DNA from: Pseudomonadota bacterium
Lineage (GTDB): Bacteria > Oederibacteriota > Muellerivitia > Muellerivitales > Muellerivitaceae
Direction of reading: 5' to 3'
NCBI GenBank assembly: GCA_021324075.1
Contig: JAJPJW010000211.1
Location: 1-61,363, forward strand
Length of the DNA: 61,363 nt
The notes under the pieces: model-generated
The model's input: only the letters and a program-made list of their open reading frames with translations
What the model was told of the DNA's origin: nothing
Databases searched by the model: none
Made by a program: the position numbers and the translations under genes
Shown: positions 1-61,363 of the stretch, one piece after another
How positions within the stretch are numbered: position 1 is the first letter of the stretch
How the letters are laid out: each line of letters opens with the position of its first letter

Positions 1-1356
1 AAGGGCTATATCTATGCCAACCTCAACCCCAAAATGGATTATGACGACGACGCCAAGACGGTCGATGTCACCTTTGACGTGACCGAAGGCCAGGTGGCCT
101 ATGTGCAGGACATCAAGATCGTCGGAAACTACAAAACCCAGGATTACGTCATCCGCCGCGAGTTGGAAATCGCCCCGGGCGACAAGTTCGAGGCCGCCAA
201 GATCAAGCAATCGGTGGCCGACCTCTATAACCTGGGCTTTTTCGACGAGATCAACCCCGAGGTGGAGCCCGGCGACAGTCCGGACAAGGAGATTCTCGTC
301 TTCCGGGTGAAGGAACGAAAGACCGGTTCCATCAGCGTGGGCGGCGGTTACAGCTCCATCCAGGGACTGGTGGGGAACGTCAAGTTGGAGGAAGCGAACT
401 TGTTCGGTAAGGGGCAGCACGCCAACCTGGACATCGAATTCGGTTCCCTGGTGACCAGCTTCAGCGTGGGCTTCACCGAACCCTGGCTTTTCAACACGCG
501 GACTTCCTTGAGCCTCAACCTTTTCGATACCACCCAATATTGGACTACCGCCGTTCCCAATCCCGACGGCACCAACCAGTTCTACACGGAAAGCCAGTTG
601 GGCGGTTCCATCAGCGTGGGGAGGCGCCTCAGCCGTTTTTGGAGCGTTTTCGGGACCTACGCCCTGCAAAACGTCAATATTTACAACGTCGATTCCAATT
701 TTTCGACGCCTGGAAGCCCCCAGTACATCGCCCCCTCGGACACCACCACCAGCAGCTTGACGCCGCGCATCGTTTACGACAGCCGGGACAATTATTTCGA
801 CCCGACGACCGGCTGGAAGCACCAATTGTCCGTCGAGTTTGCGGGCGGTCCATTGGGCTTCGACAATAACTTCATCAAGGTGATCGCCGATTCGAGCCGG
901 TTCCTGCCCCTGCCCCTGGATTTCGTCATCGGGGAACACGTCAAGCTGGGCGCGGCCCAGGGCTATTGGTTCGCGGGCCGGGGATATACGGACGTCCCCC
1001 TTTATGAAAAGTTTTTTGCGGGCGGCACCGACACGGTCCGCGGTTATAACGAAAGAACCATCGGCCCGGTTTCCGGCGGAAACGCGCTTTTTGTCTCCAA
1101 CACCGAGCTCAAGCACGCCATCGTGGGCCCCTTAAGGGGGGTTGTTTTCTTCGACGCAGGGGATTCCTGGACCAACGCCTGGAGCCTGGACGAATCCCAC
1201 GTCCAATTCGGGGCCGGCTTGGGCATCCGCCTGACGATCCCGGGAACGATCATGGACATCCGGTTGGATTACGGATGGCCCATCGCATCCGACCTTCCCA
1301 CGGCCTCCGCCCCGCCGGGCGGCGTATTGCATTTCAACCTCGGCAATCTCTTCTGA
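1..1356 (+). CDS. bamA: Outer membrane protein assembly factor BamA (5'-partial)
   Basis: Frame open from base 1; POTRA5-like segment (IKIVGNYKTQDYVIRREL...LYNLGFF), barrel start (VKERKTGSISVGGGY, EANLFGKGQ), VRGY motif, C-terminal Phe. Confidence 0.95.
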   Translation, partial: KGYIYANLNPKMDYDDDAKTVDVTFDVTEGQVAYVQDIKIVGNYKTQDYVIRRELEIAPGDKFEAAKIKQSVADLYNLGFFDEINPEVEPGDSPDKEILVFRVKERKTGSISVGGGYSSIQGLVGNVKLEEANLFGKGQHANLDIEFGSLVTSFSVGFTEPWLFNTRTSLSLNLFDTTQYWTTAVPNPDGTNQFYTESQLGGSISVGRRLSRFWSVFGTYALQNVNIYNVDSNFSTPGSPQYIAPSDTTTSSLTPRIVYDSRDNYFDPTTGWKHQLSVEFAGGPLGFDNNFIKVIADSSRFLPLPLDFVIGEHVKLGAAQGYWFAGRGYTDVPLYEKFFAGGTDTVRGYNERTIGPVSGGNALFVSNTELKHAIVGPLRGVVFFDAGDSWTNAWSLDESHVQFGAGLGIRLTIPGTIMDIRLDYGWPIASDLPTASAPPGGVLHFNLGNLF

Positions 1357-1411
1357 CGCGATTGATTTTGACGGGTTGTTCCATCCCGGCCTTTCGCCTA
1401 TCCTACAGCGT

Positions 1412-2185
1412 ATGAAAATCCTGCTGACCAATGATGACGGTATCGAGGCCCCGGGGCTCCGGGCCCTCTATGAGGCGGTCAAGTCCATGGGGGAAATCGG
1501 GGTTTCGGCGCCGGACCGGCAGGCCAGCGCCACGGGCCATTCCATTTCCTTGAACAAACCTTTCAAGGTCCTTTCACCGGCTTGGCCGGAACTCCCCGCT
1601 TCCTACAGGGTTTCCAGCACTCCCGCCGATTGCGTGAGGACCGCCGTGATGAAGCTGCTGCCCTGGAGGCCCGACCTGGTCATTTCGGGCATCAACCAAG
1701 GGGCCAATTACGGGTCCCTGATCCTTTATTCAGGGACCGTGGCCGCGGCCGCCGAAGCGGTGCTCCTGGGTATTCCGGCCATGGCGATATCACTCACCAG
1801 CCACGTTTACAAGGACTTCAACACCAGCGCCCATTTCGCCCGGAAGATCGCCGAATGGATCGGGGAAAAGGGGCTGGCCCCGGGTGTTTTCCTGAACGTC
1901 AACGTTCCCCCCGTAGAAGAGGGAAGGGTGAAGGGGATCGCCCTGACGCACCAGGGCCAGTTCCGCCACGTAGAAGACCTGGAGGCGCACTCCGAGTTGG
2001 AAGGCCATTTCAACTACATCCTCAACAGCCCCAGCGAGCCGCTTCTCGAGCATCCGGAATCGGATGTGGCCAAGGCAAAGGCGGGATATGTTTCGGTCAC
2101 CCCCTTGCACCTGGATTTGACGGCCAAGCACCATTTCCCCCATTTTTCCGATTGGCCCTGGGAAAACGGGAAGGGAATCGAATAA
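1412..2185 (+). CDS. surE: 5'/3'-nucleotidase SurE
   Basis: MKILLTNDDGIEAPG, TPADCV, SGINQGAN, YSGTVAAA, SVTPL motifs; ATG 1412 preferred. Confidence 0.95.
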   Translation: MKILLTNDDGIEAPGLRALYEAVKSMGEIGVSAPDRQASATGHSISLNKPFKVLSPAWPELPASYRVSSTPADCVRTAVMKLLPWRPDLVISGINQGANYGSLILYSGTVAAAAEAVLLGIPAMAISLTSHVYKDFNTSAHFARKIAEWIGEKGLAPGVFLNVNVPPVEEGRVKGIALTHQGQFRHVEDLEAHSELEGHFNYILNSPSEPLLEHPESDVAKAKAGYVSVTPLHLDLTAKHHFPHFSDWPWENGKGIE

Positions 2186-2193
2186 GGCGGTTT

Positions 2194-2415
2194 ATGAGGG
2201 AGCGGATTGAAAAGGTCATCCAGGAAATCCGGGACATCCTCCGGGTGGACGGCGGTGATATCGAACTTGTCAAAGTGAGCCGGGACGGTGTTGTCCAAAT
2301 CCGCTTCATTGGGATTTGCGGAACTTGTGGAGGTTCACTGGATACCCTCAGGCGGGGCGCGGAACGAATGCTCAAGGAGCAGGTGCCGGAAGTCAAAGAA
2401 GTTGTGGCGGTCTGA
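2194..2415 (+). CDS. NifU/NfuA C-terminal domain Fe-S carrier protein
   Basis: IRDILRVDGGDIELV...GICGTC (CxxC)...VPEVKEVVAV; ATG 2194 inside the longer 1582 ORF. Confidence 0.85.
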   Translation: MRERIEKVIQEIRDILRVDGGDIELVKVSRDGVVQIRFIGICGTCGGSLDTLRRGAERMLKEQVPEVKEVVAV

Positions 2416-2613
2416 ACTTCCAAGATCCGTGCGGTGTTTCCAACCTTTGTTGACTATTTTTTGTTGGTGTAAATCCCCACGTCTCTTATACTGTTTCCGT
2501 TTTCCCCGTCGTTTTCCTTTCCTCGCTCATCGTCGCATTTGAAACAGCCCGGGTTTGTTTCCGGTCCGCCGAAGGCGGGACCGAGAAGAATCTTTTTTTC
2601 AGGGGGAGCCGAC

Positions 2614-3909
2614 TTGATACCGCGTTACACCTTGCCCGAGATGGGCGCCATTTGGTCCGAACAATCCAAGTTCGAATCCTGGCTGAAGGTGGAAATTGCG
2701 GCCTGCGAAGCCTGGGCCCGCCTGGGGCGGATCCCCCCCAAAGACCTGGCCGTCATCAAGAAAAAGGCCAAGTTTTCGGTCAAACGCATTGAAGCCATCG
2801 AACGCAAGACCAACCACGACCTGATTTCCTTCTTAACCTCCGTAGCCGAAAACGTCGGACCTTCCTCCCGTTTCATCCATTTGGGGTTGACCTCCACCGA
2901 CGTCGTGGACACGGCCCAGGCCCTGCAGTTGACCGACGCCTCCGACCTGATTCTCGCCCAACTCAAGAAACTCCGCGAAGTTTTGAAGCGCCAGGCGAAA
3001 AAGCACCGCTATTCCATGATGATCGGGCGCACCCACGGGGTGCACGCCGAACCCGTCACCTTTGGGCTCAAAATGGCCCTTTGGTACGACGAAGTGGGCC
3101 GCCAGGTGGACCGGTTGAACCAGGCCCGGGAGCAAATGGCCGTGGGCATGATTTCGGGGGCGGTCGGTACCTTCGCCAACATTGATCCCAGGGTTGAGAA
3201 GCACGTCTGCCAGCTTCTGGGACTCAAGCCCGCGCCCGTTTCCACCCAGACCCTCCAGCGCGACCGTCACGCCTATTTCCTGTCCGTCCTGGCGGTCATC
3301 GCCTCCTCTTTGGAAAAGTTCGCCACCGAAATCCGCAACCTCCAGCGCACCGAAATCCTGGAAGCGGAGGAGTTTTTTGCCGAGGGCCAGAAGGGCTCGT
3401 CGGCCATGCCCCACAAGCGAAACCCCCTGACCGCCGAACGGGTGGCGGGTTTGGCCCGGGTCATGCGGGGATACGCCCTGACGGCCCAGGAAAATGTGGC
3501 TTTATGGCATGAAAGGGACATCACCCATTCCTCGGCTGAGCGCATCATCCTGCCGGATGCCACCATCCTGCTCCACTACATGCTGGCCAAATTCATCAAT
3601 GTCATGGAAAAACTCAATGTTTACCCCGAAAGGATGAAGCGCAACATCCAACTGACCCGGGGCCTGGTTTCCTCCCAACAGGTGCTTTTGGCCCTGGTCA
3701 AGCGGGGATATACCCGGGAACAAGCCTATGCCATCGTCCAGCGGAACGCCTTGAACGCCTGGAAAAACGAGGCCAATTTCCGGCAATTGCTCGAAGCGGA
3801 TCCGGATGTGGCCAAGGCCCTGACTCCGGCGGAGATTGAAGAATGCTTCAATCTTTCCTATCACATGAAGAACGTGAACTATATCTTGAAGAGGGCTGGA
3901 ATACTCTAA
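2614..3909 (+). CDS. purB: Adenylosuccinate lyase
   Basis: IPRY N-terminus (TTG after AGGGGGAG SD), GRTHGVHAEP, GSSAMPHKRNP signature. Confidence 0.97.
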   Translation: MIPRYTLPEMGAIWSEQSKFESWLKVEIAACEAWARLGRIPPKDLAVIKKKAKFSVKRIEAIERKTNHDLISFLTSVAENVGPSSRFIHLGLTSTDVVDTAQALQLTDASDLILAQLKKLREVLKRQAKKHRYSMMIGRTHGVHAEPVTFGLKMALWYDEVGRQVDRLNQAREQMAVGMISGAVGTFANIDPRVEKHVCQLLGLKPAPVSTQTLQRDRHAYFLSVLAVIASSLEKFATEIRNLQRTEILEAEEFFAEGQKGSSAMPHKRNPLTAERVAGLARVMRGYALTAQENVALWHERDITHSSAERIILPDATILLHYMLAKFINVMEKLNVYPERMKRNIQLTRGLVSSQQVLLALVKRGYTREQAYAIVQRNALNAWKNEANFRQLLEADPDVAKALTPAEIEECFNLSYHMKNVNYILKRAGIL

Positions 3910-3919
3910 GGAGCGGGCA

Positions 3920-4174
3920 ATGGGCTGGCATGTCAGTGTCTATGTGACGTTGAAACCCTCGGTGCAGGACCCCCAAGGCGCCACGGTGCAAAGGGCCCTC
4001 AACCAAATGGGATACCAGGCGGTCCAGGGCGTGCGCATGGGCAAGTTCACCGAGCTGGAATTCGACGGGAAACTTTCCGAGGCGGACGTGAAAAAACAAG
4101 CCGACGAGATCTGCGACAAGCTCCTGGCCAATCCGAACATCGAATCCTACCGCTTCACAGTGGAGAAAAAATGA
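3920..4174 (+). CDS. purS: FGAM synthase subunit PurS
   Basis: [23 protein letters not shown] motifs. Confidence 0.95.
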
Positions 4175-4869
4175 GGTTTTCCGTCACCGTTTTCCCGGGC
4201 TCCAATTGCGATCACGACTGTGAATACGTGATCCGGGACGTCATGGGCCAGAAAGTCGAGATGGTTTGGCACAAGGAGACCGACTTGAGAAATCCGGATT
4301 GCGTCGTGGTGCCGGGCGGTTTTTCCTACGGCGACTACCTGCGCACGGGGGCCATCGCCCGTTTTTCCCCGGTGATGAAGTCGGTGGCCGATTTTGCGGC
4401 CAAGGGCGGCCTCGTCGTCGGCATCTGCAACGGTTTCCAGATCCTTTGCGAGGCAGGGATGCTTCCCGGGGTCCTCATCCGCAACAAAAGCCTCCAATTC
4501 ATCTGCAAGAACGTTTATATCAAGGTCGAACAAACCGATACCCCCTTTACCAACGCCTGCAAGCCCGGGCAGGTTTTGAAGATCCCCATCGCCCACGGGG
4601 AAGGGAATTACTTCATCGACGCGGAAGGCTTGAAAAAGCTCAAGGACAACCGGCAGATCGTGGTGCGTTATTGCGACCCCGAAGGCCAAGTGACGCCCGA
4701 ATCAAACCCCAACGGGTCCTTGGACGCCATCGCGGGCGTCTGTAACGAAAAACGCAACGTCTTCGGACTCATGCCCCACCCGGACCGCTCGGGCGAGGAT
4801 GTGCTGGGCAGCCATGACGGTCAGGTTATCTGGAAGTCCATATTGGCCGCCAAGGCGGGTGTGGCATGA
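4171..4869 (+). CDS. purQ: FGAM synthase glutaminase subunit PurQ
   Basis: [38 protein letters not shown]. Confidence 0.97.
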
Positions 4870-7094
4870 CTTCCTCCATCATGGACGTCGAGATAACGCC
4901 CCAGGTCATCAAAGAACACGGCCTCAAGCCCGACGAATACGACCGTATCTGTAAAATCCTGGGCCGCAAACCCAATATCACCGAGTTGGGCCTTTATTCG
5001 GTCATGTGGAGCGAGCATTGCGGTTATAAACATTCCCGGGCCCTCCTTAAAACCCTTCCCACCAAAGGGCCCAAGGTCCTTCAGGGCCCCGGTGAAAACG
5101 CGGGCATCATGGACATTGGTGAAGGTTGGGCGGTGGCTTTCAAAGTTGAATCCCACAACCACCCCTCCGCGATCGAACCTTACCAGGGTGCGGCCACGGG
5201 CGTAGGCGGCATCCTGAGGGACATCTTCACCATGGGCGCGCGCCCGGTGGCCAATTTGAACTCCTTGCGCTTCGGCCCCCTATCCGACCCCAAGGTGAAG
5301 CGGCTTTTCGCCGGGGTGGTCAGGGGCATCGCCGATTACGGCAATTGCATGGGCATTCCCACCATCGCCGGGGAAGTGGTCTTCGACGAGTCCTATACCG
5401 AAAATTGCCTGGTCAACGCCATGTCGGTGGGGTTGGTGCGGCATGAACATATCATCAAGGGCAGGGCTTCCGGTTTGAACAACCCGGTTATTTACATCGG
5501 CGCCACCACGGGCCGGGACGGCATCCACGGCGCCACCTTCGCTTCCACCGAGATCACCGACGAGTCCACCGAAAAACGCAGTGCGGTCCAAGTGGCCGAT
5601 CCTTTCATGGAAAAGCTGCTGATGGAAGCCACCCTGGAACTCATCCACAACGACCTGCTGGTGGGCATCCAAGATATGGGCGCGGCCGGCTTGACCTGCT
5701 CCACCTGCGAAATGGCCAGCCGGGGCGGCGCGGGGATCGAGATCGACGTGGCCAAGGTCCCCCAGCGGGAAAAGGGAATGACGCCTTACGAAATCCTGCT
5801 CTCCGAATCCCAGGAACGCATGCTCTTAGTCGCCAAGCCCGGATGTGAGCAAAAAGTCCACGACGTCCTGGCCAAATGGGACCTGCATGCGGCCACCATC
5901 GGTTTTGTCACCGATACGGGGCGCATGGTGGTCAAGGAAAACGGAAAGGTGGTGGCCGACGTTCCGGCCGACTCCCTGACCGAAGCGCCCATTTACCACC
6001 CGGCCAAGAGTGAACCGGCCATCCTTAAGAAGCACCGTGATTTTGATGAAACCAGCGTTCCGGATTGCAAAAATCCCGGGGAGATCCTTGAGAAGCTCCT
6101 ATCCGACCCCACCATCGCCAGCAAGCGCTGGGTTTACCGCCAATACGACCACATGGTCCGCTCCAATACGCTGGTCCGCCCCGGATCGGACGCCGGGGTC
6201 CTGCGGGTCAAGGGAACGTCCCTCGGACTCGCCATGACCATCGACGGCCTGGGTTCCTATTGCGCCCTGGACCCCTATGAGGGTGCCAAGATCGTGGTGG
6301 CGGAGGCGGCCCGGAACATCGCCTGTTCGGGTGCCGAACCGATCGGGATGACGGACTGTTTGAATTTCGGCAGCCCGGAAAAACCCGAAGTCTATTATTA
6401 CTTCGACCGCGTGATCTCGGGCTTGGGCGACGCCTGCCGGGCCTTCAACATCCCCATTACCGGCGGCAACGTCTCCCTTTATAACGAAAATCCCTCGGGT
6501 GCCATTGATCCCACCCCCATCGTGGGCATGATGGGCCTTTTCTCAGACGTGAATACCGCCGTGACCCAGTGGTTTAAGGACGACGGAGATCCTATTTATT
6601 TACTGGGGGATATCGGGGGAACCATCGGTGGAAGCCGTTACCTGCAGGTGACGCATGGGAAAAAGACCGGCCGCTGCCCTCACCTGGATTTGGAAGCCGA
6701 ACATCGGCTCCACCAGGTTTTGAAAGCCATGGCGGATGCCAAGTTCCTCCAAAGCGCGCACGATTGTTCGGATGGAGGGTTTGCGGTGGCCCTGGCCGAA
6801 TGCTGCTTCACAGGATTGACCCATGAGGAGGCGGCCCGCGGGGCGAAGGTTAGCCTGCCGGGCAAGGGCCGTTTTGACGGGCGCCTCTTCGGCGAAGCCC
6901 AGTCCAGGGTGGTGGTTTCCTGCAAACCGGCCATGGGGGCCCAACTGGAGGCCATGGCCAAGAAATTCGGCGTTCCTTGTGAGAAAATAGGCCAGGTAGG
7001 CGGCAAAGAGCTGGCTGTTGGAAATGAAATGAAAGTTTCAATCGATAAGCTCGCGGATCTTTTTTTCACGAGCATCGAAAAACAAATGGCCTAG
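4866..7094 (+). CDS. purL: FGAM synthase subunit PurL (small type)
   Basis: [39 protein letters not shown]. Confidence 0.97.
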
Positions 7095-7110
7095 GGCCGG
7101 GGAAAACTCA

Positions 7111-8562
7111 ATGAGTGAAAATGTGAACCAACCTGAAGATCCCGAGGCGAACCGCCGGTTGGATGACGACAAGCCCCACGATCAGTGCGGGGTTTTCGGC
7201 GTTTATGGCCACCCCGAAGCGGCCAAGATCACCTACTTAGGGCTTCATTCCCTCCAGCACCGCGGCCAGGAATCGGCCGGCATCTGCACCATGGACAACG
7301 GCCGCCTGTTCAACCATAAACGCATGGGCCTGGTGGCCGACATTTTCAACGAGGACGCCTTCAAGGAACTGCCGGGCCGGGTAGCCATCGGCCATGTGCG
7401 TTATTCGACCACCGGTTCCAGCCAGCTCCGTAACGCCCAACCCATCGCCGTGGAATACGCAAGGGGAAGCATCGCCATCGCCCATAACGGCAATTTGGTC
7501 AACGCCCGCCGCATCCGGGACGAATTGGAGGCCCGGGGTTCCATTTTCGTGTCCACTGTGGATTCGGAAGTCATCGTCCACCTCTTGGCCCGGTCGACCA
7601 ACCACACCATGATCGAAGGCGTCATCGAATCCCTGAAGCAGGTTCGGGGCGCTTATTCGCTGCTGATGCTCTCGGATGACGGCATGATCGGCGTGAGGGA
7701 CCCACAGGGTTTCCGCCCCCTTTGCCTCGGCAAATTGGGCGACGCCTGGGTCTTGGCTAGCGAAACCTGCGCCTTTGATATCGTGGACGCCAAATATATC
7801 CGGGATGTGGAGCCCGGCGAGATCGTCCTGATCAACGAGAATGGACTGGTTTCCATCAAGCCCTTTGAGAAGACGGCCCACTCCATGTGCATCTTCGAAT
7901 ACATCTATTTTGCCCGGCCCGATTCGCGCATTTACAACACCAGCGTCCAGAAGGTGCGCAAACGCCTGGGGGCCATTCTGGCGCAGGAAGCCTACGTGCC
8001 TGCCGACGTGGTAGTGCCCGTACCCGATTCCTCCAACATGGCGGCTACGGGTTTCTCCGAGGAATCCAAGGTCCCCTATGAATTGGGCCTGATCCGCAAC
8101 CACTATATCGGCCGCACCTTTATTGAGCCCGACCAGACCATCCGGGACTTCGGGGCCCGCCTGAAATACAACCCTGTGAGGGAATCCCTGGAAGGGAAAA
8201 GGGTTATTCTGGTTGACGACTCCATCGTGCGTGGGACCACCATGCGCAAGATCGTCAAGATGATTCGGAACGTGGGCGCCAAGGAAGTGCACCTCCGCAT
8301 CACTTCGCCGCCCATTATCTCACCATGCTTTTATGGGATGGATTTTCCCAGCCGGAAGGAACTGATCGCCGCCACCCACAGCCTGGAGGAGATCCAAACC
8401 TACCTTCGGGTGGACAGCCTGGCTTATTTGTCCGTGGAAGGCATGATGAAGGCCGTCGAGGGAACTCCCCAAGGGCACTGCACGGCCTGCTTCACCGCCA
8501 AGTATCCCGTCCCCTTTGACGAGGAAACAGAGAAATACAGCCTCGAAGCGGCAAAGTGTTGA
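7111..8562 (+). CDS. purF: Amidophosphoribosyltransferase (propeptide, Fe-S type)
   Basis: Propeptide then CGVFG, LQHRGQESAG, HNGNL, VDDSIVRGTT, Fe-S cysteines (CIFE, PCFYG, CTAC). Confidence 0.97.
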   Translation: MSENVNQPEDPEANRRLDDDKPHDQCGVFGVYGHPEAAKITYLGLHSLQHRGQESAGICTMDNGRLFNHKRMGLVADIFNEDAFKELPGRVAIGHVRYSTTGSSQLRNAQPIAVEYARGSIAIAHNGNLVNARRIRDELEARGSIFVSTVDSEVIVHLLARSTNHTMIEGVIESLKQVRGAYSLLMLSDDGMIGVRDPQGFRPLCLGKLGDAWVLASETCAFDIVDAKYIRDVEPGEIVLINENGLVSIKPFEKTAHSMCIFEYIYFARPDSRIYNTSVQKVRKRLGAILAQEAYVPADVVVPVPDSSNMAATGFSEESKVPYELGLIRNHYIGRTFIEPDQTIRDFGARLKYNPVRESLEGKRVILVDDSIVRGTTMRKIVKMIRNVGAKEVHLRITSPPIISPCFYGMDFPSRKELIAATHSLEEIQTYLRVDSLAYLSVEGMMKAVEGTPQGHCTACFTAKYPVPFDEETEKYSLEAAKC

Positions 8563-8585
8563 GCTGAGGGGGAGATCCCAAGAAG

Positions 8586-9851
8586 TTATTTCTCGGCCGA
8601 AACCACCCGGTTGCGGCCTTTTTCCTTGGCTTCGTAAAGAGCGTGGTCGGCCCGCTTGATGACTTCCTCCGGCGTCCTGTGGGTTTTCGTCGTGGACGCC
8701 ACCCCGACGCTGAAGGTGATATGGACTTTTTTGCCCCGGCCTTCACTGCGCCGCGAGAGCAATTTGGAGGCGCTGTAGCCGGCTTTACGCTGCCCCCGCA
8801 AGGTGAACTTGCGTTTTTCCAGGGCGGCCCGGGTCTTTTCCATCATCTCCTGGGCGGCCCCGTGATCCGATTTCTCAAAGACCACACAAAACTCCTCGCC
8901 GCCGTACCGGTAAACCCGGTCTCCCAGGTTTTCGGCCAAATGTTGGGCCACCATCCGCAACACGTTGTCCCCCTCGGCATGGCCGTAAGTATCGTTGAAC
9001 TTCTTAAAGTGGTCGATGTCCACCATGGCCAGGGAGAATTCCCCGTTGAGCGTATGGAGCCGTTCGTCCATGGCCTGGCGGTTGGAAACGGCGGTCAGGG
9101 GGTCCAAATACACCTTCTGCCAATACATGCGCAACAAGGCGTGCAGGAGGATAAGGGTGATGGTGGAGAAGGCTACGACGATATGGAAGCTGGTGGGGAC
9201 CTTGGAAAGGAGGGGCGGGGGAAGAAGACAGACTTGGCTGATGAACAGGAAGGGCACCAGGGTAGTCATCAAAGCCACCAGGAAGTTTTTGACCTTGGGA
9301 TCGTAGAGATAGACCACAATTAGAAAGAAAAGAAGGACGGCTACCAGGCAGAGCCAGGGAAGCCGGCTCCCCTGGGCCGGGTTGGAAGGCCCCCAAAACA
9401 TCAGTTTTTGGTACAGGTCGGGGGCCCAGCTCAAAAGACAGATCAGTAATAGCAGAGGGGAAAGGGACAAAAGGAATCGCGCCAGGCTTAAATCGCTCCA
9501 TAACCGGCTTTCTTTTAAGAAGAAAACGACGCAAAGGGCGAGGGGATAGGCCACAGAGACGATTTGGAGGGTTTCGATGCGCCCCGTTTCCGTGATGACG
9601 AAAAGCCCCGGGCTGCGCAGGTAGAAATAAAAGGACAAAAGAAACAAGGCAGTCCAAAGGATGCGGGTCTGGTTCACCTGCCATCCCAGAAAGGCAATGA
9701 GGATGAGGCCGGCGTAAGGAACCAGAAAAATGGAATTGGCCACGGCTTTGTGGGAAATGATGTCGGGACTGAGCGGGGGCAGAAAATAAAAGAAAAGGGG
9801 GATGGAGCAGACCAGGAGATAGATGCCAGCCCATTTGGTTTTTTCGGACAC
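8586..9851 (-). CDS. Multi-pass membrane diguanylate cyclase (GGDEF domain)
   Basis: Several hydrophobic helices, then DPLT...NR, DIDHFKKFNDTYGH, RYGGEEF, ADHALYEAKEKGRN; GTG start. Confidence 0.92.
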   Translation of the reverse strand: MSEKTKWAGIYLLVCSIPLFFYFLPPLSPDIISHKAVANSIFLVPYAGLILIAFLGWQVNQTRILWTALFLLSFYFYLRSPGLFVITETGRIETLQIVSVAYPLALCVVFFLKESRLWSDLSLARFLLSLSPLLLLICLLSWAPDLYQKLMFWGPSNPAQGSRLPWLCLVAVLLFFLIVVYLYDPKVKNFLVALMTTLVPFLFISQVCLLPPPLLSKVPTSFHIVVAFSTITLILLHALLRMYWQKVYLDPLTAVSNRQAMDERLHTLNGEFSLAMVDIDHFKKFNDTYGHAEGDNVLRMVAQHLAENLGDRVYRYGGEEFCVVFEKSDHGAAQEMMEKTRAALEKRKFTLRGQRKAGYSASKLLSRRSEGRGKKVHITFSVGVASTTKTHRTPEEVIKRADHALYEAKEKGRNRVVSAEK

Positions 9852-10073
9852 GTTTATTCCTTTGGGTAGACGCGAGAAGGGTTGCTGGCAGACTTAGAGG
9901 CTGGATTCCGGATGATATTTTAAGTGAGGGAATTCTGCGGAACAATCACAATTCCTCGCAAATCTTTCCCCGGGCCGGTACAATTGATTCCGCAATTCGA
10001 CATTGACGCGGTAAACCATTAATCCAATTTTCATAACCGTACCGGACTTGAAAATCCGGCCAGGAGGCAGGCC

Positions 10074-11105
10074 ATGAAATCCACCACTTACAAATCTTCC
10101 GGCGTGAATATTGACGCCGGCAATGAAACCGTCGACCGCATCAAAAAGCAGGTCGCCTCGACCTTCAATGAAAACGTCCTTTCGGATATCGGACTCTTTG
10201 GGGGTCTCTACGAATTCAAGGCGAAGAAAATCAAGAAGCCCGTGTTGGTGGCTTCCACCGACGGGGTCGGCACCAAGATCCAGATCGGCGTGGCCATGGG
10301 CAAGTACAAGACCCTGGGACAGGACATGGTGGGACATTCCATCAACGACATCCTGGTGCAAGGCGCCAAGCCCTTGTTTTTCCTGGATTATATCGCGGCG
10401 GGCAAGTTGAGCCCGGCGGTCGTGGAAGAAATTGTGGCGGGAATGGCCGAGGAATGCCGCAAGGCCGGCGTGGCCCTGATCGGCGGCGAGACCGCGGAAA
10501 TGCCCTCGGTTTACCGGGAAGGGGACTACGACATCGCCGGGACCATCGTGGGTGTGGTGGAAAAGAAGAACATCATCCGCGGAGAGGAAGTCGCCCCGGG
10601 GGATATCTGCATCGGATTGCCGTCCGTATCACTCCATACCAACGGTTATTCCCTGGCCCGCAAGATCGTCACCGAAGTGGTGGGGCTCAAATACACGGAC
10701 CGCGTGCCCGAACTTAACGGCATCATTGGGGACATCCTTTTGATCCCGCATAAGTCCTATTTCCATGAAATCTACCCGGTCCTGGACGAGGTCAACATCA
10801 AGGCCATGGCCCATATCACGGGTGGCGGGCTTGTTGACAACCCGCCCCGGGTGCTGCCGGAAGGCTGCCGTATCCGTTTCAAGGAAGGCAGTTGGAAGGT
10901 CCTGCCCGTCATCGATTGGCTCATTAAGCGGGGCAATGTGCCCAAAGAAGACGCCTACCGTACCTTCAATATGGGATTGGGGATGGTGCTGATCGTGGGG
11001 CCCAAAAAGGTGGATAAGGCGCTTCGGAAACTGCGTAAAAACGGGGCCAACCCTTCGGTGGTAGGCGAGGTCGTCGCGGGCAAAAAAGGCGTCGAGTTCG
11101 TTTAA
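10074..11105 (+). CDS. purM: AIR synthetase
   Basis: YKSSGVNIDAG, STDGVGTK, GGETAEMP, HITGGG, FNMGLG; AGGAGG SD. Confidence 0.97.
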   Translation: MKSTTYKSSGVNIDAGNETVDRIKKQVASTFNENVLSDIGLFGGLYEFKAKKIKKPVLVASTDGVGTKIQIGVAMGKYKTLGQDMVGHSINDILVQGAKPLFFLDYIAAGKLSPAVVEEIVAGMAEECRKAGVALIGGETAEMPSVYREGDYDIAGTIVGVVEKKNIIRGEEVAPGDICIGLPSVSLHTNGYSLARKIVTEVVGLKYTDRVPELNGIIGDILLIPHKSYFHEIYPVLDEVNIKAMAHITGGGLVDNPPRVLPEGCRIRFKEGSWKVLPVIDWLIKRGNVPKEDAYRTFNMGLGMVLIVGPKKVDKALRKLRKNGANPSVVGEVVAGKKGVEFV

Positions 11106-11117
11106 AAAGGGCCCTTT

Positions 11118-12884
11118 TTGGAAAACATTCTCCCTGCGCTTCAACGGTGGTTTTGGGCACTGACCCTCACCGCTGTCATCCTGGCGCCTTCCTTCCGGGA
11201 AACGGATTACAAATCCTACGCAGCCTCCATCGGGTTTTTGTTGCTGCTCCTCACACAAGCCTTCCGGCTTTTCAAGAAACCTGAAATTTCCTTTTCGCCC
11301 CTTGAGTTATACCTCGCCCTTTATGTGGGATGGACCTGCCTGTCCTATTTTTGGAGCCCCGTGGGGCTGGCGGCCTCGGAATACCTTGGGAGGTTTTTAC
11401 CCTGTGTGGGTCTTTTTCTGTTGGTTCGACAGGATGGCTTGATCGAAAAGCCCGATTTAAGGTTTTGGTTGGCTGGGATGATCGTGGCCATGCTCCTTGG
11501 GCTGGCGCAAGGCCTCCGCTTTGATTTCATCCCCGCTTATTTCCAGGAAGAGAATGGACGAATTTTTTCAACCTTTGGAAACCCAAATGTTTATGCCGCC
11601 TTTTTGGTTTTAAGTTTTCCAATCCTCTGCTTGGGTTTCTTTCCGAAAAACGATGCGCGCTCAACGGTTATGACCGGGTTCGTCATCATTGTTCTTTTTC
11701 TGAGCCTCTACCTGGCCCAAAGCCGTGCTGGTTTTGTGGGACTTTTGGCTGAGTTTTGTCTTTTGGTCTTTTGGGCATGGCCTCGGATAGCCCGGTTCCA
11801 ATATGGGAAATGGGCTGTTCTTTTTCTTTCAGCGGTTGTTTTGTGTTTTTTATACGAAAAAATCACGGCCTTCGCCTTCCGTCCTACTGAACGGCTGGAA
11901 GTTTGGAAGGGAACCATCCAAATGATGCTGGATAAGCCCGTTCAAGGCTGGGGCATCGGCCAATTCTCCCTTCATTTTCAGCCCTATATGACCGAAGAAC
12001 TTTCAGTCCAAGTGCTCCGGGACAACAGTTTCGCCGAACACGCGCACAATGAGGTGTTGGAGCTGGGCGTGGAATTGGGCTTGGTTGGATGGGTGCTCGC
12101 GGGACTCTTTTGGTTCCGGTTACTGGGGCGGGCAGTCCTTCAATCCCTAAAGCTTCGAAAAGAAGAGGGCCCGCTTCCCATCGGGACGATGGGACTGACC
12201 GCAGGGCTCCTGGGATTGGGCATTACAAACCTGTTTGACTACAACTGTCGCCTGTCCGGGATCGCTTTTCTCCTTTGGCTGTCCGCGGGCTTGCTGGCGA
12301 ACCGGGTTTTCCCTTCGGACAAAATCAAATTAAAAGCGCCTACGGGCGCGGTTTTATGTTTTTTATTGGCTGGTAGCGTCATCTTCGGTTTAGTGGAGGA
12401 AACCAGGCTTTTGACCGCCGTTTTGACGGAAAATTCCCAACGGGATTTTCTCAAGGAGATTCCGTCGGACCTTTCCTTGGAGCAGCAAAAGCTCTTGGAA
12501 GACATTAAAATCCGACCCAACAATCCAGATAATTACCATGAGTTGGGGAATTTATTCGCCAAAGCGGGGAGGCTGGATCAAGCTCAAATCGCCTTTGAAA
12601 AGGAATTGGAATTGAACCCCCGATCGGAAGGCGCCTTTTTGAACCTGGGTAATATCTTTCTATTGACCGCGGACAAAGACCCGGGAAGGCTGGAATTGGC
12701 TAAAGCCTGCTATGAAAGATGCATCCAATTGGATCCTCAAAAAATGGATGGGCATTTTGACCTGGCCTATGTTTATTTTCTCCATAAAGATATGAAAGGC
12801 GCTTTGGGGCAATTGAACGAAGTTTTGAAGATGGACCCGCAAAATGCCAAAGCCCTGGCTCTGAAAAGGCAGATACTTCCATGA
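11118..12884 (+). CDS. O-antigen ligase / O-oligosaccharyltransferase-like membrane protein with C-terminal TPRs
   Basis: Many TM helices, RIFSTFGNPN, SRAG, RLEVW, HAHNEVLELGVELGLVG (Wzy_C), C-terminal TPRs. Confidence 0.85.
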   Translation: MENILPALQRWFWALTLTAVILAPSFRETDYKSYAASIGFLLLLLTQAFRLFKKPEISFSPLELYLALYVGWTCLSYFWSPVGLAASEYLGRFLPCVGLFLLVRQDGLIEKPDLRFWLAGMIVAMLLGLAQGLRFDFIPAYFQEENGRIFSTFGNPNVYAAFLVLSFPILCLGFFPKNDARSTVMTGFVIIVLFLSLYLAQSRAGFVGLLAEFCLLVFWAWPRIARFQYGKWAVLFLSAVVLCFLYEKITAFAFRPTERLEVWKGTIQMMLDKPVQGWGIGQFSLHFQPYMTEELSVQVLRDNSFAEHAHNEVLELGVELGLVGWVLAGLFWFRLLGRAVLQSLKLRKEEGPLPIGTMGLTAGLLGLGITNLFDYNCRLSGIAFLLWLSAGLLANRVFPSDKIKLKAPTGAVLCFLLAGSVIFGLVEETRLLTAVLTENSQRDFLKEIPSDLSLEQQKLLEDIKIRPNNPDNYHELGNLFAKAGRLDQAQIAFEKELELNPRSEGAFLNLGNIFLLTADKDPGRLELAKACYERCIQLDPQKMDGHFDLAYVYFLHKDMKGALGQLNEVLKMDPQNAKALALKRQILP

Positions 12885-14947
12885 CGGTCCCCAGCGAAAA
12901 TTCTGTCCCAACCCCGTCCAAACCCCCACTGGCCCCCATGGGATGGGCCATGGCCCTGGAGAAGGCCCCACAGTTCCTGGCGGTTTTGCTTATTTTTACC
13001 CTGCCTTTTATAACTCAGCTTGAAGGTCAAAACCCCCTTTTCCCGAAATTCGCGGTCACCGAAATCATCGTTTATTTCATCCTTGGTTCCTGGGCTCTCC
13101 GTGGTTTTTTGACCGGAAAGCTGATATGGGTTTCTTCAAGGGCCCTTTGGGTGCTCCTGGCTTTCCTGCTTTGGGACACAGTTAGTTTATTTTATTCACC
13201 TTATTCAAAAGCCGGCTTTTTGCAAATGAAAGACGATGTGGTCTATCCCCTGTGGTATGTCCTGTTGAGCTTCACCTGCCTGGAGGCATGGCAGGCGGAA
13301 AACCTGCTTGTTTCTTTTTTAATTTCGGGTTTTGCGACAGCCCTCTGGGCCTTGGGACAAGTTTTCGGACTCGGAGACGGGGGTTGGACGATGGTTGTTA
13401 AAAACCAATTTCAGGGAAGGTCCCTTGCCGGTTTGGGAAACCCCGATTACTTGGCCGGCTTATTAACGATGGTTTGGCCTTTGGCGACGGCGCTTTGGAT
13501 GAGGGCGGCAAGCCGGTTCGCCCAGTCGTTTTGGGGGCTCTTGACGGCCGTTTCATTGCTTGCGATTTTTCTTACTGGAAGCCCGGGTGGATGGTTGGGG
13601 TTAACCGTGGGGACCTTGGTCTTCATGGGGCTTACACTCAAGGAACAGGGATTCCAGGGCTTGAAATGGTTCGCCTTACCAACCCTTTTGATAATGATGT
13701 CTCTTTTTTTGGCTCCCATGTCGAGCGGCCTGAAGGCTTTTTTAACCCCGGCTGGTGAGCCAGCCCAATTCCAATGGCAGGTTTGGCGTGGATCCGTCAC
13801 GCTGATCGAGGAGCGCCCCCTCCTTGGTTTTGGATACGGAAATTTTTCCACGGCCTTTCCATCCCATCGTCCGCCTTACCTGGCGTTGCACCAACCCCAG
13901 CGGGCTTCCGATGTTGGTCATGCCTCGAATTGGCCTTTGGAATGGGCGGCTGAAACGGGGTTCGTCGGTCTTTTCATGCTTTTGGCCTTCTGGTTTTATG
14001 TTTTGGCCCAATGGTGGAAGCTTTATAAAGCCAATGCGATCCCCAAATCCCTGGGGGCTGGGATCTTTGCGGCCATAGGGGGATTGGCCGTGGATAACCT
14101 CCTGGATATGAACAGTTACCTGCCAACAACCTATGTCCCGCTCCTTTTTCTTGCGGCTTTTCCCGTGGCCTTATCCCAAAGGTTTTACCGCATTGAGGGA
14201 TTTCCGCTCCAAAGGAAGGAGTTGGACTTGAGCCGGTGGAAAATTTATCTCCTTCCGGTTTTAGCCCTCTTGATGGCGCTGGTATTTCAAAGGGTTGGAG
14301 AGGCCTTTCAACGCCAGGAAGCCGATTTAGAGCTGAAAAAGGGCTCCGCTGCCGCATCGAGGGGAAACTGGGACGAAGCCTTGGATTTTTACGACAAGGT
14401 TTTGAAACTTGATCCGGACAATATCCCGGCCCGTTATTTTGAGGGAACGGCCTGCCTTGAAAGAAACCATCCGGGCGATTTGGCAAAAGCATTGGGCTAT
14501 TTTGACGCCGTGGAACAAATTACGCCTGATTACAAACTCATCCACTATCAAAAATACCAAACGCTTCTTCGACTGGGGAAAGATGCCGAGGCGAAGGACG
14601 AATTGAAACGTGCCGTCCGCTCCGACCCCATGCTGGTTTACCTATTGGACAACTTCAAGAGGGCCCGCACCCTGGCCGGATCGGGACAACTGGAAGAAGC
14701 ATTAATCATTTATCAAAACCTGTATTTCGACTATCCTACCTGCGTTCCGATGATGGTCAACTTCGCCAACTGCTTCGCAATGGCCGGAAATTTGAAATCG
14801 GCGATCCATCTTTACCAAGAAATACTTCTATTGGATCCGCAAAACGACAAAGCTTTACACAACCTTCAAAAGGTCGTAGAAGCGTGGAAACGGTCGAACG
14901 AAGCGGGCAATTCGGAACCGAACCTATTGGGAAGTGAGTTGGAATAA
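12881..14947 (+). CDS. O-antigen ligase-like membrane protein with TPRs (degenerate motifs)
   Basis: GNPDYLAG, PLLGFGYGNF, HASNWPLEWAAETGFVG, multiple TPRs; ATGA overlap with upstream paralog. Confidence 0.82.
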   Translation: MTVPSENSVPTPSKPPLAPMGWAMALEKAPQFLAVLLIFTLPFITQLEGQNPLFPKFAVTEIIVYFILGSWALRGFLTGKLIWVSSRALWVLLAFLLWDTVSLFYSPYSKAGFLQMKDDVVYPLWYVLLSFTCLEAWQAENLLVSFLISGFATALWALGQVFGLGDGGWTMVVKNQFQGRSLAGLGNPDYLAGLLTMVWPLATALWMRAASRFAQSFWGLLTAVSLLAIFLTGSPGGWLGLTVGTLVFMGLTLKEQGFQGLKWFALPTLLIMMSLFLAPMSSGLKAFLTPAGEPAQFQWQVWRGSVTLIEERPLLGFGYGNFSTAFPSHRPPYLALHQPQRASDVGHASNWPLEWAAETGFVGLFMLLAFWFYVLAQWWKLYKANAIPKSLGAGIFAAIGGLAVDNLLDMNSYLPTTYVPLLFLAAFPVALSQRFYRIEGFPLQRKELDLSRWKIYLLPVLALLMALVFQRVGEAFQRQEADLELKKGSAAASRGNWDEALDFYDKVLKLDPDNIPARYFEGTACLERNHPGDLAKALGYFDAVEQITPDYKLIHYQKYQTLLRLGKDAEAKDELKRAVRSDPMLVYLLDNFKRARTLAGSGQLEEALIIYQNLYFDYPTCVPMMVNFANCFAMAGNLKSAIHLYQEILLLDPQNDKALHNLQKVVEAWKRSNEAGNSEPNLLGSELE

Positions 14948-14980
14948 GGACCAGGCCGGTTTTAAGAACGGGGTTTTCCA

Positions 14981-15604
14981 TTGATCAAAATCGCGGTGTT
15001 TGCCTCGGGAGGCGGGTCCAATCTCCAGGCCCTTATCGATGCCCAGGAAACAGGCTTGTTTAGGGCCAAAATCGGCCTGGTCTTTTCCAACGTCGCCGAC
15101 GCCAAAGCGTTGGAAAGGGCCGAAAACCACCGGATCGAATCGGTCGCCATCACCAGCAAGGGTTATTCGGGCAGCCGGGAAGACTATGACCAGGAGGTTC
15201 TCCAGCTCTGCCAGGCCAAGAAAATCGACCTTATCTGCCTGGCCGGTTATATGCGGATCCTGACCCCTGCTTTAATCAGGCCCTTCCCGTGGAAGATCAT
15301 GAACATCCACCCGGCTCTTTTGCCGAAATTCGGGGGGGAAGGAATGTACGGCCACCACGTCCACGAAGCGGTCATCAAGGCCAAGGAGAAGGAGTCCGGT
15401 GCCACGGTGCATTTTGTGACCGAGGGGGTGGATGCGGGGCCCATTATCGTGCAGGGAAATGTAAAGGTTTTTCCGAACGACACCCCCCAAAGCCTCGCGG
15501 AAAAGGTCTTGAAGGTGGAGCACCTGATTTATCCCGAAGCGGTCCGGTTGTTTTGTGACGGAAAGATCAAAGTATCGGATGGGCGCGTCAAAATCCTACC
15601 TTGA
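14981..15604 (+). CDS. purN: GAR transformylase
   Basis: ASGGGSNLQA, LAGYMRIL, NIHPALLP, GATVHFV, DAGPII; TTG start. Confidence 0.97.
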   Translation: MIKIAVFASGGGSNLQALIDAQETGLFRAKIGLVFSNVADAKALERAENHRIESVAITSKGYSGSREDYDQEVLQLCQAKKIDLICLAGYMRILTPALIRPFPWKIMNIHPALLPKFGGEGMYGHHVHEAVIKAKEKESGATVHFVTEGVDAGPIIVQGNVKVFPNDTPQSLAEKVLKVEHLIYPEAVRLFCDGKIKVSDGRVKILP

Positions 15605-15612
15605 GGTGAGAA

Positions 15613-17187
15613 ATGGCTGAAGACAAAGTAAAGGTCAAACGGGCTTTGATCAGTGTTTCGGACAAATCGGGGCTGATCGATTTTGCCAAGGAACTGGCGG
15701 CCCATGGGGTGGAGCTGATCTCCACCGGCGGCACGGCCAAGGCCATCAAGGAAGCGGGCCTGGCGGTCAAGGACATCTCGGAAGTCACGGGCTTTCCCGA
15801 GATGCTGGACGGCCGGGTAAAGACCCTGCATCCGGTGGTGCACGGGGGACTCCTGTCCCTGCGTGACAACAAGGAGCACATGGAAACCATCGCCAAACAC
15901 AACATCAAAATGATCGACTTGGTTTGCGTGAACCTTTACCCCTTTGAAGCCACCATTTCCAAGCCCAACGTGGAGCTGGACCACGCCATTGAAAACATCG
16001 ATATCGGCGGACCCTCCATGATCCGGTCCGCTTCTAAAAATTACCGCAGCGTGACGGTGGTTACTTCCGCTTCCCAATATGCGGCCGTCACCAAGGAAAT
16101 GAAGGAAAACGACGGTGCCACCACCTTTAAGCTTCGCCAGGAATTGGCAATCGAGGCCTTTGGGAATACCGCCCGGTACGACGGAATGATCCATGAATAC
16201 CTGCACAAACGGCTGTCGGACAAAACTTGGCCGGATGTTTTCACGATGTCGGGCCTGAAGGTCCAGGAAATGCGGTATGGGGAGAACCCGCACCAGCCTG
16301 CGGCGTTTTACAAAGACAAGAACAATCAGTTGCCGACCATCGCCAACGGGAAGCAGCTGCAAGGCAAGGAACTTTCCTACAACAACATCATGGATGCGGA
16401 TGCTTCCCTGATGATCGTTAAGGAGTTTGATGAGCCTGCCGCCACCATCATCAAGCATACAAACCCCTGTGGAACGGCGGTTGGAAAGGACGTAACGGAG
16501 GCATTCGTGAAGGCTTTTGACGCCGATCCTTTGTCCGCCTTTGGCGGGATTGTGGCGGTGAACCGGCACGTGGACGGAAAAACGGCCCTGACTATTTTGG
16601 AAAAGCTGAGTTTTTTTGAAATTATGCTGGCGCCCTCCTATGATCCGGGTGCTTTGAAAGCCTTTGAGGCCCGTAAAAACCTGCGGGTCATGACGGTGGA
16701 AGGACTGGGTCAATCCAAGGAGATGGTGCCGGGTTACCATTTGCGCCGGGTGGAAGGTGGGTTCTTGGTGCAGGATTTCGACCAGGCGCCGGAGGATAAA
16801 ACCCTCTACAAAGTGGTCAGTGACAAGCAGCCCGATCCAAAGCTGGCGAAAGACATGGAATTCGGCTGGAAATTGGTTAAGCACGTGAAATCCAACGCCA
16901 TCGTCCTAGTGAAGGACGGGGTTTCAATTGGAGTGGGTGCGGGCCAGATGAACCGCGTGGGTTCCCTGGAAATCGCCATCCGGCAGGCGGGTGACAAGGC
17001 TAAAGGAAGCGTCATGGCTTCGGATGCGCTCCTGCCTTTCCGGGACAGCGTGGACGCTTGTGCCAAGGCCGGGATCTCCGCCATCATCCAAACGGGGGGG
17101 AGCGTCAGGGACAAGGAGGTCGTTGAGGCCGCCAACCAGCACGGCATCCCGATGATTTTTACGACCTACCGTCACTTCAAACACTGA
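15613..17187 (+). CDS. purH: Bifunctional AICAR transformylase / IMP cyclohydrolase
   Basis: RALISVSDK, STGGT, GRVKTLHP, IDIGGP, RYGENPHQ, KHTNPCG, KSNAI, RHFKH. Confidence 0.97.
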   Translation: MAEDKVKVKRALISVSDKSGLIDFAKELAAHGVELISTGGTAKAIKEAGLAVKDISEVTGFPEMLDGRVKTLHPVVHGGLLSLRDNKEHMETIAKHNIKMIDLVCVNLYPFEATISKPNVELDHAIENIDIGGPSMIRSASKNYRSVTVVTSASQYAAVTKEMKENDGATTFKLRQELAIEAFGNTARYDGMIHEYLHKRLSDKTWPDVFTMSGLKVQEMRYGENPHQPAAFYKDKNNQLPTIANGKQLQGKELSYNNIMDADASLMIVKEFDEPAATIIKHTNPCGTAVGKDVTEAFVKAFDADPLSAFGGIVAVNRHVDGKTALTILEKLSFFEIMLAPSYDPGALKAFEARKNLRVMTVEGLGQSKEMVPGYHLRRVEGGFLVQDFDQAPEDKTLYKVVSDKQPDPKLAKDMEFGWKLVKHVKSNAIVLVKDGVSIGVGAGQMNRVGSLEIAIRQAGDKAKGSVMASDALLPFRDSVDACAKAGISAIIQTGGSVRDKEVVEAANQHGIPMIFTTYRHFKH

Positions 17188-17203
17188 CCTGAAGGAAGCC
17201 AGC

Positions 17204-18481
17204 ATGGACATTCTTGTTGTCGGTTCCGGCGGCCGGGAGCATGCCATGTGCTGGTCCCTGGCTAAATCCAAGCGCCAGCCCAAATTGTTTTGCGCGCCCG
17301 GAAACGCCGGCATTTCCAAAATAGCCCAATGTGTGGATATAAAGGCCGAGGATATCGAGGGCCTTGTCAAATGGTGCAAAGACCGCAAGCCCGGCTTGGT
17401 CGTGATCGGCCCGGAAGTGCCCCTTTGCCTGGGATTGGCCGACGAATTGACGAAGGAAGGATTCCAGGTGTTCGGCCCTTCCAAGGCCGGCGCCCAGATG
17501 GAAGGAAGCAAGGATTTCACTAAAAAGCTCCTTCTTGAAAACCATATTCCGACGGCCCGGGCGGCGACCTTTACGGATTATGAAAAAGCCCTGGCCTATG
17601 TGCGGGCCCAGGGTGCCCCCATTGTCATCAAGGCGGACGGCTTGGCGGCAGGGAAGGGAGTCACGGTTTGCGAAACCACAGATCAGGCAGAGCTTGCGCT
17701 TGAAGAAGCGATGAAAAAAAAGGCTTTCGGTGAAGCCGGCTCCAAGGTGGTGATTGAGGAGTTCCTCAAGGGGGAAGAAGCATCCATTTTGGCCTTCGTG
17801 GACGGGGAAACCATCGTCCCCATGGTCAGCGCCCAGGACCACAAGCGGGTTTTTGACGGTGACAAAGGGCCTAATACGGGTGGAATGGGAGCCTATTCCC
17901 CGGCGCCAGTGGTGACGGAAAGCCTGCATGAGGAAATCCTGGATAAAATCCTCAAACCAACGGTTGCCGCCCTTCAACGGATGGGAATTGTTTATAAAGG
18001 GGTTCTCTATGCCGGTTTGATGATCACCCCGGAAGGCCCTAAGGTCATTGAATACAACTGCCGGTTTGGGGACCCTGAAACCCAGGTGGTCCTGCCCCGG
18101 CTAAAAACGGATTTTGTCAACATCTGCATGGCCGTGGCCCAGGGCAAGTTGTCTCATTTGAAGATCGAATGGGATGAAAGGCCGGCGGCCTGCGTTGTCA
18201 TGGCTTCTGAAGGGTATCCAGGGGCTTATCCCAAGGGAAAGGTTATTGAAGGCCTTGAAAAGGCCGCCGCCCATGCCGATTCATACGTCTTTCACGCGGG
18301 TACGGCTCTGGTGGGATACAAAACAGTCACTTCCGGGGGCAGGGTCCTTTGTGTGACGGGTTTGGGGGCCACGATTCAGGAAGCATTGGATCATGCTTAC
18401 CAAGCCGTCGGCGACATCCATTTTGAGGGTGTGCATTTTCGAAAAGACATCGGTTGGCGGGCCCTCACCAGCGGCCGTTAG
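17204..18481 (+). CDS. purD: Phosphoribosylamine-glycine ligase
   Basis: GSGGREHA, KADGLAAGKGV, GPNTGGMG, EYNCRFGDPETQ. Confidence 0.97.
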   Translation: MDILVVGSGGREHAMCWSLAKSKRQPKLFCAPGNAGISKIAQCVDIKAEDIEGLVKWCKDRKPGLVVIGPEVPLCLGLADELTKEGFQVFGPSKAGAQMEGSKDFTKKLLLENHIPTARAATFTDYEKALAYVRAQGAPIVIKADGLAAGKGVTVCETTDQAELALEEAMKKKAFGEAGSKVVIEEFLKGEEASILAFVDGETIVPMVSAQDHKRVFDGDKGPNTGGMGAYSPAPVVTESLHEEILDKILKPTVAALQRMGIVYKGVLYAGLMITPEGPKVIEYNCRFGDPETQVVLPRLKTDFVNICMAVAQGKLSHLKIEWDERPAACVVMASEGYPGAYPKGKVIEGLEKAAAHADSYVFHAGTALVGYKTVTSGGRVLCVTGLGATIQEALDHAYQAVGDIHFEGVHFRKDIGWRALTSGR

Positions 18482-18620
18482 CCCTGTCAAAAGGAACTCT
18501 TCTCTTTGTCCCTTTGGCATAAAAATGGGTGGAAAACTCAGTTTCCTGCTGAAAAATTCAAGTTTCTTTGAGAAAATTGATTAAAGAAATGCGGTGCTGA
18601 GGCCGCGAACGGAAAAGACC

Positions 18621-19274
18621 ATGGGCGAAAAAACCGATTCCAAATCCTTGCCTTACACCCCGGCGAACCTCCAGCAGGTGGCCAAGGTCATTAAAGAGGG
18701 CGGGATTGCCGTTTTCCCAACGGATACCGTTTATGATATCGGCTGTTCGGTGAAAAAGCCGGATGCACTCAAGCGCATATTTAAGATCAAAGACCGCCCC
18801 CTCAATCAGTCCCTTTCCATCCTCATTTCGAGACCCGAAGTGGCCCTCGAAATTGCGGATTTCAAGGATAAGGACCTGGATATTTTGAAGAAGATTTGGC
18901 CGGGTCCCTGGACATTGATCACCCGCGCTAAAGTTCATTTGGCTCCCGGCGGTGTCGGGCCCGATGGAACGGTGGCCCTGCGCTGTCCCGACCATGGGAT
19001 TGCCCTGGAGTTGCTCCGCACGGCTGGGGACACCTTGGCCGTCTCCAGCGCCAATTTTTCCGGTGGAAAAAGTCCCGTCCGGTTCGATGAGGTTGACCCG
19101 GAAATCCTTGAAAAGGTGGATGCGGCCCTGGATGCGGGCGTTTGCCCACTGGGTGGGGAAACCGCCATCGCCAAATTCGACAAGAAACGCCTCTCCATCG
19201 TCCGAACGGGCTGTGTTTCCAAGGAAGAAGTTGCCAGAGTGGAGGCTCTTTTAACCCAGCTTTTACAGGAATAG
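18621..19274 (+). CDS. tsaC: L-threonylcarbamoyladenylate synthase (YrdC/TsaC family, divergent)
   Basis: FPTDTVY, KDR, WPGP, SANFSG motifs; lies before LMW phosphatase and rpiB. Confidence 0.85.
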   Translation: MGEKTDSKSLPYTPANLQQVAKVIKEGGIAVFPTDTVYDIGCSVKKPDALKRIFKIKDRPLNQSLSILISRPEVALEIADFKDKDLDILKKIWPGPWTLITRAKVHLAPGGVGPDGTVALRCPDHGIALELLRTAGDTLAVSSANFSGGKSPVRFDEVDPEILEKVDAALDAGVCPLGGETAIAKFDKKRLSIVRTGCVSKEEVARVEALLTQLLQE

Positions 19275-19291
19275 AAAACGGGGGAAAAGGG

Positions 19292-19744
19292 TTGGCCAAG
19301 AAAATCCTATTCGTTTGCACCGGAAACACCTGCCGAAGTCCCATGGCCGAGGGGTTGCTCAAGAAAATAGCCAATGACAACCAATTTTCCGTGGAAGTCC
19401 GGTCGGCTGGAATAGCGGCCTTTCCCGGTGTTCCGGTGACGGCCGAAGCGGTCCAGGCTTGCCGGGAAAAGGGGGTGGATATTTCCTCCTACCAAAGCCA
19501 GCCCTTGAGCAAAAACCTGGTGATGGACAGCGACTTGATTTTGACCATGACGGGCAAGCATAAAGAGATGATCCTCAAGAAGATGCCGGCGTTGGAACCC
19601 AAGGTCGCCCTTCTTTCCGAATTCGCCGGGGCCGGGGCGGAAGACGTGGAAGACCCTGTCGGCCAGCCCATCGACGCCTACCGGGCCGTGCTGGGCCAGA
19701 TGGAAGAGTATCTAAAAAAGGCCTTGGACAAGATTAAAAACTAA
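19292..19744 (+). CDS. Low-molecular-weight protein Arg/Tyr phosphatase (YwlE-like)
   Basis: ILFVCTGNTCRSPMAEG P-loop, DP motif; TTG start at 19292. Confidence 0.92.
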   Translation: MAKKILFVCTGNTCRSPMAEGLLKKIANDNQFSVEVRSAGIAAFPGVPVTAEAVQACREKGVDISSYQSQPLSKNLVMDSDLILTMTGKHKEMILKKMPALEPKVALLSEFAGAGAEDVEDPVGQPIDAYRAVLGQMEEYLKKALDKIKN

Positions 19745-19754
19745 AAGGAACCAA

Positions 19755-20210
19755 ATGAAAATCGCCATTGGATCGGACCACGCGGGTTTCGATTTGAAAC
19801 AAGTTTTGGTGAAACACCTGACCGAAAAAGGACACCAAGTGAAGGATATGGGTGCTCCCAACGCGGAAGCCAGCGATTATCCCGTTTACGGTGAAAAGGT
19901 GGCAGAGGCGGTGGCTACCCACCAAGCGGATCGGGGAATTGTTGTTTGCGGCAATGGTATCGGCATGTCCATTGTGGCCAATAAGGTACCGGGGGTGAGG
20001 GCGGCGCTGGTTTTCACCGAAAAAATGGCCGAGCAAACACGAAGCCACAATGATTCCAACGTCCTTTCCCTGGCGGGCCGGGACCTCCCTACGGAAACCA
20101 ATTTAAAATTGGCCGACATTTGGTTGAATACGCCGTTCAGCAATGTCGACCGGCACGTCCGCCGCGTCCATGAGATCGAAAACATCGAAAAAGAGCATTT
20201 GAAGCCGTAA
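19755..20210 (+). CDS. rpiB: Ribose-5-phosphate isomerase B
   Basis: IGSDHAG, CGNGIGMSIVANK, HNDSNVL, RHVRR. Confidence 0.95.
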   Translation: MKIAIGSDHAGFDLKQVLVKHLTEKGHQVKDMGAPNAEASDYPVYGEKVAEAVATHQADRGIVVCGNGIGMSIVANKVPGVRAALVFTEKMAEQTRSHNDSNVLSLAGRDLPTETNLKLADIWLNTPFSNVDRHVRRVHEIENIEKEHLKP

Positions 20211-20219
20211 GGAGGTCCC

Positions 20220-20627
20220 GTGAAAAAGGCGGGCTGGAATGTGTTTCTTTTATTGGTCCTGACCCTCTTGGGTGGTTGTTCGCTTTCACCCGAGGACAAG
20301 GTTGCCAGGGAACAGGCCCTGCAACAGGCGGTTCTTTCCTTCGCGTCGGATGTGGTTCAGGGCGGCTGGCCCCAGGCCTATGCCCTGACCGATGGGTCCC
20401 TTGGGAGTGCGGATCAATTGAAAAACCAGCTCATGAAAAGCTGGGTCCAAGACGCCACCCTTACCAATGGTGACATCACTTCGCTGGCATGGGTAACCGA
20501 CAGCACGGCGAAGGTCAAACTGACCTGGAGTTTCCAGGCCGGCAGCGTACAAAGTTTTTCCAACGAAACCTTCGTCTGGGTATGGAAAGGAAACGGCTGG
20601 AAATATAAGGGAAGGGCTTTGCGGTAA
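20220..20627 (+). CDS. Hypothetical lipoprotein
   Basis: AGGAGG SD, GTG start, signal peptide with LGGC lipobox. Confidence 0.75.
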   Translation: MKKAGWNVFLLLVLTLLGGCSLSPEDKVAREQALQQAVLSFASDVVQGGWPQAYALTDGSLGSADQLKNQLMKSWVQDATLTNGDITSLAWVTDSTAKVKLTWSFQAGSVQSFSNETFVWVWKGNGWKYKGRALR

Positions 20628-20644
20628 AAGCCGGCATCAAAACC

Positions 20645-20680
20645 AAAAAAAGCCACTTGTCGGAAGGACAAGTGGCTTTT
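20645..20680. terminator. Bidirectional intrinsic terminator between convergent lipoprotein gene and rpmB
   Basis: AAAAGCCACTTGTC-GGAAG-GACAAGTGGCTTTT 14-bp stem with A/T tails. Confidence 0.85.
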
Positions 20681-20707
20681 GTGTTTTACCCCGGTTTGGC
20701 AGCCTTT

Positions 20708-20956
20708 TTAAGAAGCCTTTTTGACAGCCTGGCGTTTCTGGACCTTGCCGGAACGCAGGCAACGGGTGCAGACCAAAATGCGTTGGGGGCGGCCATCCAC
20801 GATAGCACGGATGGTTTGAAGATTGGGCATTTGGCGCCGCAGATGCACGCCGGTGATGTTCAACCCGATCCCGCCTTCCTTCTTGGATTTACCGCGACGG
20901 GTGATCTTACGGGCCTTGATGGGGCCCTTGGAACAGATGTCACAAACTTGAGCCAT
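20708..20956 (-). CDS. rpmB: 50S ribosomal protein L28 (Zn-binding form)
   Basis: MAQVCDIC...RRQMPNLQ...VCTRCLRSGKV; GAGGAG SD. Confidence 0.95.
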   Translation of the reverse strand: MAQVCDICSKGPIKARKITRRGKSKKEGGIGLNITGVHLRRQMPNLQTIRAIVDGRPQRILVCTRCLRSGKVQKRQAVKKAS

Positions 20957-20990
20957 GGAACTACTCCTCTTTGATGAGCATAGGGGCGGC

Positions 20991-21020
20991 ATTATACGCA
21001 AAGGATTTTGCAATAAACAA
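20991..21020 (-). promoter_or_regulatory. Sigma70-type promoter of rpmB
   Basis: TTGTTT-N18-TATAAT on minus strand followed by GC-rich discriminator GCCGCCCC. Confidence 0.55.
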
Positions 21021-21089
21021 GCTTTTTTCGCGGCTTTTGCCCATGAAACTTGGGGTCTATGATGGCCCATCCTTCTGAGGTGGTTTGGA

Positions 21090-23478
21090 ATGCTTTCCTT
21101 GCATCAACAACTTGAAAACTGTTTGAAACCGCTCCGTTTGGAGGCAAAGCAGGGATTCACCAACCAATCGGTGATCAAAGGGTTGGACCGCTATTTGATG
21201 GGACAATGCGAAGAACTGCTAAAAGCGGGACAGGTGGATGGGGAGTTTTCAACCTACTTAAAGGCCCTTCGAAGCTCTTTTTCCCAATACATGACCTATT
21301 CTCCCGACGAGAGGCGGGAGTTGGTGGAAAAAACACAGAAGCAAATCACCGACTGGATCAAGAAAATCCCGGCGCCGGCGTTGCCCCCAACAAAGCGGAC
21401 CTCTGCCGAGAAACAAAGCCTTTTGGATCTGGTGCTGCCGTTTGTTTCCAAGGATAAGGTCCGGGCTTTTCACCTGACGGGCCTCAAGACGGTGGAGGAT
21501 TTACTGCATTATCCCCCCAAGTGGGCGGTTAACCGCAGTTCCTTTACCCCGATTGCTCAATGCGAAAACCGGGATGAGCCCTACTTTATCCTGGCCCGTA
21601 TCAACGGTGTTTCCCAAGTGAGGCGCGGGCGCTTGGAAACGGTCAAGGTGGTTTTGCAAGACGCCAGCGGCCATTTAAGCTGGGTGTGGTTCAACCGTCC
21701 TTATTTGAAAAAGGAACTGACCAACGGAAGGTGGGTCCTCCTCCATGAAACGCCCCAAGTTTCCAAATGGGGCCGGCAGGTGGTTGGGAAAGCGGAGACT
21801 TTTGAGTTCCTGGCGCCCGAGGAGGAACAGTCCCTTCGGGACGGCAAGACCCTGGTCTTTTACCCTTCCACGGCCACCTTGACGCAATCCTTTTGGCGGA
21901 AACTCGTTGGAACGGCATTGGATAAATATCGGGACGCCCTTCCTCAAACGACCATGGAAAATTCGCCTTTTGGGGAAAATCGGCTTGGCGGACGCCATTC
22001 GCGAAATCCACCGGCCGGCGGCCTTGGAATCCTTTGAGCAGGCCCGCAAAAGGCTGGCGTTCGAAGAGCTTTTGACCCTTCAAACTTTTCTTATTGTTAA
22101 GCGGAGGGCCATCGAAAAGCGTGAAAAGAGACGACAGTACCAATTTGACGGGGAACGGATTGTTGAATTTAGAAAAACAATCCCTTATGAGCCGACGAAT
22201 GCGCAAAAAAGGGCGGTAAAGGAAATCCGGGAAACCCTCGCAAAGCCCTACCCGATGAACCTCTTATTGCAAGGGGACGTTGGAAGTGGAAAAACCCTGG
22301 TGGCCGCCATCTCCTGCCTTTATGCGGCGGATTCTGGCCTTCAGAGCGCTTTTATGGCGCCCACTGAAATACTTGCCCAGCAACATTATTTGAATTTAGA
22401 GAAACTCATGGCCCCACTTGGAGTGAAAATCCTTTTGTTGACGAGCGATATGCGGTCCAAGACTAAAAGGGAGACATTGGAAGCCCTCGAAAAAGGGAAA
22501 GTTGATGTGGCGGTTGGGACCCACGCCTTATTGGAAGAAGCGGTGAAATTCAAGAATCTTGGTTTTTTGGTGATCGATGAAAGGCACAAGTTCGGCGTCC
22601 TTCAAAGGGCGGCCTTGGAGTCCAAGGGGAAATGGCCTGATTGTCTCATGATGACCGCGACTCCCTTTCCGCGGGCCTTGGTCCTAACGGAGTACGGGGA
22701 TACGGACCTCTCCATTTTGGACGAGTTCCCGAAAGGGCGGAAAGGCATTAAGACCTTCTGGCGAAACGATTCGAAAAGGGATGAAGTCTACCAATTCGCC
22801 AAGGAAAGGATCTTAAAAGGCGAGCAGGTTTTCTGGGTTTTACCGGTGGTTGAGGAATCCAAGACCTTTTTAAAATCCGCGATCCAAATGTACCAACACT
22901 TCCAGAAGGAAATATTCCATGGGTTCAAAGTGGGGTTGTTGCATGGAAAGATGAAAAAGGACGAAAAGGAAGCCGTAATGGATGCCTTTAAGAAAAAAGA
23001 AATCCAGATTTTGGTTTCGACAACGGTGGTGGAAGTGGGAATCGATGTTCCGAACGCCACCCTCATGGTGATCGAACACGCGGAACGCTTCGGCCTGGCC
23101 CAGCTTCACCAACTGCGGGGAAGGGTCGGGAGGGGAAGTGAACAGTCCTATTGTTTCCTATTGACCTCACCGGTCATTTCCGGCGAAGCCATTCAACGAA
23201 TGAAAATCATGGTTTCCACCCTCGATGGCTTCAAGTTATCCGAATTCGACCTTAAAATGCGGGGACCGGGAGAAATCTTCGGCCTTGCCCAGTCTGGCCG
23301 GCGTGAAGGGGGCATTGTTGACTTGAAGCGGGATGTGGATGTGGTGGATGAAGCCCGGAGGGTGGCATTGGAGATCCTGGACAGGGATCCAAAGTTAACG
23401 AGCTTTCAAAATCAAAGCTTGAAATACAGTTTGGATTCGAAGTACCGAAATCTGCTGGATTTGGCCCAAATTTCTTAA
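21090..23478 (+). CDS. recG: ATP-dependent DNA helicase RecG, split by a single frameshift near 21970 (error or pseudogene)
   Basis: ORF 21090-22037 carries the wedge/OB part (TVEDLLHYPP, WFNRPYL); ORF ending 23478 carries LLQGDVGSGKT, MAPTEILAQQH, QLHQLRGRVGRG, RGPGE; rpmB-recG-rsmD-coaD synteny. Confidence 0.9.
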
Positions 23479-23488
23479 GAGGCAAATT

Positions 23489-24076
23489 GTGCGCATCATT
23501 GCGGGTAGATTCAAAAGCCGGACGGTTAAAGCGCCCAAGAACATGCGGATTCGTCCCACCTCGGACAAGGTCAAGGGCGCGCTTTTTAACATGCTCGAAC
23601 CTATCGGGGGTTGCAGCGTGGTGGACTTTTATGCCGGCACGGGAAACCTGGGGTTGGAAGCCTTAAGCCGCGGCGCCGGTGAAGTGGTATTCGTTGAAAA
23701 GGCGCCGGACAGCCTGAAACTGATATCAGAGAACCTTCAAAGCTTCGAAATTAATCCACGGAATCCCAACGAACACGTCCGTGTCATCCCCTCCGAGGTT
23801 TCCAAGGCCTTTTATTTGCTCCATCAAGAGGGCAAAAAGTTTGATATTCTACTGGCCGATCCTCCTTATGAAACAGGGATCTTGAAACGCCTTCAACATC
23901 TTTTGATGGAGTACCCGATTTTAAAAGACGGCGGTATTTTCGCTGTCGAGCACGGCCAGAAGGATACGGAACTGGAAGGGAATTTCCCTTACCCCTTGGT
24001 TCGGCAGAAAAAATACGGTGATACGCTTTTAACTTTGTTTAAAAACAGCCCCGATAGTTCCCCGGAAGGCGATTGA
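23489..24076 (+). CDS. rsmD: 16S rRNA (G966-N2) methyltransferase RsmD
   Basis: MRIIAG, RPTSDKVK, YAGTGNLGLEALSRGA, DPPY. Confidence 0.93.
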   Translation: MRIIAGRFKSRTVKAPKNMRIRPTSDKVKGALFNMLEPIGGCSVVDFYAGTGNLGLEALSRGAGEVVFVEKAPDSLKLISENLQSFEINPRNPNEHVRVIPSEVSKAFYLLHQEGKKFDILLADPPYETGILKRLQHLLMEYPILKDGGIFAVEHGQKDTELEGNFPYPLVRQKKYGDTLLTLFKNSPDSSPEGD

Positions 24077-24087
24077 GAGGACAAAAC

Positions 24088-24573
24088 TTGGCGAAGAAAA
24101 CAATCATCGGACTTTATCCCGGGTCCTTCGATCCTGTCACCAACGGCCATTTGGACATTGCCCAAAGGGCCCATAAAATCTGTGATCAATTGCATATTGC
24201 GGTAGTGGCCAATCCCTCAAAAAAAGTCCTTTTTTCGGTGGAGGAAAGGGTTGATTTCTTGAAAAAAACAACCCGGCATTTGCCGAAGGTGGTCATCTCC
24301 TCCTTCAACGGTCTTTTGGTGGATTACGCCCGCCACATCAAAGCCGGCATGATTTTCCGGGGTTTGAGGGCTGTAGCCGATTTCGAGTACGAATTCCAAA
24401 TGGCCCTCATCAACCGGAGCCTTTACCACGGTATTGAAATTGTTTTTTTGGTCCCAAACGAGAAGTTCATTTTCCTCTCCTCCAGCGCCATCAAAGAAGT
24501 CGCCATGCTCAAAGGCGATGTCAGCGGATTCGTCCCGGCGGTGGTTGAAAAAGCCTTGCGCAAGATTTATTAA
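24088..24573 (+). CDS. coaD: Pantetheine-phosphate adenylyltransferase
   Basis: YPGSFDPVTNGH, RGLRAVADFEYE, SSS. Confidence 0.96.
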   Translation: MAKKTIIGLYPGSFDPVTNGHLDIAQRAHKICDQLHIAVVANPSKKVLFSVEERVDFLKKTTRHLPKVVISSFNGLLVDYARHIKAGMIFRGLRAVADFEYEFQMALINRSLYHGIEIVFLVPNEKFIFLSSSAIKEVAMLKGDVSGFVPAVVEKALRKIY

Positions 24574-24655
24574 TCATCCTGACGGTTTTATTTTCTGATC
24601 CCTAGCGTTCCTTGTTAAACCCCTTGTAAACAGGCCCTGAAATAAGGGTATTTTC

Positions 24656-24685
24656 TTGACACCCCAAGAGCGGCATTCCTATAAT
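24656..24685 (+). promoter_or_regulatory. Consensus sigma70 promoter of yceD-rpmF-plsX-fab operon
   Basis: TTGACA-N18-TATAAT. Confidence 0.8.
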
Positions 24686-24804
24686 CCCCCCTGCTTTTAA
24701 GGCGGTCCCGGGTTGTCACCCTCCATTTTTGGCCTTAAATTGAAGCAAATCGAATGGATTGCGAACAGCAAAAGGCTGTGGCATGGAAGGGAGGCGGCGC
24801 AAAG

Positions 24805-25320
24805 ATGTTGAAGGTTGAAATGCGCTCGCTGGAACAAGAAGACCTTGTTTTAGAGGAAAAAGACTGGGCCCAGGCTTTGGGGATCGAGTTAACCCCCGAA
24901 TTGTGCCGGGAACCGCTTGAAATCTATTGTGAGCTCTCCAAAAACGGGGATGTGATTTCAGCCAAGGGCTGGGTTCAAAGCAAAATGGTCCTGGAATGTG
25001 ACCGTTGCCTGAAAGGTTTTGAAAGCTGGTTTAAGTCTTTTTTCGAAGTCCATTACCGGCCCCAATGCCAGGAAATGGAAACCGAAGAGGAGTTTCCCGA
25101 AGAGCAATTCGAAGTTGTGTATTTTGACGGGGATATCCTGGATATCGCCGACCAGATCCGCCAGACCGTGCTGTTGTCCGTCCCTATGAGGGCCCTCTGT
25201 CGTGATGACTGTCGGGGCCTTTGCGGCGGCTGTGGATGTGACTTGAATGTGGAATCCTGCCAGTGCCAGGAACCGCCCGCCGATCCCCGGTGGGATGCAC
25301 TAAAAAAACTGAAATTTTGA
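24805..25320 (+). CDS. yceD: DUF177/YceD family protein
   Basis: CDRCL, PMRALCRDDCRGLCGGCG, DPRWDALKKL; directly before rpmF. Confidence 0.9.
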   Translation: MLKVEMRSLEQEDLVLEEKDWAQALGIELTPELCREPLEIYCELSKNGDVISAKGWVQSKMVLECDRCLKGFESWFKSFFEVHYRPQCQEMETEEEFPEEQFEVVYFDGDILDIADQIRQTVLLSVPMRALCRDDCRGLCGGCGCDLNVESCQCQEPPADPRWDALKKLKF

Positions 25321-25365
25321 GATGTCAAAATTAACGTTTTAAATTTGTGATTTTTGGAGGTTGTC

Positions 25366-25548
25366 ATGGCTAATCCAAAGCGTCGGCATTCCCGCCAGCG
25401 CCGGGACAAGCGCCGCACTAATTGGAAGATCAAGACGAATTCGCTCTCGGTTTGCCCCCAGTGCAAAAGCGCCAAATTGCCCCATCGGGTCTGTCCTACC
25501 TGCGGTTACTACAAAGGCAAAGAAGTCGTCAGCGTTGATATTGCCTAA
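25366..25548 (+). CDS. rpmF: 50S ribosomal protein L32
   Basis: MANPKRRHS...CPQC...PHRVCPTCGYYKG; GGAGG SD. Confidence 0.96.
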   Translation: MANPKRRHSRQRRDKRRTNWKIKTNSLSVCPQCKSAKLPHRVCPTCGYYKGKEVVSVDIA

Positions 25549-25560
25549 CCAACCCTAACA

Positions 25561-26616
25561 ATGAGAATTGCCCTTGATGCCATGGGTGGCGACTTCGCCC
25601 CGCGGGAAACCGTCCAAGGGGCCGTCCTCGCCGTGCAGGATGCGGAAGTCCTCGGCATGGCCAACCACGATTTGGAAGTCGTGCTGGTTGGGCGCAAAGA
25701 GGACATTGAGAAGGAACTTTCCGGAGCCGGGAAATACCCCCAAAAATCCATTTCCATCCTGGACGCAAGGGAAGTGGTGGAAATGGGGGAAAGTCCCGCC
25801 CAGGCCTGCAAACAGAAAAGGGATTCTTCGGTCGTCCGCTGCGCCGAGCTTGTCAAAAAAGGCCAAGTGGCGGCCACCGTATCGGCGGGTAATTCGGGTG
25901 CAACCATGGCCGCGGCCTTGATGATGTGCGGCCGGCTTGATGGTGTCCTCCGCCCCGCTATTGTCACCATGGTTCCCAGCGTTCAGGGCATCTCGGTCCT
26001 GGTGGATGCGGGCGCCAATGTGGATTGCAAGGCCAAGCATCTTCTTCAGTTCGCCTTGATGGGCGACGTTTTCGCCCGCACGGTGTTGAATTTCAAGAAT
26101 CCCCGGGTCGGGTTGCTTTCCATTGGGGAAGAGGAAACCAAAGGCAATGAGTTGGTTTTCGAAGCACAGGCCCTTCTGAAAAAAGTTCCCTTGAGCTATA
26201 TCGGCAATGTAGAAGGCCGGGATATCGTCAACGGTAATTGCGATGTGACGGTTTGCGACGGCTTTGTCGGCAATGTGACCTTAAAAGCCATCGAAGGCGT
26301 AGGGGAACTGGTTTATAAACTTCTCAAGAAGGAAATGAGCTCGAACCTTTTTACTTTGGTGGGAGGGCTTCTGGCTGCACCCGCTTTCCGGAGGTTTAAG
26401 CGCAGCATTGATTATAAGGAATACGGCGGAGCGCCCCTTTTGGGCATCGATGGACTGAGCCTGATTTCACACGGTAAATCAAACTCGGTGGCCATTAAGA
26501 ACGCCATCCGGGCCACATTGCGCTGTGTCAACAAGGACATGAACGGGTTCTTGAAGGACCAAATCCTCAAATACGGGCAGGTCATAGACAAGCCCGAACC
26601 GAAAGCGGGAAACTAA
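25561..26616 (+). CDS. plsX: Phosphate acyltransferase PlsX
   Basis: IALDAMGGD, SAGNSGA, DAGAN, GNVEGRD, DGFVGN, HGKS. Confidence 0.96.
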   Translation: MRIALDAMGGDFAPRETVQGAVLAVQDAEVLGMANHDLEVVLVGRKEDIEKELSGAGKYPQKSISILDAREVVEMGESPAQACKQKRDSSVVRCAELVKKGQVAATVSAGNSGATMAAALMMCGRLDGVLRPAIVTMVPSVQGISVLVDAGANVDCKAKHLLQFALMGDVFARTVLNFKNPRVGLLSIGEEETKGNELVFEAQALLKKVPLSYIGNVEGRDIVNGNCDVTVCDGFVGNVTLKAIEGVGELVYKLLKKEMSSNLFTLVGGLLAAPAFRRFKRSIDYKEYGGAPLLGIDGLSLISHGKSNSVAIKNAIRATLRCVNKDMNGFLKDQILKYGQVIDKPEPKAGN

Positions 26617-26617
26617 C

Positions 26618-27610
26618 TTGAGCCATAAAATCCACGCAGGCTTCTTGGGAACGGGGTCCTACCTTCCGGAGAAGATCCTGACCAACCAGGACATGGAAAA
26701 AATCGTCGAGACGTCCGATGAATGGATCGTTACCCGAACCGGGATCCGGGAACGCCATGTGGCCGCGCCCAACCAATTCACTTCGGATATGGCGGTCGAG
26801 GCGGCCAAGGTCGCCCTGGCGGACGCCAAGCTCAAAGCTACGGATTTGGATTTGATCATCGTGGCCACCATTACTCCCGACACGCCCACCCCGGCCACCG
26901 CTTGCTGGGTGCAAAGCAAACTGGGAGCTTTCCAGGCCGCCGCCTTTGACTTGTCGGCGGCTTGTTCAGGATTTGTCTACGGCTTGACGGTGGCCAAGGC
27001 ATTCGTCGAAAGCGGGACTTACAAGCATATCCTTCTGATTGGTGCCGAAAAGCTGACCGCTTTTATCGATTGGAAGGATCGGGGCACTTGTGTTCTTTTC
27101 GGCGACGGCGCCGGGGCCACTATTATCGGGCCGGTGGATGAAGGCCACCACCAGATCCTTTCCTCTTTCATGGCGGCCAACGGCAACGAGGCCGATCTTT
27201 TAAAGATCCCCGGTGGGGGGTGCCGCGTTCCAAGTTCCAAAGAATCGATCGAACAAAGCCTCCACACGCTTAAAATGGAAGGCAAAGAAATATTCAAAAC
27301 GGCCGTGAAAGTCATGAGCGAAGCGACCCTGGAGGCCGCCCAAAGGGCGGGGTTGAAACTCGAAGACTTTTCATTGGTTATTCCTCACCAAGCCAACATC
27401 CGCATCATCCAGGCCATTGGTGAAAGGCTGAAGCTGGATCCGAACAAACTCTTTATCAACCTGGACAAGATCGGCAATACTTCCGCGGCTTCGGTCATCA
27501 TCGCCCTGGATGAGGCTATTAAAAAGGGTAGGGTAAAGAAAGGCGACCATTTGGCCCTTGTGGCTTTTGGGGCGGGCACCACCCTGGCCTCTTGCGCGGT
27601 CAGGTGGTGA
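26618..27610 (+). CDS. fabH: Beta-ketoacyl-ACP synthase III
   Basis: AACSGF, FGDGAGA, PHQAN, GNTSAAS. Confidence 0.96.
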   Translation: MSHKIHAGFLGTGSYLPEKILTNQDMEKIVETSDEWIVTRTGIRERHVAAPNQFTSDMAVEAAKVALADAKLKATDLDLIIVATITPDTPTPATACWVQSKLGAFQAAAFDLSAACSGFVYGLTVAKAFVESGTYKHILLIGAEKLTAFIDWKDRGTCVLFGDGAGATIIGPVDEGHHQILSSFMAANGNEADLLKIPGGGCRVPSSKESIEQSLHTLKMEGKEIFKTAVKVMSEATLEAAQRAGLKLEDFSLVIPHQANIRIIQAIGERLKLDPNKLFINLDKIGNTSAASVIIALDEAIKKGRVKKGDHLALVAFGAGTTLASCAVRW

Positions 27611-27612
27611 CC

Positions 27613-28536
27613 ATGAAACAAGCTTTCGTATTCCCGGGACAAGGTTCCCAATCCGTAGGGATGGGGAAAGACCTTTTTGAAAACTATCCCGAATGCCGCG
27701 AGGTTTTTGAAAAGGCCGACCAGGCCTTGGGTTTTTCACTCTCGGGCCTTTGTTTTGAGGGGCCGGAGGAAGAATTGAAGAAAACAACCAATACCCAACC
27801 CGCCCTTTTGACTTGTTCTACGGCAGTCCTGGCCGTGCTTCGAAAAAACAACGTCCCATTTGAAGCCGTTTCCGGCCACAGCCTGGGGGCCTATAGCGCC
27901 CTCGTGGCTGCCCAAGCCCTGGCTTTCGTGGATGCAGTCAAATTGGTCCGCAAGAGGGGGGAATTGATGGAGGAGGCGGGGAAAGGCCGAGGCACAATGG
28001 CCGTGATCCTGAACCTGGAAGAGGACAAAGTGGCCCAAGCCTGCCGGGAAGCCTCTTCGCAGGGCGTTGTGGAACCTGCCAACGTCAATTGCCCTGGCCA
28101 AATTGTGATTTCCGGGGAAAAGGCCGCCGTAGCGGCAGCTTGCGAAAAAGCCAAGGCCCTGGGGGCCAAAAGGGCCATGGAGCTTCCTGTCAGCGGCCCC
28201 TTTCATAGTTCCCTCATGAAACAGGCGGCGGACGGACTCTCGAAAATCCTCGAGACCGTTCAGTTTTCCGCGCCACAAGTCACCTATTATTCCGATATTG
28301 ACTCGATTCCCATGGGCGACCCGGCTTTGATAAAGGCGAGCCTGGTCCGGCAATTGATGGCTCCAGTGCAATGGATTAAAACAATCGAAAATATGAACCG
28401 GGACGGTTTTACGGCCTTTGTGGAGGTCGGCCCCGGCAAGGTTTTGAACGGCCTTATCAAGAAGATTTCCAAAGATGCCGTGGTCGCAAACGCCGGCGAT
28501 GTGGAATCCATTAAGCAGGTTGGCGAGGCAAAATGA
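27613..28536 (+). CDS. fabD: Malonyl-CoA-ACP transacylase
   Basis: FPGQGSQ, TQPAL, GHSLG, SGPFHS, EVGPGKVL. Confidence 0.96.
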   Translation: MKQAFVFPGQGSQSVGMGKDLFENYPECREVFEKADQALGFSLSGLCFEGPEEELKKTTNTQPALLTCSTAVLAVLRKNNVPFEAVSGHSLGAYSALVAAQALAFVDAVKLVRKRGELMEEAGKGRGTMAVILNLEEDKVAQACREASSQGVVEPANVNCPGQIVISGEKAAVAAACEKAKALGAKRAMELPVSGPFHSSLMKQAADGLSKILETVQFSAPQVTYYSDIDSIPMGDPALIKASLVRQLMAPVQWIKTIENMNRDGFTAFVEVGPGKVLNGLIKKISKDAVVANAGDVESIKQVGEAK

Positions 28537-29276
28537 ACTTAAAAGATAAAACCGTGGTTGTAACCGGCGGAAACCGGGGCATTGGAAAAGCCATCGCTTT
28601 GGCCTTTGCCCAACAAGGGGCGGCCGTAGCCATTTGCGGCACCAATGAAACGACTTTAAAAGAAACATCCGCTGAAGTCGAAAGGGTCGGCGCGGCCAAG
28701 AGTCTTGGCCACAAAGTCGACGTTTCAAAAGAAGATCAAGTTGAGGCTTTCACAAAATCCGTCCTTGAAGCCTTTGGCAAGGTTGATATCCTCGTCAACA
28801 ACGCGGGGATCACGAAGGACAACCTGCTCCTCCGCATGAGCGAACAGGACTGGGAAGACGTATTGAACATCAACCTCAAAAGCGCTTTTTTAATGACCAA
28901 ACACTTCGTGAAACCCATGATGAAGGCCCGGCGGGGCCGGATCATCAACATCACTTCCGTCAGCGGGGTCAAAGGAAACGCGGGCCAGGCCAATTATGCC
29001 GCCAGCAAAGCGGGGTTAATTGGGCTGACCAAGACGACCGCCAGGGAATTTGCCAGCCGGGGCATTACCTGCAATGCCATCGCGCCAGGATTCATCCAGA
29101 CGGATATGACGAGTGCACTGGGAGAAAAAGCATTGGCTGAAGTGACCACCCAAATTCCTCTAGGGTTTTTAGGCGAAACATCGGATATCGCCAATACGGT
29201 TTTATTTTTTGCCTCGGACGAAGCCAGGTATATTACGGGACAAGTTATTTGCGTTGATGGTGGAATGGTGATATAA
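28533..29276 (+). CDS. fabG: 3-oxoacyl-ACP reductase
   Basis: TGGNRGIG, NNAGIT, GQANYAASK, PGFI. Confidence 0.96.
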   Translation: MNLKDKTVVVTGGNRGIGKAIALAFAQQGAAVAICGTNETTLKETSAEVERVGAAKSLGHKVDVSKEDQVEAFTKSVLEAFGKVDILVNNAGITKDNLLLRMSEQDWEDVLNINLKSAFLMTKHFVKPMMKARRGRIINITSVSGVKGNAGQANYAASKAGLIGLTKTTAREFASRGITCNAIAPGFIQTDMTSALGEKALAEVTTQIPLGFLGETSDIANTVLFFASDEARYITGQVICVDGGMVI

Positions 29277-29354
29277 GGGTCTGCTTTTCGCAGGGCTGTT
29301 GAAAAGGGCCGTTTTTTGCATAAGATGGGCACAATTTTCATGGAGGTGAAAAAG

Positions 29355-29591
29355 ATGGCTATTGAAGATAAGGTGAAGGAAATCATCGTCGATCAACTGG
29401 GCGTGGAACCCGAGCAGGTGAAGCCCGAAGCCTCCTTTATCGATGACCTGGGCGCGGATTCATTGGACACCGTCGAATTGGTCATGGCTTTTGAGGAAGA
29501 GTTCGACCTGGAAATTCCCGATGAAGATGCCGAGAAGATCAAATCGGTCGGGGACGCAATCAACTACATTAAGTCCAAAGCCTCGGAGTAA
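29355..29591 (+). CDS. acpP: Acyl carrier protein
   Basis: [20 protein letters not shown]; GGAGGTG SD. Confidence 0.97.
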
Positions 29592-29615
29592 ATTTCCCTG
29601 TCGCCGGAGGAAGCC

Positions 29616-30860
29616 TTGAAAAGAGTCGTCATCACCGGTTTGGGGGCAGTCACCCCCAACGGAAACAACCCCACTGATTTTTTTACCAACATTTGCGATG
29701 GGAAAAGCGGCATTGGAACGATCACCCGTTTCGATCCTTCACGCGTTCCCAGCAAAATCGGCGGGGAGGTCAAGGACTTCGACCCGGTCAAGTTCGGTAT
29801 CGAGAAAAAAGACGTCCGCAAGATGGATTATTTCGTCCAGTTCGCCGTGGCGGCCAGCCTGCAGGCTGTTGCCGATGCCAAGCTGGACATGGGCAAGGAA
29901 GACAAAACCCGCGTTGGGGTCCTGATCGGTTCCGGCATCGGGGGGCTTCCTGTTTTGGTGGAACAACACGCCCGACTCATTGAAAAGGGGCCGGACCGGG
30001 TGTCCCCATTCCTGATTCCCATGATGATCATCAACATGGCCTCGGGAATGACTTCCATTTATCTTCAGGCTCAGGGGCCGAACACCTCGACGGTTTCCGC
30101 TTGCTCTTCGGGAGCCCATGCCATCGGGGAAGCGATGCGTTGGATCCAAAAAGGGGAAGCCGACGTCGTTATTGCGGGCGGGACGGAAGCCTGCATCACC
30201 GAATTGGGATATGCCGGCTTTTGCAACATGAACGCCCTTTGCATGGACTTCAACGACAGCCCCACGAAGGGAAGCAGGCCTTTCGACAAAAACCGTTGTG
30301 GTTTTGTCATGGGGGAAGGCGCCGGCATTGTGGTGCTGGAGTCCCTCGAGCATGCCCAAGCCCGTGGCGCCAAGATCTACGCGGAAGCCATTGGCTATGG
30401 AACCACCTCGGACGCTTACCACATGACCACGCCCGCCGAAAACGGCGAAGGTGCCGCCCGGGCGATGCAACTGGCTTTGAAGGACGCAAAAATGGGCCCG
30501 GAAAAAATTGACTATATCAACGCCCACGGTACTTCCACACCCTATAACGACAAGTTTGAGACCATGGCGATCAAGACTGTGTTTGGGGAACAGGCCAAGA
30601 AGGTTGCCATCTCTTCAACCAAATCCAGCACGGGACATCTTTTGGGCGCCGCGGGCGGAATCGAGTACGTTGCCTGTGTCATGGCCATTCAAAAGGGAGT
30701 ATTGCCCCCCACCATCAACCTGGAGTTTCCAGATCCGGATTGCGATTTGGATTACATCCCGAATCAAAAGCGCTCCCAAACCGTAAATATTTGCCTTTCC
30801 AATTCCCTGGGATTTGGCGGCCACAATGTCTCTCTCATTGTTCAAAAATTTAATTCCTAA
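29616..30860 (+). CDS. fabF: Beta-ketoacyl-ACP synthase II
   Basis: [42 protein letters not shown]. Confidence 0.96.
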
Positions 30861-31629
30861 AAAAAAGAGCGACGCGAGCCGAATTGAAGTCGCCCTAGAA
30901 AAATCCAGGCTTGACCAGCTCAAGCAATTCTCAAAAAAGCTTCAAGTTCCACTAGGTGATGGCCAGCTTTTGAACGAAGCGCTCACTCACAAGTCCTATA
31001 CCCACGAACGGAAGATGAACCCCAGTTACAACAATGAGAAATTGGAGTTTTTGGGGGATTCGGTTTTAGGGCTTGTCATCAGCCAGCATGTGTTTGAAAC
31101 CTATCCGGGAGTGACGGAAGGCGGCCTTTCCAAGGTCAAAAGCGTGGTTGTCAGCGCCCAGGTTTTAAGCGAGAAGGCGGCTGGTTTTGGCCTGGGTGAC
31201 TTCATCCTTCTGGGGAAGGGTGAGGAAAAGTCCGGCGGGCGGGTCCGGACCTCCCTCCTGGCGGATGCCCTGGAAGCTGTCATCGGGGCTGTTTACCTTG
31301 TGGGTGGGCTTTCGGAGGCGCGAAAATTGGTCCTGAGTCTGTTGAAAGACGACGTCGGCAAGGTTTTTTCGGGCCGGATCGAAAAAGACCACAAAACACT
31401 TCTCCAAGAATATTTTCAAAAGACCCAAAAGACCGCCCCCCGTTACGAGGTTGTCAGGGAGTGGGGACCGGATCACAATCGAAATTTTGAAGCGGCATGC
31501 ATCATTGGCGGAAAGACACTGGCTACCGGAACGGGGAAAAATAAAAAGGAAGCGGAACAACTGGCCGCACAGGAAGCCATCCGAAAGCTTAAAATCCAGG
31601 TCTCCACGCCCAGCGACCACAAAATTTAA
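30826..31629 (+). CDS. rnc: Ribonuclease III
   Basis: [28 protein letters not shown], dsRBD (KTLLQE...KKEAEQLAA); exact start uncertain, overlaps fabF. Confidence 0.95.
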
Positions 31630-31639
31630 GGGAATACCA

Positions 31640-31894
31640 ATGTCTAAAGGAGCAGGAGTGACCCTTTTGATGATTCTTCTGGGGGGGATCCTGGGAGGAT
31701 ATGTCGGCGAACTACTGGGCCTGGTGGTTCCATCGGGCTTCCTTCACGACCTTTTTATGAAAGGTTTTTCCCTGGGCTTTGATTCACCGATCATTCTTGA
31801 TCTTCGGGTGATTGTTTTGACATTCGGTTTTAAAATCTTCCTCAATCTTTTCGGCGTGGTTGGAATGATCGCCGGACTTTATTACTCCAAATAA
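31640..31894 (+). CDS. DUF4321-like small membrane protein
   Basis: LLGGILGGYVGELL...LDLRVIVLTFGFKIFLNLFGVVG pattern; adjacent to maf. Confidence 0.75.
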   Translation: MSKGAGVTLLMILLGGILGGYVGELLGLVVPSGFLHDLFMKGFSLGFDSPIILDLRVIVLTFGFKIFLNLFGVVGMIAGLYYSK

Positions 31895-31896
31895 CC

Positions 31897-32490
31897 TTGA
31901 AGGCCCGACCTAAGTTGGTTTTAGCTTCGCAATCGCCCCGCCGCAAAGCAATCCTCGGTTTGACGGGTATCCCATTTAAGGTTGTAACACCCAAAGACGT
32001 CATTGAAACTCCCCACCCCGGAGAAACCCCTTCCCAGTTGGTCCGTCGGCTTGCCCTCGAAAAAGCCAAGGCCGTGGCGCGGTTTATGCCCGGCTCCCTG
32101 GTTTTGGGGGCGGATACGGTCGTGGTTTGGCGGGGAAGAATATTTGGAAAACCTAAAAATCGCCCGGAGGCTCTTCAAATGATAAAGCGCCTCCAGGGCG
32201 GGTCTCATTTTGTATGGACGGGTGTGGCGCTGGTTGGGAAAGGCACGGATGTTATCGACGCCCACGTAGAAAAGACCGAGGTTTTCTTGAGGAAATTATC
32301 AGTCCAAGAACTGGACACCTATCTTTCAACGCCGGAACCCTATGACAAGGCGGGTGGTTACGCCATCCAAGGAACGGCCGGCAAATGGATTGAAAAATGG
32401 GAAGGGGATTATTTTAACGTCATGGGCCTTCCACTGGGGTGGGTGCTTGAAGAAGCTGACCGGCACCTTAGCCGTTCAGGAAAGTTTTGA
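31897..32490 (+). CDS. maf: Maf family nucleoside triphosphate pyrophosphatase
   Basis: LVLASQSPRR, GADTVV, GKP, DKAGGYAIQG, NVMGLP. Confidence 0.94.
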   Translation: MKARPKLVLASQSPRRKAILGLTGIPFKVVTPKDVIETPHPGETPSQLVRRLALEKAKAVARFMPGSLVLGADTVVVWRGRIFGKPKNRPEALQMIKRLQGGSHFVWTGVALVGKGTDVIDAHVEKTEVFLRKLSVQELDTYLSTPEPYDKAGGYAIQGTAGKWIEKWEGDYFNVMGLPLGWVLEEADRHLSRSGKF

Positions 32491-33931
32491 CCCCCATTTT
32501 TTTGCGCTGTGAACCCAGGAAATCTTGAAGCCATGTTTGTTGCCGTTCATAATTCATTCGTTGGGTCATTTCGGCCCTTTCCTGGTCGGAGGGAGCCTTC
32601 GAATGGCCCCTTTCATGTGCATCGATAATTTGGAAGAAATACTCCTTTTGATGGATCGAAAGGGGGCCTTTCCATTCCTGGGGATAAAGCCCCGCCAGTT
32701 CGGTGGCGGCATCCTTTGAGTCTGCAACATGGGGAACACCCGTATTCCGATCGAACCAATCGGTGACGGTCAGGGCAAGTCCCAGGTCCTTGGCGGCTTT
32801 TTCCAAAGAGTCTTTTTCCTTCAACTTGCCCGCAAGTTGCTCCGCGATGGCGGCCATTTTTTCGGTGGCCTTCTGCTTGCGGTATTGCTCCTCGACCTTG
32901 GCTCGGACTTCCTCAAACGAGCTTTTGTAAGCGCTTTGGTAATCCTCGATTTGGGCGATGTCATAACCATTTTGGAGTTTGAATGGTTTTGTGACTTCGC
33001 CTTTTTTCAGGCCGAAAATGTTGTCTTCCATGTCCTTGGGAAGAGTTCCGCGATCAATCCAGCCGATTTCACCTCCCAGCTTTTTTGTCTGCTCGTCCTG
33101 GGAATATTTTTGGGCGAGATCCTGAAACTTGGCCTTGCCCGAAAGGACCTGTTGCCGGTAATCGCCCAAGTTTTTTTGGACCGCTTCGGGGTTTTGGAAT
33201 CCTTCGTTTTGGGCCGGTGCTAGGAAAATATGGCGGATTTTCACCTTTTCGGGATGGTCGTATTGGCTCCGGGTGTTTTCATAAAATTCTTTTAACGCAT
33301 CCTCGGTTGGCTTGACGCTTTTTTCATAGGTGGATTCGTCCAGCACAATAAATGCGGCCTTTATGTCGCGGTTCAATAGGGAGATATAGTTGTCCAACTC
33401 CCCGGGTGTAAAAAGAATGCCGTCCAAAAGAACGGAACGGATTTTTCCTACGAGGAGATCGCGTCGCTGGGAATCCTCGAACTGTTGGATGGTCATTTGG
33501 TTCATTTGGAGGACTTGAGCATATTTTTCCTTGTCAAAATTCCCATTTTTATCCATGAAATAGGGTTGGCGGCGAATATTGGCGGCCAATTCCTCGTCGG
33601 AAACGGTGATGTTCAGTTTATTGGCGGTTGATTGCAAAATCAGATTGTCCACCAAGCTATCCAATACCTGTCCCTGAAGGCGCTGGGACTCTTCGCTGGT
33701 TGGCCCTTCGGGTTCGGCTGCGTAGATTTTTTCAACCAAGGGTTGATAGGCCTTGTTAAATTCTTCCCGGGTAATCCCGTTATCCCCGACTTTGGCCACG
33801 AGGTTGGGATCATTTTTGCCCCCGGCCGTATATTTCATGCCGAACACGAAGAAGATACTTCCGACGAATACGGCAACCAGAAACCAAAGTACGACATGCA
33901 TGGTTTTTTTGTCTCGCAATGTGCGCATCAT
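32468..33931 (-). CDS. PpiD/SurA-like membrane-anchored chaperone / parvulin PPIase
   Basis: MMRTLR + TM helix, SurA-N (VAKVGD..IT), parvulin (RHIF...FQDLAQKYSQD..GGEIGW); GGAGG SD. Confidence 0.88.
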   Translation of the reverse strand: MMRTLRDKKTMHVVLWFLVAVFVGSIFFVFGMKYTAGGKNDPNLVAKVGDNGITREEFNKAYQPLVEKIYAAEPEGPTSEESQRLQGQVLDSLVDNLILQSTANKLNITVSDEELAANIRRQPYFMDKNGNFDKEKYAQVLQMNQMTIQQFEDSQRRDLLVGKIRSVLLDGILFTPGELDNYISLLNRDIKAAFIVLDESTYEKSVKPTEDALKEFYENTRSQYDHPEKVKIRHIFLAPAQNEGFQNPEAVQKNLGDYRQQVLSGKAKFQDLAQKYSQDEQTKKLGGEIGWIDRGTLPKDMEDNIFGLKKGEVTKPFKLQNGYDIAQIEDYQSAYKSSFEEVRAKVEEQYRKQKATEKMAAIAEQLAGKLKEKDSLEKAAKDLGLALTVTDWFDRNTGVPHVADSKDAATELAGLYPQEWKGPLSIHQKEYFFQIIDAHERGHSKAPSDQERAEMTQRMNYERQQTWLQDFLGSQRKKMGVKTFLNG

Positions 33932-34001
33932 GGAAGGCCTCCAGAGTTTGGGGTTCCCATGGGAGGGAACGAAATCGCTGAGCTTTGAGTAAAACCCGCG
34001 C

Positions 34002-34029
34002 ATTATAACAAGGTCTTTCATGTGAACAA
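34002..34029 (-). promoter_or_regulatory. Extended -10 promoter of PpiD-like gene
   Basis: TGTTATAAT on minus strand with TTGTTC 16 nt upstream. Confidence 0.5.
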
Positions 34030-34116
34030 TCCCAACTTGGCTCAAAACAACTGTTTAGTCGGATGGAATTCATTTCGAACCCGAGGTGGATAGCCGGCAG
34101 CTTGGATTTGGCGGAA

Positions 34117-34147
34117 TTGACAGTAAAGGCGGTCCACATGGTATAAT
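34117..34147 (+). promoter_or_regulatory. Sigma70 promoter of PorV-OmpA envelope cluster
   Basis: TTGACA-N19-TATAAT with extended -10 TGn. Confidence 0.65.
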
Positions 34148-34175
34148 CGTTAAACCTTTAGACCCTCAAGGCCCC

Positions 34176-35930
34176 ATGCGATTCGAGTTCCTGAAATTTA
34201 AGTTCTTGGCCCTTTTAGTGGTCGGTTTTTCTTTTCTCTTGTCCCCCTCTTTTTCCCATTCCGACAGCGTCAGCACAACCGGCGTTCAGTTTTTGGAAAT
34301 ACCCGCCGGGGTGCGCGGAGCGGGTATGGGTGGAATGTTCACGGCTGTAGCGGACGATGTTAGCACGATGTATTGGAATACCGCCGGCTTGGCCCAACTG
34401 GACCACATCGAACTGAACCTCCTGCATGTCGTTTACTTCGCTGATACAAATTATGAGTTCTTGGGAGCGGCGCTGCCGATTCAATCCGGAAGCACGCTGG
34501 GGTTGAGCGCGGCGTTTGATTTTGTGCCTAGTTTCAATTCGACGAACAACCCCTCCGCCGTCCCTGGAAGCGCCAACGATTTGGCCATTGCCCTTGGTTA
34601 CGGCCAGACCTTTGGGGACAATTTTGCCCTTGGTATTGGGGGCAAGTTCATCTCCAGCAACCTCGTCACTTATTCCGCTATTGGAGAGGCCGTGGATGCG
34701 GGCCTTTTGCTCTATACGCAGAACAAGGACCTGACCTTGGGGTTATCGGTCCAAAACGTGGGGCAAATTTCGAACTTTTCCGATTATTCTTCCCAGGAAA
34801 AACTCCCGATGGTCTATCGAGCGGGGTTGACTTACCGTTTTCAGCAACCGGGGCCGATTCATTTCCTGGCGGGCGTGGACCTGCAAAAGCCGATCGATAA
34901 CGACGCGGTCGTGCAAACGGGCGGCGAAGTTTGGTGGGGCGACAAATCTTTCGCGGTTGCACTCCGAGGTGGATACAGTTTAAACCCCTTGAATCAGGAT
35001 TTGGGAAGCGGTGTTGGGGCCTCCGTGGGGGCGGGTGTTCGAGTATCGGATTTTGAATTAAATTACGCCTTGGTGCCTTTTGGGGTTTTGGGAGACACCC
35101 AACGGTTTTCCCTGACCTACCGGTTTGGTTTTGATGAGGGCGAAAGCCATCAGCAAGACCAAACGAAAAAAACATCGGCGGTGGAAATCAAACCCCAAAT
35201 CGCTGATTATCAAACGGGGACATTAAAACAGGCGACTTTTGACATCAAACCCCAGGCCCGGACTGATATCAAGAACTGGACTTTGGAGATTACCGATCCC
35301 AAGGGCAATGTATTAAGAAGCTACAGCGGAAAGGGCGTTCCGCCCCGCCAGATTGCATGGGATGGAAAGGATAACAACGGCAACGTGGTCGCCGGAGGAA
35401 TATTTGCTAATTACAACCTGAGAACCGTGGACGTCCGCGGCCAACAGGTTGTGGCAAGCGATCCCATTTTTAAAGTTGCAAAAGTTTCGGCTAAGGAAGC
35501 CCCCTTGCTGGCTTCGGTGTCCATGGAACCACGGGTTTTTGCAGCTCCATCTATTCCTGAATCAATCCAACCGGTTGGAATGTCGGGCGCCATGAAAGTG
35601 CCAAGCATTTCCTTCGATGAGAAAAGTTCAAGGCTCACCCCGGAATTCGAAAATTACCTTGATCAAGTTGCCCGCCTCATCCGTCGGTATCCGAATTGCA
35701 GGGTTTATATCGAGGGCCATTCTTACGATGAAGGAACGGAGCAGCAAGCTCTTCTACTTTCTCAGAATCGGGCCGACCGGGTTTTAAGGTATTTGGTAGA
35801 AAAGGGAAGAGTTTCACCGGATAATCTCTACTCGCGCGGCCATGGCGCTTCGACTCCGATGGATACGGGTGATACGGAGGAGGCCCGTGGTAAAAACCGA
35901 CGAGTTGATATCATCATTATCACGAAATAA
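34176..35930 (+). CDS. PorV/PorQ (FadL-like) barrel fused to FlgD-Ig-like and OmpA-like domains
   Basis: Signal peptide; FLEIPAGVRGAGMGG.FTAVADDVSTMYWNTAGL; barrel end LGDTQRFSLTYRF; WDGKDNNGNVV; OmpA C domain (IEGHS...LSQNRA...NRRVDI). Confidence 0.8.
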   Translation: MRFEFLKFKFLALLVVGFSFLLSPSFSHSDSVSTTGVQFLEIPAGVRGAGMGGMFTAVADDVSTMYWNTAGLAQLDHIELNLLHVVYFADTNYEFLGAALPIQSGSTLGLSAAFDFVPSFNSTNNPSAVPGSANDLAIALGYGQTFGDNFALGIGGKFISSNLVTYSAIGEAVDAGLLLYTQNKDLTLGLSVQNVGQISNFSDYSSQEKLPMVYRAGLTYRFQQPGPIHFLAGVDLQKPIDNDAVVQTGGEVWWGDKSFAVALRGGYSLNPLNQDLGSGVGASVGAGVRVSDFELNYALVPFGVLGDTQRFSLTYRFGFDEGESHQQDQTKKTSAVEIKPQIADYQTGTLKQATFDIKPQARTDIKNWTLEITDPKGNVLRSYSGKGVPPRQIAWDGKDNNGNVVAGGIFANYNLRTVDVRGQQVVASDPIFKVAKVSAKEAPLLASVSMEPRVFAAPSIPESIQPVGMSGAMKVPSISFDEKSSRLTPEFENYLDQVARLIRRYPNCRVYIEGHSYDEGTEQQALLLSQNRADRVLRYLVEKGRVSPDNLYSRGHGASTPMDTGDTEEARGKNRRVDIIIITK

Positions 35931-35953
35931 TTCGAGGAAAGGTTTTCAGCGAA

Positions 35954-37171
35954 TTGCTTAAGCCCATTTCCGTCTTTTTCCCAATGACTGCCCTTCTTTG
36001 CCTGGCTTTTTTAGGCGGTTGCCAATACCTGGGTGGATCCATTGAAACGGCTGCTGATTTGGACAAAGACGGCAAAAGCAGCCAGGCTATCCAAGCCTAC
36101 GAAAGTTATTTGACCCACCATCCTTCCTCTACTCTTACGGCCCGAATCGAATACCGGATTGCCAAAAATTATGAAATTCAATCGGATTATATGCATGCCA
36201 TCCAGTCCTATGAAAAAGTCGTGCAAGACTTTCCCCGGACCGATGAGGAATTGCACGCCCTATTGGATCTGGCGACACTTTATAGAGACAAACTCAAGAA
36301 TCCCACCAAAGCCATGGATTACAACCAAAAAGCCTACGATCGTTACATGGAAAATGTCCAAATCCGTGACGCAATCCAGTCATTGATCGATGCACAATAT
36401 TCCACCGCGACAGCGATGTATGTCGGGAAGAATTACAAAAATGCCGGGGAGACGCTTAACAACGTTTATAAGACCTTTCCTTTGATTTTCATCCAGGCCG
36501 ACACCAGGGCCAAAATCGATTCGTTGGCAGACCGTGCTCGGCGCGCGCAAGACATCGCCGCTGCCAGCGTCGATTGGATCGTCCTGAAGAACGAACTGCC
36601 GTTTAATAAAAGCTTTGAGGGGGATTTTGCTCCGGCACAAGATGAACAAGTGATGCAATCCCCCGATGGCGGTTTTTTAGCTGAAAGAAAGCGTGCGTCG
36701 AACGGGACGTTCTATCTTTTCGTTGCAAAAGTTTCCGACAAAAGCGACGATGCCGTTTTTCACCCGCTGACCCAAAGCTTTGGGGCGGAAATGCCGGCCT
36801 GGACCTTGGATGGGCGATATTTGGTTTATTGGCAAACGGTTGGAAAAACACGGAAACTGCAAAAAACGGATATCAGGACTAAAATCACCCAAACGCTTTT
36901 TAGTTCCCGCAGCAACTACCTCGGAATTCATCCCGCCTACCACCCGGCAGGGAACAAGATCGCCTATGTGTATGCCGGAAGGGTTTGTTTGGTTAACACG
37001 GATGGGGCGGGCTATAAACAGTTGTTGAAAACGAGCCAAATGCTTGACTATACTGCCGAATTGTCATGGTCATCCGACGGAACCATGATCCGGTACCGTC
37101 AGGTGAACAAACACAAGAAACCCAATGATGAATTGTTGGTTTTGGATGTTTCGGCCCCCAATAATCCGTGA
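35954..37171 (+). CDS. Lipoprotein with TPR region and C-terminal TolB/PD40-like beta-propeller
   Basis: LGGC lipobox; TPR-like helices (AIQSYEKVVQDFP); SPDG, PAWTLDG, HPAGNKIAY, WSSDG repeats. Confidence 0.72.
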   Translation: MLKPISVFFPMTALLCLAFLGGCQYLGGSIETAADLDKDGKSSQAIQAYESYLTHHPSSTLTARIEYRIAKNYEIQSDYMHAIQSYEKVVQDFPRTDEELHALLDLATLYRDKLKNPTKAMDYNQKAYDRYMENVQIRDAIQSLIDAQYSTATAMYVGKNYKNAGETLNNVYKTFPLIFIQADTRAKIDSLADRARRAQDIAAASVDWIVLKNELPFNKSFEGDFAPAQDEQVMQSPDGGFLAERKRASNGTFYLFVAKVSDKSDDAVFHPLTQSFGAEMPAWTLDGRYLVYWQTVGKTRKLQKTDIRTKITQTLFSSRSNYLGIHPAYHPAGNKIAYVYAGRVCLVNTDGAGYKQLLKTSQMLDYTAELSWSSDGTMIRYRQVNKHKKPNDELLVLDVSAPNNP

Positions 37172-37178
37172 ATTCAAA

Positions 37179-38975
37179 GTGAAGAGGCGCCTTGTGAACA
37201 CCCTGGTTCGCTTTTTTTTGCTTTCTTTTTTTGCGCTTAGCCCTCTTCGGGCATTCGCCCAGGAAGGGAATGAATCCATTTACCTTCAGGCCATCAAGGC
37301 GGATCCCAACAACGAAACGGCCCATCTGAACCTCGGAATCATCTACCTCAACTCCCAAAAATTTGACCAAGCGGTGCCTGAATTTCAAAAATGCATCCAA
37401 TTGAAACCTTCTGATTCGCAGGCCAAGGAACTCTTGGAACTTTGTTTGGGGATGACAGCCCTCAGTAAGGGCGACTATTCGAGTGGAATGGAGCATTTCC
37501 AGAATGTTCTCAAGGTTAATCCGGATAATAAGGATGCGAAGCGCTTGTTGGTTCAGTGCCAAGCCAAAGTTTACCTTGATGAAAAGAAATATTCCCAAGC
37601 AGTAACGGCCTTAAATCAAATAGTCCAAGACGATCCCAAAAATTACTTCGCCTATAAAAACCTGGGTTTTATCTATTTCCAGGAAAAGGACTATAAAAAA
37701 TCCGTGGACTGTTGGGAACATGCGGTCAAACTGCAGCAAGATTCCCAGATATATCAAGCTCTCGGCTTTTCTTTTTATAACTTGGGTGATTTCAGTAATG
37801 CGATTGAGAATTATAAGAAATCTATCCAATTGGAAACCGCCAAGGATCCCAAGGATCAGGATGCAAATGCATTGGATCAGACTTATTACAATTTGGGCGT
37901 TGCCTATCTGGACAATGCCTCTTACGACGAAGCCGCCGATGCGTTTGGAAATGCGTTCAAGGTAAATCCAAAGGATTCCAATGCGGCGGTGAACCAAGCC
38001 AATGCCATCCAGGGCGCCATAGACACCCATTTGAAAAACGCAGCCAATTTCATGTTGAACAGCCAGTACAGCGATGCCATATCGGAAGCGAACAAGGTCC
38101 TGAAACAAGACCCCAATAACAAGCAGGCCCAGGGGTTTATCCAAGATGCCCAAGCCAAAATGGGAGTTGAAGTGGATAAACATTACGCCGCGGGTAAGGG
38201 TTATCTAAAAAAAGGGAACAGCATCCAGGCGCTGAATGAGTGGAATTTGGCCCTCACCATGGATCCCAGCAACCAAAAGATCCAGAATGCGATCAAAACA
38301 TTAAAGGTGAACAGAAATTCACGGGTCAAGGCTTTGATTGCTGAAGGGGATCAGTATTACCAGGCTGAGGATTATTCCAACGCGCTTGTCAGTTACAACA
38401 AAGCCAAGGAAATCGACCCCCATAGTTCGCTGGTGAAATCCAAGTTGAAGAAACTGCTGACCAAGCAGAGTAGTGAAGTGGACGGTGTCTACAGAAATGC
38501 CATGAAGGCTTACTCCAAGGGAGACCTGAAAAGTGCCGGGAAATATATCTCTCTTGCCAAGGAGTTGTCACCGTCGGATGAAAAAATCGGCAACGCCTTC
38601 TTCAAAATCCAAAAAGATATAACGGTTAAAATAAAAAGCCTGGACGCTGACGGGGTTTCGCTTTTCAATAGCGGGGACAAAGAAAAGGCAAAGGCCAAAT
38701 TCCAGGAGGTCCTGAAGCTTAAATCGAGCGATGAAACGGCCAATGATTATGTCAAGCAGATGACGGGTCAACAATCCCAGGAAAAAGTGGACGCGGAAAA
38801 AGTGAAAAGCCTCTACTATGAGGGAGTGAATTTATACATTAATGGGAAGATCCATGAAGCCATTGAAAAGTGGGATGAATGCCTGAAACTCGACCCCAAC
38901 AACAGCAATGCCCAAAGCAATAAAAATAAGGCCATGGTAAAGCTACAATCCATTGAAAAACTGAGCCATAATTAA
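37179..38975 (+). CDS. Exported multi-TPR protein
   Basis: Signal peptide ending AFA-Q; many TPRs (AHLNLG, AYKNLG, YYNLG, DP.N turns). Confidence 0.85.
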   Translation: MKRRLVNTLVRFFLLSFFALSPLRAFAQEGNESIYLQAIKADPNNETAHLNLGIIYLNSQKFDQAVPEFQKCIQLKPSDSQAKELLELCLGMTALSKGDYSSGMEHFQNVLKVNPDNKDAKRLLVQCQAKVYLDEKKYSQAVTALNQIVQDDPKNYFAYKNLGFIYFQEKDYKKSVDCWEHAVKLQQDSQIYQALGFSFYNLGDFSNAIENYKKSIQLETAKDPKDQDANALDQTYYNLGVAYLDNASYDEAADAFGNAFKVNPKDSNAAVNQANAIQGAIDTHLKNAANFMLNSQYSDAISEANKVLKQDPNNKQAQGFIQDAQAKMGVEVDKHYAAGKGYLKKGNSIQALNEWNLALTMDPSNQKIQNAIKTLKVNRNSRVKALIAEGDQYYQAEDYSNALVSYNKAKEIDPHSSLVKSKLKKLLTKQSSEVDGVYRNAMKAYSKGDLKSAGKYISLAKELSPSDEKIGNAFFKIQKDITVKIKSLDADGVSLFNSGDKEKAKAKFQEVLKLKSSDETANDYVKQMTGQQSQEKVDAEKVKSLYYEGVNLYINGKIHEAIEKWDECLKLDPNNSNAQSNKNKAMVKLQSIEKLSHN

Positions 38976-39041
38976 CGTCAATCTTGGGAATGATTGTTTG
39001 ATGAAATTTTGAAAAAGTTTCTATGTTTCCGGTTTTTTTAA

Positions 39042-39118
<77 letters not shown>

Positions 39119-39139
39119 TTTTTAAAAATCCTCTGCTTT

Positions 39140-40642
39140 TTGATTTACCAAGCCGCGTTGTTCTTTCCGCTGCCCCTGGTTCTTTACGCCCAAGTAACCA
39201 CCGATTTCCAAAGGCCTTTTGACCAGGGCCGGGTTATTGAGCTTCCAGGTACTTCGGAATATCAGGGCGATCTCCAGCAAGAAATTGAATGGGAATCTGA
39301 TTTTCCCCGCGTTCACACCCTGGAAGGGATCCTCAATCAAGAAATTGGTTGGGTTCCAACGTCCACGGGAACTGACAGTGCATCGGCTCAAGCTTTGTTT
39401 GAGGGTATCCCCTATCCTTTCCCTTCTTCCAATTTATTGACTTGGGTGCCAGCCTTCCGAAATTTTGAACTGCTTAATTTTCCGGCTTCGGGATGGTGGG
39501 GACCCTCTTCCGCCGTGGGTGCGGTTCAAATCCGCTTACCGGACGAAACAAATGTCTCAAGATCCACCTTTGGGGGGTGGGGCGGTTCCGGCGGAGTCTG
39601 GGGGGGCGAAGGCGACTATGAGAATCCGGACTTTTCCATGGAGGGGTCTTTTCAACACGGTTCGCCAAATTCTTTCGCCTCGACCGATGCGCTTAATATT
39701 CTCTTTGGTTCGAACTTAACAACCAATGATTCCTTAAAAATAAAAACAGGATTCTTGGGGGCTGAGTGGTTTGGCGGCGACAATTGGTATTCCTGGTTCG
39801 GGAGTCTGAAATGGGAAAGCGCCAATTTCCAATCCCTTGAGTTTAAGCCTTTTGTTCAATCCGCCGAACTGAACGGGGTGACCGTTCAAGAGGTTGGCAG
39901 TGACCTCAATTATCACTTCACCATGGGCGGATTGGTGGAGAGCCAGTTGGGATTTGGCTTAAGCCATGATGATTTCTCAGTGGGAGCGGAATCTCTCAAC
40001 AAGGGATATGTCCAAAACCTTGAAATTATAAATGTGTTGGACGACTTCAAGTTGAATATGGCTTTTCGAATGGATTTTTCCAGCACTATGGAGGGTATGT
40101 TCAGCACCACACTGGGCTCCCAATACCGGCTTGGAGATTTTTCAATCATTGGGAGTTATTCAAAGTCGGTCGAGCCGTTATCGCTAACCGATGTAATACA
40201 CGGAGATTTGGGGATCCTGTATCAACCCACGGATTCTTTTTTGGCGGCATTCCGAGTTCTAACCGAAATGTTTGAAAACAGTTGGTGGACGGGTGGCCGG
40301 GCTAAAATCGAATACGACCTTAGCGGTAATGTCCTTGGTTTGCTCCGGGAACTTAAATTTCGAGTTGAAAATCAATTCTTGGAAAGCTCCTCCGGCGGCA
40401 CGCTACTGGATACCGCTGGAAGGGTTGAGTGGAGCTTTGACCAACCTCTGACATTTTGGTTTGAAGCGCGTGGATTTTCAGAACGGAATTTCTATACGGA
40501 CGGCGGCATTGACTGCCTTATCACAAGACAAACAAAAATTTATGCTTCCATTGTGAACATCGGGAATTATCCCGCTTTTTGGCCGGATTCGACGACCCCC
40601 GAAGGACGGATCGCCTGGTTGGGGATAGAAACCGGCTTTTAA
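39140..40642 (+). CDS. Putative outer-membrane beta-barrel, remotely TonB-dependent-receptor-like
   Basis: Hydrophobic N-terminus, plug-like FELLNFPASGWWGPSSAVGAVQI, alternating beta-strand pattern, C-terminal GRIAWLGIETGF; start uncertain (TTG 39140). Confidence 0.55.
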   Translation: MIYQAALFFPLPLVLYAQVTTDFQRPFDQGRVIELPGTSEYQGDLQQEIEWESDFPRVHTLEGILNQEIGWVPTSTGTDSASAQALFEGIPYPFPSSNLLTWVPAFRNFELLNFPASGWWGPSSAVGAVQIRLPDETNVSRSTFGGWGGSGGVWGGEGDYENPDFSMEGSFQHGSPNSFASTDALNILFGSNLTTNDSLKIKTGFLGAEWFGGDNWYSWFGSLKWESANFQSLEFKPFVQSAELNGVTVQEVGSDLNYHFTMGGLVESQLGFGLSHDDFSVGAESLNKGYVQNLEIINVLDDFKLNMAFRMDFSSTMEGMFSTTLGSQYRLGDFSIIGSYSKSVEPLSLTDVIHGDLGILYQPTDSFLAAFRVLTEMFENSWWTGGRAKIEYDLSGNVLGLLRELKFRVENQFLESSSGGTLLDTAGRVEWSFDQPLTFWFEARGFSERNFYTDGGIDCLITRQTKIYASIVNIGNYPAFWPDSTTPEGRIAWLGIETGF

Positions 40643-40691
40643 GGGAAGCATTTCTTGACCCCTTTGCAAAGGCCATGTTAGGTTGCTTGTT

Positions 40692-41618
40692 ATGAAGTGG
40701 TTCTTTTATCTAACCTGTTTTTTGCCATTGACGGCCGCCTTTCCGCTCTGGGCGCAGGACTCCGGCACGACCGGGGCCGACATTTTGAAAGTCCCCATAG
40801 GAGTCCGTCCCGTCGCCTTGGGCGGAAGTTATTCAGCCCTTGGGGATGACGTCTATGTAATGGATTACAACCCCGCTGGCCTTGCCCGCGTTTCAAAATA
40901 CAGTCTTGGAATCGATCATGTTCAGGGGTTTGCGGACGTACAAATAGAATCCCTGAGCGCGGCGATACCCACCCGGAATTATGGAAATTTAGGTGCCCAA
41001 ATTATTTTTCGGCATATGCCTGTCATCCAAAACACCCTCGCGACCGACCCTACCATTTCAGCTGATGATTTTGTCGTAAGTTTTGCGGACGGCCAACAAT
41101 TCGGCAAAATTGCCGTGGGCGGCGCCTTCAAGACAATTGTTTCGACGCTTGGGGAAAAACAAGCATTCACCAATGCCATTGACCTTGGGTTTAAAATCCA
41201 ACTTTGGGACACGGATTTTGCGGCAGTAGTGCAAAATGTGGGGCCGGATGTCCAATTTCAACCCAATTCCCAGGCCTCGGACCCTTTGCCTCTGACATTT
41301 CGACTGGGTGTAGCAAGGCCTCTGATCGTTTCACCCGCTTCCACGCTTTTAACTTCAGCGGAAGTCTTTAACGTGCGCGATGAAGGGACCCAGGCTTCGG
41401 TAGGGTTTGAATATTGGCACCGAAGCGTTTTGGCCATTCGTGCCGGTTATCGTTTCAGCGACGCCGGAAATCTTGAGGGAGGTTTTTCGGCCGGCGCCGC
41501 CCTTCGTTACAATATCGGAAGATTGCAGTATGAGATCGGTTATGCCTGGCGCCCGGCCCAAGTGAGTTCCAGCTTTATTGCCAGTTCGCATTTATTTGGC
41601 CTGCTTTTCTGGTATTGA
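40692..41618 (+). CDS. PorV/PorQ family (FadL-like) outer-membrane barrel
   Basis: Signal peptide; ILKVPIGVRPVALGGSYSALGDD...YNPAGLA; DPLPLTFRLG; LAIRAGY. Confidence 0.8.
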   Translation: MKWFFYLTCFLPLTAAFPLWAQDSGTTGADILKVPIGVRPVALGGSYSALGDDVYVMDYNPAGLARVSKYSLGIDHVQGFADVQIESLSAAIPTRNYGNLGAQIIFRHMPVIQNTLATDPTISADDFVVSFADGQQFGKIAVGGAFKTIVSTLGEKQAFTNAIDLGFKIQLWDTDFAAVVQNVGPDVQFQPNSQASDPLPLTFRLGVARPLIVSPASTLLTSAEVFNVRDEGTQASVGFEYWHRSVLAIRAGYRFSDAGNLEGGFSAGAALRYNIGRLQYEIGYAWRPAQVSSSFIASSHLFGLLFWY

Positions 41619-41644
41619 GACAAGTCCATCCAGCTGACAAAAGC

Positions 41645-41673
41645 TTGACAACATCCTGCCCGATGAATAAACT
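41645..41673 (+). promoter_or_regulatory. Sigma70 promoter of rplU-rpmA
   Basis: TTGACA-N17-TAAACT. Confidence 0.75.
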
Positions 41674-41726
41674 CTTAGACTCTTTGGCCCTTTTTGTCGT
41701 GGGTCCATTTTTAGCGGGAGGAATTC

Positions 41727-42041
41727 ATGTACGCTGTCATTAAAACCGGTGGCAAACAATACCGGGTTTCCGAAGGCGATGTTATTACAGTGGACCGGGT
41801 CAAAGGTAACCCCGGAGACCCCATTGAATTTGCCCATGTCCTTTTATTGGAAAACAACGGCCAGTTGAAGATTCAAAAAAGTGAAGTTAAAAGCATAAAG
41901 GTTGTTGGAAAAATTGTCAGCTCAACTCAGGGAAAGAAAATCAGGGTTTTTCGTTATCGCCGCCGGAAAAACACCATGAAGACCAAGGGCTCCAGGCCGA
42001 AGTTAACGACCGTTTCGATCGAAAAAATCCAAACTGCTTAA
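41727..42041 (+). CDS. rplU: 50S ribosomal protein L21
   Basis: MYAVIKTGGKQYRVSEGD. Confidence 0.96.
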   Translation: MYAVIKTGGKQYRVSEGDVITVDRVKGNPGDPIEFAHVLLLENNGQLKIQKSEVKSIKVVGKIVSSTQGKKIRVFRYRRRKNTMKTKGSRPKLTTVSIEKIQTA

Positions 42042-42068
42042 AAGCAATTTTGTTCAAGGAGAATTGTC

Positions 42069-42329
42069 ATGGGGCAACATAAAGCGGGCGGGTCAACACA
42101 AAATGGCCGGGACAGTCACAGCCAGCGTCTGGGAATAAAAGCCTTTGGCGGTAATTTCGTCACGGCGGGAAGCATCCTGGTCCGCCAGCGCGGCTTACGG
42201 TACAAACCCGGGCAAAACGTCGGCGTTGGCAAGGACGACACCTTATTTGCGAAAACTTCCGGATTGGTTACTTTTCGGGAATTCAAAAAGGGATCAAAAA
42301 TGGTCAGCATCGAGCCCCAAAAGGCTTGA
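42069..42329 (+). CDS. rpmA: 50S ribosomal protein L27
   Basis: [33 protein letters not shown]. Confidence 0.96.
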
Positions 42330-42341
42330 GAGAACCGTTGT

Positions 42342-42372
42342 AAAAAACCTCGCCTTTGGGCGGGGTTTTTTT
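42342..42372 (+). terminator. Intrinsic terminator after rpmA
   Basis: AAAAAACCTCGCC-TTTG-GGCGGGGTTTTTTT hairpin plus U-tract. Confidence 0.8.
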
Positions 42373-42405
42373 GTTTAAGGGCAGTTTTAAAAGAAAGCTA
42401 TAACG

Positions 42406-43698
42406 ATGATAACGGATGAAGCGACGATTACGGTCCAGGCGGGCGCCGGTGGAAATGGATGCCTCAGCTTCCGCCGTGAAAAATATGTCCCGCGAGGCGG
42501 CCCCGACGGAGGGAACGGAGGCCGTGGCGGTGATATTTTCTTGGAGGCCCGAACGGATGTGGGCACCTTGGTGGATTTTATTTATCGTCCGCTTTACGAG
42601 GCCCGTCACGGGGAACATGGTAAAGGCAAAAATAAGCACGGGAGAGATGCCGAAGCGATTACGATCCGGGTTCCGGTCGGGACATTAGTGTGGGACGCGC
42701 AACAGAATTTAATCACCGACATGAATGAAGATAAAATGCGGTTTCTCATCGCCCGAGGCGGAAGAGGCGGCAGGGGAAACACAACCTTTACAACCTCGAC
42801 CCAGCAAGCCCCGCGATTGGCCGAAAGAGGGGAACCGGGGGAAATTAAAGTTCTCCGCTTGGAACTCAAGCTGTTGGCCGATGTCGGCCTTGTCGGGTTT
42901 CCAAACGCGGGGAAGTCGACCCTCTTGTCCCATGTCACCCATGCCCGCCCCAAAATTGCGGACTATCCTTTCACAACCCTCGAACCTCAATTGGGTGTGG
43001 TGCGCCTTTCGGATGGCCGAAGTTTCATCATGGCGGATGTTCCTGGTTTGATCGAGGGGGCAAGCCACGGAAAGGGTCTGGGGATAAAGTTTTTGAGGCA
43101 CTTGGAGCGGACCAAAGTTCTCCTCCATTTGGTTGAAGTGGCTACTCTCGAGAGCTTTTCCGAGCTGGAGACAAGGATTAAAACCATCCGCCGCGAATTA
43201 AAAGAGCACAGCCCGAAATTTTTAAAGATGCCCGAACTGATGGTGATGACGAAGATTGACGCCGTCTCCAAGAACGACTATCGAAAGTGGATGGAAAAAT
43301 TGGCGAAGAAGGGGCTGAAAGTATTGCCGATTTCGGCGGTGACGGGTGAAGGGTTGGGCCCGTTACTGGAAGAAACCTGGAAATTATTGTCGGCAAAAAA
43401 TGAAGAGCCGCAAGTTGTAAAACCGTTGGAAGAACGGGTTTATCAAGCCAAGGCAAGGTTCAGCATCGAAAAAAATGATACGGCTTTCGTTGTCACCGGT
43501 GACGAAATAAAAAAATGGGTGGCGATGACCAATTTTAACAGCCGTGATGCGGTGGAGAGGTTTCAAAAAATTCTCGGTAGAATGGGTGTCATTAAAGAAC
43601 TGAAGAAGATGGGAGTCCGGGAAGGCGATAACATATTTTGCGAAGACCATGAGTTCGTATTTGAGTCGGACAATATGGGGGATTATCGTGGTAACTGA
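42406..43698 (+). CDS. obgE: GTPase ObgE with C-terminal DUF1967-like domain
   Basis: GGNGCLSFRREKYVPRGGPDGG, GFPNAGKST, YPFTTL, DVPGLIEGA. Confidence 0.97.
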   Translation: MITDEATITVQAGAGGNGCLSFRREKYVPRGGPDGGNGGRGGDIFLEARTDVGTLVDFIYRPLYEARHGEHGKGKNKHGRDAEAITIRVPVGTLVWDAQQNLITDMNEDKMRFLIARGGRGGRGNTTFTTSTQQAPRLAERGEPGEIKVLRLELKLLADVGLVGFPNAGKSTLLSHVTHARPKIADYPFTTLEPQLGVVRLSDGRSFIMADVPGLIEGASHGKGLGIKFLRHLERTKVLLHLVEVATLESFSELETRIKTIRRELKEHSPKFLKMPELMVMTKIDAVSKNDYRKWMEKLAKKGLKVLPISAVTGEGLGPLLEETWKLLSAKNEEPQVVKPLEERVYQAKARFSIEKNDTAFVVTGDEIKKWVAMTNFNSRDAVERFQKILGRMGVIKELKKMGVREGDNIFCEDHEFVFESDNMGDYRGN

Positions 43699-44833
43699 CC
43701 GAAAAAAGCACCTTTCGCACGTCAAACGGGTTGTGGTGAAGGTTGGAAGCAGCCTTTTAACGGACTCCCGCCGCATGAAAATCCGAAATGGATTTCTGGA
43801 AAGTTTGGCAAGACAGATCAAAATCCTTCAAAAACGGGGGGTCAGCTGCGTCGTAGTGACTTCCGGCGCCATCGCGGCCGGGATGTTTGAGTTGGGCTTT
43901 ACACAACGCCCCAAGAATATGTCCCAACTTCAGGCTCTGGCCGCCGTTGGGCAAAGCAATTTGATGCATGCCTACGACGCGACATTTCGCCGCTTTGGGT
44001 TGCGAGTGGCACAGATACTTTTGACCCGGGACGATTTGTCGGATCGAGGGCGCTATTCCAATGCTCATAGCACTTTTTTGGAGCTCTTTCATTTTGGAAT
44101 CATTCCCGTGGTCAATGAGAATGACACGGTAGCTGTTGAAGAAATCAGGTTCGGCGACAACGACACCTTGGGAGTATTGGTTTCTCATTTATGCGAGGCG
44201 GATCTCTTGATTCTTTTGACGGATAAGGACGGTTATTTCAACGAAGACCCGCTTGTTAATCCCAACGCCAAGCTGATTTCCGATATTTACCAGTGGGACG
44301 AAAAATTGGTGCAAGGAGCGGGACGGTCTGGGTCCCACGTTGGAACGGGCGGAATGCTGACAAAAATAAAGGCCGCCCAAAATATGATGCGTTCAGGAAT
44401 CCCGATGGTGATCGCCAATGGTTCGAGCCCATCGGTCTTACCTGGAATTCTTGATTCCAAGAAAATCGGGACTTTTTTCCATCCCGCGGCTCAAAAAATG
44501 GCCAGTCGAAAACGTTGGCTGGCATGGAGTGTTAAGGCCCGGGGCGAGATGATGATTGATCCAGGTGCCGAAAAAGCTTTGATGGAAAAAAATAAGAGTC
44601 TGCTTCCCGCAGGAATCAGGAAAGTCTTGGGAACCTGGGAAAAAGGGGATATAGTTCGGATCGTAACAATGGAAGGCAAGGAAATCGCCAAGGGCATTTC
44701 TAACTATTCGTCCCATGATTTGGATATGGTTAAGGGCTTAAGGACCGATATCCTGGTCAAAAAGTTGGGGCCGGGATCGGTGGCAGAAGTCGTGCACCGG
44801 GATAATATGGTCAAAACCAGTAACGGTGTTTAG
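43688..44833 (+). CDS. proB: Glutamate 5-kinase with PUA domain
   Basis: VVKVGSS, SGAIAAG, AAVGQ, NENDTV, FGDND, GTGGMLTK, HRDNMV. Confidence 0.96.
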   Translation: MVTDRKKHLSHVKRVVVKVGSSLLTDSRRMKIRNGFLESLARQIKILQKRGVSCVVVTSGAIAAGMFELGFTQRPKNMSQLQALAAVGQSNLMHAYDATFRRFGLRVAQILLTRDDLSDRGRYSNAHSTFLELFHFGIIPVVNENDTVAVEEIRFGDNDTLGVLVSHLCEADLLILLTDKDGYFNEDPLVNPNAKLISDIYQWDEKLVQGAGRSGSHVGTGGMLTKIKAAQNMMRSGIPMVIANGSSPSVLPGILDSKKIGTFFHPAAQKMASRKRWLAWSVKARGEMMIDPGAEKALMEKNKSLLPAGIRKVLGTWEKGDIVRIVTMEGKEIAKGISNYSSHDLDMVKGLRTDILVKKLGPGSVAEVVHRDNMVKTSNGV

Positions 44834-44950
44834 CCGAGCCTGCACGAATATAGGTTTCATTTGCGGTTAAAACCATTTAAAATGAAATGATTTTGACAAA
44901 TAGTCGAAATTTGCAAAACACGAAAGATTGAATTACTTCGGGATTGATCC

Positions 44951-45517
44951 ATGGCTAAAAAAAATTACTATGAAATTTTCAAACTCTACCCGCCCATTGA
45001 TTTAGGCCAACTTCAGGAAACCTACAAACAACTCATTTTTGAGCACCATCCAGACCGAAATCCCACCAAGGCTGAATGGGCGATTGAACAAACAATGGAA
45101 ATTGTGGAGGCCTATAACGTCCTGAGCGATCCGCAAAAAAGGGAATTGTATAATTTTCAGGTGAAAACAGACATTCGGCGGGAAATCGGGGAATTGTTCG
45201 GAATAAAGAAGGGGTTGCTTAAAATAAAGAAATCCAAGGAAGAATTGGAAGCGGAAGAGCATTTTCAAAAGGGAATAGCCTTTTTTGAGGATAAAGACAG
45301 CTGGAACCAAGCTCAGCATGAATGGGTAACTTGTATTAAGTTAATACCCGGTTTTGTCAACGCCCATTACAATTTGGGTGTTTTATACGGTTATCAAGGA
45401 AATTTTAAGGATGCCGTAGCCTGCCTCGAAAGGGCCATAAAATACAATTCTGGCGACTATGAGGCAAAAAAAACCCTCAGCACTGCGATGGGCTTCGTAT
45501 ATGGCAAGAAAGTTTAA
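44951..45517 (+). CDS. J-domain (HPD) protein with C-terminal TPR
   Basis: KNYYEIF...HHPDRN...EAYNVLSDPQKRELY; TPR (AHYNLGVLY). Confidence 0.88.
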   Translation: MAKKNYYEIFKLYPPIDLGQLQETYKQLIFEHHPDRNPTKAEWAIEQTMEIVEAYNVLSDPQKRELYNFQVKTDIRREIGELFGIKKGLLKIKKSKEELEAEEHFQKGIAFFEDKDSWNQAQHEWVTCIKLIPGFVNAHYNLGVLYGYQGNFKDAVACLERAIKYNSGDYEAKKTLSTAMGFVYGKKV

Positions 45518-45532
45518 CTAAACGGGGATGGA

Positions 45533-47296
45533 ATGGCCGATAAGACCTTAGCAGTTGGAATTGATCTGGGAACCACGAACTCCTGCGTTGCTTACTTAAA
45601 CGGTGGGGAACCGCAGGTTATACCCAATTCGGATGGTTATTCCACCACGCCATCAGTGGTGGCCTTTACGGCCCAAAAGAACTGGCTTGTCGGCTTGGAT
45701 GCCAAGCACCAGGCCGTTACAAATCCGCACGGCACTGTCGCTTCGATCAAAAGGTTTATTGGACGAAAACTCACCGATGAAGATGTTCAAAAGGATAAAA
45801 GCCTTGTTCCCTACAACATCGAGGGTTCTGAAAACGGCGATATTCGTGTCCGTCTGGATGACCAGCTTAAATCACCGGAAGAAATTTCCGCCATTATCCT
45901 CCAAAAAATCAAACAGGACGTTGAGACGCGGGTCGGGGAAACCGTAACAAACGCAGTGATCACGGTGCCTGCTTATTTCAACGATTCCCAACGCCAAGCC
46001 ACCAAGGACGCCGGGAAAATTGCTGGATTCGAAGTTTTACGCATCATTAATGAGCCAACGGCCGCTGCTTTGGCTTATGACTTTGACACCAAAAAGAACC
46101 AGAAAATTGCCGTTTATGACCTGGGGGGCGGCACCCTGGACGTCACGATTTTAGAGCTTTTGAACGGGCTTTACCGGGTTTTGGCCACCTGTGGTGACAC
46201 TCATTTAGGCGGGGATGATTTTGACCAGGCCATTATGCAATGGGTTCTTGAGAAATTTATAGCCGAGCATGGAGTCGACTTGCGGCAGGAACCCGTGGCA
46301 TTGCAACGTCTGCGGGAGGCGGCTGAAAAAGCAAAATGCGATCTGTCTTCCGCGGCCGCCGTCGACATCAATCTTCCGTTTATCACCAAAAAAGAGGGGA
46401 CGCCGATAAATTTGTCCTACAACTTGACCCGGGCGGATTACGAGACGCTTGTTGGGGCCTTAGTTGAAAGAACATTGGAACCCTGCAAGAAAGCCCTGCG
46501 CGACGCCAACTTAACTCCGACGGATCTTAACGAAGTGCTACTGGTGGGCGGAATGACCCGTATGCCCAAAGTGAGGGATACGGTCCGTCGATTCTTTAAC
46601 AAGGAACCCAATACCAAGGTAAACCCCGATGAAGCGGTAGCCTTGGGAGCTTCCATCCAAGCAGGAATCATCAACGGAAATGTGCGAAACGCGTTGTTGC
46701 TCGACGTCACGCCCTTGTCATTGGGGGTTGAAACCCTTGGCGGCACTTTCAGCGTCATCATTCCCCGGAATACGACCGTTCCCACCAAAATGAGCAAACT
46801 TTACTCGACCGTGAAGGACATGCAAACCTCCGTGAATGTCAAGGTGTTGCAAGGTGAATCCAAGGCCGCCAACAATAACAAGACACTGGGCTTTTTTTCC
46901 TTTGTGGGGATTCCCCCCGCTCCAGCCGGCACCATTCAAATCGAGGTAACCTTTTCCATCGATTCCAACGGCATTGTCCATGTTACAGCAAAAAATGTGG
47001 CAACCGGACAAATGCAACAAATGAAGGTATCGGCCACAAGCGGATTGAGCAAAGAAGAGCTCGAAAAACTTGTCCAGGCCGCCAAGGGACGGGTTATTTC
47101 CGCAGCGCCCAAGGAAGAAAAGGAGGCAAAGCCCGCGCCGGCAAATACCAAGAAGGCGGAATCCACCCCTCCCACCCAATCGCCCTTAGTTTCAGCTCCT
47201 TCGGGCGCCGGTTCTGATAAAAGCGACGGGGAAGTCCTGACCGGGGACATGATCAACTTCCTCCTGAAAGATCCGGACGAGACATCCCACCAATGA
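45533..47296 (+). CDS. Hsp70/DnaK family chaperone lacking most of the helical lid
   Basis: GIDLGTTNS, TVPAYFNDSQRQATKDAG, DLGGGT, VGGMTRMP, LLDVTPLSLG; low-complexity tail after GLSKEELEK. Confidence 0.9.
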   Translation: MADKTLAVGIDLGTTNSCVAYLNGGEPQVIPNSDGYSTTPSVVAFTAQKNWLVGLDAKHQAVTNPHGTVASIKRFIGRKLTDEDVQKDKSLVPYNIEGSENGDIRVRLDDQLKSPEEISAIILQKIKQDVETRVGETVTNAVITVPAYFNDSQRQATKDAGKIAGFEVLRIINEPTAAALAYDFDTKKNQKIAVYDLGGGTLDVTILELLNGLYRVLATCGDTHLGGDDFDQAIMQWVLEKFIAEHGVDLRQEPVALQRLREAAEKAKCDLSSAAAVDINLPFITKKEGTPINLSYNLTRADYETLVGALVERTLEPCKKALRDANLTPTDLNEVLLVGGMTRMPKVRDTVRRFFNKEPNTKVNPDEAVALGASIQAGIINGNVRNALLLDVTPLSLGVETLGGTFSVIIPRNTTVPTKMSKLYSTVKDMQTSVNVKVLQGESKAANNNKTLGFFSFVGIPPAPAGTIQIEVTFSIDSNGIVHVTAKNVATGQMQQMKVSATSGLSKEELEKLVQAAKGRVISAAPKEEKEAKPAPANTKKAESTPPTQSPLVSAPSGAGSDKSDGEVLTGDMINFLLKDPDETSHQ

Positions 47297-47916
47297 AATC
47301 TGTCGGTCTTTTTGGGGGGACCTTCAATCCCATACACTATGGGCATTTGGCCATCGCGGAGGAAGTTCGCTCGAAACACAATCTGGACAAAGTTATCTTT
47401 ATTCCGACCAGTTTACCGCCCCACAAGGAACCCGAAGATTTGGCCGACGCCCATAAGCGTTCCGTGATGGCTTATCTAGCGACTGTGAGCAATCCTTGTT
47501 TTGAGGTTTCAACTTATGAGGCCGACCGGGGTGGGAAATCCTACACCATCGATACGGCCCGGCATTTTTACAATATTTTCGGAGAAAAGGTTGAACTTTA
47601 TTTCATTATTGGGGCGGATATGCTGGTAGAAATCGCCTCCTGGAAAAGCATTGGCGAACTTCTTGATATTTGCCGGTTTATTGCCGTTTCCAGACCAGGT
47701 TATGATGTCCGGAAGATCCTGAACCAGCATTATTTGTCGGCGCAAAGCCATTCCACCGCTTCTAAGATTCTTGAGCGAATTTCTATCGAGGAAACAGCCA
47801 TGCTGGATATCAGCGCTACCGGAATTCGCCGCCGCATTAAGGAATGGAAGAGCATAAAATACCTGGTGCCCGAACCCGTGGAACAATTCATCCATAACCA
47901 GCAACTTTACCGGTAA
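47293..47916 (+). CDS. nadD: Nicotinate-nucleotide adenylyltransferase
   Basis: GGTFNPIHYGH, PPHK, SYTIDT, IIGAD, ISATGIR. Confidence 0.96.
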   Translation: MKSVGLFGGTFNPIHYGHLAIAEEVRSKHNLDKVIFIPTSLPPHKEPEDLADAHKRSVMAYLATVSNPCFEVSTYEADRGGKSYTIDTARHFYNIFGEKVELYFIIGADMLVEIASWKSIGELLDICRFIAVSRPGYDVRKILNQHYLSAQSHSTASKILERISIEETAMLDISATGIRRRIKEWKSIKYLVPEPVEQFIHNQQLYR

Positions 47917-47925
47917 GGCGGTCAC

Positions 47926-48192
47926 GTGAACCTTGTCAATTTCATGGAAGAAGCCATAAAAAATTGCCTCGAAGAACTTTTGGCAAGTGCGCCCTACAAT
48001 TCAACCCGGTTTGAAGAAAAGGAGAAGTTGGATGTGATGGCCTATGCGCTGAACCGCCTTCCGCCACGTTATGTGGTGACGGAGAAGGGCCACCTTTACA
48101 CCCGGGTTGACGAGTTGAAGCAGCAATTCAAGACCGACATCGTCGTGGAACTTTCAAAGGCCATCAAACATGTTAAAGCCAATCCCCGTTAG
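47926..48192 (+). CDS. ComFB family protein
   Basis: LVNFMEE...DVMAYALNRLPPRYVV...VKANPR pattern. Confidence 0.85.
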   Translation: MNLVNFMEEAIKNCLEELLASAPYNSTRFEEKEKLDVMAYALNRLPPRYVVTEKGHLYTRVDELKQQFKTDIVVELSKAIKHVKANPR

Positions 48193-48201
48193 GAAGGGTT
48201 C

Positions 48202-48543
48202 TTGAGTCCCGATCCTGCCGCCCTCCTCCATAAGATTGTCAGTACACTCGAGGATAAAAAAGCCCTGGATGTCCGCGTTTTGGACGTTCGGGAAATAGTT
48301 TCTTACGCGGATTTTATGGTCATCTGCTCCGGCAGTTCCACGACTCATGTTTCTGCATTGGTTTCGAGCGTTGAAGACGCCTTCACGAAAAAAGAAGGCC
48401 CTCTTTTCATCAATTCTTCAAAAGACGACAGTTGGTGGATTTTGGATTTCGTCGACATTGTGGTGCACGTGTTCCGGGAGGATGTGCAACGCTATTACGA
48501 TTTGGAAGGTTTGTGGAGCGACGCGAAAAGGGTGGCTCTGTAA
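48202..48543 (+). CDS. rsfS: Ribosome silencing factor
   Basis: DKKALD, ADFMVICSG, WILDFVDIVVHVF, RYYDLEGLW; downstream of nadD. Confidence 0.94.
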   Translation: MSPDPAALLHKIVSTLEDKKALDVRVLDVREIVSYADFMVICSGSSTTHVSALVSSVEDAFTKKEGPLFINSSKDDSWWILDFVDIVVHVFREDVQRYYDLEGLWSDAKRVAL

Positions 48544-48576
48544 AAGCCGGGACGGGGATTCCCCCGTCCCGGCTTT
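48543..48576. terminator. Strong hairpin between convergent rsfS and NHL gene
   Basis: AAAGCCGGGACGGGG-ATTC-CCCCGTCCCGGCTTT 15-bp stem. Confidence 0.8.
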
Positions 48577-48582
48577 CCGTGG

Positions 48583-49545
48583 TTAATTTAAGGTGTATTT
48601 GACGATCCGGGAATTCCCATTGTCGACAACATAGATATTGCCGTTCGAGTCGATGGCCATGCTGTTGGGGCCATTTAACCCCTGCGTGGTATTGGGTGTG
48701 TTCCCCCATTGGGTCAGGTAAGAGCCGTTCGCATTGAACACTTGGATGCGGTTGTTCCCACTGTCGACGACATAGACGTTTCCGTTGGCATCCAATTTGA
48801 CGTCGGTCGGCCCGTAAAATTGGCCGGATTGCGAGCCGGATTTCCCCCAGACGGACACGGTTCCTGTGGCGGCGTTTAATTTAACGATGTTATCGGGATT
48901 GTAATTGGCGACATAAACATTTCCCGAACCGTCTTCGGTGGCCGCGATGGGGTAGTCGAAAATACCGTTCGTTGCCCCCGATACGCCCCATTGCCCGATC
49001 AATTGGACGGTTGAGTTGAACTCGTAAACTTCATCCGAATTATCGGCAACATACATGTTCCCGGCGTTGTCGAATGAAATTCCAGTGGGGTAGACGAATA
49101 GGGAATAGCCGTCGGGTCCCGGGGGCATCAATTCGTTGACGATATTCCCGCTTAAGTCATATTCCACGACCCTGGCATTCGAGGAATCCGCGACAAAGAC
49201 GTTGTTGTTGTGGATGGCGATGCCACTGGGTTGGTCCAATGTATCGGTTCCAGTATTTCCCCATTGGGTCAAGAGGTTTCCGTTCGAATCCAATTTGAAG
49301 ACTTCGTTTGAACTCATATCCGTAACATAAAAATTTCCATTTGCATCGACAGCGATGCATTGGGGATTTGAGAAGGATATGGTGCCCGCCTTGTTCCAAG
49401 CGGCCTTATAAATGGGACTGGGGATTTTGGCGGTTGTGGTGATGGCCGTGGTAGTGGGAGTGAGTGGATTCATGACATGGCCACAACCAAAGGGCCCGAG
49501 AAGACTCAAAGTCATCAAAGCTGTTAAAGAGAAACTCTTTTTCAT
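48583..49545 (-). CDS. NHL-repeat beta-propeller lipoprotein
   Basis: Lipobox-like PFGC, Thr-rich linker, six repeats of P.GIA.D..GN.YV.D..N.RI. Confidence 0.88.
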   Translation of the reverse strand: MKKSFSLTALMTLSLLGPFGCGHVMNPLTPTTTAITTTAKIPSPIYKAAWNKAGTISFSNPQCIAVDANGNFYVTDMSSNEVFKLDSNGNLLTQWGNTGTDTLDQPSGIAIHNNNVFVADSSNARVVEYDLSGNIVNELMPPGPDGYSLFVYPTGISFDNAGNMYVADNSDEVYEFNSTVQLIGQWGVSGATNGIFDYPIAATEDGSGNVYVANYNPDNIVKLNAATGTVSVWGKSGSQSGQFYGPTDVKLDANGNVYVVDSGNNRIQVFNANGSYLTQWGNTPNTTQGLNGPNSMAIDSNGNIYVVDNGNSRIVKYTLN

Positions 49546-49603
49546 AAATCACCTTCTCCCTTGGATTTGGCAGATCTGGAATCCGCCGACAATCCCTTAG
49601 AGG

Positions 49604-49619
49604 GCAACAGTGGTGCCAA
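49604..49619 (-). promoter_or_regulatory. Sigma54 (-24/-12) promoter of NHL lipoprotein gene
   Basis: TTGGCACCACTGTTGC on minus strand = TGGCAC-N5-TTGC, about 60 nt before the ATG. Confidence 0.7.
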
Positions 49620-50100
49620 TCCGGCAAAGGAAAATTTCCAATAAATGAACGGTTTTTATGGGGAAGAAAATGCGACAGGTGGGTTTAAAGGGACCGGCTG
49701 GGGAAAAATTACTCAATGAGCGGAAGCACCAGAGGAGTAATCAGCCCGGGTGTATTTAGATGGTGCCAAAACATAGACCGTCTCGGAACTCCACTTTACC
49801 AAGCTTTTAAGGGCCTGTTACCCGGACCTGTATAAGATCGTGTTATATTGAGGCCTTGTTTTGTCGTTTTTGCCCCTAAATATTGGGTTTTTCTCACTTG
49901 TTTTTAAAAAAAATGGCGATAAAATCAATAAAGCTCAAAGGTAACGCTTTTACCTTGATGGTTTCGGTGGGGGTCGCACCGTGCGGTGTAATTCTTTTTT
50001 AAATTTTAACGTTTATACATGGTCTGGGAATAGGTCCCTCGATGCGTCCTTTTTCCAATCCTTTACTTCCTTTTGCAAATATCAAATTAAAATTCCTCTT

Positions 50101-53100
50101 ATGACTTTTTCTTTACGGTTTTTCTTTAGTTGCACCCTTGTTTTTTGGAGTACGACCTTGCTCGCGGAAGCCCAAACCGCCTGCCCCAACTGGATCGCCG
50201 TCGGTAGTGCCACCATAGCCGGATCCGCAGTAACCCTGACCCCCAACGCAGGCGGACAAAGTGGCGCTTGCTGGAACAGCACGCCCATCGACCTCAACCA
50301 AAATTTCACCTTGGCCTTCAATGAATATTTTGGAACAGGGGGAGGCGCCGACGGGATCGCCTTTGTCCTGCAGGACGACATCCGTACAACTGCGGCCATC
50401 AGCGGCAATGGGCAGCCCTGCGGTTTTTGCCTGGGATACGGCGGAATCAATCCCATTACGCCGTCCGTGGCTTTTTCCATCAACGACTATCAGGACAACG
50501 GTGTTCTAAAGCCGTGGCAAAACGGGGTGACGATCCAAAGTTGTGGTTACGTTGGGGCGGGGAATTCCTGTCCCTATACCTTTACCAGTACAATCCAAAA
50601 TAACGCCACCCATGCCGTCACCGTTTCTTGGAACAGCGCCACAACGACCCTGACCTACACCATCGTGGACTCGGCCGGGGTGGCCCAATCCATGACCTAT
50701 GTCCGGGACCTGGTCAATACCGTGTTTGGCGGACAAAACCTAGTTTATTACGGATTCACTGCGGCCACCGGCGGCGCTTCCAGTCTCCAGTACATTACCA
50801 ACGCAACCTGCAATACGCCGACGCCCACTCCTGCCTGTTCAAGCGGCACGACTTTCGGCTTGAGTACGGTTGGAGGGACCGCCAGCGGCAATGAAGTCAA
50901 TATCCAGGACAGCACCCGTTACAATTTGGCGAGTTCTGCGACGATCACGAGCATGGCGATCAACCTCACGGCTGCCACGGGAGTAACTGGAGTCGTTGGA
51001 ATTTACGCCGATAATGCCGGGACCCCGGGGAATCTCATCACTCAAAGTTCCCAGCAACAGCTTGTTGCAGGCTGGAATCAGCTGAGTGTTGCCCCGGCTC
51101 CTTTGGTCGCTGGAAGCTATTGGCTTGCCTTTTATATGAGCGCTGGAACCGGAAACGTCGCCTTTAATGCGGGGGCCGCAAACAGCGAGTATTTTGTAAA
51201 TGAAACGGGAGGGCCCTTCAACAGCCTGCAAACTCCCTTTGGGGCGGGGACCGCCGGGACAAAGAATTTTTCCATTTATGCGGTTGGATGTATCGGCCCT
51301 GTGGCAACCCCGACTTTTACACCGACGATCACACCGACGATCATTCCTTGTTCCAGGACTATGAACAAGGCCGTAAGTATTATTGCGGCGGCAAATACCA
51401 CCAGTTTGACGCTGCCGTTGACGATTACAACGGGCCTCGCCAATCCCTTACTGGTTGTACAAATAAGTGATGAATCCAATGCAACCGGCATAACCTCGGC
51501 CACTTATAACGGCGTTAATTTGACCCTCGCGATGGGAGTGACCAGTAGCAATGGCGATGCTTGCTGGACTTATTATGAACCGGGGCCCAGCCTTCCGACA
51601 GACGGCCTCGCGCACAATATCATTGTCAATTTTAGCGGTTCCCATATTGCGGCCATGGGGGCCATGGTTCTTACGGGTGTCGCCCAAACCGCGCCGATCA
51701 TCGGAAATTCGGTGGCATTTCAACAGACGACGAACGTCACGAACCCCAATACGACCATCACGACGACCCAGCCCAATTCATTTATCATCGGCTTCGCCCA
51801 TTCCTACAACAATACCGCCATTACTGCCAGCAGCCCTCAAACCGTTGCCTGGACCGAAACCAACGCGGCCCGACACTGGGCGGGAGACTACCAACTGACC
51901 AACGGCACTGGTTCCTATCCCGTGTCCTATACAACGGGGAATATTCATACGGATATTCAAGCCATCGAATTTTACCCTTCCAGCTGTAACCCGACCGCAA
52001 CCCCGACGAAAACACCGACGAATACAACGACCAAAACCCCAACCTTTACCCCGTCCAGCACGGCCACCAACAGCCCCACGCTTACGCCCACCTTTACCCC
52101 GACCTTGACGGCGACTTATACGGCTACGAACACTCCAACGAGCACCACGACGAACACTACGACGAGTACAGCCACCAATACCACTACGAAGACCGCCACC
52201 AGCACCGCCACCTTTACTGCCACGAATACCCCGACCAATACCGCCACGAATACAACAACGACTACACCTACAAACACTGCCACCAATACCCCAACCAACA
52301 CGGCAACCAGCACAACGACTAACACAACTACCAGCACCGCGACCAATACGGCTACAAAGACTGCGACCAGCACCACAACCACTACGGCTACAAATACCAC
52401 TACCAATACTGCCACGAATACGCCGACCAATACGGCGACGAACACTGCAACTAATACACCCACCAATACCGCTACCAACACAGCTACCAATACGATGACC
52501 AACACGGCTACTAGTACTGCGACGAATACGGCTACAAGCACGGCCACCTTTACTACCACTAGTACCCCGACCAATACACCCACCAGCACGGCTACTAACA
52601 CTCCAACGAATACGGCAACCAATACAACGACTAATACTGCGACGAAGACCGCCACTACCACCGCTACGAACACGGCAACGAACACGACCACCAATACAGC
52701 GACGAATACCGCGACTAGCACTGCAACTAACACACCTACCAATACGACTACAAGCACTCCGACCAACACGGCTACGAATACGGCCACAAACACCGCTACA
52801 AATACGGCTACCAACACCACCACCAGCACGGCAACTAATACGACCACAAACACAGCCACTAATACTGCAACTAACACACCCACCAATACGACTACAAGCA
52901 CTCCAACCAACACGGCTACGAATACAGCTACTAATACTGCGACCAATACGGCGACGAAGACCGCTACCAGTACCGCCACCAATACAGCGACGAATACCGC
53001 CACTAACACCGCCACAAACACGGCTACCAACACGACGACCAATACCGCTACGAACACTGCCACAAACACTGCTACCAATACGACTACGAGCACTCCAACC

Positions 53101-56100
53101 AACACGGCTACGAATACGGCCACCAACACTGCGACTAGTACAACCACAAATACTGCAACGAACACGGGAACCAATACGGCCACAAGCACCCCAACCAATA
53201 CTGCTACGAATACGGCCACAAACACTGCAACCAGTACAGCTACAAATACCGCTACGAACACCGCTACTAATACAGCGACAAATACGACGACGAAAACCGC
53301 TACCAGCACTGCTACAAATACACCCACCAATACGGCCACCAACACCGCCACGAATACTGTTACGGACACAGCCACAAATACTGCGACCAACACGCCTACC
53401 AATACAGCTACCAGTACAGCCACGAATACCGCTACCAATACCCCCACGAATACATTCATCCATACGGCCACGAATACGGCGACGAGTACCCCGACCAGTA
53501 CGCCGACCAATACAACTACAAATACTCCCACCAGCACCACTACCAATACGGCTACGAATACAGCTACCGAAACGGCCACCAATACAGCGACCAATACACC
53601 AACAAATACACCGACCAATTCGGCGACGAACACTGCTACCAATACCGCTACAAATACTGCTACGAATACAGCCACCAATACGGCCACGGATACGGCAACT
53701 TACACGGCTACAAATACCGCTACGAACACGGCCACCAATACAGCTACTAACACAGCAACCAACACGGCCACTACCACCGCAACTAATACGGCGACAAATA
53801 CACCCACGAATACCACCACCAATACGGCTACGGACACGGCCACCAATACGCCGACGTATACGGCAAGCAACACTGCTACGTTGACGGCGACAAACACACC
53901 CACCAGCACAGCGACCAACACCACGACGAATACGGCTACCACTACCCCCACGAATACGGCAACCAACACGACGACCAATACCGCCACCAACACGCCAACG
54001 AATACTCCGACGAATACTGCTACGAATACAGCCACCAATACGGCGACCAATACCGCCACGAATACGGCCACGAACACGACCACTGATACTCCGACGAATA
54101 CGACCACGAACACCGCCACGGATACCCCGACGAACACCGCGACCAATACGGCCACTAATACGGCTACGAATACCGCCACGAGTACGGTCACCAATACGAC
54201 AACGAATACTCCGACGAATACGGCCACGAACACCGCCACGAATACCCCGACGAACACTGCTACCAATACGGCTACTAATACGGCTACGAATACCACTACC
54301 GCCACGGCCACCCAGACAACCACCGATACGCCGACGAATACACCGACTAATACCGCCACGGACACGGCCACCAACACACCGACCCAGACGGCCACAAATA
54401 CGGCTACTGACACGACTACGGAGTCCCCCACCAACACGGCCACTTCAACAGCAACAAACACTCCGACCGATACGGCGACCAACACGGCTACGAATACCGC
54501 CACTTCTACGGCCACGAACACAACCACTGATACTCCGACGAATACGCCGACTCACACCGCTACCGATACAGCCACCAACACCGCCACCAATACGACCACC
54601 AATACGGCTACATTCACCCCCACCAACACAGCGACCAACACGACAACGAATACTCCGACGAATACGGCCACGAGCACCGCCACAGATACCGCGACGAACA
54701 CTGCGACCAACACAGCGACCAGCACTACAACCAATACCGCCACCAGCACCACCACGAATACGCCGACCAATACGGCCACCTCAACCATCACCAGCACGCC
54801 CACCGTTACAGCTACGGCAACGCCGACCGATACGGGAACGCTTCCGCCGACCGCTACACCTACGAACACCGCGACCAATACTCCGACAGGTACTCCCACC
54901 AATACGGCCACGAATACGGCCACCAGCACGGCCACTAATACTGCGACCAATACGCCAACGAATACGGCAACTAATACCGCGACCAATACAGCCACCAATA
55001 CCGCGACTTCTACAACGACAAATACAGCCACCAATACCCCCACTGATACGGCCACCAGTACCACTACCAATACCGCCACACCAACAGCCACAAACACTGC
55101 GACGGCAACGGCCACCGATTCGCCCACCGAGACAGCTACGGGCACTCCAACCAACACAGCCACCGCTACAGCCACCCCCACAACCACAAATAGCCCGACA
55201 TCGACAGCTTCGAGCACGCCAACAGGCACGGCCACCAATACCGCCACTTCAACTTGTACTTATACGACGACCGCCACCGCCACCGGCACAGCCACCGCCT
55301 CTCCTAGCTCCACCACGACCAATACTTCCACCACTACCGCCACAGCTACGGCCACCAACACTTGCACTTCAACCTGCACCTCGACGCCGACGAATACCGC
55401 GACCCAAACAGCCACTTCAACCGCCACCGGGACCTTTACTTCCACGCCGACCTTTACGGCGACCTACACGCTCACGAATACGGCGACTTCCACCGCCACC
55501 AGCACCATCACCCTTACGCCTACCGTCACGGCCACTTCCACGATTACAGGAACTCCCACGAACACCCATACGCCCGGTTGCGGCCTCCAAATGGTCCAGA
55601 TTTACGACGACAGGGGCGAGCAGGTTGCTTCCATTTGCGGGTCGCTGTCCTTCTCGGGAGGGAGTACTTTCTCAATGTCTCTTTCCAATTTCGCACCCAA
55701 CTCAAACGGCCCTGGCGGGACTATCTCGATTTATTTGAATGGCCAAACAGTCGGGACGTGGAATGGTACGAAAGACAGCGGAGATTGGGTACCGAACGGG
55801 TTTTACCATTTTGTCTTGGTGGAACACTCGCCCGACGGGAGCACTGTCCAAATGGAAAGGGATGCCTTTATATCAACTTATCACGGCGAATCGATATCCC
55901 TGGTTGCTTGGCCCAACACGGCTCACCCTGGGCAAATGGTCAATTTCAACGCTTCTTTTGCTGGAACACCTGCGGATTCCCAAAGTAAAATGAAAATCTA
56001 TACAGCCGACGGGGAATTGGTCCAAACCGTCAGCTTTACAGTCGGAACCGCCCTTTGGGACTTGAGAAACCCCTCCGGCCAAGTTGTCGCATCCGGGCTT

Positions 56101-56181
56101 TATTTGGCTGTCTTGGACGGGGTCGATCCATTAAACGGCCAATCCCTTAACAAAGTCGTTAAAGTGGTAGTCACTCACTGA
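50101..56181 (+). CDS. Giant secreted protein: legume-lectin-like and beta-sandwich domains, Thr-X repeat stalk, FlgD-Ig and T9SS-like C-terminal domain
   Basis: Signal peptide; LTP...GADGIAFV...YYGFTAATG (L-type lectin); about 1,190 aa of TATN/TPTN; WNG.KDSG..VPNGFY; WPN...KIYTADGELVQ...WDLRNPSGQVVASGLY...KVVV. Confidence 0.85.
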   Translation: MTFSLRFFFSCTLVFWSTTLLAEAQTACPNWIAVGSATIAGSAVTLTPNAGGQSGACWNSTPIDLNQNFTLAFNEYFGTGGGADGIAFVLQDDIRTTAAISGNGQPCGFCLGYGGINPITPSVAFSINDYQDNGVLKPWQNGVTIQSCGYVGAGNSCPYTFTSTIQNNATHAVTVSWNSATTTLTYTIVDSAGVAQSMTYVRDLVNTVFGGQNLVYYGFTAATGGASSLQYITNATCNTPTPTPACSSGTTFGLSTVGGTASGNEVNIQDSTRYNLASSATITSMAINLTAATGVTGVVGIYADNAGTPGNLITQSSQQQLVAGWNQLSVAPAPLVAGSYWLAFYMSAGTGNVAFNAGAANSEYFVNETGGPFNSLQTPFGAGTAGTKNFSIYAVGCIGPVATPTFTPTITPTIIPCSRTMNKAVSIIAAANTTSLTLPLTITTGLANPLLVVQISDESNATGITSATYNGVNLTLAMGVTSSNGDACWTYYEPGPSLPTDGLAHNIIVNFSGSHIAAMGAMVLTGVAQTAPIIGNSVAFQQTTNVTNPNTTITTTQPNSFIIGFAHSYNNTAITASSPQTVAWTETNAARHWAGDYQLTNGTGSYPVSYTTGNIHTDIQAIEFYPSSCNPTATPTKTPTNTTTKTPTFTPSSTATNSPTLTPTFTPTLTATYTATNTPTSTTTNTTTSTATNTTTKTATSTATFTATNTPTNTATNTTTTTPTNTATNTPTNTATSTTTNTTTSTATNTATKTATSTTTTTATNTTTNTATNTPTNTATNTATNTPTNTATNTATNTMTNTATSTATNTATSTATFTTTSTPTNTPTSTATNTPTNTATNTTTNTATKTATTTATNTATNTTTNTATNTATSTATNTPTNTTTSTPTNTATNTATNTATNTATNTTTSTATNTTTNTATNTATNTPTNTTTSTPTNTATNTATNTATNTATKTATSTATNTATNTATNTATNTATNTTTNTATNTATNTATNTTTSTPTNTATNTATNTATSTTTNTATNTGTNTATSTPTNTATNTATNTATSTATNTATNTATNTATNTTTKTATSTATNTPTNTATNTATNTVTDTATNTATNTPTNTATSTATNTATNTPTNTFIHTATNTATSTPTSTPTNTTTNTPTSTTTNTATNTATETATNTATNTPTNTPTNSATNTATNTATNTATNTATNTATDTATYTATNTATNTATNTATNTATNTATTTATNTATNTPTNTTTNTATDTATNTPTYTASNTATLTATNTPTSTATNTTTNTATTTPTNTATNTTTNTATNTPTNTPTNTATNTATNTATNTATNTATNTTTDTPTNTTTNTATDTPTNTATNTATNTATNTATSTVTNTTTNTPTNTATNTATNTPTNTATNTATNTATNTTTATATQTTTDTPTNTPTNTATDTATNTPTQTATNTATDTTTESPTNTATSTATNTPTDTATNTATNTATSTATNTTTDTPTNTPTHTATDTATNTATNTTTNTATFTPTNTATNTTTNTPTNTATSTATDTATNTATNTATSTTTNTATSTTTNTPTNTATSTITSTPTVTATATPTDTGTLPPTATPTNTATNTPTGTPTNTATNTATSTATNTATNTPTNTATNTATNTATNTATSTTTNTATNTPTDTATSTTTNTATPTATNTATATATDSPTETATGTPTNTATATATPTTTNSPTSTASSTPTGTATNTATSTCTYTTTATATGTATASPSSTTTNTSTTTATATATNTCTSTCTSTPTNTATQTATSTATGTFTSTPTFTATYTLTNTATSTATSTITLTPTVTATSTITGTPTNTHTPGCGLQMVQIYDDRGEQVASICGSLSFSGGSTFSMSLSNFAPNSNGPGGTISIYLNGQTVGTWNGTKDSGDWVPNGFYHFVLVEHSPDGSTVQMERDAFISTYHGESISLVAWPNTAHPGQMVNFNASFAGTPADSQSKMKIYTADGELVQTVSFTVGTALWDLRNPSGQVVASGLYLAVLDGVDPLNGQSLNKVVKVVVTH
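51991..55572 (+). repeat. Coding 12-bp-period degenerate repeat (ACN-GCN/CCN/ACN-ACN-AAY) encoding T-A/P/T-T-N
   Basis: Directly visible in DNA and translation; third codon positions vary. Confidence 0.95.
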
Positions 56182-56198
56182 AAGGAGTGAAGGAATCC

Positions 56199-57635
56199 AT
56201 GAGGATTCCGAATTTAAACCTTTACATGAAAACAAAGTCCAACCTTCAACGCCTTGTGGTTTTTTCCTTCTTTTTTTACCTTTCTGGTTCTCCATGTCAT
56301 GCGCTTTTTGACCGGGGCGGAATCCTTGGTGTGGGCACCCGTGCTATGGGCTTGAGCGGCGCATTCACGGCCGTCGCCGACGATTCAAGCGCCGCCTATT
56401 GGAACCCAGCCGGATTGGTCCAGATAAACCAACCCCAGATCTTGGGAATGTACGGCTCCTATTTGAACGACAAAAATCGGAACCTCTATTTTTCATTTCA
56501 ATACCCGCTTCCCGACGACATCCACTTGGCCATCAGTACCAATAATCTTTTTTACACGGATATTTCGGGGTCCCACGAGGACCAATACACGGGATCGGTG
56601 GCGATTCCGATGGATTTTGTCACCGAAAAGCGCCTGCTCTTTGGGGCAAACTTTCGTTATCTTTTTGCGGATACGGGCGCTAGCGGAGGGGGTACGGTCC
56701 AAGGTACGGGTGTGGACCTGGGGTTCCTTTATCGACAACCCTTCAAGGACAACACCGAGTTGAAGGCCGGCTTGGTTTTGACAGACCTTTCGACGGCCGT
56801 CCGATATGACAGTACGGGGGTGGAACAACCCGTTCCGTCCGTTTTAACACTCGGCTTAGCCTATCATTTCGACCCTTACACCCTGGTTTCGTCGGATATG
56901 CCGTGGACGCTTTCCAACGACAGCCTTTTCGGAGGCGAAGACGTTCGAATTCGGGGCGGGGTAGAGCATTGGTTTTTTGATGGCCGCCTTGGGCTAAGGG
57001 CGGGGTTCATCAGCTTCGTTACCCTTTCGGGTGAATTCAGCATCGGTGCCAGTTACCGTTCCGCCGACTGGTCGGTTGATTATGCCTATGCCAATCACCC
57101 GGACCTGGGTAACGATCACCGACTTTCGGCAAGCTATTATTTCGACGCCGGGCCCCCTGGACAAATCGAACCAAAACCCTATATGGTCCAATCCCTGGTT
57201 GGAGATGGGAAAATCTACTTGAAGTGGGATATTCCCGAGGGGAGCAAGGCCGACGGATTCCTGGTTTATTTCCGGACCGATGATATGAAGGACTTCCAAA
57301 GGGCCAAGCAGGAACTGCTCCAAACAAAGTATTGCCTGCTCCGGGGCGCCAAAAACGGAATGAGCTACCACATCATTATTCGGTCGGTCGTGGAAGGCCA
57401 GGAGAAATACGCCTGCAATGAATGGGTTGTGACGGCCCGCCCCATCCTGGATGACGCCAAGAAATATTATGACGAAGGCGTGAGTGATTTTAACCAGGAC
57501 AAAATTTCATCCGCTCTTTATCAAGCCCATAAAGCGGAAGAGTTCGACCCTAATAATTACGATATCAAGAACCTGATCCGAAAATTGGAAACGACCCACC
57601 ATGATGGGCTGGTTCCGGAAGAAGACCGTCCTTAA
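56199..57635 (+). CDS. PorV/PorQ family barrel fused to FN3-like and TPR domains
   Basis: GVGTRAMGLSGAFTAVADDSSAAYWNPAGL; DLGNDHRLSASYYF; GDGKIYLKW...GFLVY...NGMSYHI (FN3-like); terminal TPR; start 56187/56199/56226 uncertain. Confidence 0.8.
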   Translation: MRIPNLNLYMKTKSNLQRLVVFSFFFYLSGSPCHALFDRGGILGVGTRAMGLSGAFTAVADDSSAAYWNPAGLVQINQPQILGMYGSYLNDKNRNLYFSFQYPLPDDIHLAISTNNLFYTDISGSHEDQYTGSVAIPMDFVTEKRLLFGANFRYLFADTGASGGGTVQGTGVDLGFLYRQPFKDNTELKAGLVLTDLSTAVRYDSTGVEQPVPSVLTLGLAYHFDPYTLVSSDMPWTLSNDSLFGGEDVRIRGGVEHWFFDGRLGLRAGFISFVTLSGEFSIGASYRSADWSVDYAYANHPDLGNDHRLSASYYFDAGPPGQIEPKPYMVQSLVGDGKIYLKWDIPEGSKADGFLVYFRTDDMKDFQRAKQELLQTKYCLLRGAKNGMSYHIIIRSVVEGQEKYACNEWVVTARPILDDAKKYYDEGVSDFNQDKISSALYQAHKAEEFDPNNYDIKNLIRKLETTHHDGLVPEEDRP

Positions 57636-57676
57636 GCCGGATCGAAAGCCCTTTCCAGATGGCTTTAATTCATTGC

Positions 57677-57705
57677 TTGTCATCCGCTGGGACATCCCCT
57701 AAAAT
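57677..57705 (+). promoter_or_regulatory. Sigma70 promoter upstream of purA leader
   Basis: TTGTCA-N17-TAAAAT. Confidence 0.6.
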
Positions 57706-57727
57706 AAACGGGAATTATGCATCGGAC

Positions 57728-57758
57728 AACTCCGCCAGGAAAGGCGGAGTTTTTTTTT
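57728..57758 (+). terminator. Intrinsic terminator within purA 5' region (possible attenuator)
   Basis: AACTCCGCC-AGGAAA-GGCGGAG followed by 9 T. Confidence 0.85.
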
Positions 57759-57785
57759 GCCCAGCTAAAATTTATTTCCTAATAG

Positions 57786-59096
<1,311 letters not shown>

Positions 59097-59159
59097 TCAT
59101 TTGTTTTGCAATTCAAGGCCAAAAAGTATATTTTTTGAGCCTTGCCCGGGGTCTTGGGT

Positions 59160-59235
59160 GAGTCGTTAGCTCAGTTGGTAGAGCACCACACTTTTAATGT
59201 GGGTGTCCCGGGTTCGATCCCCGGACGACTCACCA
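59160..59235 (+). tRNA. tRNA-Lys (TTT)
   Basis: GAGTCGT/ACGACTC acceptor stem, anticodon arm CCACA-CTTTTAA-TGTGG, GTTCGATC T-loop, encoded CCA. Confidence 0.97.
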
Positions 59236-59340
59236 AGGGCCTTGGCCACACCCACCTTATTGGTTCTCCTCAAAACCTTCCTTGCATCTGTTCGTGAATT
59301 TCATTTATAACTAACCGTATTTATTATTTGGGCGGGGTCC

Positions 59341-59613
59341 ATGGTTCGAATCAAGCTAAACATTGCGCTGTTGGGTGTTTGTACTTTTTTAATTTTTGCC
59401 TCAGTTCCTGCATTTTCCGCGGATTCAAAACCACAGACCGTAAACGGGGTTTCACCCCCCCACTCAAAAAAGGCTTCCAAACACCATTCGCGTCACAAAA
59501 GTAAAAAAATAAGCAATCCATCAAATCCGAGCTCTATGGATTCCCAGGAAGAAGTGACGGATCAAAGAGAAGTCTCCCAGCAATCCGATCATTCCGAGAC
59601 CAAGAGAAAATAA
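59341..59613 (+). CDS. Small secreted low-complexity hypothetical protein
   Basis: Signal peptide ending AFS-A; K/H/S-rich then acidic tail. Confidence 0.6.
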   Translation: MVRIKLNIALLGVCTFLIFASVPAFSADSKPQTVNGVSPPHSKKASKHHSRHKSKKISNPSNPSSMDSQEEVTDQREVSQQSDHSETKRK

Positions 59614-59629
59614 ATTCAAAGGAGGGCAT

Positions 59630-60214
59630 ATGGCCGCCACACCGTCGACGATGCTGGCTTTAGGAACCCAGGCACCCGATTTTCACTTGCCGGACGTGGT
59701 CACGGGACAAAAACGGTCCCTTCGGGATTTCGTGAAAAACAAAATTTTATTGGTGATGTTCATTTGCCGCCACTGCCCCTATGTCAAGCACGTGCAAGAC
59801 CAATTGGCCCGAATTGGGGAAGAGTACGTCCCGAGAAACGTCGGAATGGTTGCCATCAGTTCTAACGACGCGGGCAACTATCCTGATGATTCGCCCGAAA
59901 GCTTGAGGGAAATGGCAAGAACCTTGAAGTTCAATTTTCCTCTTTGTTATGACGAAACCCAGGAGGCCGCAAAAGCTTATCGGGCCGCTTGTACCCCCGA
60001 ATTTTACCTCTTCAACGAAGAACGCAAATTGGCCTACCGAGGGCAGTTGGACGATAGCAGGCCAAAAAACGATCTTCCAGTGACTGGTAAGGATCTGCGG
60101 GCCGCCCTGGAGGCCGCTTTGACGGGAAGAGAACCAATGATGGAACAGAAACCTGGAATCGGTTGCAACATCAAGTGGAAACCGGGCAATGAGCCGGATT
60201 ATTACAGCCACTAG
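59630..60214 (+). CDS. Thioredoxin-fold (AhpC/TSA/redoxin) protein
   Basis: APDFHLPD, FICRHCPYV, AACTP, YRGQLDD, GCNIKW; GGAGG SD. Confidence 0.92.
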   Translation: MAATPSTMLALGTQAPDFHLPDVVTGQKRSLRDFVKNKILLVMFICRHCPYVKHVQDQLARIGEEYVPRNVGMVAISSNDAGNYPDDSPESLREMARTLKFNFPLCYDETQEAAKAYRAACTPEFYLFNEERKLAYRGQLDDSRPKNDLPVTGKDLRAALEAALTGREPMMEQKPGIGCNIKWKPGNEPDYYSH

Positions 60215-60259
60215 GTTCTGAGACGACCATCTTTCTCGAATTTCCACTTTCTTCGTAGT

Positions 60260-61363
60260 ATGATGGACGACACTTCTAGCCCTTCAGGGGTTGACTTGAA
60301 CGTCCCAAACCAGCTCAAAACCTTTTTGGATGATGTCCTGCTCAAGGCCATCAGTGAAATCGGCGAGGGCGTCGTTCTTTTGGACCTGCCGAGGATCATT
60401 TTCGCCAACGAAGCCTTTTGCGCCATCACGGGATTTTCAGAGGAAGAGCTGCTTTCCCTCCCTTCCTTTTTTGAGATGGTTCCGGAAGCCGGCCGGGACG
60501 CCATTAGAACCAAAATCAACGGCCACATCCAAAGCCATAAAACCTTCGGCCAATATGAGACCGTCATCCACGGCAAGTCCGGAAAATTAATTGATATCGA
60601 GTTGACGGTCAACACCATCAAAGGCCAATCCCAAAACCAGGTTGTTTCCATTGTTCGGAATGTAACTGAACAGAAAAAACTGAAGGAAGTCCTCGTCCAC
60701 CAGGGGCTTCAATACAAGCTCTTATTCCACAGCAATCCCAATCCGATGTGGATCTACGACTTGGACAGTTTGAAGATTTTAGCCGTCAATGCGGCAGCCG
60801 TTCAAAAATACGGCTATTCGGAACGCGAGTTCCTTTCCTTGAACCTCAAGGACCTGCGGCCCGCCGAAGAAATCCCCGAGCTTCTTAAACGAGTCGATGA
60901 GTACAAGGAAAACCTTTCCGTCGTAAAAGAAATGGTGCGGCATAAATTGAAAAAGGGGACAGTCATTGACGTGGAGGTGATGTCCCATCCGATTGATTTT
61001 GAAGGCCGCAAGGCACGGGTTGTCATGGTGACGGACATGACGGACCACAAAAAAGCCCAAAACGCCTTGCAGGAGAGTGAAGAGCGGCTGCGAAATGTCG
61101 TTACGAGCGCGCCGATTGCCCTTTTTGCGATGGACCGAAACGGCCTTTTTACCCTTTCGGAAGGGAGTGTTTTGAGCGCCCTCCATTTGAATCCGGACAA
61201 TGTGGTTGGACGGTCGGCCTTTGATATTTACCGTGAAAATCCCAAAATGATCCAGGGGCTTCGCAGGGCGCTGGCGGGTGAAAATTTTATTGTTTTGATC
61301 GAAGAGGAATCCTCGGTTTTCGAAATCCATTTTTCCCCCATTAAAACCCCGAAAGGGGAAGTG
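60260..61363 (+). CDS. Multi-PAS-domain sensor protein (3'-partial; absent from ORF track)
   Basis: Frame open to window end: IIFANEAFCAITGFSEEEL...RNVTEQK; LFHSNPNPMWIYD...VNAAAVQKYGYS...DMTDHK; ESEERLRNVVTSAPIALFAMD. Confidence 0.88.
   Translation, partial: MMDDTSSPSGVDLNVPNQLKTFLDDVLLKAISEIGEGVVLLDLPRIIFANEAFCAITGFSEEELLSLPSFFEMVPEAGRDAIRTKINGHIQSHKTFGQYETVIHGKSGKLIDIELTVNTIKGQSQNQVVSIVRNVTEQKKLKEVLVHQGLQYKLLFHSNPNPMWIYDLDSLKILAVNAAAVQKYGYSEREFLSLNLKDLRPAEEIPELLKRVDEYKENLSVVKEMVRHKLKKGTVIDVEVMSHPIDFEGRKARVVMVTDMTDHKKAQNALQESEERLRNVVTSAPIALFAMDRNGLFTLSEGSVLSALHLNPDNVVGRSAFDIYRENPKMIQGLRRALAGENFIVLIEEESSVFEIHFSPIKTPKGEV

Follow-up and report, generated by a model that had tools for sequence, protein, structure and literature searches.

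Five protein genes in the 61,363-nucleotide stretch of DNA analyzed here (the window), designated B to F, lie in one same-strand row at 34.1 to 41.6 kb (Table 1). We tentatively conclude, with slightly less than even confidence, that they encode three separable outer-envelope modules between ppiD and rplU, not one machine. The modules would be packed into the core genome of this uncultured, soil-type bacterium, with B and C as an outer-membrane-to-wall anchor, D as a periplasmic TPR scaffold, and E and F as a pair of outer-membrane channels for transport. The original prediction had read the same row as a single noncanonical T9SS-like machine; its observations were partly confirmed, and its interpretation is partly supported.

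Table 1. Features of the window, with positions counted from its first nucleotide
Feature	Position	Strand	Description	Basis
PpiD-like gene	32468..34045	-	Periplasmic chaperone	SurA_N_3 139 bits, Rotamase 84.6 bits
B	34176..35930	+	Signal peptide, PorV/PorQ-family 14-strand barrel, FlgD Ig-like domain, OmpA-type peptidoglycan-binding domain	HMM matches
C	35954..37171	+	Probable lipoprotein, N-terminal TPRs (YbgF/BamD-like), C-terminal PD40-type beta-propeller	HMM, lipobox-like motif, ESM Atlas
D	37125..38975	+	Exported TPR-repeat protein, ~570-616 aa	TPR HMMs, signal peptide
tRNA-Gly(CCC)	39042..39116	+	Gene between D and E	ARAGORN
E	39140..40642	+	Divergent outer-membrane barrel, ~22 strands, TonB-dependent-receptor-like	Predicted structure, ESM Atlas
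F	40683..41618	+	Stand-alone PorV-like 14-strand barrel, N-terminal helical hatch with NPA motif	HMM, model
Giant protein	49981..56181	+	Secreted, 2066 aa	Translation
Third barrel	56187..57635	+	PorV family, ~150-aa C-terminal extension, 5 nt after giant gene	NF033709

The gene content of the cluster agreed in large part with what had been predicted. The row is divergent from a PpiD-like gene, which scores 156.8 bits against NCBIfam PRK10788 (below the cutoff of 493), lies beside it in 14/18 related loci, and is a member of a conserved housekeeping backbone: bamA, pur, fab, rnc, maf, and ppiD flank the cluster, followed by rplU, obg, and proB. Gene B, whose longest open reading frame begins at 34086 and which is 584 aa in public gene calls, was borne out as a PorV-like barrel-FlgD-OmpA protein, exceeding the cutoffs of NCBIfam PorV_fam (NF033709; 158.6 bits, cutoff 90), Pfam FlgD_ig (30.2 bits, cutoff 27), and Pfam OmpA (70.7 bits, cutoff 27.2). 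A PDB sequence search with B returned OmpA/Pal domains and Flavobacterium johnsoniae PorV (6h3i_F; E = 4.4 × 10−6), the sole solved barrel matched by sequence for B and F. For the OmpA_C domain of B, the matches are Pal, YiaD, and YfiB. The same barrel-plus-OmpA design recurs in this genome on contigs C201 (fused) and C59 (split). For gene C, the predicted TPR/beta-propeller lipoprotein was recovered in its TPRs (Pfam TPR_6, 33.8 bits, cutoff 26.3), in a lipobox-like N terminus (...LAFLGGC, with LGGC as the motif), and in ESM Atlas neighbors that are PD40-propeller clusters (0.91), but the PD40 HMM itself scored slightly below its cutoff (20.4 bits, cutoff 20.9). Gene D, as anticipated, encodes a long exported TPR protein, matching TPR_2 at 193 bits across six stretches after the signal peptide; its family matches are to generic TPR only, with 33 bits against PorW/SprE (cutoff 250).

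The fourth gene required revision. The 539-aa open reading frame as first called contains the tRNA-Gly(CCC) gene, such that its ~35 first codons are translated tRNA and its phylum-wide matches correspond to this part. The tRNA gene is kept upstream of E in relatives, and the E protein probably starts near 39140. Searches of Pfam and NCBIfam with the 539-aa frame gave no family match and no Plug or TonB_dep_Rec HMM match. Its proposed likeness to TonB-dependent receptors (TBDRs) instead stands on a medium-confidence model (pLDDT 66.5, strands over residues 126 to 483, N-terminal region of ~120 aa modeled poorly), which Foldseek matched to the barrels of Cir, PirA, and BtuB (E about 1e-7; TM 0.42 to 0.51), together with ESM Atlas neighbors that are Plug-domain TBDR clusters (0.97). 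Full-length relatives of E are confined to families f1 and f2.

Gene F is a second PorV-like barrel, as predicted (NF033709, 125.6 bits, cutoff 90). Foldseek with the F model (pLDDT 87.1) placed PorV first (8gl6_F; E = 1.8 × 10−13; TM 0.75) and then FadL (2r89; TM 0.65); F. johnsoniae PorV (6H3I, 8GL6) thus heads the fold matches of F, at TM 0.72 to 0.75. Consistent with the original prediction, the barrels are therefore nearer PorV than FadL, by sequence (6h3i_F) and, for F, by fold. PorV shares with them the 14-strand barrel, the N-terminal hatch, and an NPA-type motif, but identity is 17%, and B, unlike PorV, bears FlgD-Ig and OmpA domains. Both B and F, like most of their paralogues, score higher with the PorQ model than with the PorV model, and both fall below the two cutoffs (PorQ, 120 and 87 bits, respectively, cutoff 220; PorV, 63.2 and 31 bits, cutoff 250). 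In a phylogenetic tree, the window barrels fall outside the Bacteroidota PorV clade and outside the 14-member Bacteroidota PorQ clade (SH-aLRT 100), a point on which the original interpretation is not supported. The motif said to be common to all three barrels matched 0/3 as written, being off by one residue; once the spacing between DD and N is raised from five residues to six, B and F both match. Relaxing the motif gives 8 sites genome-wide, all within PorV-family paralogues. What the barrels share is the hatch (NPA) motif of FadL and PorV.

The separability of the cluster was evident in 18 related loci, chosen from matches in families f1 and f2. In this sample E-F-rplU-obg was present in 18/18 loci, and the complete row of PpiD and B-C-D-E-F in 10. 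Two loci carry D-E-F without B and C, two carry E-F alone beside PpiD, with D absent too, and four have no PpiD, B, C, or D match in the fetched upstream DNA (in two of these four, the contig ends upstream of E). All 18 loci have either both B and C or neither, and D varies separately from B-C. The cluster is thus a composite of B-C, D, and E-F, contrary to the single machine that had been envisaged. In addition, orthologues of E and F end at the order boundary, whereas SprA is phylum-wide.

An inventory of the genome (98% complete) set these barrels in a wider context. As predicted, SprA is absent from the window, but a homologue lies elsewhere in the genome (207.6 bits, cutoff 200), along with 26 CTD matches, 22 above cutoff. 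This 98%-complete genome yielded no GldK, GldL, GldM, GldN, or PorU, with CTD-like ends as the only matches of the PorU model, and PorE and PorW were above cutoff in 0/4 genomes of the genus; in support of the original interpretation, a complete canonical T9SS does not explain the barrels. Across the phylum, SprA was detected in 92/99 genomes at E ≤ 0.001 (7/99 above cutoff by per-frame sums) and GldM in 0/99, with 10/41 genomes of the phylum holding an Ignavibacteriaceae MAG positive for GldM as a control. PorV-family barrels are not specific to the cluster: the genome has 25 matches to PorV_fam, spread over 22 open frames (12 above cutoff), compared to the one PorV of F. johnsoniae, and these paralogous frames adjoin lptD/lptF, flhB/fliA, exopolysaccharide (EPS) export, and ECF-sigma genes. 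PorV_fam gave 2 to 23 matches per genome at E ≤ 1e-10 in 99/99 phylum genomes. The family is general-purpose in this genome, and the window's three members belong to a phylum-wide PorV/PorQ-like radiation.

The third barrel directly follows the giant gene, as had been noted, and its PorV-family score is slightly below cutoff (NF033709, 85.4 bits, cutoff 90; E = 5e-24); against the PorV equivalog model it scores 27 (cutoff 250). The giant protein consists of an N-terminal globular part, ~1300 aa of short repeats rich in Thr, Asn, Ala, and Pro, and two Ig-like domains, the last of which is CTD-like. As a whole it has no family match in Pfam or NCBIfam. Its last 233 aa pass Pfam FlgD_ig (37.1 bits) and match the PorZ model at its CTD end (E = 4.2 × 10−7) but score below cutoff against the T9SS CTD model TIGR04183 (18.2 bits, cutoff 23). 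Orthologues of the third barrel occur at 23 loci of family f1, and the C-terminal region of the giant protein is kept upstream in 21 of them. In the tree the third barrel groups with paralogues C129a and C59 (SH-aLRT 96). Elsewhere the arrangement recurs: 6/22 barrel frames lie directly 3′ of a gene with a CTD or FlgD-Ig domain at its end, as detected by TIGR04183 or PorU-C-terminus models (contigs C106, C67, C123, and C148) or by FlgD-type models (contig C26 and the window's giant). The order of CTD-like cargo gene and then barrel gene is a real, conserved pattern, and the third barrel is a candidate dedicated carrier or anchor of the giant protein. A comparable order is found in SprB-SprF, where the cargo gene immediately precedes that of its own barrel, thought to hold the cargo at the surface, and SprF/PorP proteins are dedicated carriers of type B T9SS cargo (PMC12635249). 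The barrels here differ in being of the PorV/PorQ family (TIGR03519 matches one paralogue only, at 31 bits), the ends of their cargo look like type A CTD or FlgD-Ig domains, and the GldK track or hub for attachment is absent.

We considered it possible, but unlikely, that B to F together form the accessory complex of a reduced, noncanonical T9SS. B and C would then be a re-partitioned PorE on a PorQ/PorP-like barrel that fixes the system to the wall; D would supply a TPR link similar to PorW, E would be a barrel of the PorF type, and F, resembling PorV, would shuttle CTD cargo from SprA as a general carrier. In F. johnsoniae, PorV carries type A T9SS cargo in general, and PorQ, whose partner PorU was not found here, is the barrel of the T9SS attachment complex. 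Consistent with such a complex, no solved structure is closer than PorV to B and F by sequence, or to F by fold. Substitutes would also be needed, since the genome has SprA and CTD proteins but lacks canonical PorE, PorW, PorU, and GldKLMN. Since only six CTD/FlgD-ended genes have a barrel next door, most cargo would also need a general carrier. In genomes of family f3, a barrel is encoded two genes after sprA; among this genome's paralogues F is the closest to it (105 bits; next paralogue, 97), and the tree places F with these f3 barrels at an SH-aLRT of 93, short of the 95 mark. The T9SS lipoprotein PorE (PG1058) carries TPR, beta-propeller, and OmpA domains (PMC7192894), and the same types occur here spread across B and C, but in two genes and with the OmpA part on barrel B. 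The PorE model matches this OmpA part only (39.6 to 41.1 bits, cutoff 600), with the OmpA domain of B the best match in the genome at 41.1 bits. The likenesses to PorE, PorW, and PorF are shared domain types only, far below family cutoffs, and equivalog cutoffs for PorE, PorW, PorV, and PorQ are missed widely. B-C and D are dispensable at the locus in relatives, no cargo, sprA, or regulator gene lies within B to F, and the restriction of E and F orthologues to one order argues against a part in a phylum-wide SprA system. A universal carrier would more plausibly be paralogue C13a, which has one full-length match per genome in 58/99 genomes (E ≤ 1e-40), including 30 genomes from beyond the order.

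It is very unlikely that all PorV-like barrels are FadL-type uptake channels for hydrophobic compounds. In that case the neighboring "CTDs" would be plain Ig-like domains, and the window would hold nothing related to secretion. In Pfam, B and F score best with UPF0164 (38 and 33.2 bits, respectively, cutoff 21.4), which we take to comprise TP0548, TP0856, TP0858, TP0859, and TP0865 of Treponema pallidum; Pfam PorV is below cutoff for B and the third barrel and without a match for F. FadL-type uptake of hydrophobic compounds, a function inferred from modeling, has been proposed for these treponemal proteins, which are described as FadL-like, paralogous 14-strand barrels, 3/5 with TPR-bearing C-terminal extensions in the periplasm (PMC8407342). 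PorV_fam-TPR fusions on contigs C10 and C226 resemble these members, the hatch NPA motif is also present in FadL (PMC8407342), and canonical FadL is above cutoff in 0/4 genus genomes. However, PorV ranks over FadL in sequence and fold searches, the family here coexists with SprA and CTD cargo, CTD models beyond FlgD_ig match the upstream genes on C106, C67, and C123, and both SprA and the cargo-barrel pairing are conserved. Highly improbable, too, is a Tol-Pal-like module for outer-membrane stabilization or constriction built from B (its OmpA tail as Pal), C (a CpoB/YbgF-like TPR with a TolB-like propeller), and D, with E-F as unrelated transport: C matches tol_pal_ybgF (51.3 bits, cutoff 90.1) and TolB (26.1 bits, cutoff 343), the B tail matches Pal (55.1 bits), and TolB is above cutoff in 0/4 genus genomes (best 81 to 88 bits, cutoff 343), but all these scores are below family cutoffs, tolQRA genes are lacking in the neighborhood, PD40-propeller genes on contigs C101 and C115 could be the real TolB, and B-C is absent at the locus in several relatives.

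We therefore return to the three separable modules. In this reading, the anchor would comprise B as a PorV/PorQ-type barrel in the outer membrane, with a periplasmic tail made of an Ig-like spacer and a peptidoglycan-binding OmpA domain, presumably paired with C; OmpA-domain homology is the one line of evidence that suggests this tether role. The parts recall OmpA and Pal-TolB-CpoB tethers in the OmpA_C of B and the YbgF-like TPRs and PD40 propeller of C, with the difference that the barrel of B is of the PorV type and has 14 strands, in place of an 8-strand barrel or a lipid anchor. E and F would pair a TonB-receptor-like barrel with a hatch-plugged PorV-like barrel. B to F may still be true secretion parts that have diverged past the reach of HMMs, given that the barrels are of the PorV family, that the genome is rich in CTDs and has an SprA homologue, and that PorE and PorW are absent. 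Because canonical TolB and FadL are below cutoff in the genus, the modules could replace Tol-Pal or FadL functions. The PorV/PorQ-like radiation coexists with an SprA translocon homologue and CTD-tagged proteins in the absence of the GldKLMN motor/hub, PorU, PorE, and PorW. Barrels encoded directly after CTD-ended genes, the third barrel among them, are most likely dedicated carriers or anchors of that cargo, a role that would parallel that of the SprF/PorP carriers of type B cargo.

The interval between the PpiD-like gene and rplU-obg-proB holds five plus-strand protein genes (B to F) and one tRNA gene (see table), bearing out the same-strand row divergent from the PpiD-like gene that had been described. 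Housekeeping genes flank it. On the PpiD side these are bamA, surE, purine and fatty acid synthesis genes, rnc, and maf; past F come rplU, obg, proB, a DnaJ-TPR/Hsp70 pair, and nadD. Separately, two tandem genes whose products have O-antigen-ligase-like (Wzy_C) membrane domains and C-terminal TPRs were observed amid the purine biosynthesis genes (11118 to 14947), and a DnaJ-domain and TPR protein and, next to it, a 587-aa Hsp70 are encoded at 44951 to 47296, apart from the usual dnaK operon layout. A scan of 33900 to 42400 gave near-background numbers of promoter-like sites (13 versus 8.6 ± 3.2) and terminator-like sites (20 versus 13.5 ± 3.3); its single notable feature was a promoter-like site ahead of rplU (41645 to 41673).

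Features of the cluster and of the giant-barrel pair, with positions in the window
Feature	Positions	Strand	Description
PpiD-like gene	32468-34045	-	One border of the cluster
B	34086-35930	+	Signal peptide, PorV/PorQ-family barrel, FlgD Ig-like, OmpA
C	35954-37171	+	Lipobox-like LGGC at start, YbgF/BamD-like TPRs
D	37125-38975	+	Exported, all-TPR
tRNA-Gly(CCC)	39042-39116	+	Inside a 539-aa ORF called from 39023
F	40683-41618	+	Stand-alone PorV/PorQ-family barrel, NF033709 125.6 bits (cut-off 90)
Giant	49981-56181	+	2066 aa; ~1300 residues of Thr/Asn/Ala/Pro-rich repeats
Third barrel	56187-57635	+	Begins 5 nt past the giant gene

The original prediction treated B to F as one secretion machine. 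We mapped the proteins of the window onto 18 loci around E homologues, chosen by us among the E matches in two families of the same phylum (f1 and f2). E-F-rplU-obg was found in 18/18 loci, and the complete row of PpiD, B-C-D-E-F in 10. Two further loci carried PpiD-D-E-F without B and C, two carried PpiD-E-F only, and four had no PpiD, B, C, or D match upstream in the fetched DNA; in two of these four, the contig ends 0.2 and 3.3 kb before E. B and C were jointly present or jointly absent in all 18. The survey thus splits the stretch into a B-C module, D by itself, and an E-F module, and does not support a single unit. For F, the 26 best places, the window's own included, came from f1 or f2 without exception, at 51 to 100% identity, and those ranking after them were 39 to 43% identical.

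Within the first module, gene B (started at 34176 in public gene calls, giving 584 aa) encodes, besides its barrel, an OmpA domain scoring 70.7 bits and a FlgD Ig-like domain scoring 30.2 against a cut-off of 27. The product of C had been described as a TPR/propeller lipoprotein. Its lipobox-like start and TPRs agree with this, as do its closest ESM Atlas clusters, which are PD40 propellers (0.91), but the PD40 match itself is weak and falls under the cut-off (20.4 versus 20.9 bits).

The 539-aa ORF called for E required correction. The tRNA gene that it encloses is kept between D and E in most relatives (loci L111 to L128), and the translated tRNA (…GRNSAVECQLPKLDVVGSSPIARS…) yields spurious "homologues" of this ORF across the phylum: what seems to "match" its first ~40 residues elsewhere, at 70 to 96%, is the tRNA read as protein. 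The real start of E is probably near 39140, and the mature end AQ|VTTD is conserved in relatives. Full-length relatives were found only in f1 (28/30 genomes) and f2 (1/1). E matched no Pfam or NCBIfam family, the Plug (PF07715) and barrel (PF00593) models of TonB-dependent receptors (TBDRs) included. A structural model built from a 14-sequence alignment (pLDDT 66.5; pTM 0.63) has about 22 to 23 strands over residues 126 to 483, with the first ~120 residues (the plug region) unmodelled. Its best PDB matches in Foldseek were the TonB-dependent receptors Cir, PirA, and BtuB (E ~1e-7; TM 0.42 to 0.51), and Plug-domain TBDR proteins make up the closest ESM Atlas clusters (0.97). On the strength of these matches, "TBDR-like" is a fair but unproven label for E.

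The description of the window barrels as PorV-like held. B (158.6 bits) and F exceed the cut-off of 90 for the PorV family model NF033709, and the third barrel falls just below it (85.4 bits). The sole solved barrel matched by sequence was PorV (E 4.4e-6 for B and 1.1e-3 for F). F, the only window barrel modelled (pLDDT 87.1), has 14 long strands and a helical N-terminal hatch; its fold matched Flavobacterium johnsoniae PorV first (8gl6_F, E 1.8e-13, TM 0.75; 6h3i_F, TM 0.72), followed by Escherichia coli FadL (2r89, E 1e-9, TM 0.65) and then TbuX and TodX. Pfam scores point the other way from these PorV-first searches: B (38 bits) and F (33.2) exceed the cut-off of 21.4 for UPF0164, a family of treponemal FadL-like barrels, with the third barrel under it (15.3), while the Pfam PorV model (cut-off 27) gave 21.2 for B, 17.2 for the third barrel, and no match for F. 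The sequence motif originally given for all three barrels matched none of them as written, since DD is followed by six residues, and not five, before the Asn. What they share is a hatch motif with Asn-Pro-Ala, and because FadL and PorV both carry it (in our alignment, and in PMC8407342), this motif cannot separate PorV-like from FadL-like function.

Membership in the family does not extend to orthology. In the equivalog models for T9SS PorV (NF033710, cut-off 250) and PorQ (NF033711, cut-off 220), the best scores were those of B, at 63 and 120 bits, respectively. A quick maximum-likelihood tree was built from 36 barrel domains (15 paralogues of this genome, 2 barrels of a third family, f3, 5 Bacteroidota PorV, and 14 PorQ), leaving out the partial or weak paralogues C148, C67, C123, C11, C24, C112, and C129b and the extra PorV-like copies L232 to L235 of genome G115; having no FadL outgroup, it cannot place the family relative to FadL. 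The PorV and PorQ clades were each recovered with SH-aLRT of 100, and all 15 paralogues fell outside both, as an unresolved radiation on the PorV side. The window barrels are thus orthologues of neither PorV nor PorQ. F was placed with paralogue C68a and the f3 barrels linked to sprA (93), B came next to that group (80), and the third barrel grouped with C129a and C59 (96). The distribution expected of a universal SprA partner is that of another paralogue, C13a, and not of F: at E ≤ 1e-40, C13a had one full-length match per genome in 58/99 genomes, and 30 of these 58 lie outside the order.

Across the 3.57-Mb genome (228 contigs, 98% complete), the PorV family model gave 25 matches in 22 open frames, 12 of them over the cut-off, in many gene contexts. 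On contig C13 the neighbors of barrel genes are lptF and an lptD-like gene, and on C129 they are flhB-like, fliA, and flgA genes (the organism appears to be flagellated); a frame on C26 adjoins polysaccharide export genes. The barrel and OmpA design of B recurs on C201 (fused) and C59 (split). A cassette of an ECF sigma factor, a small FlgD-Ig-ended protein, a barrel with C-terminal TPRs, and an NHL-repeat protein is repeated at C10:20800-33692, C226:5900-10022, and C24:1-2200, and its C10 copy additionally holds a 1797-aa subtilase with a T9SS sorting domain (CTD; TIGR04183). The cassette looks like a regulated unit of cargo and carrier; its small protein may be anti-sigma-like.

For six of the 22 barrel frames, the gene immediately before encodes a protein with a sorting-type domain at its end. 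The end matched TIGR04183 on C106, C67, and C123, the PorU C-terminal part on C148, and FlgD-type models on C26 and in the window giant. With 26 CTD sites in 3.57 Mb, we estimate that chance adjacency would give far less than one such case. A comparable row occurs in f3 genomes, where sprA is followed by a 709-aa DUF11/fn3 protein with a FlgD-Ig-like end and then by a PorV-family barrel. This logic of a cargo with its dedicated carrier matches that set out in PMC12635249 for type B cargo and SprF/PorP carriers; the barrels used here are of the PorV/PorQ family.

The giant in the window had been called CTD bearing. Its position immediately before the third barrel stands, and the pairing is kept in 21/23 orthologous loci, but its TIGR04183 score lies under the cut-off (18.2 versus 23 bits). 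Its conserved end reads PN..HPG ... ASG.YLAVL ... K..K.LV.H. Complex prediction from our own alignments, with residues 35 to 335 of the third barrel and the last domain of the giant (130 to 233 of the last 233), gave a score of 0.09 against a mark of 0.32, which counts neither for nor against binding. The repeat region is probably a mucin-like stalk, possibly glycosylated; its ~1300 codons of NTATNT/PTNT-type repeats account for extreme skew at 52000 to 56000 (GC skew, -0.35 to -0.45; AT skew, +0.36 to +0.54). Shortly before the giant gene, the minus strand carries a gene for an NHL-repeat propeller (48583 to 49545).

SprA and GldKLMN had been reported missing from the window. Both are absent there, but a SprA/Sov homologue lies elsewhere in the genome, as a 2021-aa ORF on contig C155 (207.6 bits against a cut-off of 200, equivalog model TIGR04189); this result supersedes a Pfam SprA_N search of the genome, run with no positive control, that found nothing. 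In this part of C155 (L080, 7429 to 19825), a LytTR-type two-component pair (His_kinase and response regulator) comes before the homologue, and after it an ORF with fn3, longer than 1408 aa, runs off the contig. TIGR04183 matched 26 sites, 22 of them over the cut-off. GldK, GldL, GldM, and GldN gave no match in the genome, with a positive control for GldM only. The PorU model (cut-off 420) found CTD-like ends only (≤32 bits), and in the four genomes of the genus PorE (cut-off 600) and PorW/SprE (cut-off 250) reached ≤46 and ≤41 bits, respectively, at the level of OmpA or TPR domains only. Whole-genome profile searches thus returned SprA and CTD cargo and no complete canonical T9SS.

SprA without GldM extends over the phylum: SprA was found at E ≤ 0.001 in 92/99 genomes (7 over the cut-off by per-frame sums) and GldM in 0/99. 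The GldM search can detect its target, since in a control phylum containing an Ignavibacteriaceae metagenome-assembled genome (MAG; sampled among G099 to G143) 10/41 genomes matched, 9 over the cut-off. PorQ exceeded its cut-off in 24/41 of these control genomes, with up to 15 matches each, versus 10/41 for GldM. MAGs labelled Calditrichaceae, Cloacimonas, and WOR-3 (one each) had SprA over the cut-off and no GldM match, and genomes sampled under these labels gave SprA in 4/5 and GldM in 0/5. Given SprA without GldM in these MAGs and the excess of PorQ over GldM, the reduced set is probably not unique to this lineage. The TXSScan survey counted T9SS in 60/97 Bacteroidetes genomes and none elsewhere (PMC4793230), and reviews place it in the FCB superphylum, giving no component lists (PMC11205867, PMC8754138). 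Our literature search found no description of PorV-OmpA fusions or of SprA/PorV/CTD sets without GldKLMN in candidate phyla.

We tentatively favor, at somewhat short of even likelihood, a composite reading. B and C would form a wall anchor: barrels with an even number of strands have both ends facing the periplasm, and with the B barrel so oriented its FlgD-Ig and OmpA tail could reach peptidoglycan, with C as a co-inherited lipoprotein partner. D would serve as a TPR scaffold, E and F as a predicted outer membrane channel pair, and, going by gene adjacency, the giant and third barrel as a putative pair of cargo and carrier. The original prediction, a non-canonical T9SS-like machine in which B to F are diverged equivalents of PorE, PorW, PorF, and PorQ serving SprA, is somewhat unlikely and is kept as a rival. 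The genome does hold SprA, CTDs, and PorV-like barrels, it lacks PorE, PorW, PorF, and PorQ in canonical form, and among its paralogues F comes closest to the sprA-linked barrels; on the other side stand the separability of the modules and the lack of any PorV or PorQ orthologue. A Tol-Pal-like role for B, C, and D is a weaker alternative, favored by the lack of any TolB over the cut-off in the genus; against it, B and C are missing at this locus in several relatives. Also weaker is FadL-type uptake by all barrels: no FadL (PF03349 Toluene_X, cut-off 29.7) exceeded the cut-off in the 4/4 genus genomes (best, 19.6 bits, paralogue C13b), which speaks for it; against it, the fold of F matches PorV ahead of FadL.

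In current T9SS models, carrier-cargo complexes cannot be pulled from SprA unless both the GldLM/PorLM motor and the PorKN hub are at work. A wider reading, which we regard as quite improbable, is that this phylum, possibly along with WOR-3, Calditrichota, and Cloacimonadota, uses a SprA-type translocon without the GldKLMN/PorKLMN energy chain or PorU sortase; the PorV-like radiation would supply cargo-dedicated carriers, and wall-anchored B and C with E and F would be the fixed hub of a motorless type 9-like surface display.

Soberly viewed, the cluster itself consists of ordinary envelope modules made from an unusual barrel family, in which the fusion of barrel, FlgD-Ig, and OmpA would be a simple, unstudied way to tie the outer membrane to the wall. 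Of greater interest is what the genome shows, a SprA-centered system without its known energy chain: SprA, CTD-tagged proteins, and many PorV-like barrels are retained in this lineage, which lacks every detectable part of that chain. If it truly secretes via SprA, it would offer a natural test of the translocon acting alone and would show how carrier barrels diversify.
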